From an uncultured archaeon (GTDB lineage: Archaea; Thermoproteota; Bathyarchaeia; Bathyarchaeales; Bathycorpusculaceae), in contig CAWENF010000019.1 of assembly GCA_963810275.1 (NCBI GenBank), positions 64,001-128,000 of the forward strand: a DNA stretch of 64,000 bases, written 5' to 3'. Under the pieces are notes generated by a model. The model had not been told where the DNA came from, did no database searches, and was given only the letters and a program-made list of their open reading frames with translations. Numbering within the stretch: the first letter of the stretch is position 1; each line of letters opens with the position of its first letter. This document shows positions 1 through 64,000 of this stretch, piece by piece. A program made the translations under genes and the position numbers.

Positions 1-1812
1 GGTTGTTGTGTCATAGCAGTAGACTATACCGTCGTAACCTGCAGCATATAGGTTGCCGTATGCAATGAGTGTGTCTCTTCTTAGTGTGTCCCATTCAACC
101 ACTAAAGTTTCGGCAGTCCATATGTTGTTGCCGTTCGTTAGACTGTAGCCGTTGAATTCTAGGGTTTCTTTGTCTTCTGTGATGAACACATTGGTTTCGA
201 AGTCAACTCCAACGATAACGCGTGTTACGTTGTTTGGAGCTGGTGAATAGTGCTTTGTCCAAAGAATGTTGCCTGCTGTGTTTCCAGTTGCATCTAAGCT
301 AACGCAAATAATGTCTGCGCCGGATCCTTCTGTTCTTGGTCCTGTTCCCATGCTGCCTTTGACAAGAAGTAATTTGTTATCAACTTGGACATCTCGATAG
401 ATAGACCAGCCTTGTCCTGTAACGGTTGGCAATGATACATTCCAGTCATACATTACCGGATCAGAGGCATCAAATGATGTTGTTGGGTACCAGTTGCCTG
501 CTCCGATTTGGCCTGGTGAAAGTTGTTGGTATTTTGATGAGTTCCACTGCATAAGGTAGTAGCTGGGGTCTGTTGTTGTACCGAGGTTTGCAAGTTGATA
601 AATTATGTATTCGCCTCTTGGACCTGCTGCTGATGCGCCGTTTGCTGAGTTAGCTGCTAGTGTTGCTGATGCTGCTGAACCTGAAGGAACGTTTGTTAAG
701 TTCATTCCTGTAAGTTTGCCAGTTCGAGCATCATATGCTGCCCAACAGGGAATACCACCGACCAACCTTCCCATAAAACCGGGTGTCCCACCTACTGTGT
801 AGGGAACAATTAAGAGGCCGTTTGGTAAAACACCGTGCTGGTTGCCGTCTTCATAACAGTATTGATAGCCAAATGTTGGTACACCTGTTTCTAGAATTTG
901 TTCACGGTCTATACGCCAGAGTTCTTCGCCTGTAGTTAGATCTACTGCGATGTAGTCTCCGCCGCTGCCTGAGTTACCGTAGGGTTCTTGGTAGTAGAGT
1001 CTTCCGTTCATGACTATTGCATTTGCGAATCTTGGGTTGTATGAGCTGCCTGTGTAGTAGCCTTCACCTAGGTTTGTGGTTGAAGTTCCGCCGACAACAC
1101 CGCCGTCTTGGATAGCTTTAGTCCACATGACGTGTGGAGTTTCAGGTCCAGCGCCGTCGGGTTGGTATCTGCCGTAACCTGCACCACCGGTAGCGGTAGC
1201 GCCACTGCGGATGTAGGGTGCGTTTAGCCAGTTAGAGGATATTTGGTACCATGCTGTGTTTGCGCCGTTTATTGGTCTTGTCCAGTATTCTGTTGGAAGA
1301 GGAGCACTGCTTAATGGGGCAGGAACTTGCTCATCTGTTACTTCGAGTACTGTCACTGCCTGCGCTGCTTTATGTACGTCGCTGTTAAAAGCGCCGCTCC
1401 AAGTATATGTTTGCTCTGGATAATCGAATGTCATTGTGTAGTTGCCTGTCATTTCGGGTGTGAAAGCGTATGCTTGGACGCCTGTTGTGTCTTCTACAAC
1501 GTCCCAGGTTTCGGTTTTGTTTGTACCGTCGGGTTGAGTGATAGTTAAGCGGTAGTCATGTCTTCGAATGTCATTATTTACCCCTGCACCCGATAAGGGC
1601 AGGTCAACCCACATGTAAATGTACACTGGTTGACCAACACCTGCTGGTGTTGGAGCTACAGAAATGTAAGCGAATGATTCAATAGTCCACGATGGTGTGT
1701 GAGCGTCTGCTGTTGAAAGAGAAGCCATTGGTAAAACCATTGATATTGCTATAAATAGTGTTACAATAGCCACAGTCCTTTTAGAAAAAATATTTTTTTG
1801 TTGCATTTCCAT
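1..1812 (-). CDS. Secreted PQQ-binding-like beta-propeller protein (runs off the left edge)
   Basis: Not in ORF track. Manual reverse translation from ATG 1812 gives MEMQQKNIFSKRTVAIVTLFIAISMVLPMASLSTADAHTPSWTIESFAYISVAPTPAGVGQPVYIYMWVD (signal peptide), with later LPTEYWTRPING and HVMWTK motifs. The same frame reads YCYDTTT at base 1. Confidence 0.8.
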   Translation of the reverse strand, partial: MEMQQKNIFSKRTVAIVTLFIAISMVLPMASLSTADAHTPSWTIESFAYISVAPTPAGVGQPVYIYMWVDLPLSGAGVNNDIRRHDYRLTITQPDGTNKTETWDVVEDTTGVQAYAFTPEMTGNYTMTFDYPEQTYTWSGAFNSDVHKAAQAVTVLEVTDEQVPAPLSSAPLPTEYWTRPINGANTAWYQISSNWLNAPYIRSGATATGGAGYGRYQPDGAGPETPHVMWTKAIQDGGVVGGTSTTNLGEGYYTGSSYNPRFANAIVMNGRLYYQEPYGNSGSGGDYIAVDLTTGEELWRIDREQILETGVPTFGYQYCYEDGNQHGVLPNGLLIVPYTVGGTPGFMGRLVGGIPCWAAYDARTGKLTGMNLTNVPSGSAASATLAANSANGASAAGPRGEYIIYQLANLGTTTDPSYYLMQWNSSKYQQLSPGQIGAGNWYPTTSFDASDPVMYDWNVSLPTVTGQGWSIYRDVQVDNKLLLVKGSMGTGPRTEGSGADIICVSLDATGNTAGNILWTKHYSPAPNNVTRVIVGVDFETNVFITEDKETLEFNGYSLTNGNNIWTAETLVVEWDTLRRDTLIAYGNLYAAGYDGIVYCYDTTT

Positions 1813-1942
1813 TGTTTCCTTTTTTGTAAGTTACTAAGTTCCTTGTAAAACGCTAATAAGTCTCACTCACTTATCGTGAGCATAAAATATAGCTAATCGA
1901 GAACCATTAAACCATAAAACGGGCAAAAAACGGTGAGTACAA

Positions 1943-2626
1943 ACGGATCCATATTCCTATCAAACACTGCGAATTATCTATGAAGTTATTTCATTCATAG
2001 TATGTCTCGTTCTTGTAAGATTCATGATTAAACCCTACCAAGTCACGAAAGAAAGCAGGTACGTGGGATTACCTCTAGGATTCGGATTTCTTGGAGCAAC
2101 CTACCTTTTATCCGCAGTCATATACGCCCAGCCACAGATTTTTGGAAATTCAACAATCTACTTTCAGCTCTTCGTAAGAAACTTTGCGTTCATCTTCCTA
2201 TGTGCAACATATTATTTCTCAAGAAAAAGCCCAGAAAGTACCAGATCACTATGGAACATAACGTTTGGAGGGCTTTTTATAGCTATAATAGCGCTATTTG
2301 TAATACTTAACATACCCGAAATCAGTCTACCAGCCTATCGACTTACGAGTATCTACAGCAGATGTTTTAACTTAATTTGCATCGTTTATATCTGTGCCCA
2401 CACTATTAGGAGTCACTTAGAATCTTCCAATTTAGACACCCTCTGGACGCCTTTCGGATATATTTTTCTTGGAATAAGCCAATACTTGGTAATTATTTTT
2501 GCTTTAGATGGCAGCTTAGCATCGTTCTTCAGTGGCTTAGCATTCCGCTGGGTTGGATTCGCCCTGTTTCTTTACGTGTCCTTCAAATCATTTTACAGCC
2601 TTAAAAAAAAGGAGCGTAACAAATGA
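1943..2626 (+). CDS. Multi-pass membrane protein (possible sensor partner of the downstream wHTH)
   Basis: About 6-7 hydrophobic segments. First ATG is at 2024, but the frame is open from 1937 and encodes an extra TM segment; putative ACG start at 1943 after GGTGA. Confidence 0.7.
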   Translation, partial: TDPYSYQTLRIIYEVISFIVCLVLVRFMIKPYQVTKESRYVGLPLGFGFLGATYLLSAVIYAQPQIFGNSTIYFQLFVRNFAFIFLCATYYFSRKSPESTRSLWNITFGGLFIAIIALFVILNIPEISLPAYRLTSIYSRCFNLICIVYICAHTIRSHLESSNLDTLWTPFGYIFLGISQYLVIIFALDGSLASFFSGLAFRWVGFALFLYVSFKSFYSLKKKERNK

Positions 2627-2904
2627 AAAAAGTCGCACGTAGAGACAAAATGAAGATCTACGGCGATTTACTGGCAGCTCTAGATGAAGAGGCAAAAAGC
2701 GAAAAAATTGTTCTAACAAAAGTTCAGGTTCGAATCAAAGTACCGTTTGACAGATTAAAGAACTACATTTCTGAGCTTATCATTCTCGAGTTAATAGAAG
2801 ACGAGTTCTCGCTGAAGCTCACAGAGAAAGGAAAACAGTACCTAAAAGAGTATGAAAAAGTTCTCGACTTCATGAAGCGAATGGGAATAGCCTATACCCA
2901 ATAA
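2623..2904 (+). CDS. Archaeal winged-helix transcriptional regulator (HTH_45-like)
   Basis: RRDKMKIYGDLL...LKNYISEL...LTEKGKQYL pattern; ATGA overlap with the upstream gene. Confidence 0.8.
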   Translation: MKKVARRDKMKIYGDLLAALDEEAKSEKIVLTKVQVRIKVPFDRLKNYISELIILELIEDEFSLKLTEKGKQYLKEYEKVLDFMKRMGIAYTQ

Positions 2905-2961
2905 GTAAGGCTTCAAAGAATTGAAGAAAAATCCCTTAAAGGAAAAGAAAAGTATACTAGT

Positions 2962-3354
2962 TTATTTTGTGCGGATGATTTTGACTCTGCCAAGAACTTT
3001 CCAGTACTCTATTTCAGCACCGGCAACTAGTTTGTCTTTAAGGTCTTCTTCATCTGGGAACGGAGCATCAATGTACTCGTATGTTTCGAGGTCCATGATT
3101 TGGATGCCATTTGGGTTAACTGAGAACACTTGACCAGCGCGTTTGTCGATAATTGGGACTTCTGCACCGCCATCTACTGATTTTACGAATTGTCTTTTCT
3201 GATTATCAAAAACGCCTATTGCAACGATTCGTGCTTTAGCTGCGCCGTGTTTTCCTGGCTTAGATTTAGCTATGTCTACGATGCGGCAGGGCTCTCCATC
3301 AATCATCATGTAGCCGCCAACACGTAATTCTCCGACATCGACTGGTTTGCTCAT
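2962..3354 (-). CDS. eif5a: Translation factor aIF-5A
   Basis: Hypusine motif SKPGKHGAAKAR. Confidence 0.97.
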   Translation of the reverse strand: MSKPVDVGELRVGGYMMIDGEPCRIVDIAKSKPGKHGAAKARIVAIGVFDNQKRQFVKSVDGGAEVPIIDKRAGQVFSVNPNGIQIMDLETYEYIDAPFPDEEDLKDKLVAGAEIEYWKVLGRVKIIRTK

Positions 3355-3622
3355 ATTTCATCACTTTTATTCTAACAAATGCATTCTCTACAACACCCAT
3401 ATATAGATTAAGGTGCCGTAGAGCTTATTGAAGTAGCATTTAACGCTTAAATTAAACGAGAAACGATAAAAACGTTCTGTTTTTCGGCGAACCTAAAAGC
3501 AAACACAAAACCTCAAGTCCCCTTGAGGCAATTAGCTCTGTGGGTAAGCATCTAACAAAGCTCTCTGCTAACTGCGAACGTTAATATAGACTAAAAATTA
3601 CCGATATAACTGAGCGTTCAAA

Positions 3623-4462
3623 ATGTTCAAAACCGTAGGTTTAGTCGCCCGATACGACCAGAAACCCGCGTTGGAACTAGCGGGCATGCTCGCAGATTAC
3701 CTTGCCAAGAAAGGTCTCGAAGTTTACATAGAAAACACACTTTATGATTTTCTCTCAGTTAAAGCACATTTTGTTCCGCTCACAGAAATGAAAACCGACT
3801 TCATAATCACCATCGGCGGCGACGGCACAATACTACGCACAGCCATAACAATCCCCAAACCCAACACACCTCTTTTAACCGTAAACAGGGGCATAAGGGG
3901 ATTTCTCACCGAAGTTGAACCCGAGTGCGCCTGTGAAGCCGTAGACCTGGTTCTCAGAGGTGAATTCAAAATCGAGAAGTCAGCCAAAATGTCAGTTACC
4001 GCAGGAAAAGAAACGCTTCCCGACGCCTTAAACGATGTAGTAATATCAACGGGTGAACCAGCTAAAATTTTGTATGCAGAAATCTGCAAGGACGACAAAC
4101 CTATCCTCAAATGCCAGGCTGACGGCTTAATCGTAGCTACCCAAACTGGCGCGACAGGGTACTCGCTGTCAGCAGGCGGACCCGTCTTAGACCCTAAGGT
4201 AGACGCTTTTGTTTTAACCCCCATATGCTCTTTAACTGTGTTTCACTCGCTGGTTTTCCCCACCGACTCAACAATAACATTTAACGTGTTGCGACCTCCG
4301 AAGATGCTGGTTTTAATCGACGGCAACTTTCGCAAGCTGATAAGCACCGACAAACTCGTAGTTACCGTAACCAGGTCAAAAAACGTAACTTCGTTTATCC
4401 GCTTCGAACCCAACTTTTATGATCGTCTGCGCAATAGGCTGCTTTTCAAGGGAACCGAATGA
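3623..4462 (+). CDS. nadK: NAD(+) kinase
   Basis: GGDGT, ND and ADGLIVATQTGATGYSLSAGGP motifs. Confidence 0.95.
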   Translation: MFKTVGLVARYDQKPALELAGMLADYLAKKGLEVYIENTLYDFLSVKAHFVPLTEMKTDFIITIGGDGTILRTAITIPKPNTPLLTVNRGIRGFLTEVEPECACEAVDLVLRGEFKIEKSAKMSVTAGKETLPDALNDVVISTGEPAKILYAEICKDDKPILKCQADGLIVATQTGATGYSLSAGGPVLDPKVDAFVLTPICSLTVFHSLVFPTDSTITFNVLRPPKMLVLIDGNFRKLISTDKLVVTVTRSKNVTSFIRFEPNFYDRLRNRLLFKGTE

Positions 4463-4992
4463 GCACACCAAAGAAACCCCATCGTATTGTGGTTTTGGAT
4501 ACGTCGGCGTTTCTGGCAGGCTATGACCCCTTCTCCGCCACAGACAAGCAGATTACTGTGCCCAAAGTTGAGGAGGAGATTTTGCGTAACTCTATGGTTA
4601 AGATGCGGTTTGAAGCCGCACTGGAAAGCGGCAAAGTCAAGGTTGCTGCGCCCTCGGCTGAGGCATCGTCGGCGGCTAAGGCGGAAGCGGGCAGCTCAGG
4701 GGATTTTCACAAGCTTTCCGAAGCTGACATGCAGTTGCTTTCGCTTGCGTTGCAGCTGAAAATGGAGGGACAGAGTCCCCAGATTGTAACTGATGATTAT
4801 TGCATCCAAAATGTCGCCAAACAGCTCCTAGTAGAGTTTAGGGCTTTAGCTACTTTTGGCATTAAGCGCCAACTGGAGTGGGTACGTTACTGTCCAGCAT
4901 GCTACAAAAAATACCCTTCTCAGAGCAAATTAAAAGAGTGTCAAGTTTGTGGTACAGAGTTGAAGAGAAAACCCAAACGACCACCTTCCTAG
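4459..4992 (+). CDS. nob1: Nob1 PIN endonuclease (16S rRNA maturation)
   Basis: VLDTSAF, LSEAD, TDDY-IQN motifs and C-terminal CxxC...CxxC zinc ribbon. Confidence 0.92.
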   Translation: MSTPKKPHRIVVLDTSAFLAGYDPFSATDKQITVPKVEEEILRNSMVKMRFEAALESGKVKVAAPSAEASSAAKAEAGSSGDFHKLSEADMQLLSLALQLKMEGQSPQIVTDDYCIQNVAKQLLVEFRALATFGIKRQLEWVRYCPACYKKYPSQSKLKECQVCGTELKRKPKRPPS

Positions 4993-6797
4993 AAAAGAAG
5001 AAGGAGCATAATCAGAAGCAACCCTTCCCCGCCGAAGATGGGGGCTGCTATTTTTTTGGCTTTATCTATTGCTTTATCAACGAGGTTTGAAATTGCGTCC
5101 AAACGTTCCTCGCCTATCACGCGCACTTTTGGGACGACGAATTGGATGCATCCTGCTTTGGAGTAGTCGAGCTTTTGGAGTGCTTTTTGAACGGCTTCTT
5201 TTATGCAGCCTATTAAAGCGGTGTGGTCAATGGCTTCTCCGACGGGGTGATACCCCTGTTTGCCCGTTACTATGCCGCTGACTTCATGTGTGTCAGTGGT
5301 GAAAACTTCGGCCATCGAGAAACCCACCGCCGCCAATTCGTTGAGGATTTTTTCTCTTAAGTAAGGAACCATGTTATTTCCGTCAATAACAATGTAAGCA
5401 GTCTTTTGACCTGCTACTTCAACTGTAATGGCGGTTACGCCGCCTGTACCCATGCCCTGCTTCGTCGTGAAGTTGGGGAAAACCGAGGCAGAACCAACCT
5501 TGAAGTTTTTCTTGGGCTGTGCAGCGGCGGCTTTTAGGCATTTTTTGGCGGCTTGCTCTAACTCGGCGATGTGTAGTCTTGTGTCATCCACGTCTGTTAG
5601 ACAGTTATGGGCGTTCACGACGATTATGTGACTTAGACCGAGGTTTTTGGCTTCCTCTTCAACAATTCGCCCCAGTTCCTGCGGCAGGTCTTCGGTGGTG
5701 TTGGGAGCAAGCGAGAAAGAAAGCAGAGCGGTGTCTCCAAATATTTGGCAGGAGGCGATGGCCGCTCCGTCGGTTTCTCTATTGAAAGCGGAGGCTTTGT
5801 TGTGGGCTGCGTGGAATTTGGCTTTGGAGAGGACTTCGGTTATGATTCGGCGATTTTGATCCTGAGATGCCAAGTCCAGTTCATGACCCAAGATGCCCAG
5901 CGGCGTGCAAGCTGAGCAGTCATACTCGGATTCAAAGTCATGTTTAAGCATGGAGGGAAGCAGGCTGCTGCCGATATTGCTAAACGGTCCCGGATGCACC
6001 AGCGGCATGACGATTGCGGCTTGGGGTTTGGTTGAGTCAAATTTCAGAAGGTTGACTGTTATATCTGCGTCTTCACCCATAGCCTCCAAGTGCGTTTCAA
6101 GAGGCTGGTTTTGATTTATTACCCAGTTGAGTAGAAAAGCTCTAAAAAGGGACATAGACGGCAGTTTGTAAGTTTTTCCTAGACGATCAATAAAGTTTAG
6201 TAACAGATAAACCGCGGTGTATCCGATTATGGGCGAGATTACTATGAAGGGTAGAAACTGTAGCATGTTGGCAGTTAAAGTTATCCAGAAAAAGAATAGG
6301 AAAACGCCTATGCATAGAGCAGGCTGAAGCAGGATTGATAGAATTTGGCGTGGCTTCGAAGATGTCGAAGTGGAAGATACCACTATGCTGCGAAGCGTTA
6401 TAACTGCAGCAAAACCCAGAAGAACAAGTTTAACCCAGAGCATCCATCCCAAAAACAAACCCAGCAATGCTCCGACTGCGGATAGGGCGATCCAGATTAG
6501 CCAGCCTACAAGCGAAATAGCTGCGGTTCTGCGCGTATTGAATATGGGGTCTCCTTTTAGGATTGCTTTTGTTACCAGCAAATCCGTCAGCGCCGTAACA
6601 GCAAAAACTGCAATACCTAAGGCTAAGCTTAGGATGTTTTGTGTTACGGCATAAGCGGTTATAGTTACGCCTATGAGGCATGTGGCCGCTACTAAGGTCA
6701 ACGAGCGCCCGTAGGAGGGCAGGGAGAATAGTGAAGAGTAGTGCTTTTTGGCATTGTCCATAGAGTTGCTCAAAGAACTTTGAATTTCGGGTTGCAT
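4989..6797 (-). CDS. DUF2070 family membrane protein
   Basis: N-terminal TM bundle, then HPGPF, HELD, NAHN, DGNN and TTDTH motifs. Confidence 0.88.
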   Translation of the reverse strand: MQPEIQSSLSNSMDNAKKHYSSLFSLPSYGRSLTLVAATCLIGVTITAYAVTQNILSLALGIAVFAVTALTDLLVTKAILKGDPIFNTRRTAAISLVGWLIWIALSAVGALLGLFLGWMLWVKLVLLGFAAVITLRSIVVSSTSTSSKPRQILSILLQPALCIGVFLFFFWITLTANMLQFLPFIVISPIIGYTAVYLLLNFIDRLGKTYKLPSMSLFRAFLLNWVINQNQPLETHLEAMGEDADITVNLLKFDSTKPQAAIVMPLVHPGPFSNIGSSLLPSMLKHDFESEYDCSACTPLGILGHELDLASQDQNRRIITEVLSKAKFHAAHNKASAFNRETDGAAIASCQIFGDTALLSFSLAPNTTEDLPQELGRIVEEEAKNLGLSHIIVVNAHNCLTDVDDTRLHIAELEQAAKKCLKAAAAQPKKNFKVGSASVFPNFTTKQGMGTGGVTAITVEVAGQKTAYIVIDGNNMVPYLREKILNELAAVGFSMAEVFTTDTHEVSGIVTGKQGYHPVGEAIDHTALIGCIKEAVQKALQKLDYSKAGCIQFVVPKVRVIGEERLDAISNLVDKAIDKAKKIAAPIFGGEGLLLIMLLLLF

Positions 6798-7049
6798 TGC
6801 ACTCGTCTTTCACTATGAAGTCAGGGTGAACTATTAAAATTTAGCTGGGTTTGCGCTACTAGTTTTTGACATTTATAACAGGATTTTCTATAACACAAAC
6901 AGCGCAACTTCATGTTTCAACAGATATGCCGCAAACCTTTCCGCAGTAAAGACGTTTTTGCTGTTTCTGCATCAGAAATCAACATGCTCAAGCGGAGATA
7001 ACGTTTTAACACTTAACCGACATCATTATTGATCCCTGAAGTATAATCT

Positions 7050-7343
7050 ATGCCCGAGCAACAATTGCCCCCATCAATATTCCAAATGCTGGAACGCAAC
7101 GTGGGCAAAAGAATCAGAGCCATAATAGACCCAGCATACGGATATGAAGGCACTTTAGTAGCGGTAACGCAGCAGCCAGCAGGTTTATGGCTCGAAGAGG
7201 TAGAGGCAATTGTTTTGCGGTCCACCATTGCGCAGCCTATTCCCCAAGTTGCCAGTCGAGAAGAAAGCGGGGACCTGCTTTTGAATTTAATAACAGTTCA
7301 AAGAATCGAAGTGCTGCCCGCTACACCAACAAGAAGTAGATAA
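7050..7343 (+). CDS. Sm/LSm-like protein (divergent)
   Basis: L..NVGKRI...YEGTLVAV...LWLEEVE...DLLLN..VQRIE resembles the Sm1/Sm2 fold. Confidence 0.6.
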   Translation: MPEQQLPPSIFQMLERNVGKRIRAIIDPAYGYEGTLVAVTQQPAGLWLEEVEAIVLRSTIAQPIPQVASREESGDLLLNLITVQRIEVLPATPTRSR

Positions 7344-7370
7344 ACCAAATAAACCCTAAGGGAAGAATGT

Positions 7371-7535
7371 TTAGAAAAAGATTTTTCCTAAAACTGAAAC
7401 AACAATCAGCGTGACTGATAGGGCAACGAGAAGTTCAGGGCGGACTTTTATGCCTTCGGTTTCTTCCTCAAAGAAGCGAAGCAAACCTGCGCTGGCTGCC
7501 GGCATTGGGCTACTATCTTTCTTTTTTCGTCTCAT
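7371..7535 (-). CDS. secG: Preprotein translocase subunit Sec61beta
   Basis: Not in ORF track. Manual translation MRRKKKDSSPMPAASAGLLRFFEEETEGIKVRPELLVALSVTLIVVSVLGKIFF* (alternative ATG at 7541). Confidence 0.93.
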   Translation of the reverse strand: MRRKKKDSSPMPAASAGLLRFFEEETEGIKVRPELLVALSVTLIVVSVLGKIFF

Positions 7536-7746
7536 ACCCATACTATTTCATTCCTTATGGTTTCGCCTTTGCCTATGCCAACGTCAGCATATTAACCTTG
7601 TGTTGAGTATCGCTTTTTTACAAAGAATCCACAGTCAGACGGCTTGCTGGCTACGGAATCTGCGGCATTTATGTAATGACTTGGGGCAAAAAACTGCGTG
7701 TGACACGGAAACTCTTTAGTTTGGGAAACACAAATCTATGTGCGGA

Positions 7747-7869
7747 GCCGGGGTGGCGGAGTGGTTATCGCGCCAGCCTCGAGATCGTATTGAAGGGTGC
7801 CAGATTCAACTGGCGGGATAGCTGGTGGGCTTCGTGCTCGCAGGGGTTCGAGTCCCTTCCCCGGCGCCA
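7747..7869 (+). tRNA. tRNA-Ser(CGA) with 36-nt intron (7784-7819) at the canonical 37/38 position; CCA encoded
   Basis: Acceptor GCCGGGG/CCCCGGC, anticodon stem CCAGC/GCTGG, CT-CGA-G|A loop, long variable arm, GGTTCGAGTCC T-arm; intron contains hairpin GCCAG/CTGGC. Confidence 0.95.
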
Positions 7870-8417
7870 TCAACATACTTTTGGACAAATCCCTGGCGTG
7901 CACTGATTGTCTTCTTCTTTTAGAGAAGAAAAAGGGTCAATTTTTTCCAAGAATAGGTGTTTTTCTTCTTTCATCTACTAAATTATTCTCAAAAGGCAAA
8001 CACTTTCTTATAAAAGAAGAAATCCCTGCAGCAGCCTTTTTTCTTCTATTAGACATGCTAAGGTTCAAAAGAACAACAACAATTGTAAAAAATCGCTTGT
8101 GGTTGTTGTATCATAGTTACGAGAAACAATTTTGTCGTCGCGCTCTTAGGAGGACTATACTAAAGGCTATGAAAACCTGCGGGAATGTACCAGTACAAAA
8201 TGGGCGCCTTGGTTTGTTATTCCTACTATTAAAAGTGGGTTACACACGCTTTAATTGCAGATATAATTGCAAAGCGATTTTATCGCGTAAAATCAATTAT
8301 CATGAAGTAGATGAGCAGAAACAAAAGGTAATTGAAGTTGCTAAAAGAAAGTCCGAATCAGATAACCAAAGACAAAGAAGTATTACCAAAAAAGATTCAG
8401 GTGCAAAAAGTTGGGTT

Positions 8418-8624
8418 TTAATTCAAGTAATTATTCCTTGCTCTGCTACTTTTTGATGCCCTGTCAATGGCAAAGCAAGTGCACGTTGATATCACTTTGA
8501 AGGCGGTTAGCACCATTCTGGTTGCCGTGCCCTCGAGAGTTGAGGCTGTTTTTAATCCTGTTGTTTTCATACTTGTTTTGAGACTTGGTTTCATTTTGGG
8601 TTCTACTCCATGTGTTCCATACAT
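8418..8624 (-). CDS. Small Thr/Ser-rich hypothetical peptide with CxC
   Basis: ATG ORF with AT-rich promoter-like upstream DNA; true start uncertain (several Met). Confidence 0.45.
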   Translation of the reverse strand: MYGTHGVEPKMKPSLKTSMKTTGLKTASTLEGTATRMVLTAFKVISTCTCFAIDRASKSSRARNNYLN

Positions 8625-9043
8625 AGACTAATATTTAGTATAATATAAAGCTGGTTAAGATTTGTTCATAACTTTTGTGAATAACATTGCATTTGACGAT
8701 TAAACATCAAACATTTTGGACATGACCTTCTTGTGTGGCTGCCGTAAAACAAAAATCGTTTTTCGGAAATATAAGGGTTAAAATCAGTTAATAAAACAAC
8801 ATGGCAAACTTGCAAGAAAAAACTAAACCTCACCACCAGCTACTCTGCAAACGGGTTACAGCATATCTTCTCCTTAAAAGCAGTCCGCAAACAGATGTTA
8901 CCTTTGAGGGTTAAACTTTGAGAACAATCCAGTTTGTGATAGGCATTGATTTAGTCAAAACGAAGCAATTTCTAAAAACAACCTCTTCAATACATGTTGC
9001 TTAATAGAAGTAAGATAGCTATTGGCTTTAGGAGAACTTTGCT

Positions 9044-9622
9044 GTGGCGAAAAGAATCTACCTTGCAGGCCCTGAAGTCTTTTTACATAACGCTAAAGAA
9101 GTTGGAGAACAAAAAAAGACGCTGTGCCAAAAATACGGGTTCACTGGAGTCTTTCCCATAGATGTAGAGGTAAACGTGGAAGGAAAAACCCCACGGCAAA
9201 TCGGGCTTGAAATAAGTTGTGTCAACGAGAACTTAATCAGAAGCTGCGATGCCGTAATCGCCAACCTCACGCCGTTCCGTGGTGTAAGTGCAGATGTAGG
9301 CACTGTCTTTGAGGTTGGGTTTGCACATGCGTTGAATAAAAGAGTTTTAGCCTATACCAACGTGGAGGCTAATTTCGCTGAACGCACAGCCAAAGCTTTA
9401 GGCGGAGAGGTTAAGCGTTGGGCTGATGGTAGGCTGCGAGACGGTTTGGGGCTGTTTGTCGAGGAGAATGAAATGGTGGACAACTTGATGGTGGACGGCT
9501 GCCTACATGCTAACAGCGGGATTTTGGTGGTGGAGCCCGCACCCGCAGGTGAGTTGCTCACTTTTTTAGGTGGCTTTGAGAAATGCCTCATAGAAGCGCA
9601 AAAAAAGTTAGCCGAAAATTAG
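9044..9622 (+). CDS. Nucleoside 2-deoxyribosyltransferase family protein
   Basis: IYLAGP, D.GTVFEVGFAHAL and NLM motifs. Confidence 0.9.
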   Translation: MAKRIYLAGPEVFLHNAKEVGEQKKTLCQKYGFTGVFPIDVEVNVEGKTPRQIGLEISCVNENLIRSCDAVIANLTPFRGVSADVGTVFEVGFAHALNKRVLAYTNVEANFAERTAKALGGEVKRWADGRLRDGLGLFVEENEMVDNLMVDGCLHANSGILVVEPAPAGELLTFLGGFEKCLIEAQKKLAEN

Positions 9623-10095
9623 TTTTATTCTTTGAAAATCGAAAAAGGCCTGCTCAATAATACAGTGAGTTCATTTAGTTTAATAAATATTTAGTAAATA
9701 TTTGTAAACCAAAAGGACAACCGCTAGTTCGACAGATAGTTAGACCTAAGTCGGTTGTTTTAAAAAGCATCCAGAAAGGTGAAGCACACATAACCTCAGA
9801 ATTTGGGTCTGCTGAGGCCCTGAATAAGGAGCAAGAGCAAATTGCAAAAGCTCTCTCACGAGTTTAGGGCAGATGATATCGTGAACTTAAGCCAGAGCCC
9901 CAGTTTCTCAAAGTATGAAACCATACTTCAAGACCCAAATTTTTATTGGAATTCAGAGTATATAGTTATTTCGATTATATAACCTTAAAAACAGAAAAAA
10001 GTAAAAACCCAACCCCATTTTTTTAACAATTTACGGAAATTAGAAAACAATTTAAAGGACAGCAAAAACACTAAGCAAAGGAACGCAGAGTCAAA

Positions 10096-11058
10096 ATGAA
10101 AATCGACCAAGTCAACTCGTTAATCCTCAAAGAACTTCTAATAGACGGGCGCAAATCTTTCACGGATATCGCACAAATATGCGGCGAATCAAAAGAAGTC
10201 ATTGCCAACCGGTTCAGGCAAATGAAAAACCAAGGCATCATAGTAGGAGCTACAATACAAAACAGCTGCGCCTGCTACGACAGCAACTTCGTAGCAGCAT
10301 TTCAGATATACACCAGAACACGCAAAGTAGACGAGGCGTATCAGCTTCTAAAAACTTTCCCAAATATAATTGAAGTTTACCCCGCAGGAATTAATCCTAA
10401 CTTAAATACAGTTTTCACAATTAAATCCATAGCTGAGTTAGAGCATACAAGACAAGCCCTAAAGGAATTACCTGGCGCTTTAGATGTGGAAACTGAAATC
10501 TGGGTTGGTATGAGAAACAATCCGAATAACCTATCAATCTTAAACGAGGGCAGGCATCTGAAAATTGAGGACCTCAAAGCCAACCCTAAGCGGGAAGACT
10601 ATCCTCAAATAGATGAAATTGACAAAGCCATACTTGAAAAACTAGTTAACGATTCCAGAGTGCCCTTCAGCAAAATCGCTGCTGAACTGAGAATATCAAC
10701 TGATACTGTCTCCAAACGATACGAGAGACTAAAACTAAACAATCACGTTAAACCCGTTATTCGAGTAAACCCCCTAAAAATAGGCTACAGAGCTTTTGCA
10801 CTTTTTAAATTGAGTTTTTCAGAGGACAGCTTAAACAGTAGTATAGATTCCCTCTCAGTGATCCCCGATTTTAACTTTATCCATAAAATCAGCGGAAAAC
10901 ATGACTGCTGGGCAAGCCTCATGATTAAGGACATTGACCAATTTACTGCGGTGCAAGGACAAATTCTGGAGATGGAAAACCTCAACCACATGGAGTTTTC
11001 AGTATCTAAATTGTTCAGTGCATGGCCTCTGCCAAGAGAGTTCACCTCAAGCTTTTAA
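10096..11058 (+). CDS. Lrp/AsnC family regulator with tandem-duplicated HTH+RAM units
   Basis: Two HTH starts (ILKELLIDGRKSFTDIA and IDEIDKAILEKLVNDSRVPFSKIA), each followed by a RAM-like domain. Confidence 0.9.
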   Translation: MKIDQVNSLILKELLIDGRKSFTDIAQICGESKEVIANRFRQMKNQGIIVGATIQNSCACYDSNFVAAFQIYTRTRKVDEAYQLLKTFPNIIEVYPAGINPNLNTVFTIKSIAELEHTRQALKELPGALDVETEIWVGMRNNPNNLSILNEGRHLKIEDLKANPKREDYPQIDEIDKAILEKLVNDSRVPFSKIAAELRISTDTVSKRYERLKLNNHVKPVIRVNPLKIGYRAFALFKLSFSEDSLNSSIDSLSVIPDFNFIHKISGKHDCWASLMIKDIDQFTAVQGQILEMENLNHMEFSVSKLFSAWPLPREFTSSF

Positions 11059-11216
11059 GGTATTTTCAAACACCCGAAAAGAGATTTTGCCAGAATAGTG
11101 CCGCCTGCTAATTGGCTGCCCGTTTACCGCTAAAACCTTCAAAAGATGCCAGCACACTCATGTGGGGGAAAGATTACGGGAGTGTTTTTAAGGTTTCCAA
11201 AAGAAATAAAGAGAAG

Positions 11217-11954
11217 TCACGGGTGGTAGCTGTAGCTGTTTTGGATTATGGTGCCGTTTTGCAGCGTGCCCTGCCACATCATAGCTGGCGTGTCCCCTGA
11301 TAAGGTATAGTCCGCGTTTATTTTGTACATTGGGTTTGGCACCACTGGGTACTGCATGGTTACGTTCCATCCTGTGCTCTGGTAGTTGTAGGTTTCTGAA
11401 CCTACCATCATGCCAGAGTTAATTCTGCCGCCCATCCAAGACACATCATGCATGTAAAGCATTATCTCGTTGTGGTATGCGTAAATGTATTGCAAAGTCA
11501 AATCGCGAACCTGCTCCTGAGTTAAGGTAGTGTCTAATGGGAGGGTGCAGCGTATTTCAGCTATGACTCCGTTGGTGTATGTGCCCGTCCAATTGAAGGA
11601 GCCGTCACCAGAGTACTGGATGGCCAGATTGTAAGTTGGGTTGGGAACCACAGGGTACTCGATTTTGACTTTCCAGTCGTTGCCTGTGTAAATGTAAGTC
11701 TCTGCACCCAGCAGGCCAGATTCTTCTCGGCTGCCCGTCCAGTGGAATGCGGACATCTTGGGCAAGGTTTGAGTGTGGTTTGCCGCCACATAGGTTATTG
11801 CTTGGTCACGTATATCCTCTAAGCCAAATACTACGGGGGTTTGGGGTTGATTGTTGTCTTGAGATTGGTTTGTGAGGTAACTGTAAGCGATTGCTGCCCC
11901 TGCAATTACAACAATTAAAACTACCACTGTAACTGTTAAGAAAGCTTTACGCAT
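11217..11954 (-). CDS. Secreted/membrane-anchored protein with two internal repeats
   Basis: Start MRKAFL at 11954 with signal/TM; duplicated unit E..RD....Y....H...W.G.R....G.ETY.Y....W.V...YPVVPNP.Y. Confidence 0.8.
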   Translation of the reverse strand: MRKAFLTVTVVVLIVVIAGAAIAYSYLTNQSQDNNQPQTPVVFGLEDIRDQAITYVAANHTQTLPKMSAFHWTGSREESGLLGAETYIYTGNDWKVKIEYPVVPNPTYNLAIQYSGDGSFNWTGTYTNGVIAEIRCTLPLDTTLTQEQVRDLTLQYIYAYHNEIMLYMHDVSWMGGRINSGMMVGSETYNYQSTGWNVTMQYPVVPNPMYKINADYTLSGDTPAMMWQGTLQNGTIIQNSYSYHP

Positions 11955-12097
11955 AGGTTGAGTCTCTACAAAAATATAGAGACAGATACATATATAGAAT
12001 CTTTGTTGCGCCAATCCCAAATGGAACTGAACCGCAGATACAGTTAATTGTTTTTTCTTCCGAAAAAGCGCTGAAATAGTAAAGAAAATAAAGGCAG

Positions 12098-12424
12098 TTA
12101 CATGCCCATCATGGACATGGGGTCACCGTGGTCGTGATCATTTTCGTTTTCTTCGGTGATGTGATGCCAAACGTGCAGCCCCAGCCCTGTTGATGCACCT
12201 GCGGCTAAGCCGATAAGCAGGTACGTTAACCAAGTGTAGCCGAACACCATGCCGACAACTGCTAAAACGTCAAAGATGATTGCCATAGCAAGATAGCCGC
12301 CGCACCAAGTTTTCATGCTCATGCCTCGAGGCTTGTTGATGCCGATGCCCCCGAGATATCCGAACATGATTATAAAGCCAACTAAAGCGAGAAGCAAGTT
12401 AATTATGTAAGGATCTAAAGCCAT
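12098..12424 (-). CDS. Small 3-TM membrane protein with His/Met-rich tail
   Basis: Three hydrophobic stretches; C-terminus HVWHHITEENENDHDHGDPMSMMGM. Confidence 0.75.
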   Translation of the reverse strand: MALDPYIINLLLALVGFIIMFGYLGGIGINKPRGMSMKTWCGGYLAMAIIFDVLAVVGMVFGYTWLTYLLIGLAAGASTGLGLHVWHHITEENENDHDHGDPMSMMGM

Positions 12425-12570
12425 ACGTTCTACCTCAATGGGCTAAAATTGACTTTTAAGTTAATTAGCATATCGGAATCATGCGTTGATACCCAAGATA
12501 CATAGATAGTTGATGGTTTAATGCACTAGTGTTTTTTAACAGCCAAATTTAATCCATATCAACAATAAGG

Positions 12571-14739
12571 GTGTGGATCAAAATAGCAAACTTTGACGTT
12601 AGACACTGCCATAAATGGGCACAGCTTTTGGTTGAACGCAAAGCTAAACTTGACGAAGCCGTCGAGGGCGCAGAGAAAGGAGATTTTGACTCAGCTAAAC
12701 GCTTAACAAGCCAAATCTTTAGCGGTTTCATGGCGGGCAGACAAGCCGACCCAGGAATGGCAGGTTCGCTTCTGTACCACATGGCTATGGTTACAAAGAT
12801 GGAATCCGAAACCCAAGTGCTTCTGGATGAACTAAAAATCGAGGCACCCGACGTTTCGGCGCGGCTAGCCCAAATCTACGATGACTTCTACACCGACGCC
12901 CAGCAGCTAACCAAAGACGTCATGCAGCTAAAATACGACGCCAAAGTCGTAGCCGACACACACCATTTGAGCAGTGAAGAAAAAATTGCGCTGTTCAACA
13001 AACTCAAGGCCGAACAGAAACAGGTGGAGGGCATTCTCAGCCAAAAAGGCGCCTCCTCAATTGCTCAGCTTAGGAAAGTATTTGATGACTGGGCGCAGCC
13101 GGTTGCTTTAATGCGGCTTATTCAGGAGTACGAAACCATAAGAGGACTTCTGGTACTTTCTGAGTTAACAAAAACTTTGGGTTTCGACGCAGTTGAAGTT
13201 GCAATGGCAAAAGTTAAAGACTTATTTGGTCAGCAAACCGTAAACATTGCCCTTGACGTCACCCTTAAAGTTGGCATGCGTCGCGAAAAACTCCAATCCG
13301 TCATGCTGGCAGACCACTTCATCAAAATGCAAATGAGCGGAGAAAAACTTGATGGCAACATGGAGTTTCTCAACTGCCCAATCCACGGGGGACACAAATA
13401 CGCCCAAGACAAATATGGTATAGACCCCAAAGTTTCTCAGCTATTTTGCCGCCACTTCTGCTTCGCCCATGCAAAAGCCATGCTGGACACAGTACTGCCG
13501 TTCCCATTCACGCTATGGCAACCCAAACTCATGGCTTCCGACGAAGTTTGTCAGTACTACCTAAAACTCGCCTACTCACCTGAGGCTAAACAGGATGAAC
13601 GCTTTGTGCCGCTTGTCTTATCCTATAACGTGACACGGGAGTGCAACATGAAATGCAGCCACTGCTACATCAACGCCACCGAAAACAAACTCCCAAACGA
13701 GTTGTCCACCAAAGAAGCCAAAGAGCTTATGGATCAAATCGCTGAAGTCAGCCACCCCCTACTGATTTTAAGCGGCGGCGAGCCTCTACTGCGTGAAGAC
13801 ATCTATGAACTCATCAATTATGGTACCTCGAAGGGGCTGAAGATGGGTTTGGGCAGCAACGGCTACCTCATTGATGACGCAGTTGCGAAGAAACTTAAGG
13901 ATGCAGGCATCGCAACGGTTTCTGTCAGCATAGATTCCAGCGTGCCTCAACAGCATGATGAGTTCCGAGGCGTCAGTGGCGCATGGCAGAAAGCAGTCTA
14001 CGCATGCAAAGCACTGCGCCAAAATGGCGTGCTCGTCCAAGTCAACACCACCTTAACCCACGATAATTATGACCAAATCGACGACATAATGACTTTAGCT
14101 GAGTCGATTGGCGTGGAAAACTTCCATCTCTTCTTCCTGGTGCCAACCGGCAGAGGCAAAACGATTGACGACATATCCGCCCAAAAATATGAGGAAATGA
14201 TAACCAACACGTTTGCCAAAGTCCACACACACCGCCTAAACGTGCGCCCCAGTTGTGCGCCGCAGTTCATGCGTATCGCGCAGGGCATGGGTTTGGAGAT
14301 GCGGCAGTGGATACGCGGCTGTATCGCAGGCATGCATTACTGTAGGGTTTACCCCAACGGTGACATAACCCCCTGTCCCTACTTGCCGATTAAGCTGGGC
14401 AACATCCGCGAGAAGTCGTTTAAGGAAATCTGGTTCACCAGCGAAGTGTTCCAGAACCTGCGAAATCCCTGCACGCTTAAAGGGAAATGCGGTGAATGCG
14501 AATTCAAAGTTGTATGCGGCGGATGTAGAGCCCGCGCTTACGGGTTATCCAGCGACTTCATTGACTACTGCGGCGACCTTAATGTGCCCACAGAGCAGAA
14601 AAGCGACTATTTAGCCGAGGACCCATGGTGCATGTATCAGCCTAAAAAACAGCCAATTACCTCATCGGAGCAGGCAGCAGACCCAAATATTAGCCAACAT
14701 CCCAAAACAACCTTAGAAACTAAAAAACACCCAATATAA
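12571..14739 (+). CDS. Radical SAM/SPASM protein (AhbC/AhbD/NirJ-like) fused to a ~345-aa N-terminal region
   Basis: CNMKCSHC, SGGEPLLR and SPASM cysteines (GCIAG...PCPY...KCGECEFKVVCGGCRARA...DPWC). Confidence 0.88.
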   Translation: MWIKIANFDVRHCHKWAQLLVERKAKLDEAVEGAEKGDFDSAKRLTSQIFSGFMAGRQADPGMAGSLLYHMAMVTKMESETQVLLDELKIEAPDVSARLAQIYDDFYTDAQQLTKDVMQLKYDAKVVADTHHLSSEEKIALFNKLKAEQKQVEGILSQKGASSIAQLRKVFDDWAQPVALMRLIQEYETIRGLLVLSELTKTLGFDAVEVAMAKVKDLFGQQTVNIALDVTLKVGMRREKLQSVMLADHFIKMQMSGEKLDGNMEFLNCPIHGGHKYAQDKYGIDPKVSQLFCRHFCFAHAKAMLDTVLPFPFTLWQPKLMASDEVCQYYLKLAYSPEAKQDERFVPLVLSYNVTRECNMKCSHCYINATENKLPNELSTKEAKELMDQIAEVSHPLLILSGGEPLLREDIYELINYGTSKGLKMGLGSNGYLIDDAVAKKLKDAGIATVSVSIDSSVPQQHDEFRGVSGAWQKAVYACKALRQNGVLVQVNTTLTHDNYDQIDDIMTLAESIGVENFHLFFLVPTGRGKTIDDISAQKYEEMITNTFAKVHTHRLNVRPSCAPQFMRIAQGMGLEMRQWIRGCIAGMHYCRVYPNGDITPCPYLPIKLGNIREKSFKEIWFTSEVFQNLRNPCTLKGKCGECEFKVVCGGCRARAYGLSSDFIDYCGDLNVPTEQKSDYLAEDPWCMYQPKKQPITSSEQAADPNISQHPKTTLETKKHPI

Positions 14740-15207
14740 GGCATTTAATAAGCCACATTTTTTACTTTTTGAGGCAGAAAACTGAGGGCCGTATACAAAA
14801 GCATCAACCAAACCCAATCACAACCACACTTTTCGTAACACCCAACCCCAAAATACAGGCCACCAAAAAACCCACTGCTTGCTTTTGAAAAAAGAGGCTC
14901 ACAGCAACAATTAAAACAAAAACAGCAGGATACATAATCTATTTAAGCCAAAGCTGTCTTTCCAAAGTTCAACTGGTAGTTAATTGAGGCTTTGGCAGTT
15001 CGCACAGCTATATGTAAATGTGGACCGCCAAGGGCATAGGGGGCGCAGCAAACGAGAAATGTCCACACACCGAAAGATTCTTTTGCCGTAACAGCGGCAA
15101 CCACACATATAGGCAGGCGACGCCCTCTCACTGAAACGCATAAAGCGGGAACTGCGTAGGAGGCCGCCGAGATAACTCATGCAGGCATCTCTAACAGCTT
15201 CAGTGGA

Positions 15208-16371
15208 ATGTTCAAAGAAACCTCGGTAGCATGCCTATTTGACTTAATCAGCTTAATCCCCGGTTTCATCATCGCTCTTCAGTTGGGCATTTTTAATTTG
15301 TCGCCTTGGGCTTTGGCGCTTTATCCCGCCGTAATAAGCGTCAAAGCCGTCATCACCGGACTCCTTACGGGACGGCTGAGCACTGCATTGCACTTGGGCA
15401 CCATGTATCCCCGGTTTTTCGGCAACACCAAAAGTTTCTACCGTCTAATCGCAAGCATGATTGTTTTGACGTTGGGTACTAGCGTCACCATAAGCGCATT
15501 TTCTTTTGTTTTTGGCACATTATTTTGGGGAGTCACAGTAAACGAGTTCTCTGCTATCCTCTCCGTTATGGTCGCCACACTTTCACTGGGGCTACTCGTT
15601 GCCCTGACAACAGTACAGTTAACATTTATCTCCTTTAAACGCAGCTTTGACCCCGACACAGTACTTTACCCTGCCGTCTCCACAGTCGCAAACATAGTCA
15701 TGACATTCCTCTACATAGCAGTACTTCACGTTTTCTTTTCAGGAACAAACGGTAAATGGGCAATAATTTTCTTCGGCTTAATCAACGTGTTCTTGGTTCT
15801 CTTCGTTTTGCCCCTAAACATCCGCAACAAAGAGTTCCGCCAAATCCTCAAGGAATCTTTACCCACCATGGTTTTGGCGGCGTTTATTGTTAACGTCACA
15901 GGCACACTGTTCAAAGCAATAGGGGATTTCGCGGCACCTAGACGGGAAATATACACGGTTTATCCTGCTATGATTGATATGATAGGAGACGCAGGGTTGG
16001 TAGTGGGTTCTGCGGCTACAGTGAAACTGACGTTGGGCCTGCTGAAGCCGTCGCTTGGGTCTATCAAAAACCATGTTAAAAACATCCTGAGTGCATGGGC
16101 TTCAACGCTGCTGCTGTTCATGGCTATGGGCGTCATTGCGTTGGCGATTAACGGAATATTCAATATTTGGGAAGTGACGAATTTGCTGCTGATTCTGTTA
16201 GTGGCAAATGTAATTTCCTTTGTGGCGATAGTTGTGGTTTCCTATGCAATAGCCATCTTAACCTTTAAGCGTGGCTTAGACCCGGACAACTTTGTCATAC
16301 CCGTCGAAAACTCCCTAGCAGACGCCATAACAACCGCCTCCTTACTCGCGGCCCTTTTGCTAATTGTTTAG
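15208..16371 (+). CDS. MgtE/SLC41-type divalent cation transporter (two membrane domains)
   Basis: RLSTALHLG, DPDTV and KRGLDPDN motifs. Confidence 0.88.
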   Translation: MFKETSVACLFDLISLIPGFIIALQLGIFNLSPWALALYPAVISVKAVITGLLTGRLSTALHLGTMYPRFFGNTKSFYRLIASMIVLTLGTSVTISAFSFVFGTLFWGVTVNEFSAILSVMVATLSLGLLVALTTVQLTFISFKRSFDPDTVLYPAVSTVANIVMTFLYIAVLHVFFSGTNGKWAIIFFGLINVFLVLFVLPLNIRNKEFRQILKESLPTMVLAAFIVNVTGTLFKAIGDFAAPRREIYTVYPAMIDMIGDAGLVVGSAATVKLTLGLLKPSLGSIKNHVKNILSAWASTLLLFMAMGVIALAINGIFNIWEVTNLLLILLVANVISFVAIVVVSYAIAILTFKRGLDPDNFVIPVENSLADAITTASLLAALLLIV

Positions 16372-16435
16372 AAGTCGCATAAACAAATTAAAATATCAAG
16401 GTAAGCAAGTATAGTTTCGGAGCGACCTAACAAAG

Positions 16436-17638
16436 TTGCGGGAATTTGAAAAAATAGAGTATAAACCTATCCCAGTCCGCCAATTACTTTTAGAAATGAA
16501 AAATCTCTCGGAGTTAATGATTGACCTCGCATACTCCTCTGCACTCTACAACGACAAAGACTTAGCAGAGGACGTGCTGGCGCTGGAGAGAAGAGTAGAC
16601 AACTTATCATACCTACTGGACATGGAAGTCATGGTTGCTGCACGCGACTCCAAAGACGCAGAACAGCTAATTGGAGTTTCCACCATGGCGGCTTCAACTG
16701 ACAAAATCAGCGACGCCGCAGCAGACATCGCCGCCATCGTAACCAGAAATATAGGCATCAACCCCATTGTCGGCTTCATCTTCGAAAAAGCCGAAGAACG
16801 CCTCATGAAAGTAACAGTGAAACCCAACTCAGAATTAATCAAAAAAGAAATCGAAGAACTCGACTTAGCAGCATCCATGGGAGTAGACATAATCGCCATA
16901 CGCAGAAACAACGACTGGATTTTGGACCCAGGAAAAAAAGAAAGAGTTTACGAAGGCGACATCCTAATCACCCGTGGAGACAACTCAGGCGTTGAAGAAT
17001 TCAAAGAAGCCGCTGAAGGCAAACTAACCACACTAACAACTGAGAAACGGGCTAAGTTCGAAGAAATTGCCTCCCGCTTTGTCGAGCTAAAAGATACCTC
17101 CGAATTGATGATGGACTTGGCGTATTCGTCGCTTCTGCTAAACAGTCAAGAGCTAGCAGAGGAAGTAGAGCAGTTAGAGGAACGCATGGATCAGTTGCAC
17201 ACGGATTTTGAGTTGCTAGCGTTAACTGCTGATTACCAGAACAGCGAAGCCTCCGGCATTTTAGGCTTGATTCGGCTTGGTATAGCTACAGAGAAAATCG
17301 CCGACGCCGCAGCAGATATGGCTGAAGTTGTCTTAAGAGGTATGGAGCCGCATCCGATTTTGGGGATGGCTATCGAGGAAGCGGAAGAAACTGTTATACG
17401 GGCATGCGTCACTGAGGATTCGCCGCTGGTCGGTAAGAGCCTAAAAGAGGCGCGGTTACACGATGAAACAGGCATGTGGGTTTTGGTTATTAAACGCGAC
17501 GACAAGTACCTGCGTCCAAGGACTGACCCTAAAATCTGGGTGGGTGACGTATTGGTGGCAAGCGGTTACGCGGAAGGTGTTGATGCCTTGCGGGAACTGG
17601 CGTCTCCTTCGCTTAGCTGCGATGTAGAGAACGATTAG
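16436..17638 (+). CDS. PhoU + TrkA-C duplicated-domain regulatory protein
   Basis: Two copies of E.K..SELM.DLAYS, each followed by a TrkA-C (IIAIRR / VLVIKR) domain. Confidence 0.88.
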   Translation: MREFEKIEYKPIPVRQLLLEMKNLSELMIDLAYSSALYNDKDLAEDVLALERRVDNLSYLLDMEVMVAARDSKDAEQLIGVSTMAASTDKISDAAADIAAIVTRNIGINPIVGFIFEKAEERLMKVTVKPNSELIKKEIEELDLAASMGVDIIAIRRNNDWILDPGKKERVYEGDILITRGDNSGVEEFKEAAEGKLTTLTTEKRAKFEEIASRFVELKDTSELMMDLAYSSLLLNSQELAEEVEQLEERMDQLHTDFELLALTADYQNSEASGILGLIRLGIATEKIADAAADMAEVVLRGMEPHPILGMAIEEAEETVIRACVTEDSPLVGKSLKEARLHDETGMWVLVIKRDDKYLRPRTDPKIWVGDVLVASGYAEGVDALRELASPSLSCDVEND

Positions 17639-17694
17639 TTCGTATTTCAGATTCAATAATATAAGCTCCCAAACCTTACCGTACGTTATGTCTT

Positions 17695-18032
17695 ATGGGG
17701 AAAAAATGCCTTCACATGCAGCAATCCAGCCTGTAAAGCCACGTTTGCCACTCCCCTGAAAACGTTGAATCTGCAGGATAACCCAGCGGACCCTACGACG
17801 CCTGCCCAGTTTGCCTCACACGTATTGAAGATGCGAACCTGAAGGTTTTGGATAAGCCCAGTCAAGTTAAGCATAAAAAGCATAAACCATCTGCGGCCGA
17901 GAAGCCTGCTGAGTGTCGCTATCACTTAGGTTACTTAGTGAGCGGGCTCAAAATGAGCAGATTCCCGAAGACTGTCTTTTATGCAAAAATATTGTTGATT
18001 GTATTCTTAAGAAGAAGCGGGACGACCAGTAA
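17695..18032 (+). pseudogene. Frameshifted small Cys-rich (Zn-binding) protein
   Basis: Fragments in different frames: FTCSNPACKATFATPLKTLNLQ / YDACPVCLTRIE / ECRYHLGYL / SERAQNEQIPEDCLLCKNIVDCILKKKRDDQ*. Confidence 0.6.
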
Positions 18033-18118
18033 TTTGGGCTGACAAACGGCGTCTACCCAAGTTGCGATAATTTAGATAAATAAAATCGGGAAAAGTAAAA
18101 ATTAAGAAAAAAGAAAGC

Positions 18119-18430
18119 TTATTTCTTTTCCTCGGTTGCTTCGGTTTTATTGTCTTCGATTTCGGTTGTGATTTCTTCAATCGGCTTTGGCGGAGGTGTT
18201 GTTGCCATTGTCCATCCGATCCATGCACCTATGAAGAGGATTGCGACGAAGGCGATGAATACGGGTGCAGCTATAAGCCAGTATGATACAGCAGCAGTGC
18301 TTGGGAGCCATGACCAGTTCAGTATATCAACTATCCATGGATAACCAAATAATGCTACTATGTAACCTACAGCAACGATGACACAGACGGCGAGAATTGC
18401 TCCACCGATTCCTTGATCTTTGCTAACCAT
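18119..18430 (-). CDS. Small conserved 2-TM archaeal membrane protein
   Basis: SKDQ.IG...WIGWTMATTPPPKPIEEI motif. Confidence 0.8.
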   Translation of the reverse strand: MVSKDQGIGGAILAVCVIVAVGYIVALFGYPWIVDILNWSWLPSTAAVSYWLIAAPVFIAFVAILFIGAWIGWTMATTPPPKPIEEITTEIEDNKTEATEEKK

Positions 18431-18510
18431 TTAGTGATTTCACCACTTTATTAGCCATTGTATTCGGTTAATCAATTTAAAGTTTGTCATGCTTCCAAGC
18501 GAGCCAACAA

Positions 18511-19767
18511 TCAAGTTGTACCCATTTCCCATGAGGAAAGATACTTTTTCTGCTCATCTGTCAACTCATCAATCGCTATACCCATACTCTGCAGCTTCAT
18601 CTCAGCGATTTTCTCGTCAATCTCTTTTGGCACGATGTAAACTTTGGTTTCCAGCTTGTCTGATTTGGTGATGTATTCGGCGCAGAGTGCTTGGTTGGCA
18701 AAGGACATGTCCATGACTTCGCTTGGGTGACCTTCTGCCGCTGAGAGGTTGACTAGCCTGCCTTCTGCGAGCAGATAGAGGTGTCTGTCGTCTTTTGTGG
18801 TGTACTCTTCCATGTTGGGACGCATTGTTCTGTGAGAAACCGCCATTGACTCCAGCGATGGCACGTCGATTTCTACGTTGAAGTGGCCGCTGTTGCAGAT
18901 GATTGCACCGTCCTTCATTTTTTCCATGTGTTCTTTGCGGATGACGTGGATGTCTCCTGTGGCTGTTGCGAAGATGTCGCCGATTGGGGCTGCTTCAGAC
19001 ATGGGCATGACGCGCAATCCATTCATGACTGCTTCGAGTGCGCGGGTTGGTTGGACTTCGGTTACGATGACGTTTGCGCCTAGGCCTTGTGCGCGCATGG
19101 CGATGCCTCTGCTGCACCAGCCGTATCCGCCTACGACGAAGTTTTTGCCTGCCAGCAGTACGGATGTGGCTCTTAGGATGCCGTCAATGGTGCTTTGGCC
19201 TGTGCCGTAGCGGTTGTCAAAGAGGTATTTGGTTAGGGCTTCGTTCACGGCGACGATGGGATATTTGAGGCTGCTGTCTACTTCCATGGCTTTTAGGCGG
19301 ACCACGCCAGTGGTGGTTTCTTCGGTTCCGCCTTTGATGAGTGGGATGAGGTCTTGGCGTTTGCTGTGAATCATGCCAACGACATCTGCACCGTCGTCCA
19401 TGGTTATTGTGGGTTTGAATTCAAGGACTTTTTCGATGCATTTGTAGTAGTCTTCGGTGTTTTGTCCTCTCCATGCGAAAACGTGCACGCCTTCATCTGC
19501 GAGTGCTGCTGCGACGTCGTCTTGGGTTGAGAGGGGGTTGGAGCCGCAGAGGGCGACTTCTGCGCCGCCGGCTATAAGGACTTTGATGAGCACCGCGGTT
19601 TCTTTGGTTACGTGTAGGCACGCGGATAGGGTTTGCCCTTGTAGAGGCTTTTCTTTTTCGAAGCGTTCTTTGATAAGGTTTAGGACGGGCATGTGTTTTG
19701 CTGCCCATTCAATCTGTAAGTGACCTTGAGGGGCAAGGTTCATGTCTTTAACTTGGTAGTTTTGCAT
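18511..19767 (-). CDS. ahcY: Adenosylhomocysteinase
   Basis: [32 protein letters not shown] and GHPSEVMD motifs. Confidence 0.98.
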
Positions 19768-19921
19768 TGGACGGTTCCTTCTGTTAAGAAGTTGTTTGTG
19801 GTTGTCCTTATTTAGAATTTACCTACATTTCATAAGGTGTAAAGTGTGGCGAGAGTTTGTTTGGGCTGGAAAAAGTTAAAGCCCGCCACAACCTCAAGTT
19901 AAACGTAGAGGGCATTACACA

Positions 19922-20521
19922 GTGAAAGAACCTTTCGCCGCTTTTGTAAAAAAACACCTAAAACCTGAGACTTTGGTGGTTACATGCGGGTTGCCTGCAA
20001 CCTACAAAACCGGAGTTGCAGAAGAAATCGCCAACATAAAGGTGTACCCTATTCTTCGTAGCGACCTGATTCGACTGGAAGTCCTCAAGGGTAAAGACAT
20101 TTTCGACACCAAAGTCGCGGGGAACATGAACAATCGCATGGCGGTTTATGAGGAAATGTTTCGACGTGCAGAAACGTTGGCTACCAAAGGAGGGGTTATT
20201 CTGGATGCAACCTTTGTGAAAGCGGCTCTGCGTGAAAGAGCGGCAGAAATAGCTGCAGAGAAGGGGCTGGCGCTTGCCATTTTTGAAACAAGCTGCCCCC
20301 AAGAAATCGCCTTAATCCGAATAAAAAACCGAACCAAAGAAAACTACCAGTCCAACGCGCTAACCGAAGAAGCTTACTTAGCCAACAAGAAAAACTTTGA
20401 ACCCGTAGACTTGGATGCTTTAAAGCAGCGGTTTCCCAGCCTTGAAGTTGCACACTACGTCGTAGATACCAGCGTGTACGGCATAGCTAACTGGACAGTA
20501 ATTAGAGAAGAGCAGAGGTAA
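19922..20521 (+). CDS. AAA_33-type P-loop kinase
   Basis: Degenerate Walker A CGLPATYKT, SDLIR and VILDATF. Confidence 0.8.
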   Translation: MKEPFAAFVKKHLKPETLVVTCGLPATYKTGVAEEIANIKVYPILRSDLIRLEVLKGKDIFDTKVAGNMNNRMAVYEEMFRRAETLATKGGVILDATFVKAALRERAAEIAAEKGLALAIFETSCPQEIALIRIKNRTKENYQSNALTEEAYLANKKNFEPVDLDALKQRFPSLEVAHYVVDTSVYGIANWTVIREEQR

Positions 20522-20526
20522 AAGTT

Positions 20527-21387
20527 TTGATTGATTTGCATATTCACTCCAAAGCCTCAGATGGCAAATTCAGTACCCAAGAAATCATATCGGCGGCCAT
20601 AAACCGAAGCATCAAGGTCATGGCAATCACAGACCACGATAACATAAGCTGCCAAACCAAAGCCGCCGAAGAAGCAAAAAAAGCAAACATCAAGTACATA
20701 ACGGGCGTAGAGTTGAACGTAACTTTCTCGTACCCAAAATACAGGGAAGGCAAACCAATCTCGCTTGATTTCTTAGGCTACCAATTCGACCCCAACAATC
20801 ATGCGCTGGTTGACAAGTTGGTGTTGATGGCGAAGTATCGTATGGAGCGGGCAGAGAAGATTTTTAGTAACCTTAACGCGGAATTTGAAAAACAAAACAT
20901 ACCCGCCTTAACATCAGAGGATATGCGTAGAATTGAAGAAACTGTTGAAGGCTCTCTGGGCAGACCGCACATTGCGGATTACCTCGTCAAGAAGGGGATT
21001 GTTGCTAGTCGCCAAGAAGCATTTAACCAGTATTTAGTGAAATGCGATGTACCCAAATATCCCCTGCACCTGCCAGAAGCCTCAAGACTCGTCAAAGAAG
21101 CAGGAGGCAAACTAGTGATAGCACACCCAAACGACTCATACGGAACATCACTTTCGCCAATAACCAAGGATCTCTCCGAGCAGACGCAGATAATCAAAAG
21201 AACAATGCTTGACCACATTGATGGTATGGAATGTTTCCATCCAAGTCACAGCGCCGAATCGACAAGCCACTACGTTGCATTTGCCAAGGAGCAGGGTTTG
21301 TTGATGACGGGGGGCAGTGACTGCCACCAGAAGCCAGTTATAATGGGCTCGGTAGCAGTTCCCCACTGGGTTGCAGATCAATTCTAA
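20527..21387 (+). CDS. PHP-domain phosphoesterase (TrpH/YciV-like)
   Basis: DLHIHS.ASDG, ITDHD, GRPHIA, AHP and GGSDCH motifs. Confidence 0.92.
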   Translation: MIDLHIHSKASDGKFSTQEIISAAINRSIKVMAITDHDNISCQTKAAEEAKKANIKYITGVELNVTFSYPKYREGKPISLDFLGYQFDPNNHALVDKLVLMAKYRMERAEKIFSNLNAEFEKQNIPALTSEDMRRIEETVEGSLGRPHIADYLVKKGIVASRQEAFNQYLVKCDVPKYPLHLPEASRLVKEAGGKLVIAHPNDSYGTSLSPITKDLSEQTQIIKRTMLDHIDGMECFHPSHSAESTSHYVAFAKEQGLLMTGGSDCHQKPVIMGSVAVPHWVADQF

Positions 21388-21398
21388 AAAGTGGGAAG

Positions 21399-22409
21399 TT
21401 AGAGATTTTTTGCGTACTTGGCGGCTAGCTGCATATACGCTGAGGCTTCTTTGGTGGCGGCTACTTTTCCTTCTTGGTTAATGTTCTGGTCGTCAAGACG
21501 GAAGCTTACAACTTTGCCCCGCACGTAGGCACGGTAGCACTTGTAGAACGGCAGCAGTTTGGGTAGTTCTGTGTCTTTGGAGTATCCAATGTATTTCTCA
21601 AGGAAGTAGTCTGCTAAGTCAGAGCGGTTTTGGTAGTCAAGGTCCATGGCTAAGAATGCTACGTCGGCAGCTACGTCGCTGTAGCGGAAGCGGTCGTTGA
21701 ATTCGATGGCGTCGAATATGCAGATTTTATCCGTGACAAAGATGTTGCCGCTGTGGAGGTCGCCGTGGCAATCTCGGATGCGTTTGCCTTCAAGTCGGCT
21801 CTGGAAAAGAGCCGCGTTGTCGGCTATGAAGCTGTTGATTTTTGTCTGTATTAAATCAAAATCGTCTTGGGTGACGGTTTGACCAATGTACTTTTGGGTT
21901 TGGGCAAAGTTTTCGTCCCAGTTGAATTTGACGGTGTTTATGCCGCCGATTTCAGATATCTGCTCGTTGGTCAATGCCTCAGAGTGGAATTTGGCGACGG
22001 TTTTGGCTAATTCGTCGATGGTTTCTCTGCTGATTTTGCCTTCCCACAGCAGATATGTCATGATGCATTCTTGTGGCAGCCGATTCATTTTGAGGGCGTA
22101 CTCCACGGGTTCGCCGTCTCCGCCGAGCTTTAGTCCCCCGGCTTGGTTGGTTATAGGGACCACGGATAGGTAAATTTCGGGGCAGAGCCGCCTGTTCAGC
22201 GCCAACTCCTTCTCGCAGTACATCTTGCGTTTTTCCAGCGTTGAGAAATCAAGAAATCCAAAGTTAACGGGTTTTTTGATTTTGTAAACGTAGTTGTCGA
22301 TTAAGAACACAAATGAGATGTGAGTTTGGATCAACTCGATTTTGTCTGTGGGTTGAGGGTAGGTTTCAGGTTTAGACATGGCTTCGACTATGGGGTTGTT
22401 TGACTGCAT
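21399..22409 (-). CDS. Aminoglycoside-phosphotransferase-like kinase (N-terminal half of APH-AAA_33 bifunctional family)
   Basis: IQTHIS.VF, YKIKKPV.FGFLDFSTL, DCHGDLH and DAIEFN motifs; likely start MQSNNP at 22409. Confidence 0.85.
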   Translation of the reverse strand: MQSNNPIVEAMSKPETYPQPTDKIELIQTHISFVFLIDNYVYKIKKPVNFGFLDFSTLEKRKMYCEKELALNRRLCPEIYLSVVPITNQAGGLKLGGDGEPVEYALKMNRLPQECIMTYLLWEGKISRETIDELAKTVAKFHSEALTNEQISEIGGINTVKFNWDENFAQTQKYIGQTVTQDDFDLIQTKINSFIADNAALFQSRLEGKRIRDCHGDLHSGNIFVTDKICIFDAIEFNDRFRYSDVAADVAFLAMDLDYQNRSDLADYFLEKYIGYSKDTELPKLLPFYKCYRAYVRGKVVSFRLDDQNINQEGKVAATKEASAYMQLAAKYAKNL

Positions 22410-22632
22410 TCTCTGTTTGCCTCTACGGTAGTCTTTTGTTGTGCAAACCAATAAAGTTAGGGGTACCAAGCCGCCGATGAGGAAGGGTTTGGTTAACTGT
22501 ATATTTAACTTTGAAGGTGTTTTGTTGATTGCGATGCAAACGGAAGAGCACAACGACTTAAAAAGAAGCATTAATGAAACGTGGTTACAGCGGCATCTTG
22601 GCTTATAAAATATTTACCCATTATCTTAATAC

Positions 22633-23250
22633 TTACTTGAAACTTTTAACGTAAGCTAACACATTGTCTGCCTGCTCTTTTGAGATGCGTTTGTTTTGTT
22701 GTAGCGAAGCGACTACGTCGGTGATTTTTGATAGGGCATGCACTTGGTAGTCTTGTTTTTCTAGGTTTTCTTTGCCGCCGTGTTCACGGTTCACGACAAC
22801 AAGCATGTGGTGAACAGTTGCGCCTAATTCTTGAAGCGGTTTTACGCCTTCAATTTTGCTGAGTCCCTCGCTGACAACGTCGTCAAAGAACAGTATATTG
22901 TCGCCCTCTGCCACGTCTACACCAGCGGTTCTACCTGTGATGCCGTAGGCTTTAGCTTCCTTGCGCACTATGACGCAGGGCAAATCCAGTTTTATAGCGA
23001 TGCTAGGTGCAATTAGGGCGCCTTTGAGTTCGATGCTGGCAAGTTTGTTTATGGGGTCATAGGCTGATATTTCCCGGATTTTTAGGGCTGCAACTTCTGC
23101 GATGATGTCGAGTTGTTTGGGCGCTGCTAGCACGCGAGCTAAGTCGATGTAGTAGGGGCTGACTGCGCCTGATTTGATTTTGAAGCTGCCAAACCGGAGG
23201 CATCCAGAAAGATATAGGGCGTCTGCGATTTTGTCGGTTGTTGTGGACAT
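22633..23250 (-). CDS. pyrE: Orotate phosphoribosyltransferase
   Basis: FGSFKIKSG..SPYYID, RKEAK.YG and PRPP loop FDDVVSEG. Confidence 0.9.
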   Translation of the reverse strand: MSTTTDKIADALYLSGCLRFGSFKIKSGAVSPYYIDLARVLAAPKQLDIIAEVAALKIREISAYDPINKLASIELKGALIAPSIAIKLDLPCVIVRKEAKAYGITGRTAGVDVAEGDNILFFDDVVSEGLSKIEGVKPLQELGATVHHMLVVVNREHGGKENLEKQDYQVHALSKITDVVASLQQNKRISKEQADNVLAYVKSFK

Positions 23251-23543
23251 GTGGTTTCCCCATTTTGAATTGACGACTGCAAATTTAACCCTTTAGCAGG
23301 CTTGTCAGGATAATAGGGGGCTTAACATGACGCCACACCACACGGCGCTTATTCAACATAGGTTCTATGGTGGCATGTGCAAGAAAACGGCGTTGCCACA
23401 TGCGTCAGACAAACAAAAACAGCCCGAACCCAAAAGCAACCGTCTTAAGCGCCTATCTTGTGGTGCCCCAAAAAACCAAAACTCACATAAAGAGAGAAAA
23501 CATTTTTAACAAAAAGAGAAAACGGAGTCCCAAGCAACCGCCA

Positions 23544-24512
23544 CTAAACAACCAAATCAGCCATGTCTACACTACGCTCATAAATCTGCCGCAGAAAAGA
23601 CACCGTAGACAAAACCTCAGGCAACAGATCCACAGATGATTCCTTCGCCGCCACTTCAATACGCTGGCAGTTATCATCAATCGTTAATCTCATGCCACGC
23701 ACACCTTCTGCCTGCGAGATATCTCTGCTCAAAAACGATTTAAACGCTTGCTCGTTAGCGTCACAGCAGCTAACCTGCAACTCAAGCAGCAATTTACGCA
23801 AGTTCTCAGGAAGCTTATTTGACAACGTCAAAGTGTCAGATGCAATTTGCACGCAGGCATCCCCAATACCTTCTATGAAGCCTGCAGCCAAACGGTAGTC
23901 AAGACACTCAATTGGAGTGATTGCGAATTTTTCGCCAAGCCGCGGATTTTGCAGAATGGTCCTTAGGATTCTAACAAGCAGGAAATAGAATTTATTGTTC
24001 TCTACATCACGCTCAATAACGTTCTTTGCCACGTCAATATCCAAGTTAACAAAAGAGCTAGCCGCATCTCGAATCATACGAGCTGCGCTGGCGTGGTTGC
24101 GTTGCAGAATTTTGCCTGGTGAAGTGAAGGGTTGCTGCATAAGACACTGAAGCGTCATCATCGACGTTGTTTCCTCAACAATCATCAAGCCTGCCAGCAA
24201 GTTAACCGTGGATTTTACCTGGTTGCGAACGTTAGAGTCGATGCGGTCTTTAGCTTCGACGCGGATGATATCGTATCCAAGTAGGTAACGCCCGATGATT
24301 TCGCGGCTCAAGAAAGGTCCGATTTTCAGTGCGGATTCTTTAGGTTGGGGCTCAACGTCAAATTGAGTATCTATGAAAAGTTTACCATCACCTGTTACTT
24401 CCAAGTTGACTTGAGACCCTTTCTGAAGACCGTGTTCTTTAGCCCAATCTCTAGGCAGGCAAACAAAAAAAGTACCTGTGGGAGTCTGCTGGACTTTGCG
24501 AATATCACTCAT
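23544..24512 (-). CDS. phoU: Phosphate uptake regulator PhoU with AbrB N-terminus
   Basis: RKVQQT..GT..V.LPRDWA, YLLGYD and two PhoU repeats; start MSDIRK. Confidence 0.85.
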   Translation of the reverse strand: MSDIRKVQQTPTGTFFVCLPRDWAKEHGLQKGSQVNLEVTGDGKLFIDTQFDVEPQPKESALKIGPFLSREIIGRYLLGYDIIRVEAKDRIDSNVRNQVKSTVNLLAGLMIVEETTSMMTLQCLMQQPFTSPGKILQRNHASAARMIRDAASSFVNLDIDVAKNVIERDVENNKFYFLLVRILRTILQNPRLGEKFAITPIECLDYRLAAGFIEGIGDACVQIASDTLTLSNKLPENLRKLLLELQVSCCDANEQAFKSFLSRDISQAEGVRGMRLTIDDNCQRIEVAAKESSVDLLPEVLSTVSFLRQIYERSVDMADLVV

Positions 24513-24723
24513 AGGGTTGCACCTTGATATAACGTATCTAAACATTTGTGTGCATATATAAATTGCTTAATGCTTAATCGTTAGAAAATAAAAAAATAAA
24601 TCAGAAACATCTTTTTACAGCTATCTGATTACTGGCGCAATTAAGGTAGCGAACAAAAAACAGTAAATAACTCATACACAATACTGCCTAACCATTAAAG
24701 TAACTTGATTATGGGCAGAGCGG

Positions 24724-26352
24724 ATGAGTTCACAAGAGAAACTTAAAGCGGCAATTGAAGCAACAATAACGGCAGGTTACCAGCTAAACAGCGAAGCCTT
24801 TGAGTTCCTAATTCAAAACGCCGAAACCAGCGACCCCTTAGCAGTTATGAATTTGGCGCTAGAAAAAATTTCTGGAATTGCCGATAAGCCGATGTTTATT
24901 GAAAAAGAATTTCTTGAAGCAATTATGCAGCAAGCCACCTTAGGATCCACCCAGGTAGTGGTCGAGCAATCCAGACCAGAGGCGCCAGCCTCACTAATGG
25001 AGGAATCCATACCCACTTCTGAGGAAACAGAGCCAAGTTACCAGCGAAAAATAGAAGATCTACAGGCGAGCGAGGTGGAAAACTCTTTTTTCCCCTACGC
25101 CAAAGACATCCCTTCAGAACTAAAAATAATCGACGACTGCACAGGCAAACTAACCTCAAACGGCAGTCTCGAAGAATACGCAGGCTTATTCCAAGACCGC
25201 TTCAAACGCGTCGAAAAAATACTACGCCAAAGAATGGATGTAAAAGCCGCCACGCCACTAACTGAAGCGCTTAAATCGCAGCCTAAAACCAAACTAAAAG
25301 TCATCTGCATGCTAACTGATAGACGGGACTCAAAAAATAACACAATGCTCTCAGTGGAGGACTTGGGAGGCAGTGCAACCATACTGGTTCCACAGAAAGC
25401 ACCTGAAGAAGTGAAAAAGAAGGTTCTTACCCTTTTACCTGATACGGTGTTCTGCGCTGCCGTAGTCAAAACACGCACTAACCTGCTTATGGCTGAAGAT
25501 ATAATTCTGCCCGAAGTAGGACGAAAAATAGTTCAGAAAGCACAGGAACCCATTTACGCCGTGTTAACCTCAGACATTCATGTTGGCAGCACAAAATTTA
25601 CCAAACAAGCGTTCAGAAACTTTATCCTCTGGCTACGCGGCAAATGGGGACAGCCATGGATGCGAGAAATCGCTGGCAGAGTAAAATATCTACTCATAGC
25701 AGGGGACATCGTGGACGGAGTAGGCATCTATCCCGACCAGCAAAAAGAGCTAACCATTCGCGACGTCACCAAACAATACAATTTTGCAATAAAGTATTTA
25801 GAAAAAGTTCCAGACTACATTGAAATCGTTCTTTCCCCAGGCAATCACGATGCCGCACGTAAATCTCAGCCTCAGCCAGCGATCCCCGAAAGCTATCTTG
25901 CCGCAATAAAAGGCAAAAAAAACATTTACTCTGTTGGCAGCCCATGCTACCTCAGCTTGCATGGCATAGAAGTATTGATTTACCATGGTGTAAGTCTAAA
26001 CGACATCATTGGCGTGGTGCCAGGCATGGATAGTAACTTCCCGCAGAAACCAATGAGTTTGCTTATGCAATGTCGACATTTAGCGCCAATGTATGGAGGC
26101 AAAACAATGCTTTCACCAGAAAACCGCGATTATTTGGTTATAGACAGAGTTCCTGACATTTTCCATTCAGGACACATTCACATTTTAGGCTACTGTAAGT
26201 ATCGCGGCGTGCTTGTGGTAAACAGTGGGGGCTGGCAAGATCAAACTGAGTACATGGAAAAAATAGGGTTGATGCCTACACCCGGTAAAGTGCCAGTCGT
26301 TAATTTGCAGACCATGGAAATTCGAGTGCTGGATTTCATGAAGGAACATTAA
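24724..26352 (+). CDS. polB: DNA polymerase D small subunit DP1
   Basis: SDIHVGS, AGDIVDG, PGNHD, HG, HLAP and GHIH phosphoesterase motifs. Confidence 0.95.
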   Translation: MSSQEKLKAAIEATITAGYQLNSEAFEFLIQNAETSDPLAVMNLALEKISGIADKPMFIEKEFLEAIMQQATLGSTQVVVEQSRPEAPASLMEESIPTSEETEPSYQRKIEDLQASEVENSFFPYAKDIPSELKIIDDCTGKLTSNGSLEEYAGLFQDRFKRVEKILRQRMDVKAATPLTEALKSQPKTKLKVICMLTDRRDSKNNTMLSVEDLGGSATILVPQKAPEEVKKKVLTLLPDTVFCAAVVKTRTNLLMAEDIILPEVGRKIVQKAQEPIYAVLTSDIHVGSTKFTKQAFRNFILWLRGKWGQPWMREIAGRVKYLLIAGDIVDGVGIYPDQQKELTIRDVTKQYNFAIKYLEKVPDYIEIVLSPGNHDAARKSQPQPAIPESYLAAIKGKKNIYSVGSPCYLSLHGIEVLIYHGVSLNDIIGVVPGMDSNFPQKPMSLLMQCRHLAPMYGGKTMLSPENRDYLVIDRVPDIFHSGHIHILGYCKYRGVLVVNSGGWQDQTEYMEKIGLMPTPGKVPVVNLQTMEIRVLDFMKEH

Positions 26353-27581
26353 GAATCTGTTTTACGCGTACCTTTAGGTGTATATGCCAGTAAGGGGGCG
26401 AAGCGTGCGTCTTCACTAAACACATCTTTTATGAGGCTGCGGCTGATTTCAAGGCGGATTTTTTTAGTTCTACCATACCTGCCCATGCTTACCACTTTGG
26501 CATTAACCAGTCCCATGGAATCCAACTCGTTAACTAACGTACCCAGTCTGCGTTGTGTAAGAAGTCCCGAGCCTGTTTCGCCACATAGTTCATTATAAAT
26601 GTCATAGATTTCGCCTGTAGTAGCGCTGGACTTGTTTAGATGATAAACACTTAATAGCACAAGTTTTGACTGGAGGGTCAAGTTTTTGAGGGCGTCAATG
26701 ACACGGTTGTGCTCTATGTGTTTTTCAGCTTGACGTACATGCTCTTCAGAGACCACTTTTAGTCCTTGGCGTTCGGCGACTTCACCTGCAACACGAAGCA
26801 AATCCAAGGCGCGACGTGCGTCTCCATGTTCAGCTGCGGCTAGTGCAGAAGATATGCTTAAAGCCGAGTCGGAGAGTGCACCTTCTTGAAAGGCTATTTT
26901 AGAACGTTCAAAGAGGATGTTTCTTAACTCGCCTGCATCATAAGGGCGGAAAACTAACTCTTCTTCACTCAGTGAACTAAACACACGGGGGTCGAGAAAT
27001 TCTTTGAGGCGCAGGTCATTTGAGATACCTATTATTGAGACTTTGCTTTTATGTAGGGTTTCGTTGATGCGGGTGAGTTCGTACATGAAGGAGTCGCCGC
27101 GGTCTTTGATTAAGGCATCTACCTCATCAAGCACTATTATGAAAATTATGTGTGATTGGTCCAGTCCACTTCGGAACCTGTCAATTACTTCACCTACAGA
27201 GAGGCCTGTAAATGGTATAGATAAACCTACACTTTGACTTAGACTGGCAAATACGCGGTACTCAGAGCCGGTCATGCGGCAGTTTATGTAGCAGAATTTT
27301 ATTTTGGCTCCATACTCTTTTGCTTTGGATTCAAGATGACTTAGAACATATTTTGTGACCGCGGTTTTTCCTGTGCCAGTTTTGCCGTATATGAATATAT
27401 TTGAGCATCGTGCGTCGCGAAGCACTGGCGCAACTGTGGAGCCCAAGAGCCTTATTTGGTCTTCTCTGTGAGGTAACTTTTCAGGTAGATAATCGTGTCT
27501 TAGAACTTCACGGTCTTTGAAGACTTTGGCGCCTTTAACAAATTTGTCGAATACGTCATCTAGTACATTTGAGTTACCCAT
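26349..27581 (-). CDS. cdc6: Orc1/Cdc6 replication initiator
   Basis: GKTGTGKT, LDEVD, GDARRALDLL and wHTH S.GRYGRT. Confidence 0.97.
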   Translation of the reverse strand: MGNSNVLDDVFDKFVKGAKVFKDREVLRHDYLPEKLPHREDQIRLLGSTVAPVLRDARCSNIFIYGKTGTGKTAVTKYVLSHLESKAKEYGAKIKFCYINCRMTGSEYRVFASLSQSVGLSIPFTGLSVGEVIDRFRSGLDQSHIIFIIVLDEVDALIKDRGDSFMYELTRINETLHKSKVSIIGISNDLRLKEFLDPRVFSSLSEEELVFRPYDAGELRNILFERSKIAFQEGALSDSALSISSALAAAEHGDARRALDLLRVAGEVAERQGLKVVSEEHVRQAEKHIEHNRVIDALKNLTLQSKLVLLSVYHLNKSSATTGEIYDIYNELCGETGSGLLTQRRLGTLVNELDSMGLVNAKVVSMGRYGRTKKIRLEISRSLIKDVFSEDARFAPLLAYTPKGTRKTDS

Positions 27582-27610
27582 TATCCCGCTTCCATTTTTT
27601 TCAGAGGTAC

Positions 27611-28189
27611 AACCGTTATTTCTACTGGAACAGATAAAGGCTGTAGTACAAAAAACTTGTTAAAAACAACAATATTTCTTAAAGAAGATGAAAATAACAA
27701 GCAACAACAAAGCGATGCACACACCCCAAGGTTTCGACTGGAAAAATCAGGTTAAATTAAATAAAATCCTATTATTACTCTATACAAAAACTATACTCTT
27801 TATAATAAATTAATTTTTTATATATTAATAATATCTATCCAAAAAATTAAACTGAATCACTGCAAAGTTTTTTTCTGACTTTCCTGAACTCTTTTTTGTC
27901 GCAAAATCCTCCAAAGGAAACATAGGGGTGTGCCTGTGCCATAAAAACCATTGAAAAAAGGGCTAAACTGTCCATGAACTTACTTGAACAACTAAACTAC
28001 TTATCCCTCTTTGTGTAAAACATCTTGAAGCCACTTACCTTGAATTTTTTGCACTGCTTCACATTCACAAAGTTGTGAATACATGTGAAATACCAAAAAA
28101 TCTGACAGCTTAAAACGGCTCTTTTCCTCCGAATTACTATTATTCTGTCACTTAACTGTGAATAAGCCACCCCTACGTTTCTACTGGAA
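27611..28189. other. Replication origin oriC: four ORB elements plus AT-rich DUE
   Basis: ORBs at 27611-27630(-) TTCCAGTAGAAATAACGGTT, 27721-27743(-) TTCCAGTCGAAACCTTGGGGTGT, 27910-27932(+) TCCAAAGGAAACATAGGGGTGTG and 28168-28189(-) TTCCAGTAGAAACGTAGGGGTG. AT-rich tract ~27750-27850 lies between oppositely oriented ORBs, directly upstream of cdc6. Confidence 0.93.
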
Positions 28190-28385
28190 AATCAAAACAG
28201 ACGCACAGCAATTGAGCTTTTTCCATTTCCTAAATTTGTGAAGCTTGTAAAACCAAAAAATGGTTAAATTATGGTTAAAAAGCATAAATAACAATGAAAT
28301 AAGCTTTTTACATTACCTTATTTCACCATCACAGTTATATCCTGTGAAACACAGAGTTTGTGAACAACCTATAGGTGAACGTATA

Positions 28386-28814
28386 GTGCCGGCCCGCAAA
28401 ATGCGCGTGGAGCTCTTCGACAGCGATGGCAATCGATATACCATTGCGTTTGAGGGTCAAGTGACCCGTGATAAAGCTCTGCGGCTGCTTGATCTTGTTG
28501 AGCTTTTAGGCGGCACTCAAGGCGAAGTACCTACGGCAAGCGCTCCAGCAATGCAGAATCGTTCGCTGTCGCGTTTTGAAAAAGTCCAGTTAATTATTCA
28601 GAAAAATTTCCCACTAATCTGGTTTAATTCGAAAGACATCCAATCTCTGTATGAACAGGAGCTAAAAGAACCCGTTAGCTTAAGCACAATTTCCACTTAC
28701 CTTTCCAGAATGGCCACTAAGGGGCTTTTGATGCGAACTGGGACATCAAACAATCTGAAATATAAAACTGCACCAAATATTCCAGTTGCCACCCTTAAAC
28801 AGCGAATAAAGTAG
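28386..28814 (+). CDS. Origin-adjacent protein with C-terminal winged helix
   Basis: GTG start after GGTGA; MPARKMRVELFDSDGNRYTIAFEG N-domain, linker, then F.SKDI...Y....LSTISTYLSRM..KG wHTH. Confidence 0.82.
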   Translation: MPARKMRVELFDSDGNRYTIAFEGQVTRDKALRLLDLVELLGGTQGEVPTASAPAMQNRSLSRFEKVQLIIQKNFPLIWFNSKDIQSLYEQELKEPVSLSTISTYLSRMATKGLLMRTGTSNNLKYKTAPNIPVATLKQRIK

Positions 28815-28889
28815 TTCACAACACTTCAAATTTACTTCACAACTGTTCACATCAAGCCTGTTTTTGTGAAACCAAAAAAAAAGCTGAAA

Positions 28890-29690
28890 CTACTGGGAAG
28901 CCGCCGAGTTTTCAACCCGTTGCAGCAGTGCTTCCATCTCCTTCTTGATGCTATAACGGAAAGGAATCTTGCCGGCTTCCCTTTCCAAATATCCTTCCTC
29001 ATAAAGCTTCTTCATAAGCCGCGCCGTGTGCTCGCGACTAAGCTGTACCCTCTCCTTAATCTCTGGTGCAGTCTTTGAGCCCTCTTTTGAGAGCATCTCC
29101 AATACAACAATCTCCGTCTCCGTCAAAGCGGCTAGTGCTTTATCCCTCTTAATGGGTATAGGCGGCAACGCCATCTCCACCGGTGCAGTCTGCACCTGAA
29201 TCTGCGGCGGGGTCGCGGCTATCTTCTCAATTTTCTCCTCATATTCCGAGATTTTGAATTTGAGAGTTTCCTGAATAACTTCAATTTCTTTGAGTTTAGC
29301 CTCTAATCCCGTTAAGCCAGAAAGCACTGTGGCGTTGTTTTGCGTGTTTTCTACTAGCTTCTCTGTGACGGTCTGTGCCATGTCTTGGTAGGATATGTTT
29401 AGGCTGCTGATTTGGCTGGTTAGGGGTTCTAATTGTTTTTCTATGGATTCATATTTTCGGTAACTCAATTCCGAGGTCGTGAAGGCGCCGTCAACTTTAG
29501 ATGTCATAGAATCAAACTTTGCTGATTCTCGTTTAAGTTCACGGTCAAAACTCAGCACAATATCTTGGATGAAATCTCTAGCTTTGACATATTCTTGGTG
29601 AGCGAGGCGTATTTGCTTGTAGTATTGGTAGGCTGAAACTGCGGTTACAGCTAATAAAATGCTTAAGATTACTGGTGTGAGGTCAACCGT
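28890..29690 (-). CDS. Membrane-anchored coiled-coil protein with C-terminal wHTH
   Basis: Frame open to ~29720, adding TM VDLTPVILSILLAVTAVSAYQYY; long coiled coil; LTETEIVVLEML...TAPEIK...LSREHTARLMKKLYEEGYLER wHTH; putative ACG start. Confidence 0.8.
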   Translation of the reverse strand, partial: TVDLTPVILSILLAVTAVSAYQYYKQIRLAHQEYVKARDFIQDIVLSFDRELKRESAKFDSMTSKVDGAFTTSELSYRKYESIEKQLEPLTSQISSLNISYQDMAQTVTEKLVENTQNNATVLSGLTGLEAKLKEIEVIQETLKFKISEYEEKIEKIAATPPQIQVQTAPVEMALPPIPIKRDKALAALTETEIVVLEMLSKEGSKTAPEIKERVQLSREHTARLMKKLYEEGYLEREAGKIPFRYSIKKEMEALLQRVENSAASQ

Positions 29691-29845
29691 GATGTTCTCC
29701 CCCTGTGATTTTGCCGTGATTTAACCGTGATAACCATGTGATTCGCCGTGATTTCAACAGTTGCATCACACATCACATTATTTTCCATGAAAATATAAGG
29801 TTATCGGTCACTTAATCCAGTAATAACATGACATCACACATCACA
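29689..29845. repeat. Phased GTGAT direct-repeat array plus inverted ATCAC copies
   Basis: GTGAT at 29689, 29705, 29716, 29727, 29738 and 29748; CATCACACATCAC twice (~29764, ~29832). Confidence 0.85.
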
Positions 29846-30002
29846 ATACTTTAACGTTTTATAAGTAGCCTAATATTAATGCTTACAGAAAGCTTGAATT
29901 AGCCTCATTTTGACTTTTAGAGCCTTTAAAAAGACGTAATTTTAGACATAATTTTCATCATAAAAAGAGGAAAAAAAGGATAGAAACCTGTGATTTGTGA
30001 CG

Positions 30003-30482
30003 TCACAAATCCTCTTTTGAGGGGCTAGAAAGCCGTTTTAGGCTTGTTTCGAGCTCATTTCGGATGATTTCTATGACTTTTATATGATCTTTTAGTTCCT
30101 CTTCCTTGCTAGGTACATCCTGGTGAGCCTCCACATATTCGTGCAGTTTATTGGCTATTTCGAGATACGGGTCAAGAGTTGTGGTCTCAAAAACCCCCAA
30201 ATAACCTAGAAGTAGCACTGTATAGATGGATTTAATGACGTTTTCACGGGACTGTTTTAAAGTCCTATTAAAGCTTCCGCGGCTTATTTTAGCCTTAGTT
30301 AGTCGTAAGGCTGCTTTTTCATCGTAATTTAGCTGTTTCCCTGATAAATTCTCCGATAAAACGTCAATAAGGAGTGTTTCTAACTGGGTTTTTGTTAGTT
30401 GGCTATTTTTAGCCAGTATTTGAACAATGGGGTCGTTTAATGCCCCGTTTAACCATGCTGTTACGCCGTCTCTTAGCTTCAA
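30003..30482 (-). CDS. Conserved archaeal HTH (Tfx-like) protein
   Basis: LTKTQLE...ISRGSFNRTLKQSRENVIKSIYTVLL resembles the Tfx/sigma-region-4 HTH; GGAGG SD upstream. Confidence 0.7.
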   Translation of the reverse strand: MKLRDGVTAWLNGALNDPIVQILAKNSQLTKTQLETLLIDVLSENLSGKQLNYDEKAALRLTKAKISRGSFNRTLKQSRENVIKSIYTVLLLGYLGVFETTTLDPYLEIANKLHEYVEAHQDVPSKEEELKDHIKVIEIIRNELETSLKRLSSPSKEDL

Positions 30483-30845
30483 AGTGCCTTATTCCTCCAT
30501 ATGCAAAATGGATACAATTTTGTATACACTACTTGGGTTTTTAAATCTTTTCCGAGCGCTAAAACCATCATACCTGCTTTTAAAACACTTGAATTAACGC
30601 TATTCTCACTAAATAAACCTGGTGGTGACCTATTTGTTAGAAAGGAGCATAAATCAGTACAGTTAACATATAAACGGCTATTTCCTTGGTAATTTTTTCA
30701 ACAAAAAACCCTCAACTTTACACAAAAAATGCACTATCGCAAACACTCCAAAAATCTTCACCTGACATTTTTGACATACAAAGCGAAATAACACACACTT
30801 TTCAGCACTAATTTACCATTAAGACACACTTTCAAAGCCCAAAAC

Positions 30846-30942
30846 TCACATGTGACATCGCCAAAAACCCCGTGACCTCACCAAATCACGCCAAAATCAC
30901 CGTGATTTCACCCAAATCACAGCCTTGTGATGCACCTGTGAT
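30846..30942. repeat. TCAC/GTGA repeat and palindrome cluster
   Basis: TCACATGTGA at 30846; TCAC at 30878, 30886, 30897, 30908 and 30917; AAATCAC-C-GTGATTT; GTGAT at 30927 and 30938. Confidence 0.8.
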
Positions 30943-30976
30943 ACCAAAAAAGTAAGCAGAGTTTATATGCAAAAGT

Positions 30977-31810
30977 CTAAATCTGCTCAGAAAGCTCATT
31001 GAGTTTCTCATAGAGTTCAGGCCGAAGATCCCGAATAGTCGGAATAAAAGTCTCCGCAGTTTTCAAATCACCAAAATCCACGTCAGTAACCACAAAATCC
31101 TCAACATCGTACTTAGCTATGGCCAAAACATCACCTGTTGGACCCACAAGACGGCTTCCGCCCCAAAACTGCAAGCCATCTTCCATTCCGCCAAGGTTCA
31201 CATAAGCCAAAAAGGCAGTGTTCTCTATTGCGCGGGCAGCGGTTAAGATTTCGAAGTAGCTTCTGCGTATGGCTGGCGACGCTGAAATGCAGATTAAGAG
31301 TTGAGCCCCCATAAGTCTGGGTAACCTGAAGACTTCTGGAAAGAATACGTCATAACAAATTGTTAAACCAATAGTCCCAAGTGAGGTCTGCAGAGCTGCA
31401 GGTTGGTAGCCGGGTCGGAAGTAGCGTTTCTCCTCGAACACGCTATGAGTTGGCAAATACATTTTGCGGTACTTCCCCACATAGCCTTCTGGGCTGACCA
31501 GCACGGCGGTGTTGTAGATAGTAGCTTGAGTTTTCTCGCTGACCTCAGGCATCCCAAAAACAACGTGCACGCCAGTAGCTTTGCTTAGTGCTTCAATTTT
31601 GTGCACGGAGGGTCCAGGGATCACCTCAGCCAGCTCATAGACTTGGTCGTGGAGAACGTAGCCTGTGAGGGACATCTCTGGGAAAATTGCCAAGTCTGCG
31701 CCCTGCTCTTTTGCCTTCCAAGTGAGTTCTTTGATTTTTTGGAAGTTAGATTGTTTGTCTTCTCTTTTTGGTGTAATTTGGCAGAGGGCGAGCTTGACCT
31801 TGTTTTTCAT
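30977..31810 (-). CDS. Carbon-nitrogen hydrolase (nitrilase superfamily)
   Basis: FPE, YRK and ICYD catalytic E-K-C triad. Confidence 0.93.
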   Translation of the reverse strand: MKNKVKLALCQITPKREDKQSNFQKIKELTWKAKEQGADLAIFPEMSLTGYVLHDQVYELAEVIPGPSVHKIEALSKATGVHVVFGMPEVSEKTQATIYNTAVLVSPEGYVGKYRKMYLPTHSVFEEKRYFRPGYQPAALQTSLGTIGLTICYDVFFPEVFRLPRLMGAQLLICISASPAIRRSYFEILTAARAIENTAFLAYVNLGGMEDGLQFWGGSRLVGPTGDVLAIAKYDVEDFVVTDVDFGDLKTAETFIPTIRDLRPELYEKLNELSEQI

Positions 31811-31822
31811 TGGTATTTCCTT

Positions 31823-32665
31823 CTAGTAGAAATGTCTGGGTAGTCTAAAATCATTTCCTACCGTTCGGAACCCCAATTTCGGCGCAAGTGGCATGCGGCG
31901 TTTGTGCTCGGTTGAGAGCCAGCGATCTTTGACTTGGCCGACGATTGCTTCTTTGATTTGCAGTTGCTCTGCAATTTCTTTTGGTTCCATGAAGCGTTCC
32001 AGCCCGAAGAGGATTAAGTCCAGAGTGTCGTATTTGATTTCAAGTTCGGCTTCTGCTAGCTGGTTTGGCCAAAGTGACGGTGTGGAGGGTTTCATGGCGA
32101 GTTCCTCTGGAACACCTAGGTGGTGGGCTAGTCTGCGGACTTGAGTTTTGTAGAGGTCAATTATGGGTGCTATGTCGGCTGCGGCGTCTCCCCACTTGGT
32201 AAAGTATCCCATCATCGTTTCAGATTTATCTGAGGTACCTGCGACGATGCATTTTTGGTGATTGGCGTAGTAGTATAGATAAATCATGCGGGTTCGGGCT
32301 TTGATGTTTCCTTTGGAAACCCTGTCCGATGGGTCAAACGGGGGAATGCCCATGTAAAAGTTTTCGAGGACGGGCGTGAGGTCACAGACTTGGGTTTGCA
32401 GCTTGAACTGCTCCGCTACTTTGTTTGAATCGTTTATGTCTTTTTGGTTGAAGGTTTCCCCTTCAGGCATTAAAAGCGCCAGGACGCGGTCGCCTCCCAA
32501 CGCTTTACTTGCCAGTGCAGCTATAGTGGTGCTGTCAACTCCTCCAGACAAACCAAGCACTACGCCTTCTGCTCCCAAGTTTTCTATGTATTCTTTTATG
32601 AAACGGCAAATTCTGGTTTCTGCTTCTGCAAAATCAATATTTAAACAGGCAGGGGTTAATTTCAC
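31823..32665 (-). CDS. nadE: NH3-dependent NAD+ synthetase
   Basis: GLSGGVDS, GNIKAR.RM, GYFTKWGD and EHKR motifs; likely GTG start at 32665. Confidence 0.95.
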   Translation of the reverse strand: MKLTPACLNIDFAEAETRICRFIKEYIENLGAEGVVLGLSGGVDSTTIAALASKALGGDRVLALLMPEGETFNQKDINDSNKVAEQFKLQTQVCDLTPVLENFYMGIPPFDPSDRVSKGNIKARTRMIYLYYYANHQKCIVAGTSDKSETMMGYFTKWGDAAADIAPIIDLYKTQVRRLAHHLGVPEELAMKPSTPSLWPNQLAEAELEIKYDTLDLILFGLERFMEPKEIAEQLQIKEAIVGQVKDRWLSTEHKRRMPLAPKLGFRTVGNDFRLPRHFY

Positions 32666-32763
32666 GCTGAATTCAGCCTCCCATTCATGGTTAGTAGGCA
32701 AGTATTTAAGGACAAGGATAAATAATAATGCAACATTATTCAAAAGAATAGAAGGATGTTTAG

Positions 32764-33027
32764 ATGGGGCGTCGAAGGAAAAAAGTTGTTCATATTCCAA
32801 AGAAAAAGCTTCCCAAGTTCTTTTCTTGCCCCACATGCGGCAAAGAAACCGTCCGCGTAGAGATTTATCGTGAAGAAGGCGGACGTTCCGTTGCGCAATG
32901 CAGCAGTTGCGGGCTTAAAGAGGAATTTACCATAAAACCCGCACAGGGCGAAGTAGATGTTTACTGCATTTTAACGGACCGTGTTTATGGCAGCCAGAAA
33001 AGAACTCCTGCAGCTGAAGGCATTTAG
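32764..33027 (+). CDS. elf1: Transcription elongation factor Elf1
   Basis: MGRRRKK...FSCPTC...CSSC...VDVY. Confidence 0.9.
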   Translation: MGRRRKKVVHIPKKKLPKFFSCPTCGKETVRVEIYREEGGRSVAQCSSCGLKEEFTIKPAQGEVDVYCILTDRVYGSQKRTPAAEGI

Positions 33028-33039
33028 AGGACCAAAGCT

Positions 33040-33783
33040 ATGGTTGGTGCAATCGAGCGGTACTTACTAGACAAAATCAAAGTCGACGGCTCAATCCACA
33101 TGACCCTAATCGACCCAGAGAATGTCACGCCAGATGAAGCCACCCACATTGCAGAAGTGTCAAAGAAATGCGGAACCGCAGCCGTCATGATTGGCGGTTC
33201 TACAGTTGCGTTACAAAGCCAACTTGACGAAGTTGTCAAAGCAATAAAAGCCAAAGTCGATATACCAACGATTCTTTTTCCTGGTAACGTTAACGGCATA
33301 AGCCGCCACGCCGACGCCATCTGGTTTATGTCTATGATTAACTCTCAGGAACCCTACTTTTTAGCAGGCGCCCAAATCCTGGGTGCACCTTACATCAAAA
33401 AGTTCGAAATTGAACCCATCCCAATGGGTTACATCATCGTAGGCGAAGGCGGCACCGTGGGCAGAGTCGGAAAAGCCAAAACCATTCCTTACAGAAACCC
33501 GCAGTTAGCCGCAGACCACGCCCTAGCTGCGCAGTATTTTGGCATGCGGTTTGTTTATCTTGAGGGAGGTTCTGGTACCACTCAACCCGTGCCACACGAA
33601 ATGATTCGTCAAGTCAAAAGCGCCACCAACGTGGTCCTCATAGTGGGGGGTGGCATCCGCTCCAAAGACCAGGCGATAGCCGCAGCAGAGGCAGGGGCAG
33701 ACATAATTGTTACAGGCAACTTGACCGAATCAAGCGACTGCAACGAGCGCATCCTGCAGATTATCCAAGCCATTAAACACTAA
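33040..33783 (+). CDS. Geranylgeranylglyceryl phosphate synthase
   Basis: TLIDP, GGST, YLEGGSG, VGGGIR and VTGN motifs. Confidence 0.95.
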   Translation: MVGAIERYLLDKIKVDGSIHMTLIDPENVTPDEATHIAEVSKKCGTAAVMIGGSTVALQSQLDEVVKAIKAKVDIPTILFPGNVNGISRHADAIWFMSMINSQEPYFLAGAQILGAPYIKKFEIEPIPMGYIIVGEGGTVGRVGKAKTIPYRNPQLAADHALAAQYFGMRFVYLEGGSGTTQPVPHEMIRQVKSATNVVLIVGGGIRSKDQAIAAAEAGADIIVTGNLTESSDCNERILQIIQAIKH

Positions 33784-33861
33784 GCGTCAAAGTATTTTTA
33801 GCTGTTTTTTAGAAAGCCCAAAATACCAAGTGATGCATATACTGTGCAGTGAGCGTTTGAC

Positions 33862-36800
33862 TTGAACATCACAAGCGGCATAAGTAAAGGATACCGAGAC
33901 TACGTACAAGGCATGGAAGCAGAGCTAAGAAAGCTCTACGAAATCAGCGACGCCGCCCGCAGCCGAGGGCTAGACCCCGCATTGAAAACGGAGTGCATTG
34001 AGGCTCAGGACATAGCTGACCTCGTCGAAGGACTCGTTGGCCCTAAAGGTGTAGCTGTTAGCATCCGTGAGTTGAGTAAAACTAAGCCCCGTGAAGAAAT
34101 CGCTTTTTATGCGGCCAAAGAAATCGCCGAAGGTAAATTCGCCCAAACCGACGAAGAACGTCATGAAGAAAAGCTGGCTGAACAGGCGATCCGTACTGCG
34201 CTGGCAATTTTCACTGAAGGCTTAACAGCGGCGCCCATTCAGGGCATCGCGCAGGTGAAGGTTAAGAAGAATGCTGACCAAACCCGTTATCTGGGCATCT
34301 ACTTCGCTGGGCCCATTCGCAGTGCGGGCGGCACCGACCAGGCGCTGACGCTGGTGGTGGGCGACTATGTGCGCCGCGCCTTGCACCTTGACATGTACAA
34401 ACCTACGGAGGAGGAGATTTCCCGCTTCATAGAGGAGTTGCGGGTTTACGAACGTAGCGTGGGGCGTTTTCAGTACCACATTCCTGATGGCGAACTCAGA
34501 AAAGCTTTAAATCTTGTCCCAGTTGAGTGCACAGGCACAGAATCCGATCCCGTTGAAGTCTCATCATACCGCAACCTTGAACGCATCGAAACCAACAGAG
34601 TCCGCGGCGGAGCCCTGCGTGTCATAAACGATGGTATCGTGGGCCGAGCCCAGAAGGTTTTCGTTATTGTGGATAAAATTGGGTTCCACGAATGGGATTG
34701 GCTTAAAAATTTTAAAAAGAAATCGGAGAAGAAGTCTGGTGGCTTTATGGACGACGTTATCGCCGGCAGACCCATCTTTGCATTTCCCTCCACCCGTGGC
34801 GGCTTTCGACTCAGATATGGCCGCTCACGCAACACAGGGCTCTCAGCCGTGGGTATCCACCCAGCCGCTATGTTTGTCGTAGAGAGCTTTCTAGCCGCGG
34901 GCACTCAGATGCGCCTTGAGTTGCCCGGTAAAGGAGGCGTCACCATGCCCGTGGACAGCATCGAGAAACCCGTGGTTCTGCTAAAAGACGGCTCCGTGGT
35001 GCGGGTGTCTCTTGAGAATTTTCCTTCAGTTAAGGATAGAATCCAGAAAATCCTCTTTTTAGGTGACATGCTTATTGACTTCGGTGATTTCCTCTACAGT
35101 AACAAGAGTCTGCCACCGTCGGGTTACGTGGAAGAGTGGTGGACAAAAGACCTTCAAGCCGCGGTTGCCTCAAGCTTTGGCGGCGACATAGGCAAAGCTG
35201 CGCAGGCATGCGAAATTCCAGATAGCCGCCTTGAAGATTTTCTACATGACCCCTTCAAAAACAAACCCGCCGCCAATGAAGCCATCTCCATAAGCCAGAC
35301 GCTGGGGGTTCCTTTGGGACCAAACTGCACATTTTACTGGACAAACCTCACCGAGTCGAAGGATGTGGAGGTTCTACGCAAGTGGATAGCCAACTGTGAT
35401 GTCGAGTCGGCGGATGGTTATGCCCAGAAAATAACAGGTGACGTTGATCAAGACGTAGTTAATGTGTTGCGTAAAATCTTTGCTCCTCATAAACTGGTTG
35501 AGGATAAGATTGTGATGTCAGGCGAAGATGCCGCCGCATTTGCGTTTACGCTTGGTTGGGGCACATCACGGATAGATGCGTCTGTCGAAGCGGAAACGGT
35601 GCTTGAGCTGCTTTCAAAACTGTCAGGCGTCACAGTTAAAGACAAAGCTCCCACCTACGTAGGCGGACGCATGGGCAGACCCGAAAAAGCCAAACACCGC
35701 GAAATGCGCCCCATGGTTCATGTCCTCTTCCCTGTCAGTTTAGCGGGAGGCAGTCACCGTGACCTATGTGCAGCAGCCAAAAAGAATCTCATTTCTGTTG
35801 AGATGGTGAGGCGCAAATGCCCGGAATGCAAAACTTATACAATTAAACTCAAATGTGACAATTGTAGCGCCGAAACGGTTCATGAGCAATCATGCCCGAG
35901 ATGTGGCAGAACCCTAAAAGAAGGCTACTGTGGCACATGCAAAGCCGAAGGGGTTCTTTACCAGAAGCAAACTGTGAACTTTAAAAAACTGCTTGATACC
36001 GCTTGCAAAAATATAGGCTGTCCGCCGCCCAAAATGCTTCGTGGCGTCAAAGGTTTAACCAACTTCGATAAAACGCCTGAGCTGATTGAGAAGGGGCTTC
36101 TGCGCGCCAAATACGGAGTATCAACCTACAAGGACGGCACGATTCGTTTTGACGGCACAAACGCACCGCTCACGCACATCACGCCTGAGGAAATCGGGGT
36201 TTCTGTTGAGAAGATGCGCCAAATGGGTTACTTGGCTGACACTTACGGTTTACCCCTCACCAGCCCAGAGCAGATCTGTGAACTAAAAATCCAAGACGTC
36301 GTGATACCCAAGTCGGCAGGAACCTACCTTGTGCAAATTGCAGGCTTTATTGACGAACTCCTCACTAAAGTCTACAAGCTTTCTCCCTACTACAATGCCA
36401 AGAGCCCCGACGATATGGTGGGGATGCTCATCTTCGGCTTGGCACCTCACACGTGCGCCTGCATCCTTGGCAGAGTCGTCGGTTACACCGACCGCAACCT
36501 CATCTATGCCCATCCCGTCTGGCACTCAGCCAAACGCCGAGACTGCGACGGCGACGAAGACGCAATCATGCTTGCCTTAGACACCCTCATCAACTTTTCC
36601 CGCGTATTCTTGCCCAGCCAAATCGGTGGCATCATGGACGCCCCTATCCTTATGATTCCGTTTTGCAACACCAAAGAGGTGCAGCGCCAAGCCCACGATT
36701 TTGATGTCAGTCACACTTATCCTCTTGAGTTTTACCGTAAAACATGGGAGAAAGACGAATCCCGTAAAGTCAGTGCTTTCATGGACACCATTAGCCATCG

Positions 36801-37296
36801 TCTCAGCACAGAAGGACAGTTTGAGGGTTTCCAGTTCACCACTCCCACAACAAACATCAACTTCGGAAACGCAAATAGCAGCTACAAAGAATTCAAATCC
36901 ATGAAAGAAAAACTCAACATGCAGCTTTCTTTGGCAGAGAAAATCGATGCCGTCGACGCTAAACAGGTTGCGCTAAAAGTTCTCAACTGCCATTTGATGC
37001 GTGACATCGTAGGTAATATGCGTGCGTTCTCAACTCAGGGATTCCGATGCAAAGCATGCAATGCCAAGTACCGACGTCTACCGTTGGGGGGCAAATGTAT
37101 GCGCTGTGGCGGAGCGCTCACTTTGACAGTGTATCGAGGTAACATTGAGAAGTATCTTGGTGCTGCTCAGGAACTGGTGGATAAGTACGGGTTGGCTAGC
37201 TACTACACGCAGCGTATGGATCTGATTAAGGCGGAGTTGGAGCTGATGTTTGACAACAAGAAGCCTAAGCAGGCGAAGCTGTTTGATTTTGGTTAG
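33862..37296 (+). CDS. polC: DNA polymerase D large subunit DP2
   Basis: AGPIRSAGGT, GFRLRYGRSRNTG, RMGRPEK, KRRDCDGDED and zinc fingers. Confidence 0.98.
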   Translation: MNITSGISKGYRDYVQGMEAELRKLYEISDAARSRGLDPALKTECIEAQDIADLVEGLVGPKGVAVSIRELSKTKPREEIAFYAAKEIAEGKFAQTDEERHEEKLAEQAIRTALAIFTEGLTAAPIQGIAQVKVKKNADQTRYLGIYFAGPIRSAGGTDQALTLVVGDYVRRALHLDMYKPTEEEISRFIEELRVYERSVGRFQYHIPDGELRKALNLVPVECTGTESDPVEVSSYRNLERIETNRVRGGALRVINDGIVGRAQKVFVIVDKIGFHEWDWLKNFKKKSEKKSGGFMDDVIAGRPIFAFPSTRGGFRLRYGRSRNTGLSAVGIHPAAMFVVESFLAAGTQMRLELPGKGGVTMPVDSIEKPVVLLKDGSVVRVSLENFPSVKDRIQKILFLGDMLIDFGDFLYSNKSLPPSGYVEEWWTKDLQAAVASSFGGDIGKAAQACEIPDSRLEDFLHDPFKNKPAANEAISISQTLGVPLGPNCTFYWTNLTESKDVEVLRKWIANCDVESADGYAQKITGDVDQDVVNVLRKIFAPHKLVEDKIVMSGEDAAAFAFTLGWGTSRIDASVEAETVLELLSKLSGVTVKDKAPTYVGGRMGRPEKAKHREMRPMVHVLFPVSLAGGSHRDLCAAAKKNLISVEMVRRKCPECKTYTIKLKCDNCSAETVHEQSCPRCGRTLKEGYCGTCKAEGVLYQKQTVNFKKLLDTACKNIGCPPPKMLRGVKGLTNFDKTPELIEKGLLRAKYGVSTYKDGTIRFDGTNAPLTHITPEEIGVSVEKMRQMGYLADTYGLPLTSPEQICELKIQDVVIPKSAGTYLVQIAGFIDELLTKVYKLSPYYNAKSPDDMVGMLIFGLAPHTCACILGRVVGYTDRNLIYAHPVWHSAKRRDCDGDEDAIMLALDTLINFSRVFLPSQIGGIMDAPILMIPFCNTKEVQRQAHDFDVSHTYPLEFYRKTWEKDESRKVSAFMDTISHRLSTEGQFEGFQFTTPTTNINFGNANSSYKEFKSMKEKLNMQLSLAEKIDAVDAKQVALKVLNCHLMRDIVGNMRAFSTQGFRCKACNAKYRRLPLGGKCMRCGGALTLTVYRGNIEKYLGAAQELVDKYGLASYYTQRMDLIKAELELMFDNKKPKQAKLFDFG

Positions 37297-37345
37297 GATA
37301 AGCTTTTCAATTTAGACAGCGCCTTAATCTGGTAGGTGGCATCCT

Positions 37346-37607
37346 ATCAAGGAAACTTGGCATCCTAACGCTCAGCTCAAAAGCATCCGAAACGTATCGC
37401 AGCGGGCTTTCTGCTCGCTCAAAGATTTTGGTTGTGTTGGATCGGGAGCCGTTTAGCGCAACTAAAATTGCTAAACAAACCAGCCTGAAATACTATGTCG
37501 TCATGTATCATCTGCGGCTTCTCAAATCGGAATGTGTGGTGGAGCGCAGGGGGAGTCGTCGCTATGTTTGGCTACAGACAGGCATCGGGCAAACAAGGCT
37601 GACTTAG
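37346..37607 (+). pseudogene. ArsR-like wHTH gene with a frameshift
   Basis: KETWHPNAQLKSIRNV, then a one-base shift near 37397 to RSGLSARSKILVVL...SATKIAKQTSL.Y.VVMYHLRLL...WLQTGIGQTRLT*. Confidence 0.6.
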
Positions 37608-37891
37608 AACCTGCATTGACACGGTGACCTTTGGCATTTAGGGCATTTGTGCGGGTATTTTGATAGGGCGGCTTTTTCAAGGTCAATGTCTATGATGTTT
37701 GCCAGCGACGCCAGCCATGCAAGGACATCCGCAAACTCTTTCTCGATTGCCACGCGGTCGCTGCCTTTGAGTTCCTTGCCCAGCTCAAGGACTTCATCAA
37801 AGAGCCAGGTGTAGGTGCCATCAGCTCCGCGGACTGTGTCGCGGGGTCCGTAGAGGGTTTTCATCATTTCTTGGAATTCGCTTATCTGCAT
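37604..37891 (-). CDS. MazG-like nucleotide pyrophosphohydrolase
   Basis: WL..EV.EL...EFADVLAWLASLAN motif. Confidence 0.88.
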   Translation of the reverse strand: MQISEFQEMMKTLYGPRDTVRGADGTYTWLFDEVLELGKELKGSDRVAIEKEFADVLAWLASLANIIDIDLEKAALSKYPHKCPKCQRSPCQCRF

Positions 37892-38086
37892 AATGGTCAA
37901 TTGGAAAATGAGCGGTTGGATGCTTTTAAAGTTTCAAACTGTGTTTTGTTGATGTTTTTGTATACGGAGATCAACATGCATCTTTCATCTCGTTTTTTAG
38001 GGGCAAGTACTGGAGAACTTATACGTTCTTCTGCAAGCGCGATATAGTTAGTCAGCCATAACTTAATGCTTAACAGGAAGGTTTTA

Positions 38087-38270
38087 ATGAAGAAAACAAT
38101 CTTAATCGCCGCCGTCAATAGCCATTTTGCTATTGTTATTGCAGATGTGTACCTAAGATACACCGGAGTGCTTAATGCACCGTCAGCAACACCCATTCCC
38201 GCTCCTGAGGTTCCCACACAAGAGATAGTTAGATAATCAACCATTACTCATATAGCGACTAACCACTCGG
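38087..38270 (+). pseudogene. Degenerate remnant resembling the secreted protein at 11217-11954
   Basis: MKKTILIAAV (frameshift)...PSATPIPAPEVPTQEIVR*STITHIATNH, versus EDIRDQAITYVAANH in the intact gene. Confidence 0.4.
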
Positions 38271-38644
38271 GGTTGGCCTGTTATGGATCTGGTGAGTAGA
38301 AGTTGTATCGGATTTGGGCGAAGGAAGTAAGATGTCTTTTTTTACTGTTTGCTGAATCTTTTGCAAACAGTCTTCATTCTACACCTCATGCAGACGATAA
38401 AACAGAAACTTGGGCCCAAGCGATTGTTGTTGTCAAAAAAAGGGTTCCACAGCAATAACTAAAAAAAACCAATGCTTTTATAGTGTTGCAAACGATTACT
38501 ACACACTACATGCAATATGGTCATCGAAAACCAGCAAAAAAGCCCTAAGTTAGTTTTTAAACACCATAAAGCGGCTTTTACGTTTGTGACGGCAACATTT
38601 ATAACTACAATTTCTTATTGCTAAAGGCGCGAAGCGGAAGTACT

Positions 38645-39658
38645 ATGGGACATCGAAAACATCATGCTCCAAGACATGGTTCACTAGCTTATTTACCTAG
38701 GCAACGAGCTAAAAAACCAGTGGCAAGAATAAGATACTGGCCAAACATAAAATCAGATTCACCAAAACTTCTAGGTTTCTCAGCCTACAAAGCAGGCATG
38801 ACCTACATCTTCACTATCGAAGACCGAAAAAGATCACCCCACTTCGGAAAAGAAGTCATGCGAGCAGCAACCATACTAGAAACCCCGCCAATTCTGGTGT
38901 GCGGCATCAGAACTTACCAAAAAACACCATACGGACTCAAAAACGTAACAGAGGCCTGGATGAAAGAGCCACCGGCAAGCCTAAATAGACTTTTAGTTTT
39001 GCCAGAAGCGTTTGACACAGACGCTATGCTTGAGAAAATCCAGCAAAACCTCGAGCAAACAGACGTCGTTCGCGTCATAACCGCCACACATCCAAACCAA
39101 ACCGCTCTCTCTAAAAAGAAACCAGAGTCAATGGAAATCCAAATCGGCGGCGGAACAATCCCACAGCAATTCGAATACGCTAAACAACTACTTGGACGAA
39201 CCGTCGCACCCGAAGAAGTTTTCAAAGACGGACAATTCATCGACATCGCAGGGGTAACTGTAGGCAAAGGCTACCAAGGTCCAGTTAAACGCTGGGGAGT
39301 AACCAGACTGCAACACAAAGGCAGAAAAACCAAACGCGGCATCGCCACTTTGGGTCCATGGAATCCCCATCACATAATGTACAGCGTGGCCCGCGCTGGC
39401 CAAATGGGCTATCACCAACGCATCGAATTCAACAAACGTATTCTCAAAATCGGTAAAGATGGCAAAGAAGTCACTGTTAAAGGCGGCTTCATCCGCTACG
39501 GCGAAATCAAGGGTCCCTACATCCTCATCTCAGGCAGCATACCCGGCACCGAAAAACGTACCATCCGCCTACGCGTACCCGCACGTCCACCCACAGAAAC
39601 CCCTGATCAACCACCACAAGTGACATATATCTCAGTAGAGTCACCACAAGGGAAATAG
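38645..39658 (+). CDS. rpl3: 50S ribosomal protein L3 (uL3)
   Basis: MGHRK..APRHGSL, YKAGMT and GKGYQGPVKRWG. Confidence 0.97.
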   Translation: MGHRKHHAPRHGSLAYLPRQRAKKPVARIRYWPNIKSDSPKLLGFSAYKAGMTYIFTIEDRKRSPHFGKEVMRAATILETPPILVCGIRTYQKTPYGLKNVTEAWMKEPPASLNRLLVLPEAFDTDAMLEKIQQNLEQTDVVRVITATHPNQTALSKKKPESMEIQIGGGTIPQQFEYAKQLLGRTVAPEEVFKDGQFIDIAGVTVGKGYQGPVKRWGVTRLQHKGRKTKRGIATLGPWNPHHIMYSVARAGQMGYHQRIEFNKRILKIGKDGKEVTVKGGFIRYGEIKGPYILISGSIPGTEKRTIRLRVPARPPTETPDQPPQVTYISVESPQGK

Positions 39659-39669
39659 GTAGATAGACT

Positions 39670-40458
39670 ATGGCACAGAAAACCGCAGAAATCTTTGACT
39701 TACAGGGTAAATCAACAGGCACCATAAATCTGCCTAAAGTATTCTCAACCCCTATCCGCCCAGACGTAATCAAACGCGCAGTGCTAGCCATACAAAGCAA
39801 CAGGCTCCAGCCACAAGGCAGAGACCCCATGGCCGGCAAACGCACTACCGCAGAATCACGCGGCACGGGCAGCGGGATCGCAAGAGTTCCCCGCGTAAAA
39901 GGCGGCAGTGGCAAAGCAGCATTTGCCCCAAGCACAGTCAAAGGCAGACAACCACACCCCCCACGCGCAGAAAAAATCATAGTTAAAGACATACCTAAAA
40001 AAGAAGCTAAACTCGCCCTAACATCTGCCATTGCTGCAACAGCAGAAAAAGACATAGTTGTTAGACGTGGCCACAAAATCGAGGCAGTCGTTAACCTGCC
40101 GCTTGTGGTCGATAGTGCATTCGAAAACTTGGCAAAAGCCAAAGAAGTTGAGGAGGTTTTTTCTAAACTTGGTTTCGACGCAGAACTCACTCGTGTCAAA
40201 GAGAGTCGCAACATACGCGCCGGCAAAGGTAAACATAGAGGAAGAAAAATGAAACAAGCAGTCGGACCCCTTATCGTGGTGGTTGACGCAGGAAGCAGCG
40301 TTGCAAATGCAGCAGCTAACCTCCCTGGCGTGCAAGTTACGACCGTAACAAGTCTTAATACCGAAATGCTTGCCCCAGGGACACACCCAGGCAGACTCAC
40401 GGTGTGGACTAACGGTGCCATCGAGAAATTATTCAGCATTTATGGAGAAACCGCATAA
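39670..40458 (+). CDS. rpl4: 50S ribosomal protein L4 (uL4)
   Basis: RPDVIKRAV, AES.G.G and LAPGTHPGRL. Confidence 0.97.
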   Translation: MAQKTAEIFDLQGKSTGTINLPKVFSTPIRPDVIKRAVLAIQSNRLQPQGRDPMAGKRTTAESRGTGSGIARVPRVKGGSGKAAFAPSTVKGRQPHPPRAEKIIVKDIPKKEAKLALTSAIAATAEKDIVVRRGHKIEAVVNLPLVVDSAFENLAKAKEVEEVFSKLGFDAELTRVKESRNIRAGKGKHRGRKMKQAVGPLIVVVDAGSSVANAAANLPGVQVTTVTSLNTEMLAPGTHPGRLTVWTNGAIEKLFSIYGETA

Positions 40459-40718
40459 TGAAGCCAGATGAAGTAATCAATTACCCGCTGATGACTGAAT
40501 CCGCCAGCGTCATGGTTGAACGCGACAACAAACTCATATTTATCGTCAGCTACAAAGCAGGCAAAGCAGACGTCAAAAAAGCAGTTGAAGTCATGTATGA
40601 AGTTAAAGTTGATAAAGTTAACTTGCTGGTCACTCCACAAGGCGTCAAAAAAGCGTTCGTGAGGCTAAAACCCGAATACCGAGCTTCCGACGTAGCAATC
40701 AAACTAGGTATCCTCTAA
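40458..40718 (+). CDS. rpl23: 50S ribosomal protein L23
   Basis: YPLMTE, KVN and KKAFVRL; operon order. Confidence 0.96.
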   Translation: MKPDEVINYPLMTESASVMVERDNKLIFIVSYKAGKADVKKAVEVMYEVKVDKVNLLVTPQGVKKAFVRLKPEYRASDVAIKLGIL

Positions 40719-40736
40719 CCAATGAAGGCTTGAATT

Positions 40737-41480
40737 ATGGGAAAACGCATCCGTGTACAAAGAAGAGGACGTGGCGGTCAAAACTTCCGCGCCTCAACTC
40801 ACAAACGTGTAGCACCAGCAAAATATCCGACAATTGCACCAAAAGAATCATTCGAACTTGAACTCGTTGGTGTCGTAGTTGACTTACTCCACGACCCCGG
40901 ACGTGGCTCACCACTATCTCTCATCGAATTTGAAGACGGCTCATCTATCTACAGCATCACACCCGAAGGAATATATATTGGACAAGAAATCACCTACGGA
41001 GGTAAAGCCTACGCTGAAATCGGCAATATCCTACCATTGGGCAAGATGCCTGAAGGAACATTAGTTTGCGACCTCGAACTTCGTCCAGGCGACGGAGGCA
41101 AAATGGCCCGCAGCTCAGGCGCATACGCAACAGTCGTCGGTCATACCCCCCAAGGCACAATGATCCGTTTGCCCTCGGGAAGAACCCGTTACGTTAATGA
41201 TTACTGCCTAGCAACAGTCGGAGTTATTTCCGCTTCGGGACGGATCGAGAAGCCGTTCCTTAAAGCAGGCGAGAAATACCATCAGATGAAAGCCAAAGGC
41301 CATAAGTACCCACGCACCAGCGGTCGCAAAATGGTTCCCGCTGTTCACCCCTACGGCAGCAGCAAACGTAGCGCCCGCAGAACCACAACAACAAGTCACG
41401 GTGCACCTCCAGGACAGAAAGTAGGCTTAATCGCCGCCCGTGGCCCAGGACAGAAAAAGAAACGAGCCATTAGAGGTTAA
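40737..41480 (+). CDS. rpl2: 50S ribosomal protein L2
   Basis: MGKRIRVQRRG, HDPGR and PPGQKVGLIAAR. Confidence 0.97.
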   Translation: MGKRIRVQRRGRGGQNFRASTHKRVAPAKYPTIAPKESFELELVGVVVDLLHDPGRGSPLSLIEFEDGSSIYSITPEGIYIGQEITYGGKAYAEIGNILPLGKMPEGTLVCDLELRPGDGGKMARSSGAYATVVGHTPQGTMIRLPSGRTRYVNDYCLATVGVISASGRIEKPFLKAGEKYHQMKAKGHKYPRTSGRKMVPAVHPYGSSKRSARRTTTTSHGAPPGQKVGLIAARGPGQKKKRAIRG

Positions 41481-41502
41481 AAAATTAAAGGAGAAATAGA
41501 AT

Positions 41503-41907
41503 ATGCCGAAAGAATTTAGTTACCGCGGACACAGCATTGAAAGTCTATCAGCAATGTCCATGGACGAATTCATTAACCTTCTTCCATCCCGCCAACGCAG
41601 AAGTCTACAACGTGGACTTACACCCGAACAACGTATCCTGCTTGAAAAGCTACGCACAGCAAAAGAAGGTAAAAAAGCCACAAAAGAAAGTGGAATCAAA
41701 ACCCATGTACGCGACTTGATTATCCTCCCAGAAATGGTTGGTGTCAAGATCAGCGTGCACAACGGCAAAGACTTCGTCGCCATGGAAATACGCCCAGAGA
41801 TGATCGGTCACTACCTCGGAGAATTTGCCATAACTAACAAACCGGTTAGGCATGGAACTCCTGGTATCGGTGCGTCTCGTTCTTCAATGTATGTGCCATT
41901 GAAGTAA
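41503..41907 (+). CDS. rps19: 30S ribosomal protein S19
   Basis: KTHVRD and [11 protein letters not shown]. Confidence 0.97.
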
Positions 41908-41911
41908 CTCG

Positions 41912-41945
41912 TTTCTTTTCTTTTATTTTCCTTGTTTTTGTTTAG
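41912..41945 (+). terminator. Oligo-T archaeal terminator after rps19
   Basis: TTTCTTTTCTTTTATTTTCCTTGTTTTTG immediately after the stop codon. Confidence 0.55.
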
Positions 41946-42231
41946 TGCAAAATTTGTTTTTGTCTTTTGATAGTTTTAATAGTTGGTTTTCTTGCTGCTT
42001 CTTTAGTTTAAATTCTAACGTTGGCTTTTTGGCGTCTGAATCTTGGATAAGTTGCTGGCTGATTGCGGTGGTTGTTATAATCGGTTCCAAGATAGCCCAA
42101 GATTCATTATTTGGGCGCGCCGTAATTCTAAGGAATGTATTATCGGAAATTGTTATTGCCAGATGTTCGAACGTCTTTTTATAAAATCAGCATTTGAAAA
42201 ATTGAGAAGAAATGAATTTGAAAACTTTGGT

Positions 42232-42663
42232 TTAGCGACTGTAGTCTCTGCCGGATAGTTTTGAGCTTGGAGGTTTTGCGCCTGCTTCTGGAATCTGGGG
42301 CAGTGGAATAGGCGGTGGAATGTTGAGGCTACGTGATATCAAAACTGATTCTATGAACACAACATTTGAGATGGATTGGACAATTATGGGTGCCGGCGGC
42401 TTTTTCTGTTCATAGTCTTTTAGGACTTTGTCAACATCATCTTTTTCGCCGACCACATAAGCGTTGCCTTTGAGGCTTAACTGGGCTATGGAAGGATTGT
42501 AAATTATGGATAGCACGAAAGGTACTTCCAATGATTCATCTTGTTTTTTCTCCATCCCCACCACATTGATGTTTGTGCTGATTTGTATGGGCGGAACAGG
42601 CTTGCGAATATCCCAGAAACGTTCTGCTGAAATACTGGATAACACTACATTTACTCTGAGCAT
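42232..42663 (-). CDS. Conserved archaeal hypothetical protein (SecB-like fold suspected)
   Basis: ISAERF...F.LSI.YNPS.A...G...LNIPPPIPLP pattern. Confidence 0.7.
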   Translation of the reverse strand: MLRVNVVLSSISAERFWDIRKPVPPIQISTNINVVGMEKKQDESLEVPFVLSIIYNPSIAQLSLKGNAYVVGEKDDVDKVLKDYEQKKPPAPIIVQSISNVVFIESVLISRSLNIPPPIPLPQIPEAGAKPPSSKLSGRDYSR

Positions 42664-42708
42664 GTTAGGTCAAAAAAGAAATAGTGCGGTTGAGGGATTT
42701 AAAACTGT

Positions 42709-42939
42709 TTATTTCTGCTTATAGCGAGTAAAACCGCAGTGGCCGCATGTGTACCTGTCGTGATGGTCTGCCATAAAGTAGCCTGGACCGCAACGTTCAC
42801 AGGTTGGGCGTGCACGTGAAAGTTTTTCCCCTTCAACTTTATACATATCTTTAACACCGCTTTTTGACTCGGCTTTCTTATCTTTCTTCTCTTCGCCTTT
42901 CTTAGCTGCGTCGGGTTTGGCTCCGCCTTTTGGTGCCAT
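42709..42939 (-). CDS. rps27ae: 30S ribosomal protein S27ae (eS31)
   Basis: CERCGPG.FMADH.DRY.CGHCG. Confidence 0.95.
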   Translation of the reverse strand: MAPKGGAKPDAAKKGEEKKDKKAESKSGVKDMYKVEGEKLSRARPTCERCGPGYFMADHHDRYTCGHCGFTRYKQK

Positions 42940-43247
42940 TATGCAGTCGCCTCTTCCTTAGGTTTTTCTGGGTTATTCCGTTTTTGGATGTATTCGGGTT
43001 CAACTAGTTTAGCCTGAGCAACGGACTGGTAAACGTTAGCTACTCCCTGAGTTATGGTGGTTCCGGTTTTGGTACGCATACGTTTAATATATACAACGTC
43101 GTCGCCTACTTTCATTTCTACGGCAACGGCTTTCTTGGCTTCCATTCTATGTGGAGTTTTCTCTTTTGGACCATGAATAATAGTGAAGCCTACTTCTGTC
43201 CGTTTAAGAAGCGGGTTTACTTTGGATGATTCAATTTTGATTTGCAT
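42939..43247 (-). CDS. rps24e: 30S ribosomal protein S24e
   Basis: NPLLKR.E...TP.R...EPEYI..RN. Confidence 0.93.
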   Translation of the reverse strand: MQIKIESSKVNPLLKRTEVGFTIIHGPKEKTPHRMEAKKAVAVEMKVGDDVVYIKRMRTKTGTTITQGVANVYQSVAQAKLVEPEYIQKRNNPEKPKEEATA

Positions 43248-43289
43248 TGTCTTCACTTAAGGCGTAAATTCAAACAGTATTCTTCTTAT

Positions 43290-43817
43290 TTAGCTTTTCG
43301 AAGATTTCATCTCGTTTAGGAAGCCTTTTACTTGCTCTTTCATTGTTTTCGTCGATTCGGCAACCACAATACCTACATATGGCTGCCCATAAACAATGAA
43401 CGCTTTTTCAGGTGCGTACAAGATTGCGGGAAGTGTCAGAAGGTCTTCTTCGCCGTCAACTACTATATGTGTGTGCACACCACTCTCTAGCGCCGCTTTA
43501 ACTGCGACGGCTGCCTCCTCTGTTATGGTACCCTGAGGATTTTTGACATAAACGGTTTTCTCCACCTCCGCCTGCTCTGGCATGAGCTGGTGCCGCAGGG
43601 ATTTGCCGTCAAATATACTAAGCTGCGGGTCAAAGTTGAACTCGTGAAGACTCTGGCTCACTACATCGCCTACCGCCACTATCGCAAGTGGCTTTTCTTT
43701 GGTTGTTTTTTCCTGAAGTTTCCTCATAGTATCCTGTTGGGATCCCAAAATCAGTGTTCCAAAAGGTTCCTTGAAGAAGACACGTAGGCGAGGGGTTAGA
43801 GTGTACTCTACTTTCAT
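43290..43817 (-). CDS. GTP-dependent dephospho-CoA kinase (DUF359)
   Basis: VGDVV, NPQG.I, DGEEDLL and YGQP motifs. Confidence 0.92.
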   Translation of the reverse strand: MKVEYTLTPRLRVFFKEPFGTLILGSQQDTMRKLQEKTTKEKPLAIVAVGDVVSQSLHEFNFDPQLSIFDGKSLRHQLMPEQAEVEKTVYVKNPQGTITEEAAVAVKAALESGVHTHIVVDGEEDLLTLPAILYAPEKAFIVYGQPYVGIVVAESTKTMKEQVKGFLNEMKSSKS

Positions 43818-43869
43818 TCGTTAAACATCAAAAATAGAAGAGGGACTGCTAAGTTAAGAAGCTATTTGC

Positions 43870-44055
43870 TTAGCGGACTTTGAGGGCGTATCTTCCTTTC
43901 TCTTTTATATTCATGGCTTTAGCGACGGCGCTGTGGTCAGGATCAAACATGACTACTAAACCGGCGTAGTCTTCGCTAAAACTTGTGGATTTGCATTTTG
44001 GGCACACGTTTTCTTTGGTGATGAAGTGGCAGTTTGTGCATGCTTTCTCGCTCAT
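43870..44055 (-). CDS. spt4: Transcription elongation factor Spt4 (RpoE'')
   Basis: ACTNCH...CPKC...S.VAK...G.YALKVR. Confidence 0.95.
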   Translation of the reverse strand: MSEKACTNCHFITKENVCPKCKSTSFSEDYAGLVVMFDPDHSAVAKAMNIKEKGRYALKVR

Positions 44056-44067
44056 TTTTTCTGTCTC

Positions 44068-44646
44068 CTAAGCTTTGGCTGGGGCTTCAGCTGGTTTCTT
44101 TTCGCCGCTTTGGTCTTCTTTTAGCCAATCAAGTTTTCCCAAGAATGGTTGTCTTGCTGTTATACCGATTTTGCCGCTGCTGCCTGCTCTACCAAGTGAG
44201 ACTGCGGTGATGCGGGCACGGATTTGGTCGCTGCTGCTGAGTTTACGTTTGGTTTCTTTGCCCAAAAGCACGCCCTGTTTTTCGTCGTAGCTAATGTAGT
44301 CGTCCATTAGTTGGCTGACGTGGAGAAGTGCGTCGACTGGCCCGATTCGGACGAATGCGCCGAAGTCTGCGATTTCCACTACGTCGCCTTCCACGACTTC
44401 CTGTATGATTGGGTAGAATGTGAGAAGGGAAAAGCTTACTTTGTGGTATGTTGCGCCGTCGCCTGGGATAATCTTCCCAATGGGGCTTACCTCTATGCCT
44501 GTAACAGCTATGACGTATCCTAATTCTTCGTCCACTATACCTTCGTATTTATGTTTAACTTGGTCTCTGCCCACTTTCTCCAGTGGGTTACCGAAGGTTT
44601 CGGGTGGAATACGGATGGTATCTTGAAGAGTAATTAATTTGAACAT
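44068..44646 (-). CDS. rpoE: RNA polymerase subunit Rpo7 (E')
   Basis: IRIPP..F, GDGA and S1 domain FGAFV.IGP.DALLHVSQ. Confidence 0.97.
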   Translation of the reverse strand: MFKLITLQDTIRIPPETFGNPLEKVGRDQVKHKYEGIVDEELGYVIAVTGIEVSPIGKIIPGDGATYHKVSFSLLTFYPIIQEVVEGDVVEIADFGAFVRIGPVDALLHVSQLMDDYISYDEKQGVLLGKETKRKLSSSDQIRARITAVSLGRAGSSGKIGITARQPFLGKLDWLKEDQSGEKKPAEAPAKA

Positions 44647-45069
44647 CTACAATATCAACCCGTCAATGTCTAACCGAGATTTTTGTCTCAGATAAATCAC
44701 TGGCACACTTATATCTCTTAGCCTCCTTCGAAGAGCAATATCATTTGTTAAAACGGGGCTACCCCAGTTTTTCGCCACTCGTGCAATTACGTCATCTACT
44801 CCTTCGTCTTTAGAGTCCACAGCCACCAGCCGGCATTTTTTTGATAGACGCAAAGCAAAACTAGCTTGCCTTTGCACCTTCGGCTCATCACCCTCAGCCA
44901 ACAGCTCCAACTCACGCTTAACCACAGAAAGCAGCACAAAATCAACGTTTCGAGTCAACAACCGCTTTGTTCCATCGTAAATGTCCAATTTGAACTCTAA
45001 AGGTATGAAGAATGAATTAGAATCCAAAATCACTTTAACGGGTTGAGCTGGGCGTTTCTGTGACGACAC
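44647..45069 (-). CDS. PIN-domain protein (Fcf1/Utp24-like)
   Basis: VILDSN, V.REL, DD and TND..LRRRL; conserved position before rpoE. Confidence 0.88.
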   Translation of the reverse strand: MSSQKRPAQPVKVILDSNSFFIPLEFKLDIYDGTKRLLTRNVDFVLLSVVKRELELLAEGDEPKVQRQASFALRLSKKCRLVAVDSKDEGVDDVIARVAKNWGSPVLTNDIALRRRLRDISVPVIYLRQKSRLDIDGLIL

Positions 45070-45199
45070 ATGCAGGAGCTCCTTGTTTTTGTAACTGTGC
45101 CTGTGAGCTTAAAGGTTTTGCTAGGGCAAGGCTCCATAGGGTCTACTACTACTTTAAATATTAAGAATTAATGAATTGGTGCAGATTAGGTGACTTGTT

Positions 45200-45632
45200 A
45201 GTGCTCCGTGAAAAATCCTGTGGCGCAGTTATATACATTAACAATCAAGAGTTAACTCGATACCTTCTGCTTAACTATACAGGGGGTCACTGGGACTTCG
45301 TTAAAGGCAACGTTGAGCACAATGAAACAGAGAAGCAAACCGTCATTAGGGAAATGATGGAGGAAACAGGCATAACCCACGCAGAGTTCATAGGCGACTT
45401 CCGTGAATCAATAAACTACTTTTACCGCCGCCAAGGACAAAACATCAACAAAGAAGTGGTGTTCTACATAATCGAATCTCAAACCGAAGAAGTTACCATA
45501 TCTTTTGAGCACATCGGCTACACTTGGCTCACATACCAGCAAGCCCTCGATAAATTAACGTTTAAAAACGCCAAAGATGTACTGCAGAAAGCCCATGATT
45601 TCTTGCAAAGAAAGGGCTTAGTGAGAGGCTAA
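45200..45632 (+). CDS. NUDIX hydrolase (Ap4A hydrolase-like)
   Basis: EKSCGAV, HWDFVKG.VE.NET...REMMEETG and S.EH..Y.W. Confidence 0.9.
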
Positions 45633-45638
45633 ACCGCT

Positions 45639-46883
45639 TTATTTTATGAGCCCATACCCGATGAGTCTCCATCGGGCAGTGATTTTTCTACTGATGGCAA
45701 CTCGGCTGCCCGGTAGGGCGCAAATAGGTCTTGTTAATTTGACTTTCAGTTGGTTCTGCTTTATGTTGATAACTTTGCCCACGTTAACCGCTGCACCGAT
45801 GTGTAGCAGCAACGCCTCATCAGGGTTGATTTTCTCGACCTTCTGCAACTCCTTGCTGCCTACAACGCGTTCAAGTACGAAAGTGTCCATAGTGATTTCG
45901 GTTACGGTGGGCGGCAACATGCCTGACTTGCCTGCAATGCTTCCAGTTAAGCCATCTGCTTTAGAGTAGGATGGGTCAAGCAGAGTGCCTACTCCGACGA
46001 GTCCGCCGCAGGTGGCTTCTTTGACGTTTTTCTCTCCAGCGTGTAGACTGACGATTTCGCTAACCAATGGGTCGTAAACGGTTTTGCCTTCCCGTTCCGT
46101 CATGATGCCTGGGCGAATCTCAATTTCTTCACCGACAGCAAATTTTCCCTGCACGATGGTTCCGCCGATGATGCCGCCTTCTATGTCGTCGATGGTTGTG
46201 CCTGGCTTGTTAATGTCAAAAGAGCGGATGATATACATTAACGGTGCCACGTCGGGATTGCGGTGTGGCGTTGGGATGATGGCTTGTATAGCCTCTAATA
46301 GGACATCGACGTTTATGCATCGCTGCGCCGAAATCGGAATGATGGGTGCGTTCTCCGCTACAGTCCCTTTAACGAACTCTTTAATTTCCTTGTAGTTTTC
46401 CAACGCGCGTTGGCGGTCTACGATGTCGATTTTATTTTGAACAATAATGATGTTTTTCACGCCACTGACTTCTGCCGCTGCAAGGTGCTCGCGGGTCTGA
46501 GCCTGCGGGCAGGGCTCGTCGGCTGCGATGACGAGGATGGCGCCGTCCATGATGGCTGCTCCGGAAAGCATTGTTGCCATAAGCGCTTCGTGTCCGGGTG
46601 CGTCGACGAAGCTTATTGCGCGCACAAACTCGGCGGGTGAGTTGCATTTTTCACAGACTGGTTGGATGGTGTAGTTGTTGGGTGGCGGGCACTTGGTGCA
46701 TTGGAAAATGGGCATATCTGCATAGCCAAGTTTGATGGTGATGCCTCTTTTGAGTTCTTCACTGTGACGTGACGCCCAAGTGCCTGTTAACGCTTGGACA
46801 AGAGTGGTTTTGCCGTGGTCAACGTGACCGATGGTGCCTATGTTGACTTCTGGCTGCTTGGGTAGGGCTTTGGCGTTACTCAT
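45639..46883 (-). CDS. eif2g: Translation initiation factor aIF-2 gamma
   Basis: GHVDHGKTT, RGITIKLGY, DAPGHE, QNKID and WRLIGYG. Confidence 0.98.
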   Translation of the reverse strand: MSNAKALPKQPEVNIGTIGHVDHGKTTLVQALTGTWASRHSEELKRGITIKLGYADMPIFQCTKCPPPNNYTIQPVCEKCNSPAEFVRAISFVDAPGHEALMATMLSGAAIMDGAILVIAADEPCPQAQTREHLAAAEVSGVKNIIIVQNKIDIVDRQRALENYKEIKEFVKGTVAENAPIIPISAQRCINVDVLLEAIQAIIPTPHRNPDVAPLMYIIRSFDINKPGTTIDDIEGGIIGGTIVQGKFAVGEEIEIRPGIMTEREGKTVYDPLVSEIVSLHAGEKNVKEATCGGLVGVGTLLDPSYSKADGLTGSIAGKSGMLPPTVTEITMDTFVLERVVGSKELQKVEKINPDEALLLHIGAAVNVGKVINIKQNQLKVKLTRPICALPGSRVAISRKITARWRLIGYGLIK

Positions 46884-46984
46884 GTGGTTCTTCTCTTCTG
46901 TGAATAATTGGAAACGAGTAAAAAGAATAAGTTATGGAGTTTATAAGGGTTAAGCAGGCTTAAATAAAAAGCCTGGTCTACTGC

Positions 46985-47365
46985 TCACTCAGCTTTAGCT
47001 GGGGCAGTTACTTGGGCGGGTCTGTCAACAATTTTTACGTTGATTTGGACGATTTCGTCGGTAATTACTTCGCCTCGGACGGTTTTTCTTTTGCGTCCAC
47101 CTTTACGGGTTGGGTTGTATCCTGCGCCACCGCTTAACACTACTGCTCTGCGGACGCCTCCGTGGACGTCGTTTCTCATTGGCACGCCGTCGCTGTCGCT
47201 ACCGCCTGTAAGTTGGATTTTGTGTGCTGGCATATCAACAGCTGCGCCGTCTATGGTTTCGCCCAGTTTTTTCCCTATGAATGGGCTTGCGCGTGCTTCT
47301 TCCAGCTCTACGACTTTGGATGTTCCCGCTTGTGGGTCGGAAACTATGACTTTGAACTTTGCCAT
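46985..47365 (-). CDS. rps6e: 30S ribosomal protein S6e
   Basis: FKVIVSDP, TGGSD.DG.PM and RKTVRG. Confidence 0.97.
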   Translation of the reverse strand: MAKFKVIVSDPQAGTSKVVELEEARASPFIGKKLGETIDGAAVDMPAHKIQLTGGSDSDGVPMRNDVHGGVRRAVVLSGGAGYNPTRKGGRKRKTVRGEVITDEIVQINVKIVDRPAQVTAPAKAE

Positions 47366-47488
47366 ACTGATTAACTCTCCAGCGGAATATGTAAGTTGGC
47401 TGGTCTCTCTATTAAGTATTTATCCCCTGAAAATGTAATTCATCAGAAATAACAATTTACGGCTGGCAATTAGCCTAAGTTTTAATGG

Positions 47489-48634
47489 CTATCTATTGTC
47501 TGTGTTTTCCCGTCTCTCACAAATCGGCGGTTGCTGGTCAGTTATCTCTTTGTCTGTTTTGGGGTCATTTTGCTTTTTCATGTTTGGTGTTTTGGGGTCT
47601 CTAGGCGAGATAACGGTAAAATGGAATGTCATATAGGAAATGATGGTTTTTAAGAAGAAAATCAATACGCCGCCCAAAAGCGCCACGGAAGCGCCGACGG
47701 CAAAGGGTACGCCAAGTGTACGGTAGATTTCGCTTGTTATTATTTGGGCGTAGCCTACAAAGGCGTATCCTTGCGATTCTAAGTTGCCGGCAATGGATTT
47801 TACGATTACGACTTTGTCAATTGGAATCAGCTGTGAGAGCGCGGCAAACACGAAGAGCAGGGTGATGATTTCAAAGCACCATCCCAGAAAAGAAAATAAG
47901 ATTGGTTTGATTAGCATTTGGGGTTTTTTGAGAAGTATTTTCATGCCTTCGTGGTAGTCGCCTAACGCTTTGTCCACTTTGCCTTCAAGGGTTGCAAGAG
48001 TAGCACGGTTTTTGAAGATGCGACTCAGGCTGTTAAATAAGTGTGTTACTATCTTTTTGGCTGCTACTGGTTTGAAGCTTGCTAAAAGTAGTACTGCAAG
48101 CGGTAACGTGAGAAGCAGGATTATGCTGCCTAGGCTTATAAGCAATGAAGTTTCCAATCGGTAGTTTATGATCAGCAGTGTAAGCGCGAAAATCATGCCT
48201 CCGAGGTTGAATACTGCTTCGTACATGTTTTTGGCGACTACCGATGCGACTGCTTTTCCGCTTTGTATGTTGGGGTCTTTGTTTAGCAGGTAGGCTTTGA
48301 AGAGGTCGCCTGACCAGCCTCCTGGGATTAGGTTGTCTATGAATATGCCGACCCAGTAAAGTTTGAATGCTCGAAGCAGGGTGATTTTGATTTGAAGGGC
48401 GCTAAGGAGTTGACGCCATACCATGGTGTTGAAGAATATAGAAACCATGAGGCTTAGGATAGCTAGCATGTAGAGTGATAGGTTTGTTTGCTCAACGACT
48501 CCTACCAGTTGGGGTATACCCACAACGTAGAGGAGATACAAAATCAGCGCTGTGTACCCAATTAGTGTGGTGACTATTATTAACCTCTTGATAGATGGGC
48601 TGATTGCAAAAGGTCTCGCGCCACTCTCTTCCAT
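47489..48634 (-). CDS. Lysylphosphatidylglycerol-synthase-TM / flippase-like membrane protein (UPF0104)
   Basis: W..LL...G.F.DNLIPGG.SGD..KAY motif and many TMs. Confidence 0.8.
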   Translation of the reverse strand: MEESGARPFAISPSIKRLIIVTTLIGYTALILYLLYVVGIPQLVGVVEQTNLSLYMLAILSLMVSIFFNTMVWRQLLSALQIKITLLRAFKLYWVGIFIDNLIPGGWSGDLFKAYLLNKDPNIQSGKAVASVVAKNMYEAVFNLGGMIFALTLLIINYRLETSLLISLGSIILLLTLPLAVLLLASFKPVAAKKIVTHLFNSLSRIFKNRATLATLEGKVDKALGDYHEGMKILLKKPQMLIKPILFSFLGWCFEIITLLFVFAALSQLIPIDKVVIVKSIAGNLESQGYAFVGYAQIITSEIYRTLGVPFAVGASVALLGGVLIFFLKTIISYMTFHFTVISPRDPKTPNMKKQNDPKTDKEITDQQPPICERRENTDNR

Positions 48635-48777
48635 GGTTAAGTAGTATTTTTAACGCTATTTCAGTTTTATCCAAATATTACTTGCCTTTTTGTCTTCTCT
48701 CAGCTGGAGATTTCAAGCACAATTCTGATTTCTCAGCTAGGAAACATTTTATCTCCCTTCACTGTGGTGCTCTTGCT

Positions 48778-50019
48778 ATGTGGCGGCTTGGCTTCTTCTT
48801 CCACGATATGGCGTTTGGGTTACTAACAGTTTTCATTCCGCTGTACGTTGTTACTTTCCAAGACACAAGCCTCCTTGGCGGACCACTTATGACTTTGGGC
48901 ATAATGACATCCATAGCCATTTTCTGTTCCATTCCCACATCGTACTTTTGGGGACATCTCTGTGATAAAAAACGCCGCTACAAAGCTTTCATACTACTTA
49001 GCTTCGGCTCTATTTCCATAATCCTGTTTTTGATGTCTTTGCCTTTCGCTCAAAACCTCTTAGTATTCATAGGCCTCTACATCGTCATGCAGATGCTACA
49101 CGTCGCCCACGAATCCCCCAAAAATGTGTTAGTTACCGAACACTATAGCCGCACCGACTGGGAACACTCCTTTGGGCTCTATGAGGGCGTAACCGAAATC
49201 GGGTTCATAGCTGGCTTAGCGGCAGGCATGATTATCTTTGCTTCCACAGTTGCTATCCCCACTTTGATCACTTACACCTTTTACTTGTGTTGCGGCTTAA
49301 ACGTCGTCTCCTTTGTGTTGGCGGTGCGGTTAATTACTGACCCCATAATGATTTTCGAGCGGCGACTTGTAGGTCTTGAGCGGTCGCTTGAGTTGGCACA
49401 CCGTGGTTTTGAGAGATCCTCCCGAATCATGGACGGACTAAAATGGCGTGGCTCACTTAAACGCGAAAGTTTCTCAAAATTCGCAGTTGCTATAGTTTTG
49501 TATTCTCTTGCCTCAAGCACATTATTTACTCCACTGCCCATTTACCTGCTTCACCTCTTCGAGGGACAGCAACAGTACGTATATTTTGCTTTCATTCTCT
49601 GCTCCATTGGAGCCGCTTTAGGTTACTTTCTTATCCGGGCTAAATCTTCACTAGATAACAAGCGCCAAATGCCCCGTTACATGTTCCTTCGCAGTTTCCT
49701 CGTTTTTATTTTGGTTGCGGTTGTCTCCTTCGCCATTTTCCCTGTGATATTAACTTGTGTTATACTCGTGGGATTGGGGTTTGTTTTCTCCATGTACTAC
49801 ATCATGATGCTTGCTTTGTCAATGGAGATTATTCCACAGGGCAAAGCAGGATTATTCGACGGCATGGTAAACTTGGGCCTTGCAGTAGGCGCTTTTCTCG
49901 GGCCATTCTTAGCGAGCTACTTTTCTTATTTGCCTAAGCAATTCGTTTATTTGCCTATATTCGTAATTACGGCTATATTGTTTTTAGTTGCCTACATATC
50001 CATAAAACTTGCAAGATAA
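48778..50019 (+). CDS. MFS transporter
   Basis: About 12 TMs, WG.L.D..RR motif A and G...G...GPF; start MWRLG. Confidence 0.85.
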   Translation: MWRLGFFFHDMAFGLLTVFIPLYVVTFQDTSLLGGPLMTLGIMTSIAIFCSIPTSYFWGHLCDKKRRYKAFILLSFGSISIILFLMSLPFAQNLLVFIGLYIVMQMLHVAHESPKNVLVTEHYSRTDWEHSFGLYEGVTEIGFIAGLAAGMIIFASTVAIPTLITYTFYLCCGLNVVSFVLAVRLITDPIMIFERRLVGLERSLELAHRGFERSSRIMDGLKWRGSLKRESFSKFAVAIVLYSLASSTLFTPLPIYLLHLFEGQQQYVYFAFILCSIGAALGYFLIRAKSSLDNKRQMPRYMFLRSFLVFILVAVVSFAIFPVILTCVILVGLGFVFSMYYIMMLALSMEIIPQGKAGLFDGMVNLGLAVGAFLGPFLASYFSYLPKQFVYLPIFVITAILFLVAYISIKLAR

Positions 50020-50068
50020 AACTTGCAAAAATAGAAGAGTTGAGTTGATTTCCGCTCTGGTCTTTTGT

Positions 50069-51213
50069 TTATTCGGTGTGAACTCTGTATAAGTCGACGT
50101 CTTCGGCCATGGCGGGTGTCAATTCAAGGAAGTCTCGAACTGAGCGTTTAACGTCTTTGGATTGGGTGAATTATCTGCCAACGATGAGGATATATGCGCC
50201 TTTCTCAAGTGCTTCCTTTGCGGTTTCTGAAACTATGCCGCCTGCAACTGCAATGAGGATTTTATTGTTTGGGAAGGCTTCTCGGATATGTTTTATGCGT
50301 TCTAACCGCTGCTTCTTCCATTTTCTTGGTAGATGCCTCCTGTGTAGGACCACGATGTCCGGCAAATCTTTTAGGGATTTAAGTTTTGCAAGATACTCTT
50401 CTTTAGCATATCGATTACAGCGTAGCTTCCTAAGTGTCTGGCTTCCTGCACGGTTGAGTCTAAGGTTTTTGAGGGAGCTAAGCCTGCTGCTACCACTGCA
50501 TCAGCAGTGTCTTCATATGCTATGTCTGTTTCGATTTTGCCTACGTCAAGTGTTTTGAGGTCTGCGATTATTAATTTGTCTTGGGGCTTTTTTCTTATGT
50601 CGTTTATGACTTTTGTGCATACCCTTTGATAAGTGGAGTTCCGACTTCAAGGACTATTCTATCACTGCCCGGCAACTGCTCAATGGCTTTTAGGGCCGCC
50701 TCAAGGTTTGGTGCATCAAGGGCGATTTGGAGGTACCGTGGACGCTATAGACGTGGAACTTTAAAGTCCATGATTGGGTGCTTCGCGCGATCTTTATTAT
50801 AGTTGATTTTGTCCAGTGACGGGTACTTCTTTATAGCGCGTTGCAGAGCCATTTTTGTCGCTTCGTAGTTGTATTGGTAGCTCTTGCGATAGTCCTCTGC
50901 CTGCGGGTGAATGAACACGCTGCAGATTATGACCCTGTCGTCGACCTTGTCTTGGGGTATGACCCCTTCCTTCTGCGGCGTCAGCTATGGCTTTGGCGAC
51001 TGCGGCTTGGGCTGGACCGAAGATTTTGCCTGTGTCCGCCATATTTTTTAATGTGACCTTGGGCCCTATGAGCCGTGAGGTTTTGGCGGCAGGTTAGGGC
51101 GGATAACAGCCAGCAACGTTGTGTGACCCCTGAGAGGGTGGTTAAGCCATTGGCGAATGCTTGACCAACTGGTCCTATCTTGTCGCCTATCATGAGGTCA
51201 ACATGTGCAACTT
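50069..51213 (-). pseudogene. fae-hps: Bifunctional formaldehyde-activating enzyme / 3-hexulose-6-phosphate synthase, fragmented
   Basis: Fragments across frames: [43 protein letters not shown]...YNY.ATK, YLQIALD, EVGTPLIK, ADLKTLD and IAVAGGI...ILIVGR*; multiple frameshifts and stops, 5' end missing. Confidence 0.9.
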
Positions 51214-51486
51214 ATTTTTTTAGCAGAATTCAGAAATTATTTTATGAGTGTGTTGCGGCTTTCAGGCTTTTTAACGTCTGTTCCTGACATTAGGTTAGTT
51301 TAGGCGGTGTCTGTTTAACATTTCATCTATAAATAAAATCGGAAGAACTATGCTATAACTACTTTCCGATGATTTCATTACTTTAAATTATCGGGGTATT
51401 AGCGTAAGTTAGGCGATGCAGACCCAACCCATATTTTTTGGTTATAAATATTTATATTTCAAGGTCTTCTATTCAAACCTAATTCA

Positions 51487-51714
51487 ATGGGGACCAATAT
51501 GTTTCGCATAGACTGGGTACTGTTAGTTGCCTTCATTGCTGGTTTTCTGCTTTTCCTCTACGGAGCAAACCTAACCATCTGGAGCGGAGCCAATTTTAAC
51601 TCTAGAATGGCAGCAGCTATCGGCTACAGCGGCATCTACCTCGCCATCGGCTCCGTCGCAATATACTTGGTTATCTACGTCTACAAGGAACTCAAACAAC
51701 GACAAATCTTCTAA
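51487..51714 (+). CDS. Small 2-TM membrane protein
   Basis: Two hydrophobic segments and GF..FLYGAN motif. Confidence 0.65.
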   Translation: MGTNMFRIDWVLLVAFIAGFLLFLYGANLTIWSGANFNSRMAAAIGYSGIYLAIGSVAIYLVIYVYKELKQRQIF

Positions 51715-53243
51715 AAGCCGTAAAGGTCGCCGTACTTAATCGACAGATATCTGATAAACGGCGCCGAGTTTAAGCGGCTTCCCGTGACAAGCCGGATGAG
51801 TTCTTCGGGGTTGTAGCGGTTGCCTTTATTGTGTATGCTTTTTTTCAACCACTCATTTACGGCGTTGAGGTTGCCTACTGATAGCTGGCTTTTCCAGTCA
51901 GGCACATCTCTACTGATCGAGTCGTAGAGTTGTCCGTCGTAGATGTTGCCCAACGCGTAGCTGGGGAAGTACCCAAACAACCCGCTTGCCCAATGCGTAT
52001 CCTGCATCACGCCTTCGCTGTCGTTTTGGACCTCCACGCCGAGGTAGTCTTGGTATTTCTGGTTCCACGCCCCTGGGAGCTCGTCGATTTTGATTTTTCC
52101 TGCGAAAAGGTCGCGTTCAAGCTCGAAGCGGATGATTATGTGGATGCTGTAGGTGACTTCGTCGGCTTCGATTCTGATTTTGGAGCGCTCCACACGGTTA
52201 ATTGCCCGTATGAAGTCGTCAAGCGGCAACCCACCCAGGCTGGGCGCCACGGTTTTAACTTGAGGCAGAAAACCCATCCAGAACTCGCGGCTGCGCCCTA
52301 CGATGTTTTCGTAGAAGCGCGATTGCGACTCGTGGATTCCGTAGCTGCAGGTAGCCCCAACAGGCTGATACATCCACTCTTGGTTTAGATTATGCTCGTA
52401 GATAGCGTGCCCCGACTCGTGCAGCACCGAGAAAAGGGAGCTGGCGAAGTTATTGGGGTAGTAGTGGGTGGTGATGCGGACGTCGTTGTAGCAGCCTGTG
52501 GTGAAGGGGTGCTCGGTTTCGTCTACTCGTCCGCAGGCGGCGGGCGATGCTGTGTCGTAACCCAAGGTTAGGGTGATGAGTTGGCTTATGCGGCGTTGCT
52601 CCTCTACTGGCACTGGAGTTGATAGAAGGGCGGCGTCAGGTTGGGTTTGGCAATCCTCGATTTTGGTTATGAGCGGCTTAAGCCCGCCGAGAAGTTCGGT
52701 GAATGTGGCGGTGATGGCGTCTGCGGACATGTTGGGCTCAAAGTTGTCAATTAAGGATTCGTAGGGGGTTTTGGTGCCTTTTGCTTTCATCAAAATCTCC
52801 GCTGCCTCTAGACTTAAATCGAAAAGCTTCTGCAGGTCTGCTTTGTAGAGGTTAAAGTCGCGTTTGGCTTTGGCTTTTTTCCAGTTGTTAACGGTTACGG
52901 CTTCCTGCATCGCCAAGTCGCCTACCAGCCGCTCAGGCAGCGCGATCTGTTCACGATAGGTTTTTGCTATGAGGTGAATGTTGCGTTTCTCGATTTGCCC
53001 CATTGAGTCGTAGTTGGGGCTGGTTTGGATTGTGTTTAGGAGTGCCCCGATTTCGGGGTCTATGGCGAGTTTATGGTGCAGTCGGCTAAGCAGCGCTAGC
53101 TGTTCGCCGCGTTGCTCTATTGCTTTGGGCGGCATCATCGTTTCCATATCCCAGTGGACCACTGCCTCCGCGTTGCCCAGCACCGTGGGGTCTTTGTTTT
53201 TAGCTAAAAGCTGCTTGTAAGATGATTCTACATCGCCGTTCAT
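51711..53243 (-). CDS. Carboxypeptidase M32
   Basis: HPF, DVRITT, HESGH, HESQS, IR..ADE and G..QD.HW. Confidence 0.97.
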   Translation of the reverse strand: MNGDVESSYKQLLAKNKDPTVLGNAEAVVHWDMETMMPPKAIEQRGEQLALLSRLHHKLAIDPEIGALLNTIQTSPNYDSMGQIEKRNIHLIAKTYREQIALPERLVGDLAMQEAVTVNNWKKAKAKRDFNLYKADLQKLFDLSLEAAEILMKAKGTKTPYESLIDNFEPNMSADAITATFTELLGGLKPLITKIEDCQTQPDAALLSTPVPVEEQRRISQLITLTLGYDTASPAACGRVDETEHPFTTGCYNDVRITTHYYPNNFASSLFSVLHESGHAIYEHNLNQEWMYQPVGATCSYGIHESQSRFYENIVGRSREFWMGFLPQVKTVAPSLGGLPLDDFIRAINRVERSKIRIEADEVTYSIHIIIRFELERDLFAGKIKIDELPGAWNQKYQDYLGVEVQNDSEGVMQDTHWASGLFGYFPSYALGNIYDGQLYDSISRDVPDWKSQLSVGNLNAVNEWLKKSIHNKGNRYNPEELIRLVTGSRLNSAPFIRYLSIKYGDLYGF

Positions 53244-53364
53244 ATGTTTCTTCTCATTCCTTTTGGTTCAATGCTGCACCAATTATTAATGTTGAGTAGA
53301 AATCAAGCAAGCGGTGGCTGCAAAAGCTTTTATTCTTATTTATCTGCCTTTTAATTGAGGAATT

Positions 53365-54033
53365 TTGAATTTGAGCTCAAACGTTGACTCAGGCAAGACT
53401 TTAGCGGCAATAGGGTCTTTGATGCTGTTTCTCAGCTTCGTACCTGTACTCGGCATCATAGGCATCATCTTGCTGTTCGTAGGCATGAAAAACCTCTCAG
53501 ACTACTATAAAGACCCAAGCATCTATCAGCAAGCAATTAAGGGCTTAATCTTTGGCATCATCGGCGCGATAGCGGTTTCAGTACTTTCCGTAGTAAGCTT
53601 CGCAGGTATTTTCACAATCGCTACCCCCGCCAGAGCCTTAGCTACAATAGGACCCATCATAATAACCGTCGTAATCCTAATCGTTGCTTTCGCCTTCTAC
53701 CTGTTAATGGCAATTAACTTCCGACGTGCATTCAATATATTGGCGGATAAGTCAGGTGAAAACGGCTTCCGAACCGCAGGCACACTACTTTTCTGGGGTG
53801 CCGTGCTAACCATAATTGCTGTGGGTCTGATTTTGATTTGGATTGCGTGGCTTATCGCTGCCTTAGCTTTCTTCTCCCTAAAACCTGCCCAAACACAACC
53901 GCCACCCTACGCTGTACCCCCCACATCTCCGCCGCCAACACAAGCAACAAGGTACTGCCCTCACTGCGGCGCACCTAACAATGAATCTGGCACCTTCTGC
54001 ACTAACTGCGGACAACAACTTCCCCCATCCTAA
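53365..54033 (+). CDS. DUF996 membrane protein with C-terminal zinc ribbon
   Basis: TM helices, F.TAG.L.FWGA.L motif and CPHCG...FCTNCG. Confidence 0.88.
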   Translation: MNLSSNVDSGKTLAAIGSLMLFLSFVPVLGIIGIILLFVGMKNLSDYYKDPSIYQQAIKGLIFGIIGAIAVSVLSVVSFAGIFTIATPARALATIGPIIITVVILIVAFAFYLLMAINFRRAFNILADKSGENGFRTAGTLLFWGAVLTIIAVGLILIWIAWLIAALAFFSLKPAQTQPPPYAVPPTSPPPTQATRYCPHCGAPNNESGTFCTNCGQQLPPS

Positions 54034-54199
54034 ACCCCTCTTTTCCTTTTTTGTTACTACCGCAATGCAACAGCCTATTTTTAGGAATTGAAAATACACA
54101 GTAAAGTTGGGTACGTTTAAGATGAATTGTTTCTTTTCTTTCCCAATTCTGGCTTCTCTCCCTAAAGCGCTGCATGTCCATGAAGAGCCTTCAGGCAAG

Positions 54200-54337
54200 A
54201 TGCCGCCAAGCATGTTTGTATGTGACACCTGCGGCAAAACCTTCAAGACCCATAGTGAACTGGATCGGCATAAAGAGCACATGCATGGGCATCCAGAAAA
54301 AACCCATACAAAACCTAACCAATCACATAATGTCTAA
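54200..54337 (+). CDS. Small C2H2 zinc-finger protein
   Basis: FVCDTCGKTFKTHSELDRHKEHMH. Confidence 0.75.
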   Translation: MPPSMFVCDTCGKTFKTHSELDRHKEHMHGHPEKTHTKPNQSHNV

Positions 54338-54350
54338 AATTGAGTTGTAG

Positions 54351-54425
54351 TGCTCCGGCCGGGATTCGGACCCGGGTCGCCGACTCGAAAGGCCGGCATA
54401 CTTGACCGGACTATACTACCGGAGC
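54351..54425 (-). tRNA. tRNA-Glu(TTC), no intron, CCA not encoded
   Basis: Reverse complement GCTCCGGTAGTATAGTCCGGTCAAGTATGCCGGCCTTTCGAGTCGGCGACCCGGGTCCGAATCCCGGCCGGAGCA forms a cloverleaf with anticodon TTC. Confidence 0.95.
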
Positions 54426-54465
54426 TTGCAATAGCCGGAAAGCACAAGCAACATACAATTTCCTA

Positions 54466-55023
54466 TCAATAAACCTTACCCTTCCTTGGGGACGTTTTTT
54501 TGCTCTTCGGCTTATTTGCTTTGGCCCTTTTTGGGGTAAATAAATGCGCGGTTATTCGGTCCACTAGCGATTTCTGCTCTGTCAAGGTTTCCTCCAAGTT
54601 TTGGATCCGTTTCTCAAGATCACCCGAGAGAATTCTGCCTTCAATGCGGTTGGCACTTCGGAACATAAGCATCATCTTGAAAACTTCGCTGACCGCCTCA
54701 TCCTGCTCCTTCGCCGACGCTGCTTTTATGCCTGCCACAACCATAAGCAAATTCACGTAGTGCTCCTTGATTTTCAACTCGGCGCTAACAGAGGGATCTT
54801 TTGGGAAAGAAATCATCAATGGCATCTGCTTGGAAAGCTCAGTGGCGGTGGGGAACCGAATGATTATGTCGCCCCGGATCCATGACGACACGAATTCGGA
54901 GACGAAGCGGCGGATTTCCTCTTTGCCGTACAGCGGCGCTGCCAATTCGGATTCGTCGGGTTTGCGTTTGATTCTTACACTGATTATATTTTTGTCTTCG
55001 GCATTGTCGTTTGGGCTTGACAT
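54466..55023 (-). CDS. Hypothetical protein with coiled coil and basic tail
   Basis: 185-aa ATG ORF co-oriented with its neighbours; no family recognised. Confidence 0.65.
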   Translation of the reverse strand: MSSPNDNAEDKNIISVRIKRKPDESELAAPLYGKEEIRRFVSEFVSSWIRGDIIIRFPTATELSKQMPLMISFPKDPSVSAELKIKEHYVNLLMVVAGIKAASAKEQDEAVSEVFKMMLMFRSANRIEGRILSGDLEKRIQNLEETLTEQKSLVDRITAHLFTPKRAKANKPKSKKTSPRKGKVY

Positions 55024-55100
55024 TTCTTTGATTCCAGCTTTTGACTGCTCTCTAATCCCCTCTAAGCAATCACTAGTATTTAAAACGAGACATCGTTAAA

Positions 55101-56381
55101 CTAAAAAGAGATTTTCGCAGCGGACGGAATTTTGCCCAGCACTTTTAGGGTGGCTTTCTCCACTTTGGTGCGCTCCTCCGATTCCGTGTAAACGCGAAGT
55201 ATGTTCATGAAGCCTTTGAGGGTTTCAAAAATCTTTGAACTCTCGCTGAGCCGCTGCAACTTCTTTTCACCTGCGGGGTTTTTAGTAAAAACGGGGATTT
55301 CAGTTGACTCGAACAAGACAGCGTGATGGTAAGGCACCGAGGGCACCGTAGGCACGTCAATGACGACTTTCTCCATATCGACACCTGCCTCCTTAGCAAT
55401 TTCGCTTCTGATCTGGTTACGGTATGATTCCTGCCCAAACAAGTTGCTTATCATCGCATCTTTCTCATAGAATGTGCGTTCGTAGGCGCATTTGAGCATG
55501 CGGCGGTTCTCGAGGTTACTGATGATTATGTTTGAGGCTTTGCATTTTTTTAGTGCCGCCCAGACAGTATAGTCGTCAAGCGCCATGTACTCTTCAGGGG
55601 TTTTAAAAGAGGTTAAGCCTAACTCCTCGTTGGCTTTGTCCATAGCTGAGGATAGCATGATTTGGGCTGCGCGACCGACACGATGGAAGTATATGCTTTT
55701 GAAGGATTCAATGCGGGCTATAACAAATGCCTCCAACGCGGATAGCGCGCCGAGTTCGACAGCTAAGTTTTCCCCGAGAAGGTCAAGCGCGTGGATGAGA
55801 CGGTAAACGTCTATGAAGCCGTACTCTGCACCTGTATGATACGTGTCACGCACAATGAAGTCCTGTTTGTCCACGTCGACGGCGCTACTGATGATTTGGT
55901 CAAGGAATGCTCTGTTTTGTTTGTGGAGTCTGCCGACAGCTAAGGCGCCTACCTCTTTTGGGTTGTATCCCATTTTGTTTAGTTTTTCAGCGACTTCGCT
56001 TTTCTCAATAATCCAAGACGTGATGTCCTCATGCGTTTTGTTTAAGTCTTTGAGTAATAGGTGCTCAAATACGTGACTAAATGGGCCGTGTCCGCAGTCA
56101 TGCAAAAGTGCGGAAAGGCGGCACATGTCCACTTCCTCGTAGTTTGCTACCTCAGATATGTTGGGATTAACCAGAACTTGTCCAGCCAAAAACATCACAC
56201 CTAGACAGTGCTCAAAGCGGGTGTGGTTAGCGCCCGGATAAACGTACTCGCTGCCTGCAAGCTGCCGAAGTCTGCGTAGGCGCTGCATGGGGTAGCTGTC
56301 GATTATTGCTTTCTCTTGCTGAGTGATGTATACGTAACCGTGGACGGGGTCTTTGATTTCTCCCCAGTAAGTTTTTGGCAT
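55101..56381 (-). CDS. HD-superfamily phosphohydrolase (SAMHD1/dNTPase-like)
   Basis: IKDPVHG, QRLRRLRQL, HTRFEH, LLHD.GHGPFSH and D.DK.D. Confidence 0.92.
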   Translation of the reverse strand: MPKTYWGEIKDPVHGYVYITQQEKAIIDSYPMQRLRRLRQLAGSEYVYPGANHTRFEHCLGVMFLAGQVLVNPNISEVANYEEVDMCRLSALLHDCGHGPFSHVFEHLLLKDLNKTHEDITSWIIEKSEVAEKLNKMGYNPKEVGALAVGRLHKQNRAFLDQIISSAVDVDKQDFIVRDTYHTGAEYGFIDVYRLIHALDLLGENLAVELGALSALEAFVIARIESFKSIYFHRVGRAAQIMLSSAMDKANEELGLTSFKTPEEYMALDDYTVWAALKKCKASNIIISNLENRRMLKCAYERTFYEKDAMISNLFGQESYRNQIRSEIAKEAGVDMEKVVIDVPTVPSVPYHHAVLFESTEIPVFTKNPAGEKKLQRLSESSKIFETLKGFMNILRVYTESEERTKVEKATLKVLGKIPSAAKISF

Positions 56382-56465
56382 AAACAGGGTCGCCTTGGTT
56401 TGTAGGTTATTATTTATGTAACTCCCTATAATGTGTAACGCTGACTAAAACAGGCGGAAGATTAT

Positions 56466-57077
56466 TTGACTAAAAAAGGCGTATTCATAGTTATTGAGGG
56501 ATTGGACGGCAGTGGCAAGACCACCCAAGCCAGACTGCTGGCGGAGAAACTCTCTAAAACCTACCGAGTGCATCTTACATCGGAACCCAGTGGAGGCAAA
56601 ATCGGTACTTTCATTCGCGATGGACTCCTCTACGAGCAGGTGCGGCTTCCAGTCGAAGCCGAAGCGCTTCTATTTGCAGCCGATCGCATCGAGCACATGT
56701 ACAGCGAAATCAAACCCGCACTTGACGAGGGCAAACTGGTCATCTGTGACCGCTATGTGTACTCCACCCTCGCTTACCAAGGCAGCGCCGGCTTGAGTCT
56801 GGATTGGATTAAAACCACCAATGCACGAGCTCTGCAACCTGATTTCGCAATATTCATAGACGTGCCCCCCAAGAAGGTGCTGGAGCGGCTTCAACGCAAA
56901 AAATCCGTTATGGAAACACTTGAAACTCAACAGAAAGTGCGGGACGTCTACCTTAAGTTTGTGAAAAAGACCGAGCTTATTTCCGTAGACGGCGACAAAG
57001 AGACGTTTGTGGTTGCTGATGAGTTGTATGAGATGGTGGCTGCATTGCTTAAGCCTGTTGAGGCATACTTGCAGTAG
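56466..57077 (+). CDS. tmk: Thymidylate kinase
   Basis: EGLDGSGKTT, LLFAADR and CDRY..S..AYQ. Confidence 0.96.
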   Translation: MTKKGVFIVIEGLDGSGKTTQARLLAEKLSKTYRVHLTSEPSGGKIGTFIRDGLLYEQVRLPVEAEALLFAADRIEHMYSEIKPALDEGKLVICDRYVYSTLAYQGSAGLSLDWIKTTNARALQPDFAIFIDVPPKKVLERLQRKKSVMETLETQQKVRDVYLKFVKKTELISVDGDKETFVVADELYEMVAALLKPVEAYLQ

Positions 57078-57465
57078 CGCAAAGTAGCCATCTGCAATTG
57101 TTGGGCAAAAAATGTTTAACCAAACTTATGCAGTGAGGTTTATAGTTTTTCAGTTAAAAAATAGCGTTGCTCTCTGTTTCTAATCTTACATGTGTCGGAG
57201 TTTATATAAGTAGTCTCAGGGAGAGTCACGGAAGCCGATAACAATCTGGTCCCAAAGAACCCGCCAAGTTTATGTTCTAGCTTGATGCCTTTCTGTGCTG
57301 AAGCCAATGATGCATGAAGAGCCGTCTGAATTGTGAAGAATGCTAAATGGGGAATTATATTTACTGAGGCTTCAAAGAAAAACTTAAAGAACTCCCAACC
57401 TATGCGGACTTTAGTTGTGTAATCTTTATTTGACTGAACAATAAACTGTATGACTGGAGACACAG

Positions 57466-58815
57466 ATGTCACTAGACAAGTTAAGCAATTCACTAACCGA
57501 CGCCATAAAGAAGCTGTTCAAGGCAGGTGTAGTGGACGAAAGGGCAGTGAAGGAATTGGTCCGCGACATCCAGCGGGCGCTGCTTCAATCCGACGTGAAC
57601 GTGCAACTTGTCTTGCAAATTAGCAAAAGCATCGAGGAACGAGCCCTAAAAGAAAAAGTACCACCCGGGGTTTCTAGACGCGAACATGTTATAAAAGTCG
57701 TTTACGAGGAACTCACGCGCTTCATCGGCGACAAACCAGTTACGCTAAAAGTTGAACCGGGTAAAAAGAAAACCATTATGCTTGTAGGTATTCAGGGCTC
57801 GGGTAAAACCACACACGCTGCTAAACTTTCAAAGTACTTCCAAAAACGCGGCATAAAAGTCGGCTTAATAGCCGCCGACACCTTCCGTCCAGGGGCATAT
57901 GCACAACTCCAGCAGTTGGCAACACGCATTAACGTTCCAGTTTTTGGTGATTCTAAAGCCAAAGACCCCGTTAAGGTGGCTAAGGAAGGCTTCAAACACT
58001 TTCAGGATCGCGATCTTATACTCGTCGATACAGCAGGTCGACATAAGGAAGAAAAAGACCTCATCAAAGAGATGAAGGCCATCGAGAAGGGTATTCACCC
58101 TGACGAAATTATCCTGGTCATAGACGGCACCATTGGGCAGCAGGCGTCGGCTCAGGCTAAAACTTTCCATGAAGCAACACCCATCGGGGCTATCATAGTC
58201 ACAAAACTCGACGGTTCAAGCCGTGGAGGCGGAGCACTATCCGCAGTCGCAGCAACAGGTGCACCCATCAAGTTCATAGGAACTGGCGAAAAAATCGAGG
58301 ATCTGGAAGCCTTCATACCCAGCCGATTCGTCGGTAGACTCCTTGGTATGGGCGACTTGGAAACTCTGTTGGAGAAAGTTCACGACGCAGAAATCAAGGT
58401 ACCACAGAAAAAGGCAAAAGAGATTCTTAGCGGTCACTTTACTTTAACCGACATGTATGAGCAGTTCGCTGCAGTCAAAAACATGGGTCCATTCAGCAAG
58501 GTCATGAAGATGCTGCCTGGTATGTCTGGGTCAAACATCCCCGATGACATGTTAAGTACCGCCGAAGGGCGACTTGACACATGGCAAGTCATCATCCAGT
58601 CAATGACGCCTGCTGAGAAAGAGAACCCCAAACTCCTCAACTCTTCTCGAGCACGGCGCATTGCTCGGGGCAGCGGTACCAGCGAAAAAGAAGTAAAAGA
58701 GCTTGTTAAGCAGTACTTCAACATGAAGAAGATGCTCAAGATGTTTAAGCGTAAAAAGAAGCTGCCTTTCGGGTTAGGTGGCAAAGGCGGCATGCCTATG
58801 GGTATGGGAATGTAG
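57466..58815 (+). CDS. srp54: Signal recognition particle protein SRP54
   Basis: GIQGSGKTT, DTAGRH, TKLDG and M-domain R.RRIARGSG. Confidence 0.98.
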   Translation: MSLDKLSNSLTDAIKKLFKAGVVDERAVKELVRDIQRALLQSDVNVQLVLQISKSIEERALKEKVPPGVSRREHVIKVVYEELTRFIGDKPVTLKVEPGKKKTIMLVGIQGSGKTTHAAKLSKYFQKRGIKVGLIAADTFRPGAYAQLQQLATRINVPVFGDSKAKDPVKVAKEGFKHFQDRDLILVDTAGRHKEEKDLIKEMKAIEKGIHPDEIILVIDGTIGQQASAQAKTFHEATPIGAIIVTKLDGSSRGGGALSAVAATGAPIKFIGTGEKIEDLEAFIPSRFVGRLLGMGDLETLLEKVHDAEIKVPQKKAKEILSGHFTLTDMYEQFAAVKNMGPFSKVMKMLPGMSGSNIPDDMLSTAEGRLDTWQVIIQSMTPAEKENPKLLNSSRARRIARGSGTSEKEVKELVKQYFNMKKMLKMFKRKKKLPFGLGGKGGMPMGMGM

Positions 58816-58828
58816 TGGGGTTAGTGCG

Positions 58829-60157
58829 ATGGATGTTTTAGAAAAAGCTTACGAGTTACTTAGTAGATACCCGCTTTGTGACCATTGTTTGGGTAGGCAG
58901 TTTGCGCTGTTGGGTTATGGAATGGAAAACAACTTTCGCGGCAACTCGTTGAAGGTTAGTTTAACGTTGCAAGCTAACAGTTTAACGTCTGAGGATGAGG
59001 CTACAAGTACCAACCGACTCACGGTGTTGGCGACAAACGGTTTTTGCTTGACGGCGCAGAAGACGCTTGAGCACCTTAAAAAAAATGTTGCAAACCCCAG
59101 CTCAGACTTGAAGTGCTATTTGTGTGAAGAGAAATTCAAGCTTGTGGAAGACTTAACCAAAAAAACAATTGACGCTTTGAGCGAATACGAATTTAAAACT
59201 TTCCTAGTCGGTATCGAACTCCCTATATCAGTTGAGGAGCGGGAGGACGAATTCAAAGCTACCCAAGGTATCGTGTACGGTGAGAGTATGCGTCACGAAT
59301 TCGGTAGACTCTTTGGAAAAGCCCTCGCCAAAACCACAGGCAAAGAAGCAGAATACCTTATTCCAGAAGTAGTCCCAGTCATAGATCCCTTTTCCGAATC
59401 CGTGAGGCTCCAAATCAACCCTACCTTCGTAGGCGGTAGATACCGCAAACTGGTCCGAGATGTCCCTCAGTCAGAGTGGTGGTGCCGCAGTTGCCACGGC
59501 AAAGGATGCCAAAAATGTGGTGGCACAGGCAAAATGTACCCTGAGTCGGTTGAGGCTTACACTTCTCGGGCGCTTTTGGAAGCAACCGGCGGGGCGGGAT
59601 CGTTTTTCCATGCTGCTGGTAGAGAAGACATTGATGCTCGAATGCTCGGGGCTGGTAGACCTTACATTATAGAGATTTCGCAGCCGAAGCGGCGTTCAGT
59701 GAACCTTAAAGAAATTGAAGCGGCGGTTAACGCTGGTGCTATAGGCAAAGTAGAAGCTTCAGGATTGCATTTCGCTACCAAGGATGATGTGCGGCACCTT
59801 AAGCATGGCGAGAACGCCCAGAAAGAGTATCGTTTACTGGCAGAGTTTCAAAATGACTTGACTGGGGAGGGACTGCGATTGTTGGAAGAAAAGTTGACTG
59901 GCGCACTAATTAAGCAGCAGACGCCTCTTCGTGTTGTGCATCGCCGGGCCAACATTGTTCGGGAAAGGTACATATATAAGCTTGAAGTTAAGAAGGTGAC
60001 GCTTAAGAAAGCCATCCTCTATATCAAATGTCAGGGTGGGCTTTACGTTAAAGAATTGGTGTCTGGAGATGAAGGACGTACAGTACCCAACGTGTCGGCT
60101 TTGCTTGGTAACCCAGCGAAGACGCTTAAGCTTGACGTTCTCAACATAATAATGTAA
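58829..60157 (+). CDS. pus10: tRNA pseudouridine(54/55) synthase Pus10
   Basis: LCDHCLGR, GRYRKL.R..PQ, GREDIDARMLG and GLYVKEL.SGD.GRT. Confidence 0.95.
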   Translation: MDVLEKAYELLSRYPLCDHCLGRQFALLGYGMENNFRGNSLKVSLTLQANSLTSEDEATSTNRLTVLATNGFCLTAQKTLEHLKKNVANPSSDLKCYLCEEKFKLVEDLTKKTIDALSEYEFKTFLVGIELPISVEEREDEFKATQGIVYGESMRHEFGRLFGKALAKTTGKEAEYLIPEVVPVIDPFSESVRLQINPTFVGGRYRKLVRDVPQSEWWCRSCHGKGCQKCGGTGKMYPESVEAYTSRALLEATGGAGSFFHAAGREDIDARMLGAGRPYIIEISQPKRRSVNLKEIEAAVNAGAIGKVEASGLHFATKDDVRHLKHGENAQKEYRLLAEFQNDLTGEGLRLLEEKLTGALIKQQTPLRVVHRRANIVRERYIYKLEVKKVTLKKAILYIKCQGGLYVKELVSGDEGRTVPNVSALLGNPAKTLKLDVLNIIM

Positions 60158-60173
60158 TACAGGTGAAATATGG

Positions 60174-60470
60174 ATGAGAGGTTCAAACGGCTATTACTCT
60201 GGTACACGCAGTCTTCTGCGCAAGCCAACTCGTGAAAAGGGAAAACCCAAAATCAGCAAGTTACTTCACGAATACGCACCCAACGACCAGGTAATCATAA
60301 AGATGGATTCTAGCACACAGAAGAGTATGCCTCACAAACGGTTCCACGGCAAAATAGGCTGCATAATCGAGAAACGCGGCAGAGGCTACGTTGTCAGTGT
60401 GCCACAAGGCGATATGAGAAAAACCATAATTGTCCGCTCTGAACATCTAGAGCCTTACACTGGAACTTAG
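60174..60470 (+). CDS. rpl21e: 50S ribosomal protein L21e
   Basis: MPHKRFHGK.G and EHL. Confidence 0.96.
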   Translation: MRGSNGYYSGTRSLLRKPTREKGKPKISKLLHEYAPNDQVIIKMDSSTQKSMPHKRFHGKIGCIIEKRGRGYVVSVPQGDMRKTIIVRSEHLEPYTGT

Positions 60471-60481
60471 GTGGAGACAAG

Positions 60482-60820
60482 ATGAGCAAGAGAGAAGTAA
60501 GCGAAAGCCGCCTAACATTGCCGCAAGTCAAAAAGGTACTGGAAAGCATAGGGGAAGAAAACCTTGACCAGTTCCAGCGCCGCACTCTTGATTATGTCAG
60601 CAAATTCAGTAAGGTAGAGCCGGAAGTAGCTGAAGAGCTCTTGCAGAAACTTGTCAAAGACTTTGAGCTTGACGAGGCAGAGGCAGTTCAAATCATAAAC
60701 TGCATGCCTGAAACAGTGGATGAGCTGCGGGTTTTTCTTGCGGGGGGACGCAAAATCATCGAAACCCAGAAACTCAGCCAAATTGTGGAGCTCTTAAACG
60801 AAAATAGGCTGCTTAAGTAA
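60482..60820 (+). CDS. rpoF: RNA polymerase subunit Rpo4 (F)
   Basis: TLDY..KFSK and AVQIIN.MP.TVDELR; conserved operon position. Confidence 0.93.
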   Translation: MSKREVSESRLTLPQVKKVLESIGEENLDQFQRRTLDYVSKFSKVEPEVAEELLQKLVKDFELDEAEAVQIINCMPETVDELRVFLAGGRKIIETQKLSQIVELLNENRLLK

Positions 60821-60879
60821 CCCTTAAGTGGCTAAGTATTTTTAAGCAGAACAAGAGAATACTCTAGAAGGCACAAGAG

Positions 60880-61455
60880 TTGGCTGCTATGGAAAAACGT
60901 TACGAAGAGAACGCTTACGTACTAGACTTTCTCTCCCACGGTAAACCGGGAATTCGCCCAACAGGACGCGCAGGATACCGTGCGGGAGCACTTATTCAAT
61001 GTGTCGGCGAAGAATTCTTCACCTTACTGGAAGCACTAGTTAAGGAGGGGTTGATGCTAAAACCAGGTGACCGCGTGTATGTGGGCAAAGACAGCCGAGA
61101 AGAAGTCACCTACATCATCGGCAGAATCAGCTACGAAGAACTCACCGCAGCAGCACGCTCAGAGCTTCCAGGTGTTATCAGCAAAATAGTGGCTAACCGC
61201 GAAAAATGGTTTGTTAACTTCTTTAACACTGCACGTGCCATAACGCCACGCATGCACGCACTGGAATTGGTGCCTGGCATAGGTAAAAAATATATGTGGC
61301 AAGTCATCAACGAACGCCAACGTAGACCTTTCGAGAGCTTTGAAGATATACAGAAACGCACGGAGCTGCCTAACCCAGTTAAGCTTATAACGAAACGCGT
61401 CTTAGAAGAGCTTGAAGGCGACAGCAAATACAGACTGTTCACTCGCACCCAGTAA
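60880..61455 (+). CDS. DUF655 RNA-binding protein
   Basis: AYVLDF, FTLLE and RMHALEL.PGIGKK HhH motif. Confidence 0.92.
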   Translation: MAAMEKRYEENAYVLDFLSHGKPGIRPTGRAGYRAGALIQCVGEEFFTLLEALVKEGLMLKPGDRVYVGKDSREEVTYIIGRISYEELTAAARSELPGVISKIVANREKWFVNFFNTARAITPRMHALELVPGIGKKYMWQVINERQRRPFESFEDIQKRTELPNPVKLITKRVLEELEGDSKYRLFTRTQ

Positions 61456-61465
61456 GGCTTCTGAG

Positions 61466-62284
61466 ATGAGTTTAGAGGAAATACATCAGCTACTTTTATT
61501 TTATAATTTGAGCCCCAACAAGGTGTTGGGTCAGAACTTTTTTGTTGACACCGCATTCTACCCCAAACTCGCTGACTACGCGGAGCTTTCAGAGTCGGAT
61601 GTGGTTTTGGATGCAGGTGCAGGCTTTGGTTTTTTGGCAAGATTTCTTTCCAGTAAATGCAAAGGCGTGATAGCAGTTGAGAAGGACCCCCAAGTTGCTG
61701 AGGTGCTCCGCAGCAGCGTCACACATTTAGATAACGTTTCTGTGGTGGAGGGTGATGTGCTCAAAGCAGAGTTGCCCCCGTTTAACAAGGTAATAGCCCT
61801 TCCGCCCTACTATCTGTCAACACAATTGGTAACTTGGGTGCTTGAGCGCAACGTGGACTGCACCGTGCTTGTAGTGCAGCGGGAATTCGCTCAACGCTTA
61901 ATCGCAGAAGTAGGCACAGAAGACTATGGCTGGTTAACCGTCGTTGCCGCCCAGAAGGCGCAAGCCAAACTGCTCGACGAAGTGCCTAAAGACTGCTTTT
62001 ACCCTCCTCCTGAGGTTAACTCCACCATTCTCCGCCTAAAACCTTGGAGTAAAAAGCCATTCAAGCCCAAAAACCCCGCACTCTTCATACAGCTAACTAA
62101 GTGGCTGTTTACCGAACGCAACCGAAAACTCGCCAAAGCCGCCGCCCCCTACCTACAAAGTTACCTAAAAATGACTAAACCCCACGCCAAAGAAGCCTCA
62201 GCCAAACTTCCCTTCAGCGACATGCGACCCCGTGAGCTTACACCAAAAGAATTCGGAGAAGTAGCCGATGCCCTCAGCGACTAA
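61466..62284 (+). CDS. ksgA: 16S rRNA adenine dimethyltransferase
   Basis: GQNF, GAG.G, PYY, Q.EFA.R and F.PPP.V.S. Confidence 0.93.
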   Translation: MSLEEIHQLLLFYNLSPNKVLGQNFFVDTAFYPKLADYAELSESDVVLDAGAGFGFLARFLSSKCKGVIAVEKDPQVAEVLRSSVTHLDNVSVVEGDVLKAELPPFNKVIALPPYYLSTQLVTWVLERNVDCTVLVVQREFAQRLIAEVGTEDYGWLTVVAAQKAQAKLLDEVPKDCFYPPPEVNSTILRLKPWSKKPFKPKNPALFIQLTKWLFTERNRKLAKAAAPYLQSYLKMTKPHAKEASAKLPFSDMRPRELTPKEFGEVADALSD

Positions 62285-62885
62285 ACGTCTCCACCTCGGT
62301 AATTTGGTTTTCGACGTCACCGACGACGTATATGAGCCAGCAGAGGATTCCTACCTGTTTGTGGATAACCTACATGTTGGAGCCGGGGATTCGGTGTTGG
62401 ATTTGGGGACTGGGAGTGGCGTTTTAGCTGTTTATGTGGCTAAGCAGGGCGCCAATGTTGTGGCTGTAGATATAAACCCTCATGCGATTAAGGCTGCGAA
62501 GGGCAACGCTAACCTAAACGGGGTCGATGACCGCATGGTCTTATTCCAGGGTGACCTGTTTTCCGCTTTCAGAAATGGGACCGCTTTTAATTTGGTGCTG
62601 TTTAATGCACCTTACTTACCTTCAGATGCAGGCGAAGAAACAAGTTGGATTGGTCGCGCTTGGGCAGGCGGAGCAAACGGTCGAATTGTGGTAGACCGCT
62701 TCATCGCCGAAGTCGCAGCTTACCTAAAGTCAGACGGGCGGGTGCTACTCATGCAATCCACCTTAACAGGCGTGGAAGAAACAATTCAGAAATTCCAACT
62801 TCAGGGCTTCAGTGCGGAGGTTATTGCTATCCAGCGCCTGCCGTTTTTTGAAACCTTAACTCTCATAGACGCCCAACGTCTATAA
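62268..62885 (+). CDS. HemK2/Mtq2-type protein methyltransferase
   Basis: VYEPAEDS, DLGTGSG, FNAPY and GG..GR. Confidence 0.9.
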   Translation: MPSATKRLHLGNLVFDVTDDVYEPAEDSYLFVDNLHVGAGDSVLDLGTGSGVLAVYVAKQGANVVAVDINPHAIKAAKGNANLNGVDDRMVLFQGDLFSAFRNGTAFNLVLFNAPYLPSDAGEETSWIGRAWAGGANGRIVVDRFIAEVAAYLKSDGRVLLMQSTLTGVEETIQKFQLQGFSAEVIAIQRLPFFETLTLIDAQRL

Positions 62886-62936
62886 AGAAAAAACGTTTAA
62901 GGCAAACCTTGTTCATACATATTTTGGCGTTGAAAT

Positions 62937-63266
62937 ATGACAATTTGGTTTTACGTTAAAACAAGTGATTCACCAAACAAAGTAGGACAAGTAGTATGTG
63001 ACTATAACTATGCCGAGGGGAAGCACCCTGAGGATGAATACAGTTGGATTATTGAGGGGGACACTGAAGAGCCTGATTACTGGATGATTAAAGCCAAGTA
63101 CGCTGCCCTAAAAGACATGCCTGAAGTGGCTGTGGCATATCGAGTTGGCGACTCAGTGGTATTTGCTGAAATCGACAACGACTTAGCCCCCGACTTTTCA
63201 GAGCCCCTTGTCGAGCAGTATGGCCTTGACAACGTGAAGTGGCTTGTTGTTCCAAGCATGAAGTAG
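62937..63266 (+). CDS. Acidic hypothetical protein
   Basis: 109-aa ATG ORF with protein-like composition; no family recognised. Confidence 0.7.
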   Translation: MTIWFYVKTSDSPNKVGQVVCDYNYAEGKHPEDEYSWIIEGDTEEPDYWMIKAKYAALKDMPEVAVAYRVGDSVVFAEIDNDLAPDFSEPLVEQYGLDNVKWLVVPSMK

Positions 63267-63390
63267 CGTTTCTGTAGCTCTCTGCCATAGCATTTCTTGT
63301 ATATCCCTTTCTTTGGTTTAACATTCTTTTAGCAGAAACAGTCAGTGTTATGAGTTTGTTTTTATTTTGGTGGTCTGAGTGCTTGCAGCG

Positions 63391-63885
63391 TTACTGTTTA
63401 TCGTATTTCATGACTTCTTCAGTCATGATACTCAACAATATGCCGGCTTCCCTAAACATCAATATTGTGTCTGCGTCGGCATGGTAACGTTTCTCGCAGA
63501 CCACCCGCTTAATGCCTGCGTTGATTATCATCATGGCACAAGTGCGGCAAGGTGTCATCTTGCAAAATAAAGTTGAGCCTTCCAATGCTATGCCAAATCT
63601 GGCTGCCTGCAAAATGGCGTTCTGTTCCGCATGCAAGGTGCGTACACAGTGCTGGCTAACTTCGTCGTTTCCGTTGATAACTTGGCGAATGTCATGGCCT
63701 GCTTCGTCGCAGTGAGGCAACCCTGCAGGCGCCCCAACGTAGCCTGTAGTCATTATGCGTTTGTCTTTTACGATTACAGCGCCGCATTTGCCCCTGTTGC
63801 AGGTGGCGCGTGCAGCTACAGCTTCACACATGTCCAAGAAGTAGCGGTCCCAGTTAGGCCTTATCGTTTTCTCTGCGGATGCCAC
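63391..63885 (-). CDS. dCMP deaminase (ComEB-like)
   Basis: RP.WD.YF, HAEQNA and PC..C. Confidence 0.93.
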   Translation of the reverse strand: MASAEKTIRPNWDRYFLDMCEAVAARATCNRGKCGAVIVKDKRIMTTGYVGAPAGLPHCDEAGHDIRQVINGNDEVSQHCVRTLHAEQNAILQAARFGIALEGSTLFCKMTPCRTCAMMIINAGIKRVVCEKRYHADADTILMFREAGILLSIMTEEVMKYDKQ

Positions 63886-64000
63886 ACAAATTTCCCCTAA
63901 CTAATTGAAAAGTAGTTTGCTATACAAATTAATAAATTGTTTCCGCTGAGTTAGCGCTGTTTTTGGAGGATGTGAATTTCTCTGCCGATTTTGTGGCGTT

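Follow-up and report, generated by a model that had tools for sequence, protein, structure and literature searches.

Three genes predicted to encode DNA-binding proteins, here called A, B and C, lie beside a replication origin in an uncultured archaeon of the class Bathyarchaeia, and the gaps between them are rich in TCAC/GTGA repeats. Do the three proteins form one machine that anchors the origin or drives chromosome segregation, as a preliminary description proposed, or does each serve a role of its own? To answer this question, the 64,000-nucleotide stretch of DNA that holds the locus (the window), the rest of the genome and the corresponding loci of related archaea were analyzed. The features of the locus are collected in Table 1.

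Table 1. Genes, origin elements and repeats of the locus, in window coordinates
Feature	Position	Strand	Description
Orc1/Cdc6 initiator gene	26349..27581	(-)	Pfam Cdc6_C 85.1 bits, Cdc6_lid 82 bits, AAA domains
oriC	27620..28189	(.)	mini-ORB, three ORBs, AT-rich stretch; sequence and pattern scan
Mini-ORB	27620		
ORBs with G-string	27724, 27909, 28170	(+), (-), (+)	sequence and pattern scan
AT-rich stretch	about 27750-27900		between inverted ORBs
TTCAC/GTGAA sites	28058..28364	(.)	beside ORBs and A promoter
TTCACA-N4-TGTGAA palindrome	28058-28089		with one extra GTGAA
TCAC-N6-GTGAA palindrome	28147-28162		8 nt from ORB G-string
Single GTGAA	28238		
Inverted repeat	28322-28364		spans TATA-like box of A
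Gene A	28386..28814	(+)	142 aa, GTG start; N-terminal beta-beta-alpha unit and winged HTH (wHTH)
Four TTCAC/GTGAA half-sites	28815..28870	(.)	convergent A-B gap
Gene B	28890..29693	(-)	predicted N-terminal single-pass membrane anchor, coiled coil, Pro-rich linker, MarR/TrmB-type wHTH
Array 1	29689..29752	(+)	six GTGAT half-sites, one orientation, steps 16, 11, 11, 11, 10 bp
Two ATCACACATCACA double boxes	29765..29846	(-)	around TATA-like box (about 29795-29805); putative B promoter and operators
TGTGATTTGTGAC double box and GTGACGTCAC palindrome	29989..30006	(.)	overlaps stop codon of C
Gene C	30003..30482	(-)	all-alpha, possible HTH, C-terminal helical hairpin; no known family
ATAC-N6-GTAT palindrome	30512..30525	(.)	between TATA-like box (about 30545-30552) and start codon of C; putative operator
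Array 2	30845..30942	(.)	11 GTGA/TCAC half-sites, both orientations, 11-bp register

The initiator gene encodes the AAA+, lid and C-terminal winged-helix domains of an archaeal Orc1/Cdc6 (Pfam), and inverted ORBs with G-strings surround AT-rich DNA beside it, as expected of an Orc1/Cdc6-ORB origin. A relaxed ORB pattern matches the genome at 10 places, three of which are these ORBs. In relatives, Cdc6 orthologues (51–93% identity) adjoin the cluster. Besides Cdc6, the neighbors of the locus are PolD subunits, a PhoU-like protein, a CN hydrolase, NadE and GGGPS; a NurA/HerA-like pair is present in some relatives only.

The repeats were counted in the window and in the genome. In the four intergenic gaps, GTGA/TCAC occurs 43 times in 1682 bp (2.56 per 100 bp), as against 344 times in the remaining 60,609 bp of the window (0.57 per 100 bp), making the gaps 4.5 times denser. 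The densest 100-bp segments of the 64 kb are 30841-30940 (11 motifs) and 29681-29780 (8); the next three hold 5 each, two of them in the locus (28321 and 28061) and one in a coding region elsewhere (46731), and the segment at 28811 follows with 4. Across all 2,257,982 bp of the genome, just the two array segments hold at least six motifs per 100 bp, and the Poisson expectation for segments with at least eight is 0.04 genome-wide. No cluster of this kind other than the two phased arrays exists in the 2.26 Mb genome, which bears out the earlier claims that the gaps are dense in TCAC/GTGA and that these motifs are not clustered alike elsewhere.

The TCAC/GTGA motifs described earlier fall into two classes with a common GTGA core. 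GTGAA/TTCAC is found close to the ORBs and A, and GTGAT/GTGAC (GTGAY) close to B and C. About 25 GTGAY-type half-sites lie within 1.3 kb, grouped into two arrays, one palindrome and three double boxes that occur nowhere else in the genome. In two further complete genomes, the triple GTGAY-N5-7-GTGAY-N5-7-GTGAY was found just upstream of B and nowhere else, while the reversed pattern, which served as a control, had 0 matches. The phasing described earlier was recovered in both arrays. Array 1 abuts and overlaps the 5' end of B, and its half-sites start, among others, at 29705, 29716, 29727, 29738 and 29748, in steps of 10–11 bp. Array 2 lies directly after the CN-hydrolase stop codon, about 400 bp upstream of C, with phased half-sites starting at 30885, 30896, 30907, 30916, 30927 and 30938. 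The double box has three copies in the genome, every one in the C-B gap. Array positions were constant in 20/20 genus/order loci, and in 66 loci of the Nitrosopumilaceae GTGAT is 22-fold and TGTGA 27-fold enriched upstream of B.

Gene A has a predicted structure with a pLDDT of 71, and its C-terminal domain resembles the MecI/BlaI/RosR wHTH (Foldseek E about 3e-3, predicted model). Its Penicillinase_R match (17.1 bits) lies under the Pfam cut-off of 22.6; weak matches to this domain were found in 16/19 members of the A family (best E 3e-5), and weak Cdc6_C-like matches in 5/19 (best E 2e-3). The layout of TTCAC/GTGAA sites upstream of A was kept in all 38 relatives' loci listed, nearly all of which have an ORB-like element within about 330 nt upstream of A. 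Of the 16 TTCAC-N15-21-GTGAA repeats in the genome, 3 are located in 28064-28870. The Shine-Dalgarno sequence of A is probably the GTGAA at 28375, and the sites in the A-B gap vary among relatives (at least two sites in 7/14 short gaps). A was found solely beside ORBs and, contig reach permitting, orthologous Cdc6; Cdc6 without A was seen in three loci only. In the Nitrosopumilaceae, GTTAAC is 112-fold enriched in the A-Cdc6 gap (65/66 loci), in equivalent places, replacing TTCAC/GTGAA. From these patterns, A would bind the TTCAC/GTGAA sites. In this reading A, a small wHTH protein tied to the origin, would act on the sites that adjoin the ORBs and on those that span its promoter, and would serve as an origin-specific accessory or regulatory factor that autoregulates.

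Gene C (pLDDT 87), described earlier as Tfx-like, had no Pfam, NCBIfam, PDB-sequence or notable fold match; fold searches matched its C-terminal hairpin alone and gave no recognisable DNA-binding fold. An Atlas lead at 0.78 was to a cluster with Sigma70_r4 in 14% of members. The ATAC-N6-GTAT palindrome, one of four in the genome, was found upstream of C in 59/61 loci, usually at a distance of 33 nt to the start codon, and a similar palindrome occurs outside the class too. C, which is transcribed in the same direction as B and before it, may autoregulate via ATAC-N6-GTAT near the predicted transcription start.

For B, the wHTH reported earlier was upheld: residues 190–249 match MarR with 33 bits (cut-off 24.6) and TrmB with 28.1 bits (cut-off 25.6) in Pfam. 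The coordinates of A and C held as well; the start of B at 29690 did not. The reading frame of B is open on the minus strand from 28890 to about 29723, and its first ATG/GTG/TTG is the GTG at 29558, upstream of which there is no canonical start codon. Since the transmembrane helix is encoded upstream of this GTG, at about 29630-29693, the start at 29690 is not a canonical codon. Relatives align to B residues 1–267, covering the hydrophobic N-terminus. An RNA-library contig over 29055-29300 (246 nt, inside B), from a library that may contain DNA, is the sole RNA trace.

MarR/TrmB regulators are soluble dimers, about 150 aa in length, and have flanking helices for dimerisation. B departs from this type: ahead of its wHTH it has a predicted membrane anchor and about 110 aa of coiled coil. 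Transmembrane prediction, suggested earlier as a check, agreed with an anchor: the hydrophobic 19-mer of B has a KD value of 2.16, with no K/R before it and two in the next 15 residues, and such an N-terminal 19-mer was found in 19/22 B sequences (KD 1.9–2.8; K/R 0 before, 2–6 after). B is thus predicted to be membrane-anchored. In other classes there are short forms of B that retain the anchor but not the long coiled coil, and their translation is coupled to that of C. Across Bathyarchaeia the recognition helix of the B wHTH does not vary, and neither does the motif. The palindrome GTGAYRTCAC was present within 1.5 kb of C in 42/43 loci with B, as compared with 2/18 without B, and the median of the maximum GTGA/TCAC density was 8 and 4, respectively; these counts come from related genomes, which are not independent, and therefore overstate the evidence. 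Of seven B-less genomes searched whole, five gave no B and two gave weak coiled-coil matches only. Taken together, B is the best candidate for the binder of the GTGAY arrays.

The distribution of the genes was compared across relatives. Genes and arrays are conserved across Bathyarchaeia. A, B, C and Cdc6 are all present in 19/20 genus/order loci, and they also occur together in many class-level loci, in the Nitrosopumilaceae (which share the gene order PolD-C-B-A-Cdc6) and in other Thermoproteota families, so the synteny anticipated in the preliminary description was found. Conservation on the origin side failed in family f24, which comprises 33 of the 151 sampled class-level genomes. B, C and the arrays remain in this family, but A is present in 0/33 genomes, the orthologous Cdc6 is missing from the three genomes searched, leaving a distant paralogue only (at about 340 kb from the locus in the single complete genome of the family), and the ORB pattern had no match within 20 kb of the locus in five loci. 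Thus, the arrays are not always origin-linked. The joint absence of A and orthologous Cdc6 in f24 is counted for a link between A and the origin. Of the same 151 genomes, 126 yielded C, 107 B and 87 A, and C was found in 99/201 phylum genomes. B and C occur without A in families f24, f21 and f30, A and C without B in f14, f23, f26 and f27, and A alone in f20. Given these differing distributions, A, B and C form no obligate unit, and the view of one three-gene module is not supported.

The reading that we prefer, at a probability of roughly 45%, is that the locus is a chromosomal origin flanked by three separately evolving DNA-binding proteins, each acting on its own motif, in which B assembles on the arrays, autoregulates and keeps origin-proximal DNA at the membrane. 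B would be inserted in the membrane by its N-terminal anchor, with the N-terminus outside and the bulk in the cytoplasm, and its coiled-coil stalk would carry the MarR-like wHTH to the GTGAY half-sites. Many B molecules could load on one face of the DNA, covering the promoter and 5' end of B and so bringing about autoregulation. Because B is predicted to be membrane-anchored, the DNA that it binds, 1.5–3 kb from the ORBs, would be held at the cell membrane. Several observations weigh against this reading. The B proteins of family f34 (3/22) have no anchor, yet the arrays are kept; f24 has arrays without A, orthologous Cdc6 or a detectable ORB; no motor ATPase lies near the locus; and C lacks a recognisable DNA-binding fold. 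The GTGAYRTCAC palindrome also remains in two B-less loci, L063 and L095.

A strong rival, and a real possibility, is a purely transcriptional circuit, in which A, B and C are ordinary autoregulated transcription factors in a conserved island of replication genes, the arrays are extended operators of B and C, and the anchor merely sequesters or regulates B, with no structural role. Each motif class overlaps a promoter (of A, B or C), the arrays lie over the promoter and 5' end of B, where plain autoregulation explains much of the pattern, and the domain of B is MarR-family by Pfam and is so named in sources. The same picture extends to relatives: the promoter of the translationally coupled C-B operon of other classes has GTGAT sites, the Nitrosopumilaceae have a single array immediately upstream of B, and f24 retains the system without a detectable adjacent origin. 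However, 8–11 phased half-sites per 100 bp, and about 25 in total, greatly exceed the needs of simple operators when the protein has no further site elsewhere in the genome. Array 2 is about 400 bp from any promoter, and its equivalent in f24 sits inside the NadE coding sequence, which suggests selection at the DNA level. Linkage to the Cdc6 and PolD genes across at least two classes also argues against the circuit. Membrane-anchored DNA-binding domains that act on few local promoters are known from ToxR/CadC and from archaeal ArnR; such regulators have sensor domains, and their DNA-binding domain is at the N-terminus. Unlike these, B has the opposite topology, with only 0–9 residues ahead of the hydrophobic stretch, hence no outside sensor domain and almost nothing outside the membrane, yet the anchor is kept across classes.

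The proposal of a single origin-anchoring or segregation machine, in which B binds all TCAC/GTGA arrays including oriC with A and C as cofactors, is improbable. It accords with the adjacency of the genes beside oriC in 19/20 close loci and in several other families and classes, and with the common GTGA core. The differing distributions of the three genes speak against it, and a separate motif goes with each of the three proteins. In loci without B, the GTGAA sites upstream of A persist but the GTGAY palindromes vanish, and in the Nitrosopumilaceae the oriC repeat is now GTTAAC while the B-side repeat is still GTGAT. No partition ATPase was found either: the 11 CbiA/ParA-family matches of the genome are all on other contigs, with none on the 219-kb contig of the window, in agreement with the earlier remark that no parA/segA was visible.

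It is very unlikely that the arrays are iterons of a second origin or of an integrated plasmid or virus replicon remnant, with B or C as initiator or copy-control protein. Phased 10–11 bp direct repeats by an AT-rich stretch, with inverted double boxes on either side (29765-29846 against 29989-30006), and the long, very AT-rich C-B gap of f24 would fit such an origin, but each gene is present in one copy and keeps its synteny with core genes throughout the class and outside it, none of A, B and C has an initiator-like domain, no integrase, Rep or helicase gene was found among the identified neighbors, and the NurA/HerA-like pair is confined to some relatives. Least credible of all is a role in RNA, with the repeats forming a 5' leader of the B mRNA that folds or is bound by protein. 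From its place between the predicted promoter and the start of B, array 1 would be transcribed, but the half-sites point both ways, some sites are found in the convergent gap, others downstream of C or, on the opposite strand, within an unrelated coding sequence, and Rfam gave no match at E up to 1.

The preferred reading, with B as a tether, can be set beside known systems. In RacA-ram of Bacillus subtilis and in ParB-parS, a dedicated protein on repeated origin-proximal sites positions the origin. RacA reaches the membrane through DivIVA and has sites over hundreds of kb, while ParB carries a CTPase/ParB domain and is partnered by ParA. Repeated origin-proximal sites with a candidate dedicated binder are the point of likeness here. 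A, B and C had no ParB/Spo0J-family match, and the adjacent ParA/SegA Walker ATPase of ParABS and SegAB was not found on the 219-kb contig. In ParR-parC, TubR-tubC and the system of the archaeal AspA of pNOB8, direct repeats of 10 to 12 bp on one helical face lie over the promoter of the binder, a small, autoregulating protein (a wHTH in TubR and AspA); these systems are plasmid-borne and work with ParM, TubZ or ParA motors. Array 1 at B has the same arrangement of phased direct repeats over the putative promoter of its candidate binder. Unlike plasmid centromeres, the locus is chromosomal, its candidate binder is predicted to be membrane-anchored, and it has no adjacent NTPase, with no actin- or tubulin-like NTPase among its neighbors. 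AspA aligned with the B wHTH at E 0.6–0.7 only.

In RicO-ricS of Staphylococcus aureus, one protein with a sequence-specific DNA-binding domain and a membrane-binding element acts on origin-proximal sites with no need for a dedicated motor; the DNA-binding domain of RicO is N-terminal, and an amphipathic helix forms its C-terminus (bioRxiv 10.64898/2026.03.06.710092). B would be similar in joining a sequence-specific domain and a predicted membrane element in one polypeptide, a likeness of design. It differs in its predicted N-terminal transmembrane anchor, coiled-coil stalk and C-terminal MarR-like wHTH, and its candidate sites are confined to about 1.3 kb. For A, the nearest parallel is WhiP at Sulfolobus oriC3, an origin-specific winged-helix protein encoded beside that origin and described as a Cdt1-related initiator replacing Cdc6 there (PMC4010727). 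A is comparable, being encoded beside one origin and specific to such origins. Unlike WhiP, A has 142 aa and lies beside a Cdc6-ORB origin, and its family shows only the weak Cdc6_C-like matches given above.

A wider reading is speculative and rather unlikely to hold in full: B and its array would be a motor-less, centromere-like membrane attachment site found from Bathyarchaeia to ammonia-oxidising Nitrososphaeria, and A an unrecognised origin-specific cofactor. The transmembrane winged-helix protein would polymerise on a unique phased array next to the replication genes and fix the origin region to the envelope, and A would bind the second repeat class, interleaved with the ORBs, and modulate the action of Orc1/Cdc6. 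In conclusion, three conserved origin-side genes with their own motifs are a testable candidate for regulating or anchoring this part of the chromosome.

The preliminary description had reported TCAC/GTGA motifs crowded into the gaps around three predicted DNA-binding genes beside the Cdc6 origin (A, B and C), and this clustering was confirmed by motif density, register and the counts of two composite motifs. The four gaps hold 43 GTGA/TCAC motifs in 1682 bp (2.56 per 100 bp), compared with 344 in 60,609 bp (0.57 per 100 bp) in the remainder of the window. Across the whole genome (2.26 Mb in 28 contigs, the window being part of contig C19), only two 100-bp windows contain at least six motifs, 30841-30940 with 11 and 29681-29780 with 8. 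Within the corresponding arrays, the half-sites (single GTGA-type motifs) follow a register of 10-11 bp. All three genomic copies of the double box TGTGAYNTGTGAY lie within the B-C gap. The palindrome GTGAYRTCAC likewise has three copies, one of which overlaps the stop codon of C; the other two fit chance, since about 8 copies are expected from base composition and 3 were seen. The notion of a single motif type did not hold: GTGAA/TTCAC surrounds the origin recognition boxes (ORBs) and A, GTGAT/GTGAC surrounds B and C, and the GTGAA at 28375 is probably the ribosome-binding site of A. The convergent A-B gap (28815-28870) carries four TTCAC/GTGAA half-sites where no promoter is expected; comparable gaps in relatives have at least two such sites in only 7 of 14. 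Five GTGA/TCAC motifs fall in 100 bp of coding sequence at 46731-46830, a level at which about 69 windows are expected genome-wide by chance.

Coordinates of the origin-proximal features and of related elements in other genomes
Feature	Position	Strand	Remark
PhoU-like gene	23544-24545	-	
PolD small subunit (PolDs)	24724-26352	+	
Orc1/Cdc6	26349-27581	-	
ORB cluster	27620-28189		
Mini-ORB	27620		
ORB	27724	+	with G-string; AT-rich DNA up to the next ORB
ORB	27909	-	with G-string
ORB	28170	+	with G-string
Gene A	28386-28814	+	
Gene B	28890-29693	-	
Array 1	29689-29752		abuts 5' end of B
Gene C	30003-30482	-	
Array 2	30845-30942		upstream of C
CN hydrolase	30977-31810	-	
NadE	31823-32836	-	
GGGPS	33040-33783	+	
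PolD large subunit (PolDL)	33862-37296	+	
NurA-like/HerA pair, relatives	L015:6018-8595; L014:5979-8514		also L024, L025, L026, L029
Array within NadE coding sequence, family f24	L064:9276-9400		also L066, L070, L082

Gene B had been described as a protein with a transmembrane segment, a coiled coil and a winged helix-turn-helix (wHTH) domain. All three parts were predicted, in the order anchor, coiled coil with Pro-rich linker, and wHTH; the membrane helix is encoded upstream of any ATG, GTG or TTG (29558-29725, - strand). In close relatives, a GGAG-like stretch here is followed by a conserved ATC or ATT and then ACG, a pattern suggestive of translation from a non-canonical codon that overlaps the first GTGAT repeat. 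A hydrophobic 19-mer (KD 1.9-2.8) is present at the N-terminus of 19 of 22 class-level B sequences. K/R residues are absent ahead of it and number 2-6 in the following 15 positions, a distribution that predicts an anchor of N-out, C-in topology exposing hardly any of the protein to the outside. The C-terminal wHTH exceeds the MarR and TrmB cut-offs, its recognition helix is invariant in the alignment of the 22 homologues, and its best match among PDB sequences is MarR (E 2e-3). Public names of the family are 'MarR family transcriptional regulator' and 'chromosome segregation ATPase', the latter derived from the coiled coil, with no name among those listed leading to experimental work.

The association between B and GTGAY sites was evaluated in 61 loci centred on C. 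Of the 43 loci with B, 42 have GTGAYRTCAC no more than 1.5 kb away from C, compared with 2 of the 18 lacking B, and the densest GTGA/TCAC window had a median of 8 motifs in the former versus 4 in the latter. Whole-genome searches of seven B-less genomes returned no B in five and weak coiled-coil matches alone in two. In two further complete Bathyarchaeia genomes, the region upstream of B is the only place where three GTGAY follow one another in phase, and in Nitrosopumilaceae the 245 nt upstream of B are enriched 22-fold in GTGAT and 27-fold in TGTGA (66 of 80 loci, 14 shorter than 6500 bases being left out). In family f24, the coding frame of NadE contains the array that lies upstream of C; the frame is intact and carries about 10 GTGA/TCAC per 100 bp, which indicates selection acting on the DNA as such. 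Inside the Nitrosopumilaceae B gene (L131-L210, ~3400-3500), four to five TCAC/GTGA motifs, including TCACGTGA, occupy codons just before the recognition helix, and may reflect coding constraint or an internal site.

The predicted structure of C is confident and all-alpha (pLDDT 87) and, apart from a generic hairpin at the C-terminus, has no match to a family or fold. The PDB comparison by Foldseek yielded only weak TFIIB/cyclin rows, none below E 1, a wide VIA-align comparison matched the generic C-terminal helical hairpin alone (Z below 8), a profile search of PDB sequences gave no match, and Pfam assigned no consistent family to 27 members. An HTH of the sigma-70 region-4/Tfx type is hinted at only by a weak Atlas lead and by a sequence pattern that we take to resemble that of Tfx. 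The palindrome ATAC-N6-GTAT precedes the start of C in 59 of 61 loci, mostly at 33 nt, regardless of the presence of A or B, and has four copies in this genome, including the one upstream of C. Outside the class, the strict pattern was found in 7 of 12 loci and a TACA-N5-TGTA core in 10 of 12 by eye. Between array 2 and the C promoter (30560-30840, ~350 bp), the non-coding DNA has blocks shared across the genus, one of them, near 30660, TATA-like. At this position, genomes related at order level encode an aminotransferase and contain a 109-aa ORF, for which no Pfam family and no counterpart in this genome were found.

Gene A was modelled as a small beta-beta-alpha unit followed by a wHTH (pLDDT 71), the latter similar to MecI/BlaI/RosR in predicted structure comparison. 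Its homologues match Penicillinase_R weakly in 16 of 19 cases and Cdc6_C in 5 of 19. Nearly all of the 38 loci inspected in relatives show an ORB-like element no more than ~330 nt before A; most also have a TTCAC-N5/6-GTGAA palindrome adjoining the G-string of an ORB, and TTCAC/GTGAA around the TATA-like box of A. GTGAA sites number 1-3 in the only three loci with Cdc6 and no A, and have a median of 5 in 40 loci with A, a comparison of low statistical power. In the A-Cdc6 gap of Nitrosopumilaceae, GTTAAC occurs 312 times versus 2.8 expected (112-fold, 65 of 66 loci), interleaved with ORBs (L131-L210, ~4250-4800) at places equivalent to the TTCAC/GTGAA sites, and is a predicted second class of origin repeat. 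Cdc6 and A scored 0.00 in a complex prediction, a value that carries no weight either way on binding. Some relatives (other genera of the order and, within the same genus, the genome of L014) have two further genes between A and B, transcribed in the direction of A. One is NurA-like (341 aa, weak PF09376) and the other encodes a HerA/DUF87 ATPase (527 aa, PF01935 E 1e-12); with a relative's HerA-like protein as query, no match was found in this genome.

We propose that B would bind GTGAY half-sites, with GTGACGTCAC as a candidate target of a wHTH dimer, and that many B molecules would load onto the phased arrays. As B would thereby cover its own promoter and 5' end, it would be autoregulated; being membrane-anchored, it would retain the array DNA, which lies 1.5-3 kb from the ORBs, at the membrane. 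C would autoregulate via ATAC-N6-GTAT, and A would act at oriC through the second repeat class. We assign this mechanism as a whole a probability of roughly 0.45. Among its parts, membrane anchoring of B in anchor-bearing lineages is highly probable, and B probably binds GTGAY half-sites. It is doubtful that the tether serves origin positioning or segregation: the B promoter always lies within the arrays, Nitrosopumilaceae have one array only, the f24 system is away from a recognizable Cdc6-ORB origin, B proteins of family f34 have no anchor, no motor ATPase is nearby, and related genomes are non-independent samples. A circuit in which A, B and C act in transcription only is the strongest alternative, somewhat less probable than this mechanism.

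The preliminary description had joined A, B and C into one origin-anchoring and segregation machine. Its expectation of synteny was borne out: PhoU-PolDs-Cdc6-A-B-C-CN hydrolase-NadE-GGGPS-PolDL is kept in 19 of 20 genus and order loci, the remaining contig ending early, and B was found in 35 of 41 such relatives. In each of the 20 loci, GTGA/TCAC reaches 5-11 per 100 bp at the same two places, and the locus elements recur in the relatives' B-C and upstream-of-C gaps inspected. Complete Nitrosopumilus-type genomes carry PolDL-GGGPS-C-B-A-Cdc6-PolDs (Nitrosopumilus and Nitrosarchaeum are among the 80 Nitrosopumilaceae loci), and Cdc6-A-B-C recurs in L122, L125, L127 and L128, of four other families. 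What failed was the unity of the three genes. Of the 151 genomes of the class, 126 yielded C, 107 yielded B and 87 yielded A; at phylum level C was found in 99 of 201. Families f24, f21 and f30 have B and C and no A (0/33 in f24), f14, f23, f26 and f27 have A and C and no B, and f20 has A only. The most constant feature across the phylum is the co-directional order C then B; two other families have a short B (anchor and wHTH, the long coiled coil being absent) whose translation is coupled to that of C. In three f24 genomes searched (G170, G161, G142), the sole Cdc6 is a 30-32% identical paralogue, which in the single-contig G170 is separated from B and C by ~340 kb; the loss of A seems to have gone along with that of the orthologous Cdc6. 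An ORB pattern scan found none in five 20-kb f24 loci (L064, L066, L068, L070, L082); since the pattern also missed two loci that hold Cdc6 (L071, L123), its sensitivity is limited. On these distributions and the motif associations above, we read the locus as three protein-motif pairs rather than one module, and a single machine is improbable. A second origin or mobile replicon is very improbable, the grounds for rejection being synteny and single-copy conservation. An RNA-level role of the repeats is likewise very improbable; Rfam, searched with 27500-31100 and hits allowed to E 1, had no match. The RNA trace over the locus is a single 246-nt contig at 29055-29300 (one metatranscriptome run, 7% of sampled words present), uninformative as to transcript ends.

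RacA is an origin-membrane tether, and ParR, TubR and AspA are centromere binders of the iteron type. In working principle, the proposed mechanism would be closest to these two groups, the first of which includes RicO-ricS (bioRxiv 10.64898/2026.03.06.710092). The wHTH of B matches AspA at E 0.6-0.7 only. With no ParB domain and no adjacent NTPase, the locus falls outside ParABS, SegAB and type II/III partition. B belongs to the MarR/TrmB wHTH superfamily by domain but differs in architecture, and A resembles WhiP (PMC4010727) only as an origin-adjacent winged-helix gene. Full-text literature other than subscription-only papers (including Nitrosopumilus origin mapping) and supplements yielded no prior description of an A-B-C module.

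In conclusion, the locus is conserved and sharply defined, and its function is inferred. It encodes three uncharacterized proteins of wide conservation, whose putative binding sites beside an origin are predicted with precision; one of the three, B, has a predicted membrane anchor. The locus bears on chromosome positioning and segregation in archaea outside the SegAB-bearing lineages, and on what acts at archaeal origins besides Orc1/Cdc6. Since Nitrosopumilaceae share the arrangement and include cultured strains, the predictions are directly testable in cultured relatives. A second repeat class among the ORBs, TTCAC/GTGAA here and GTTAAC in Nitrosopumilaceae, would alter the annotation of such origins.
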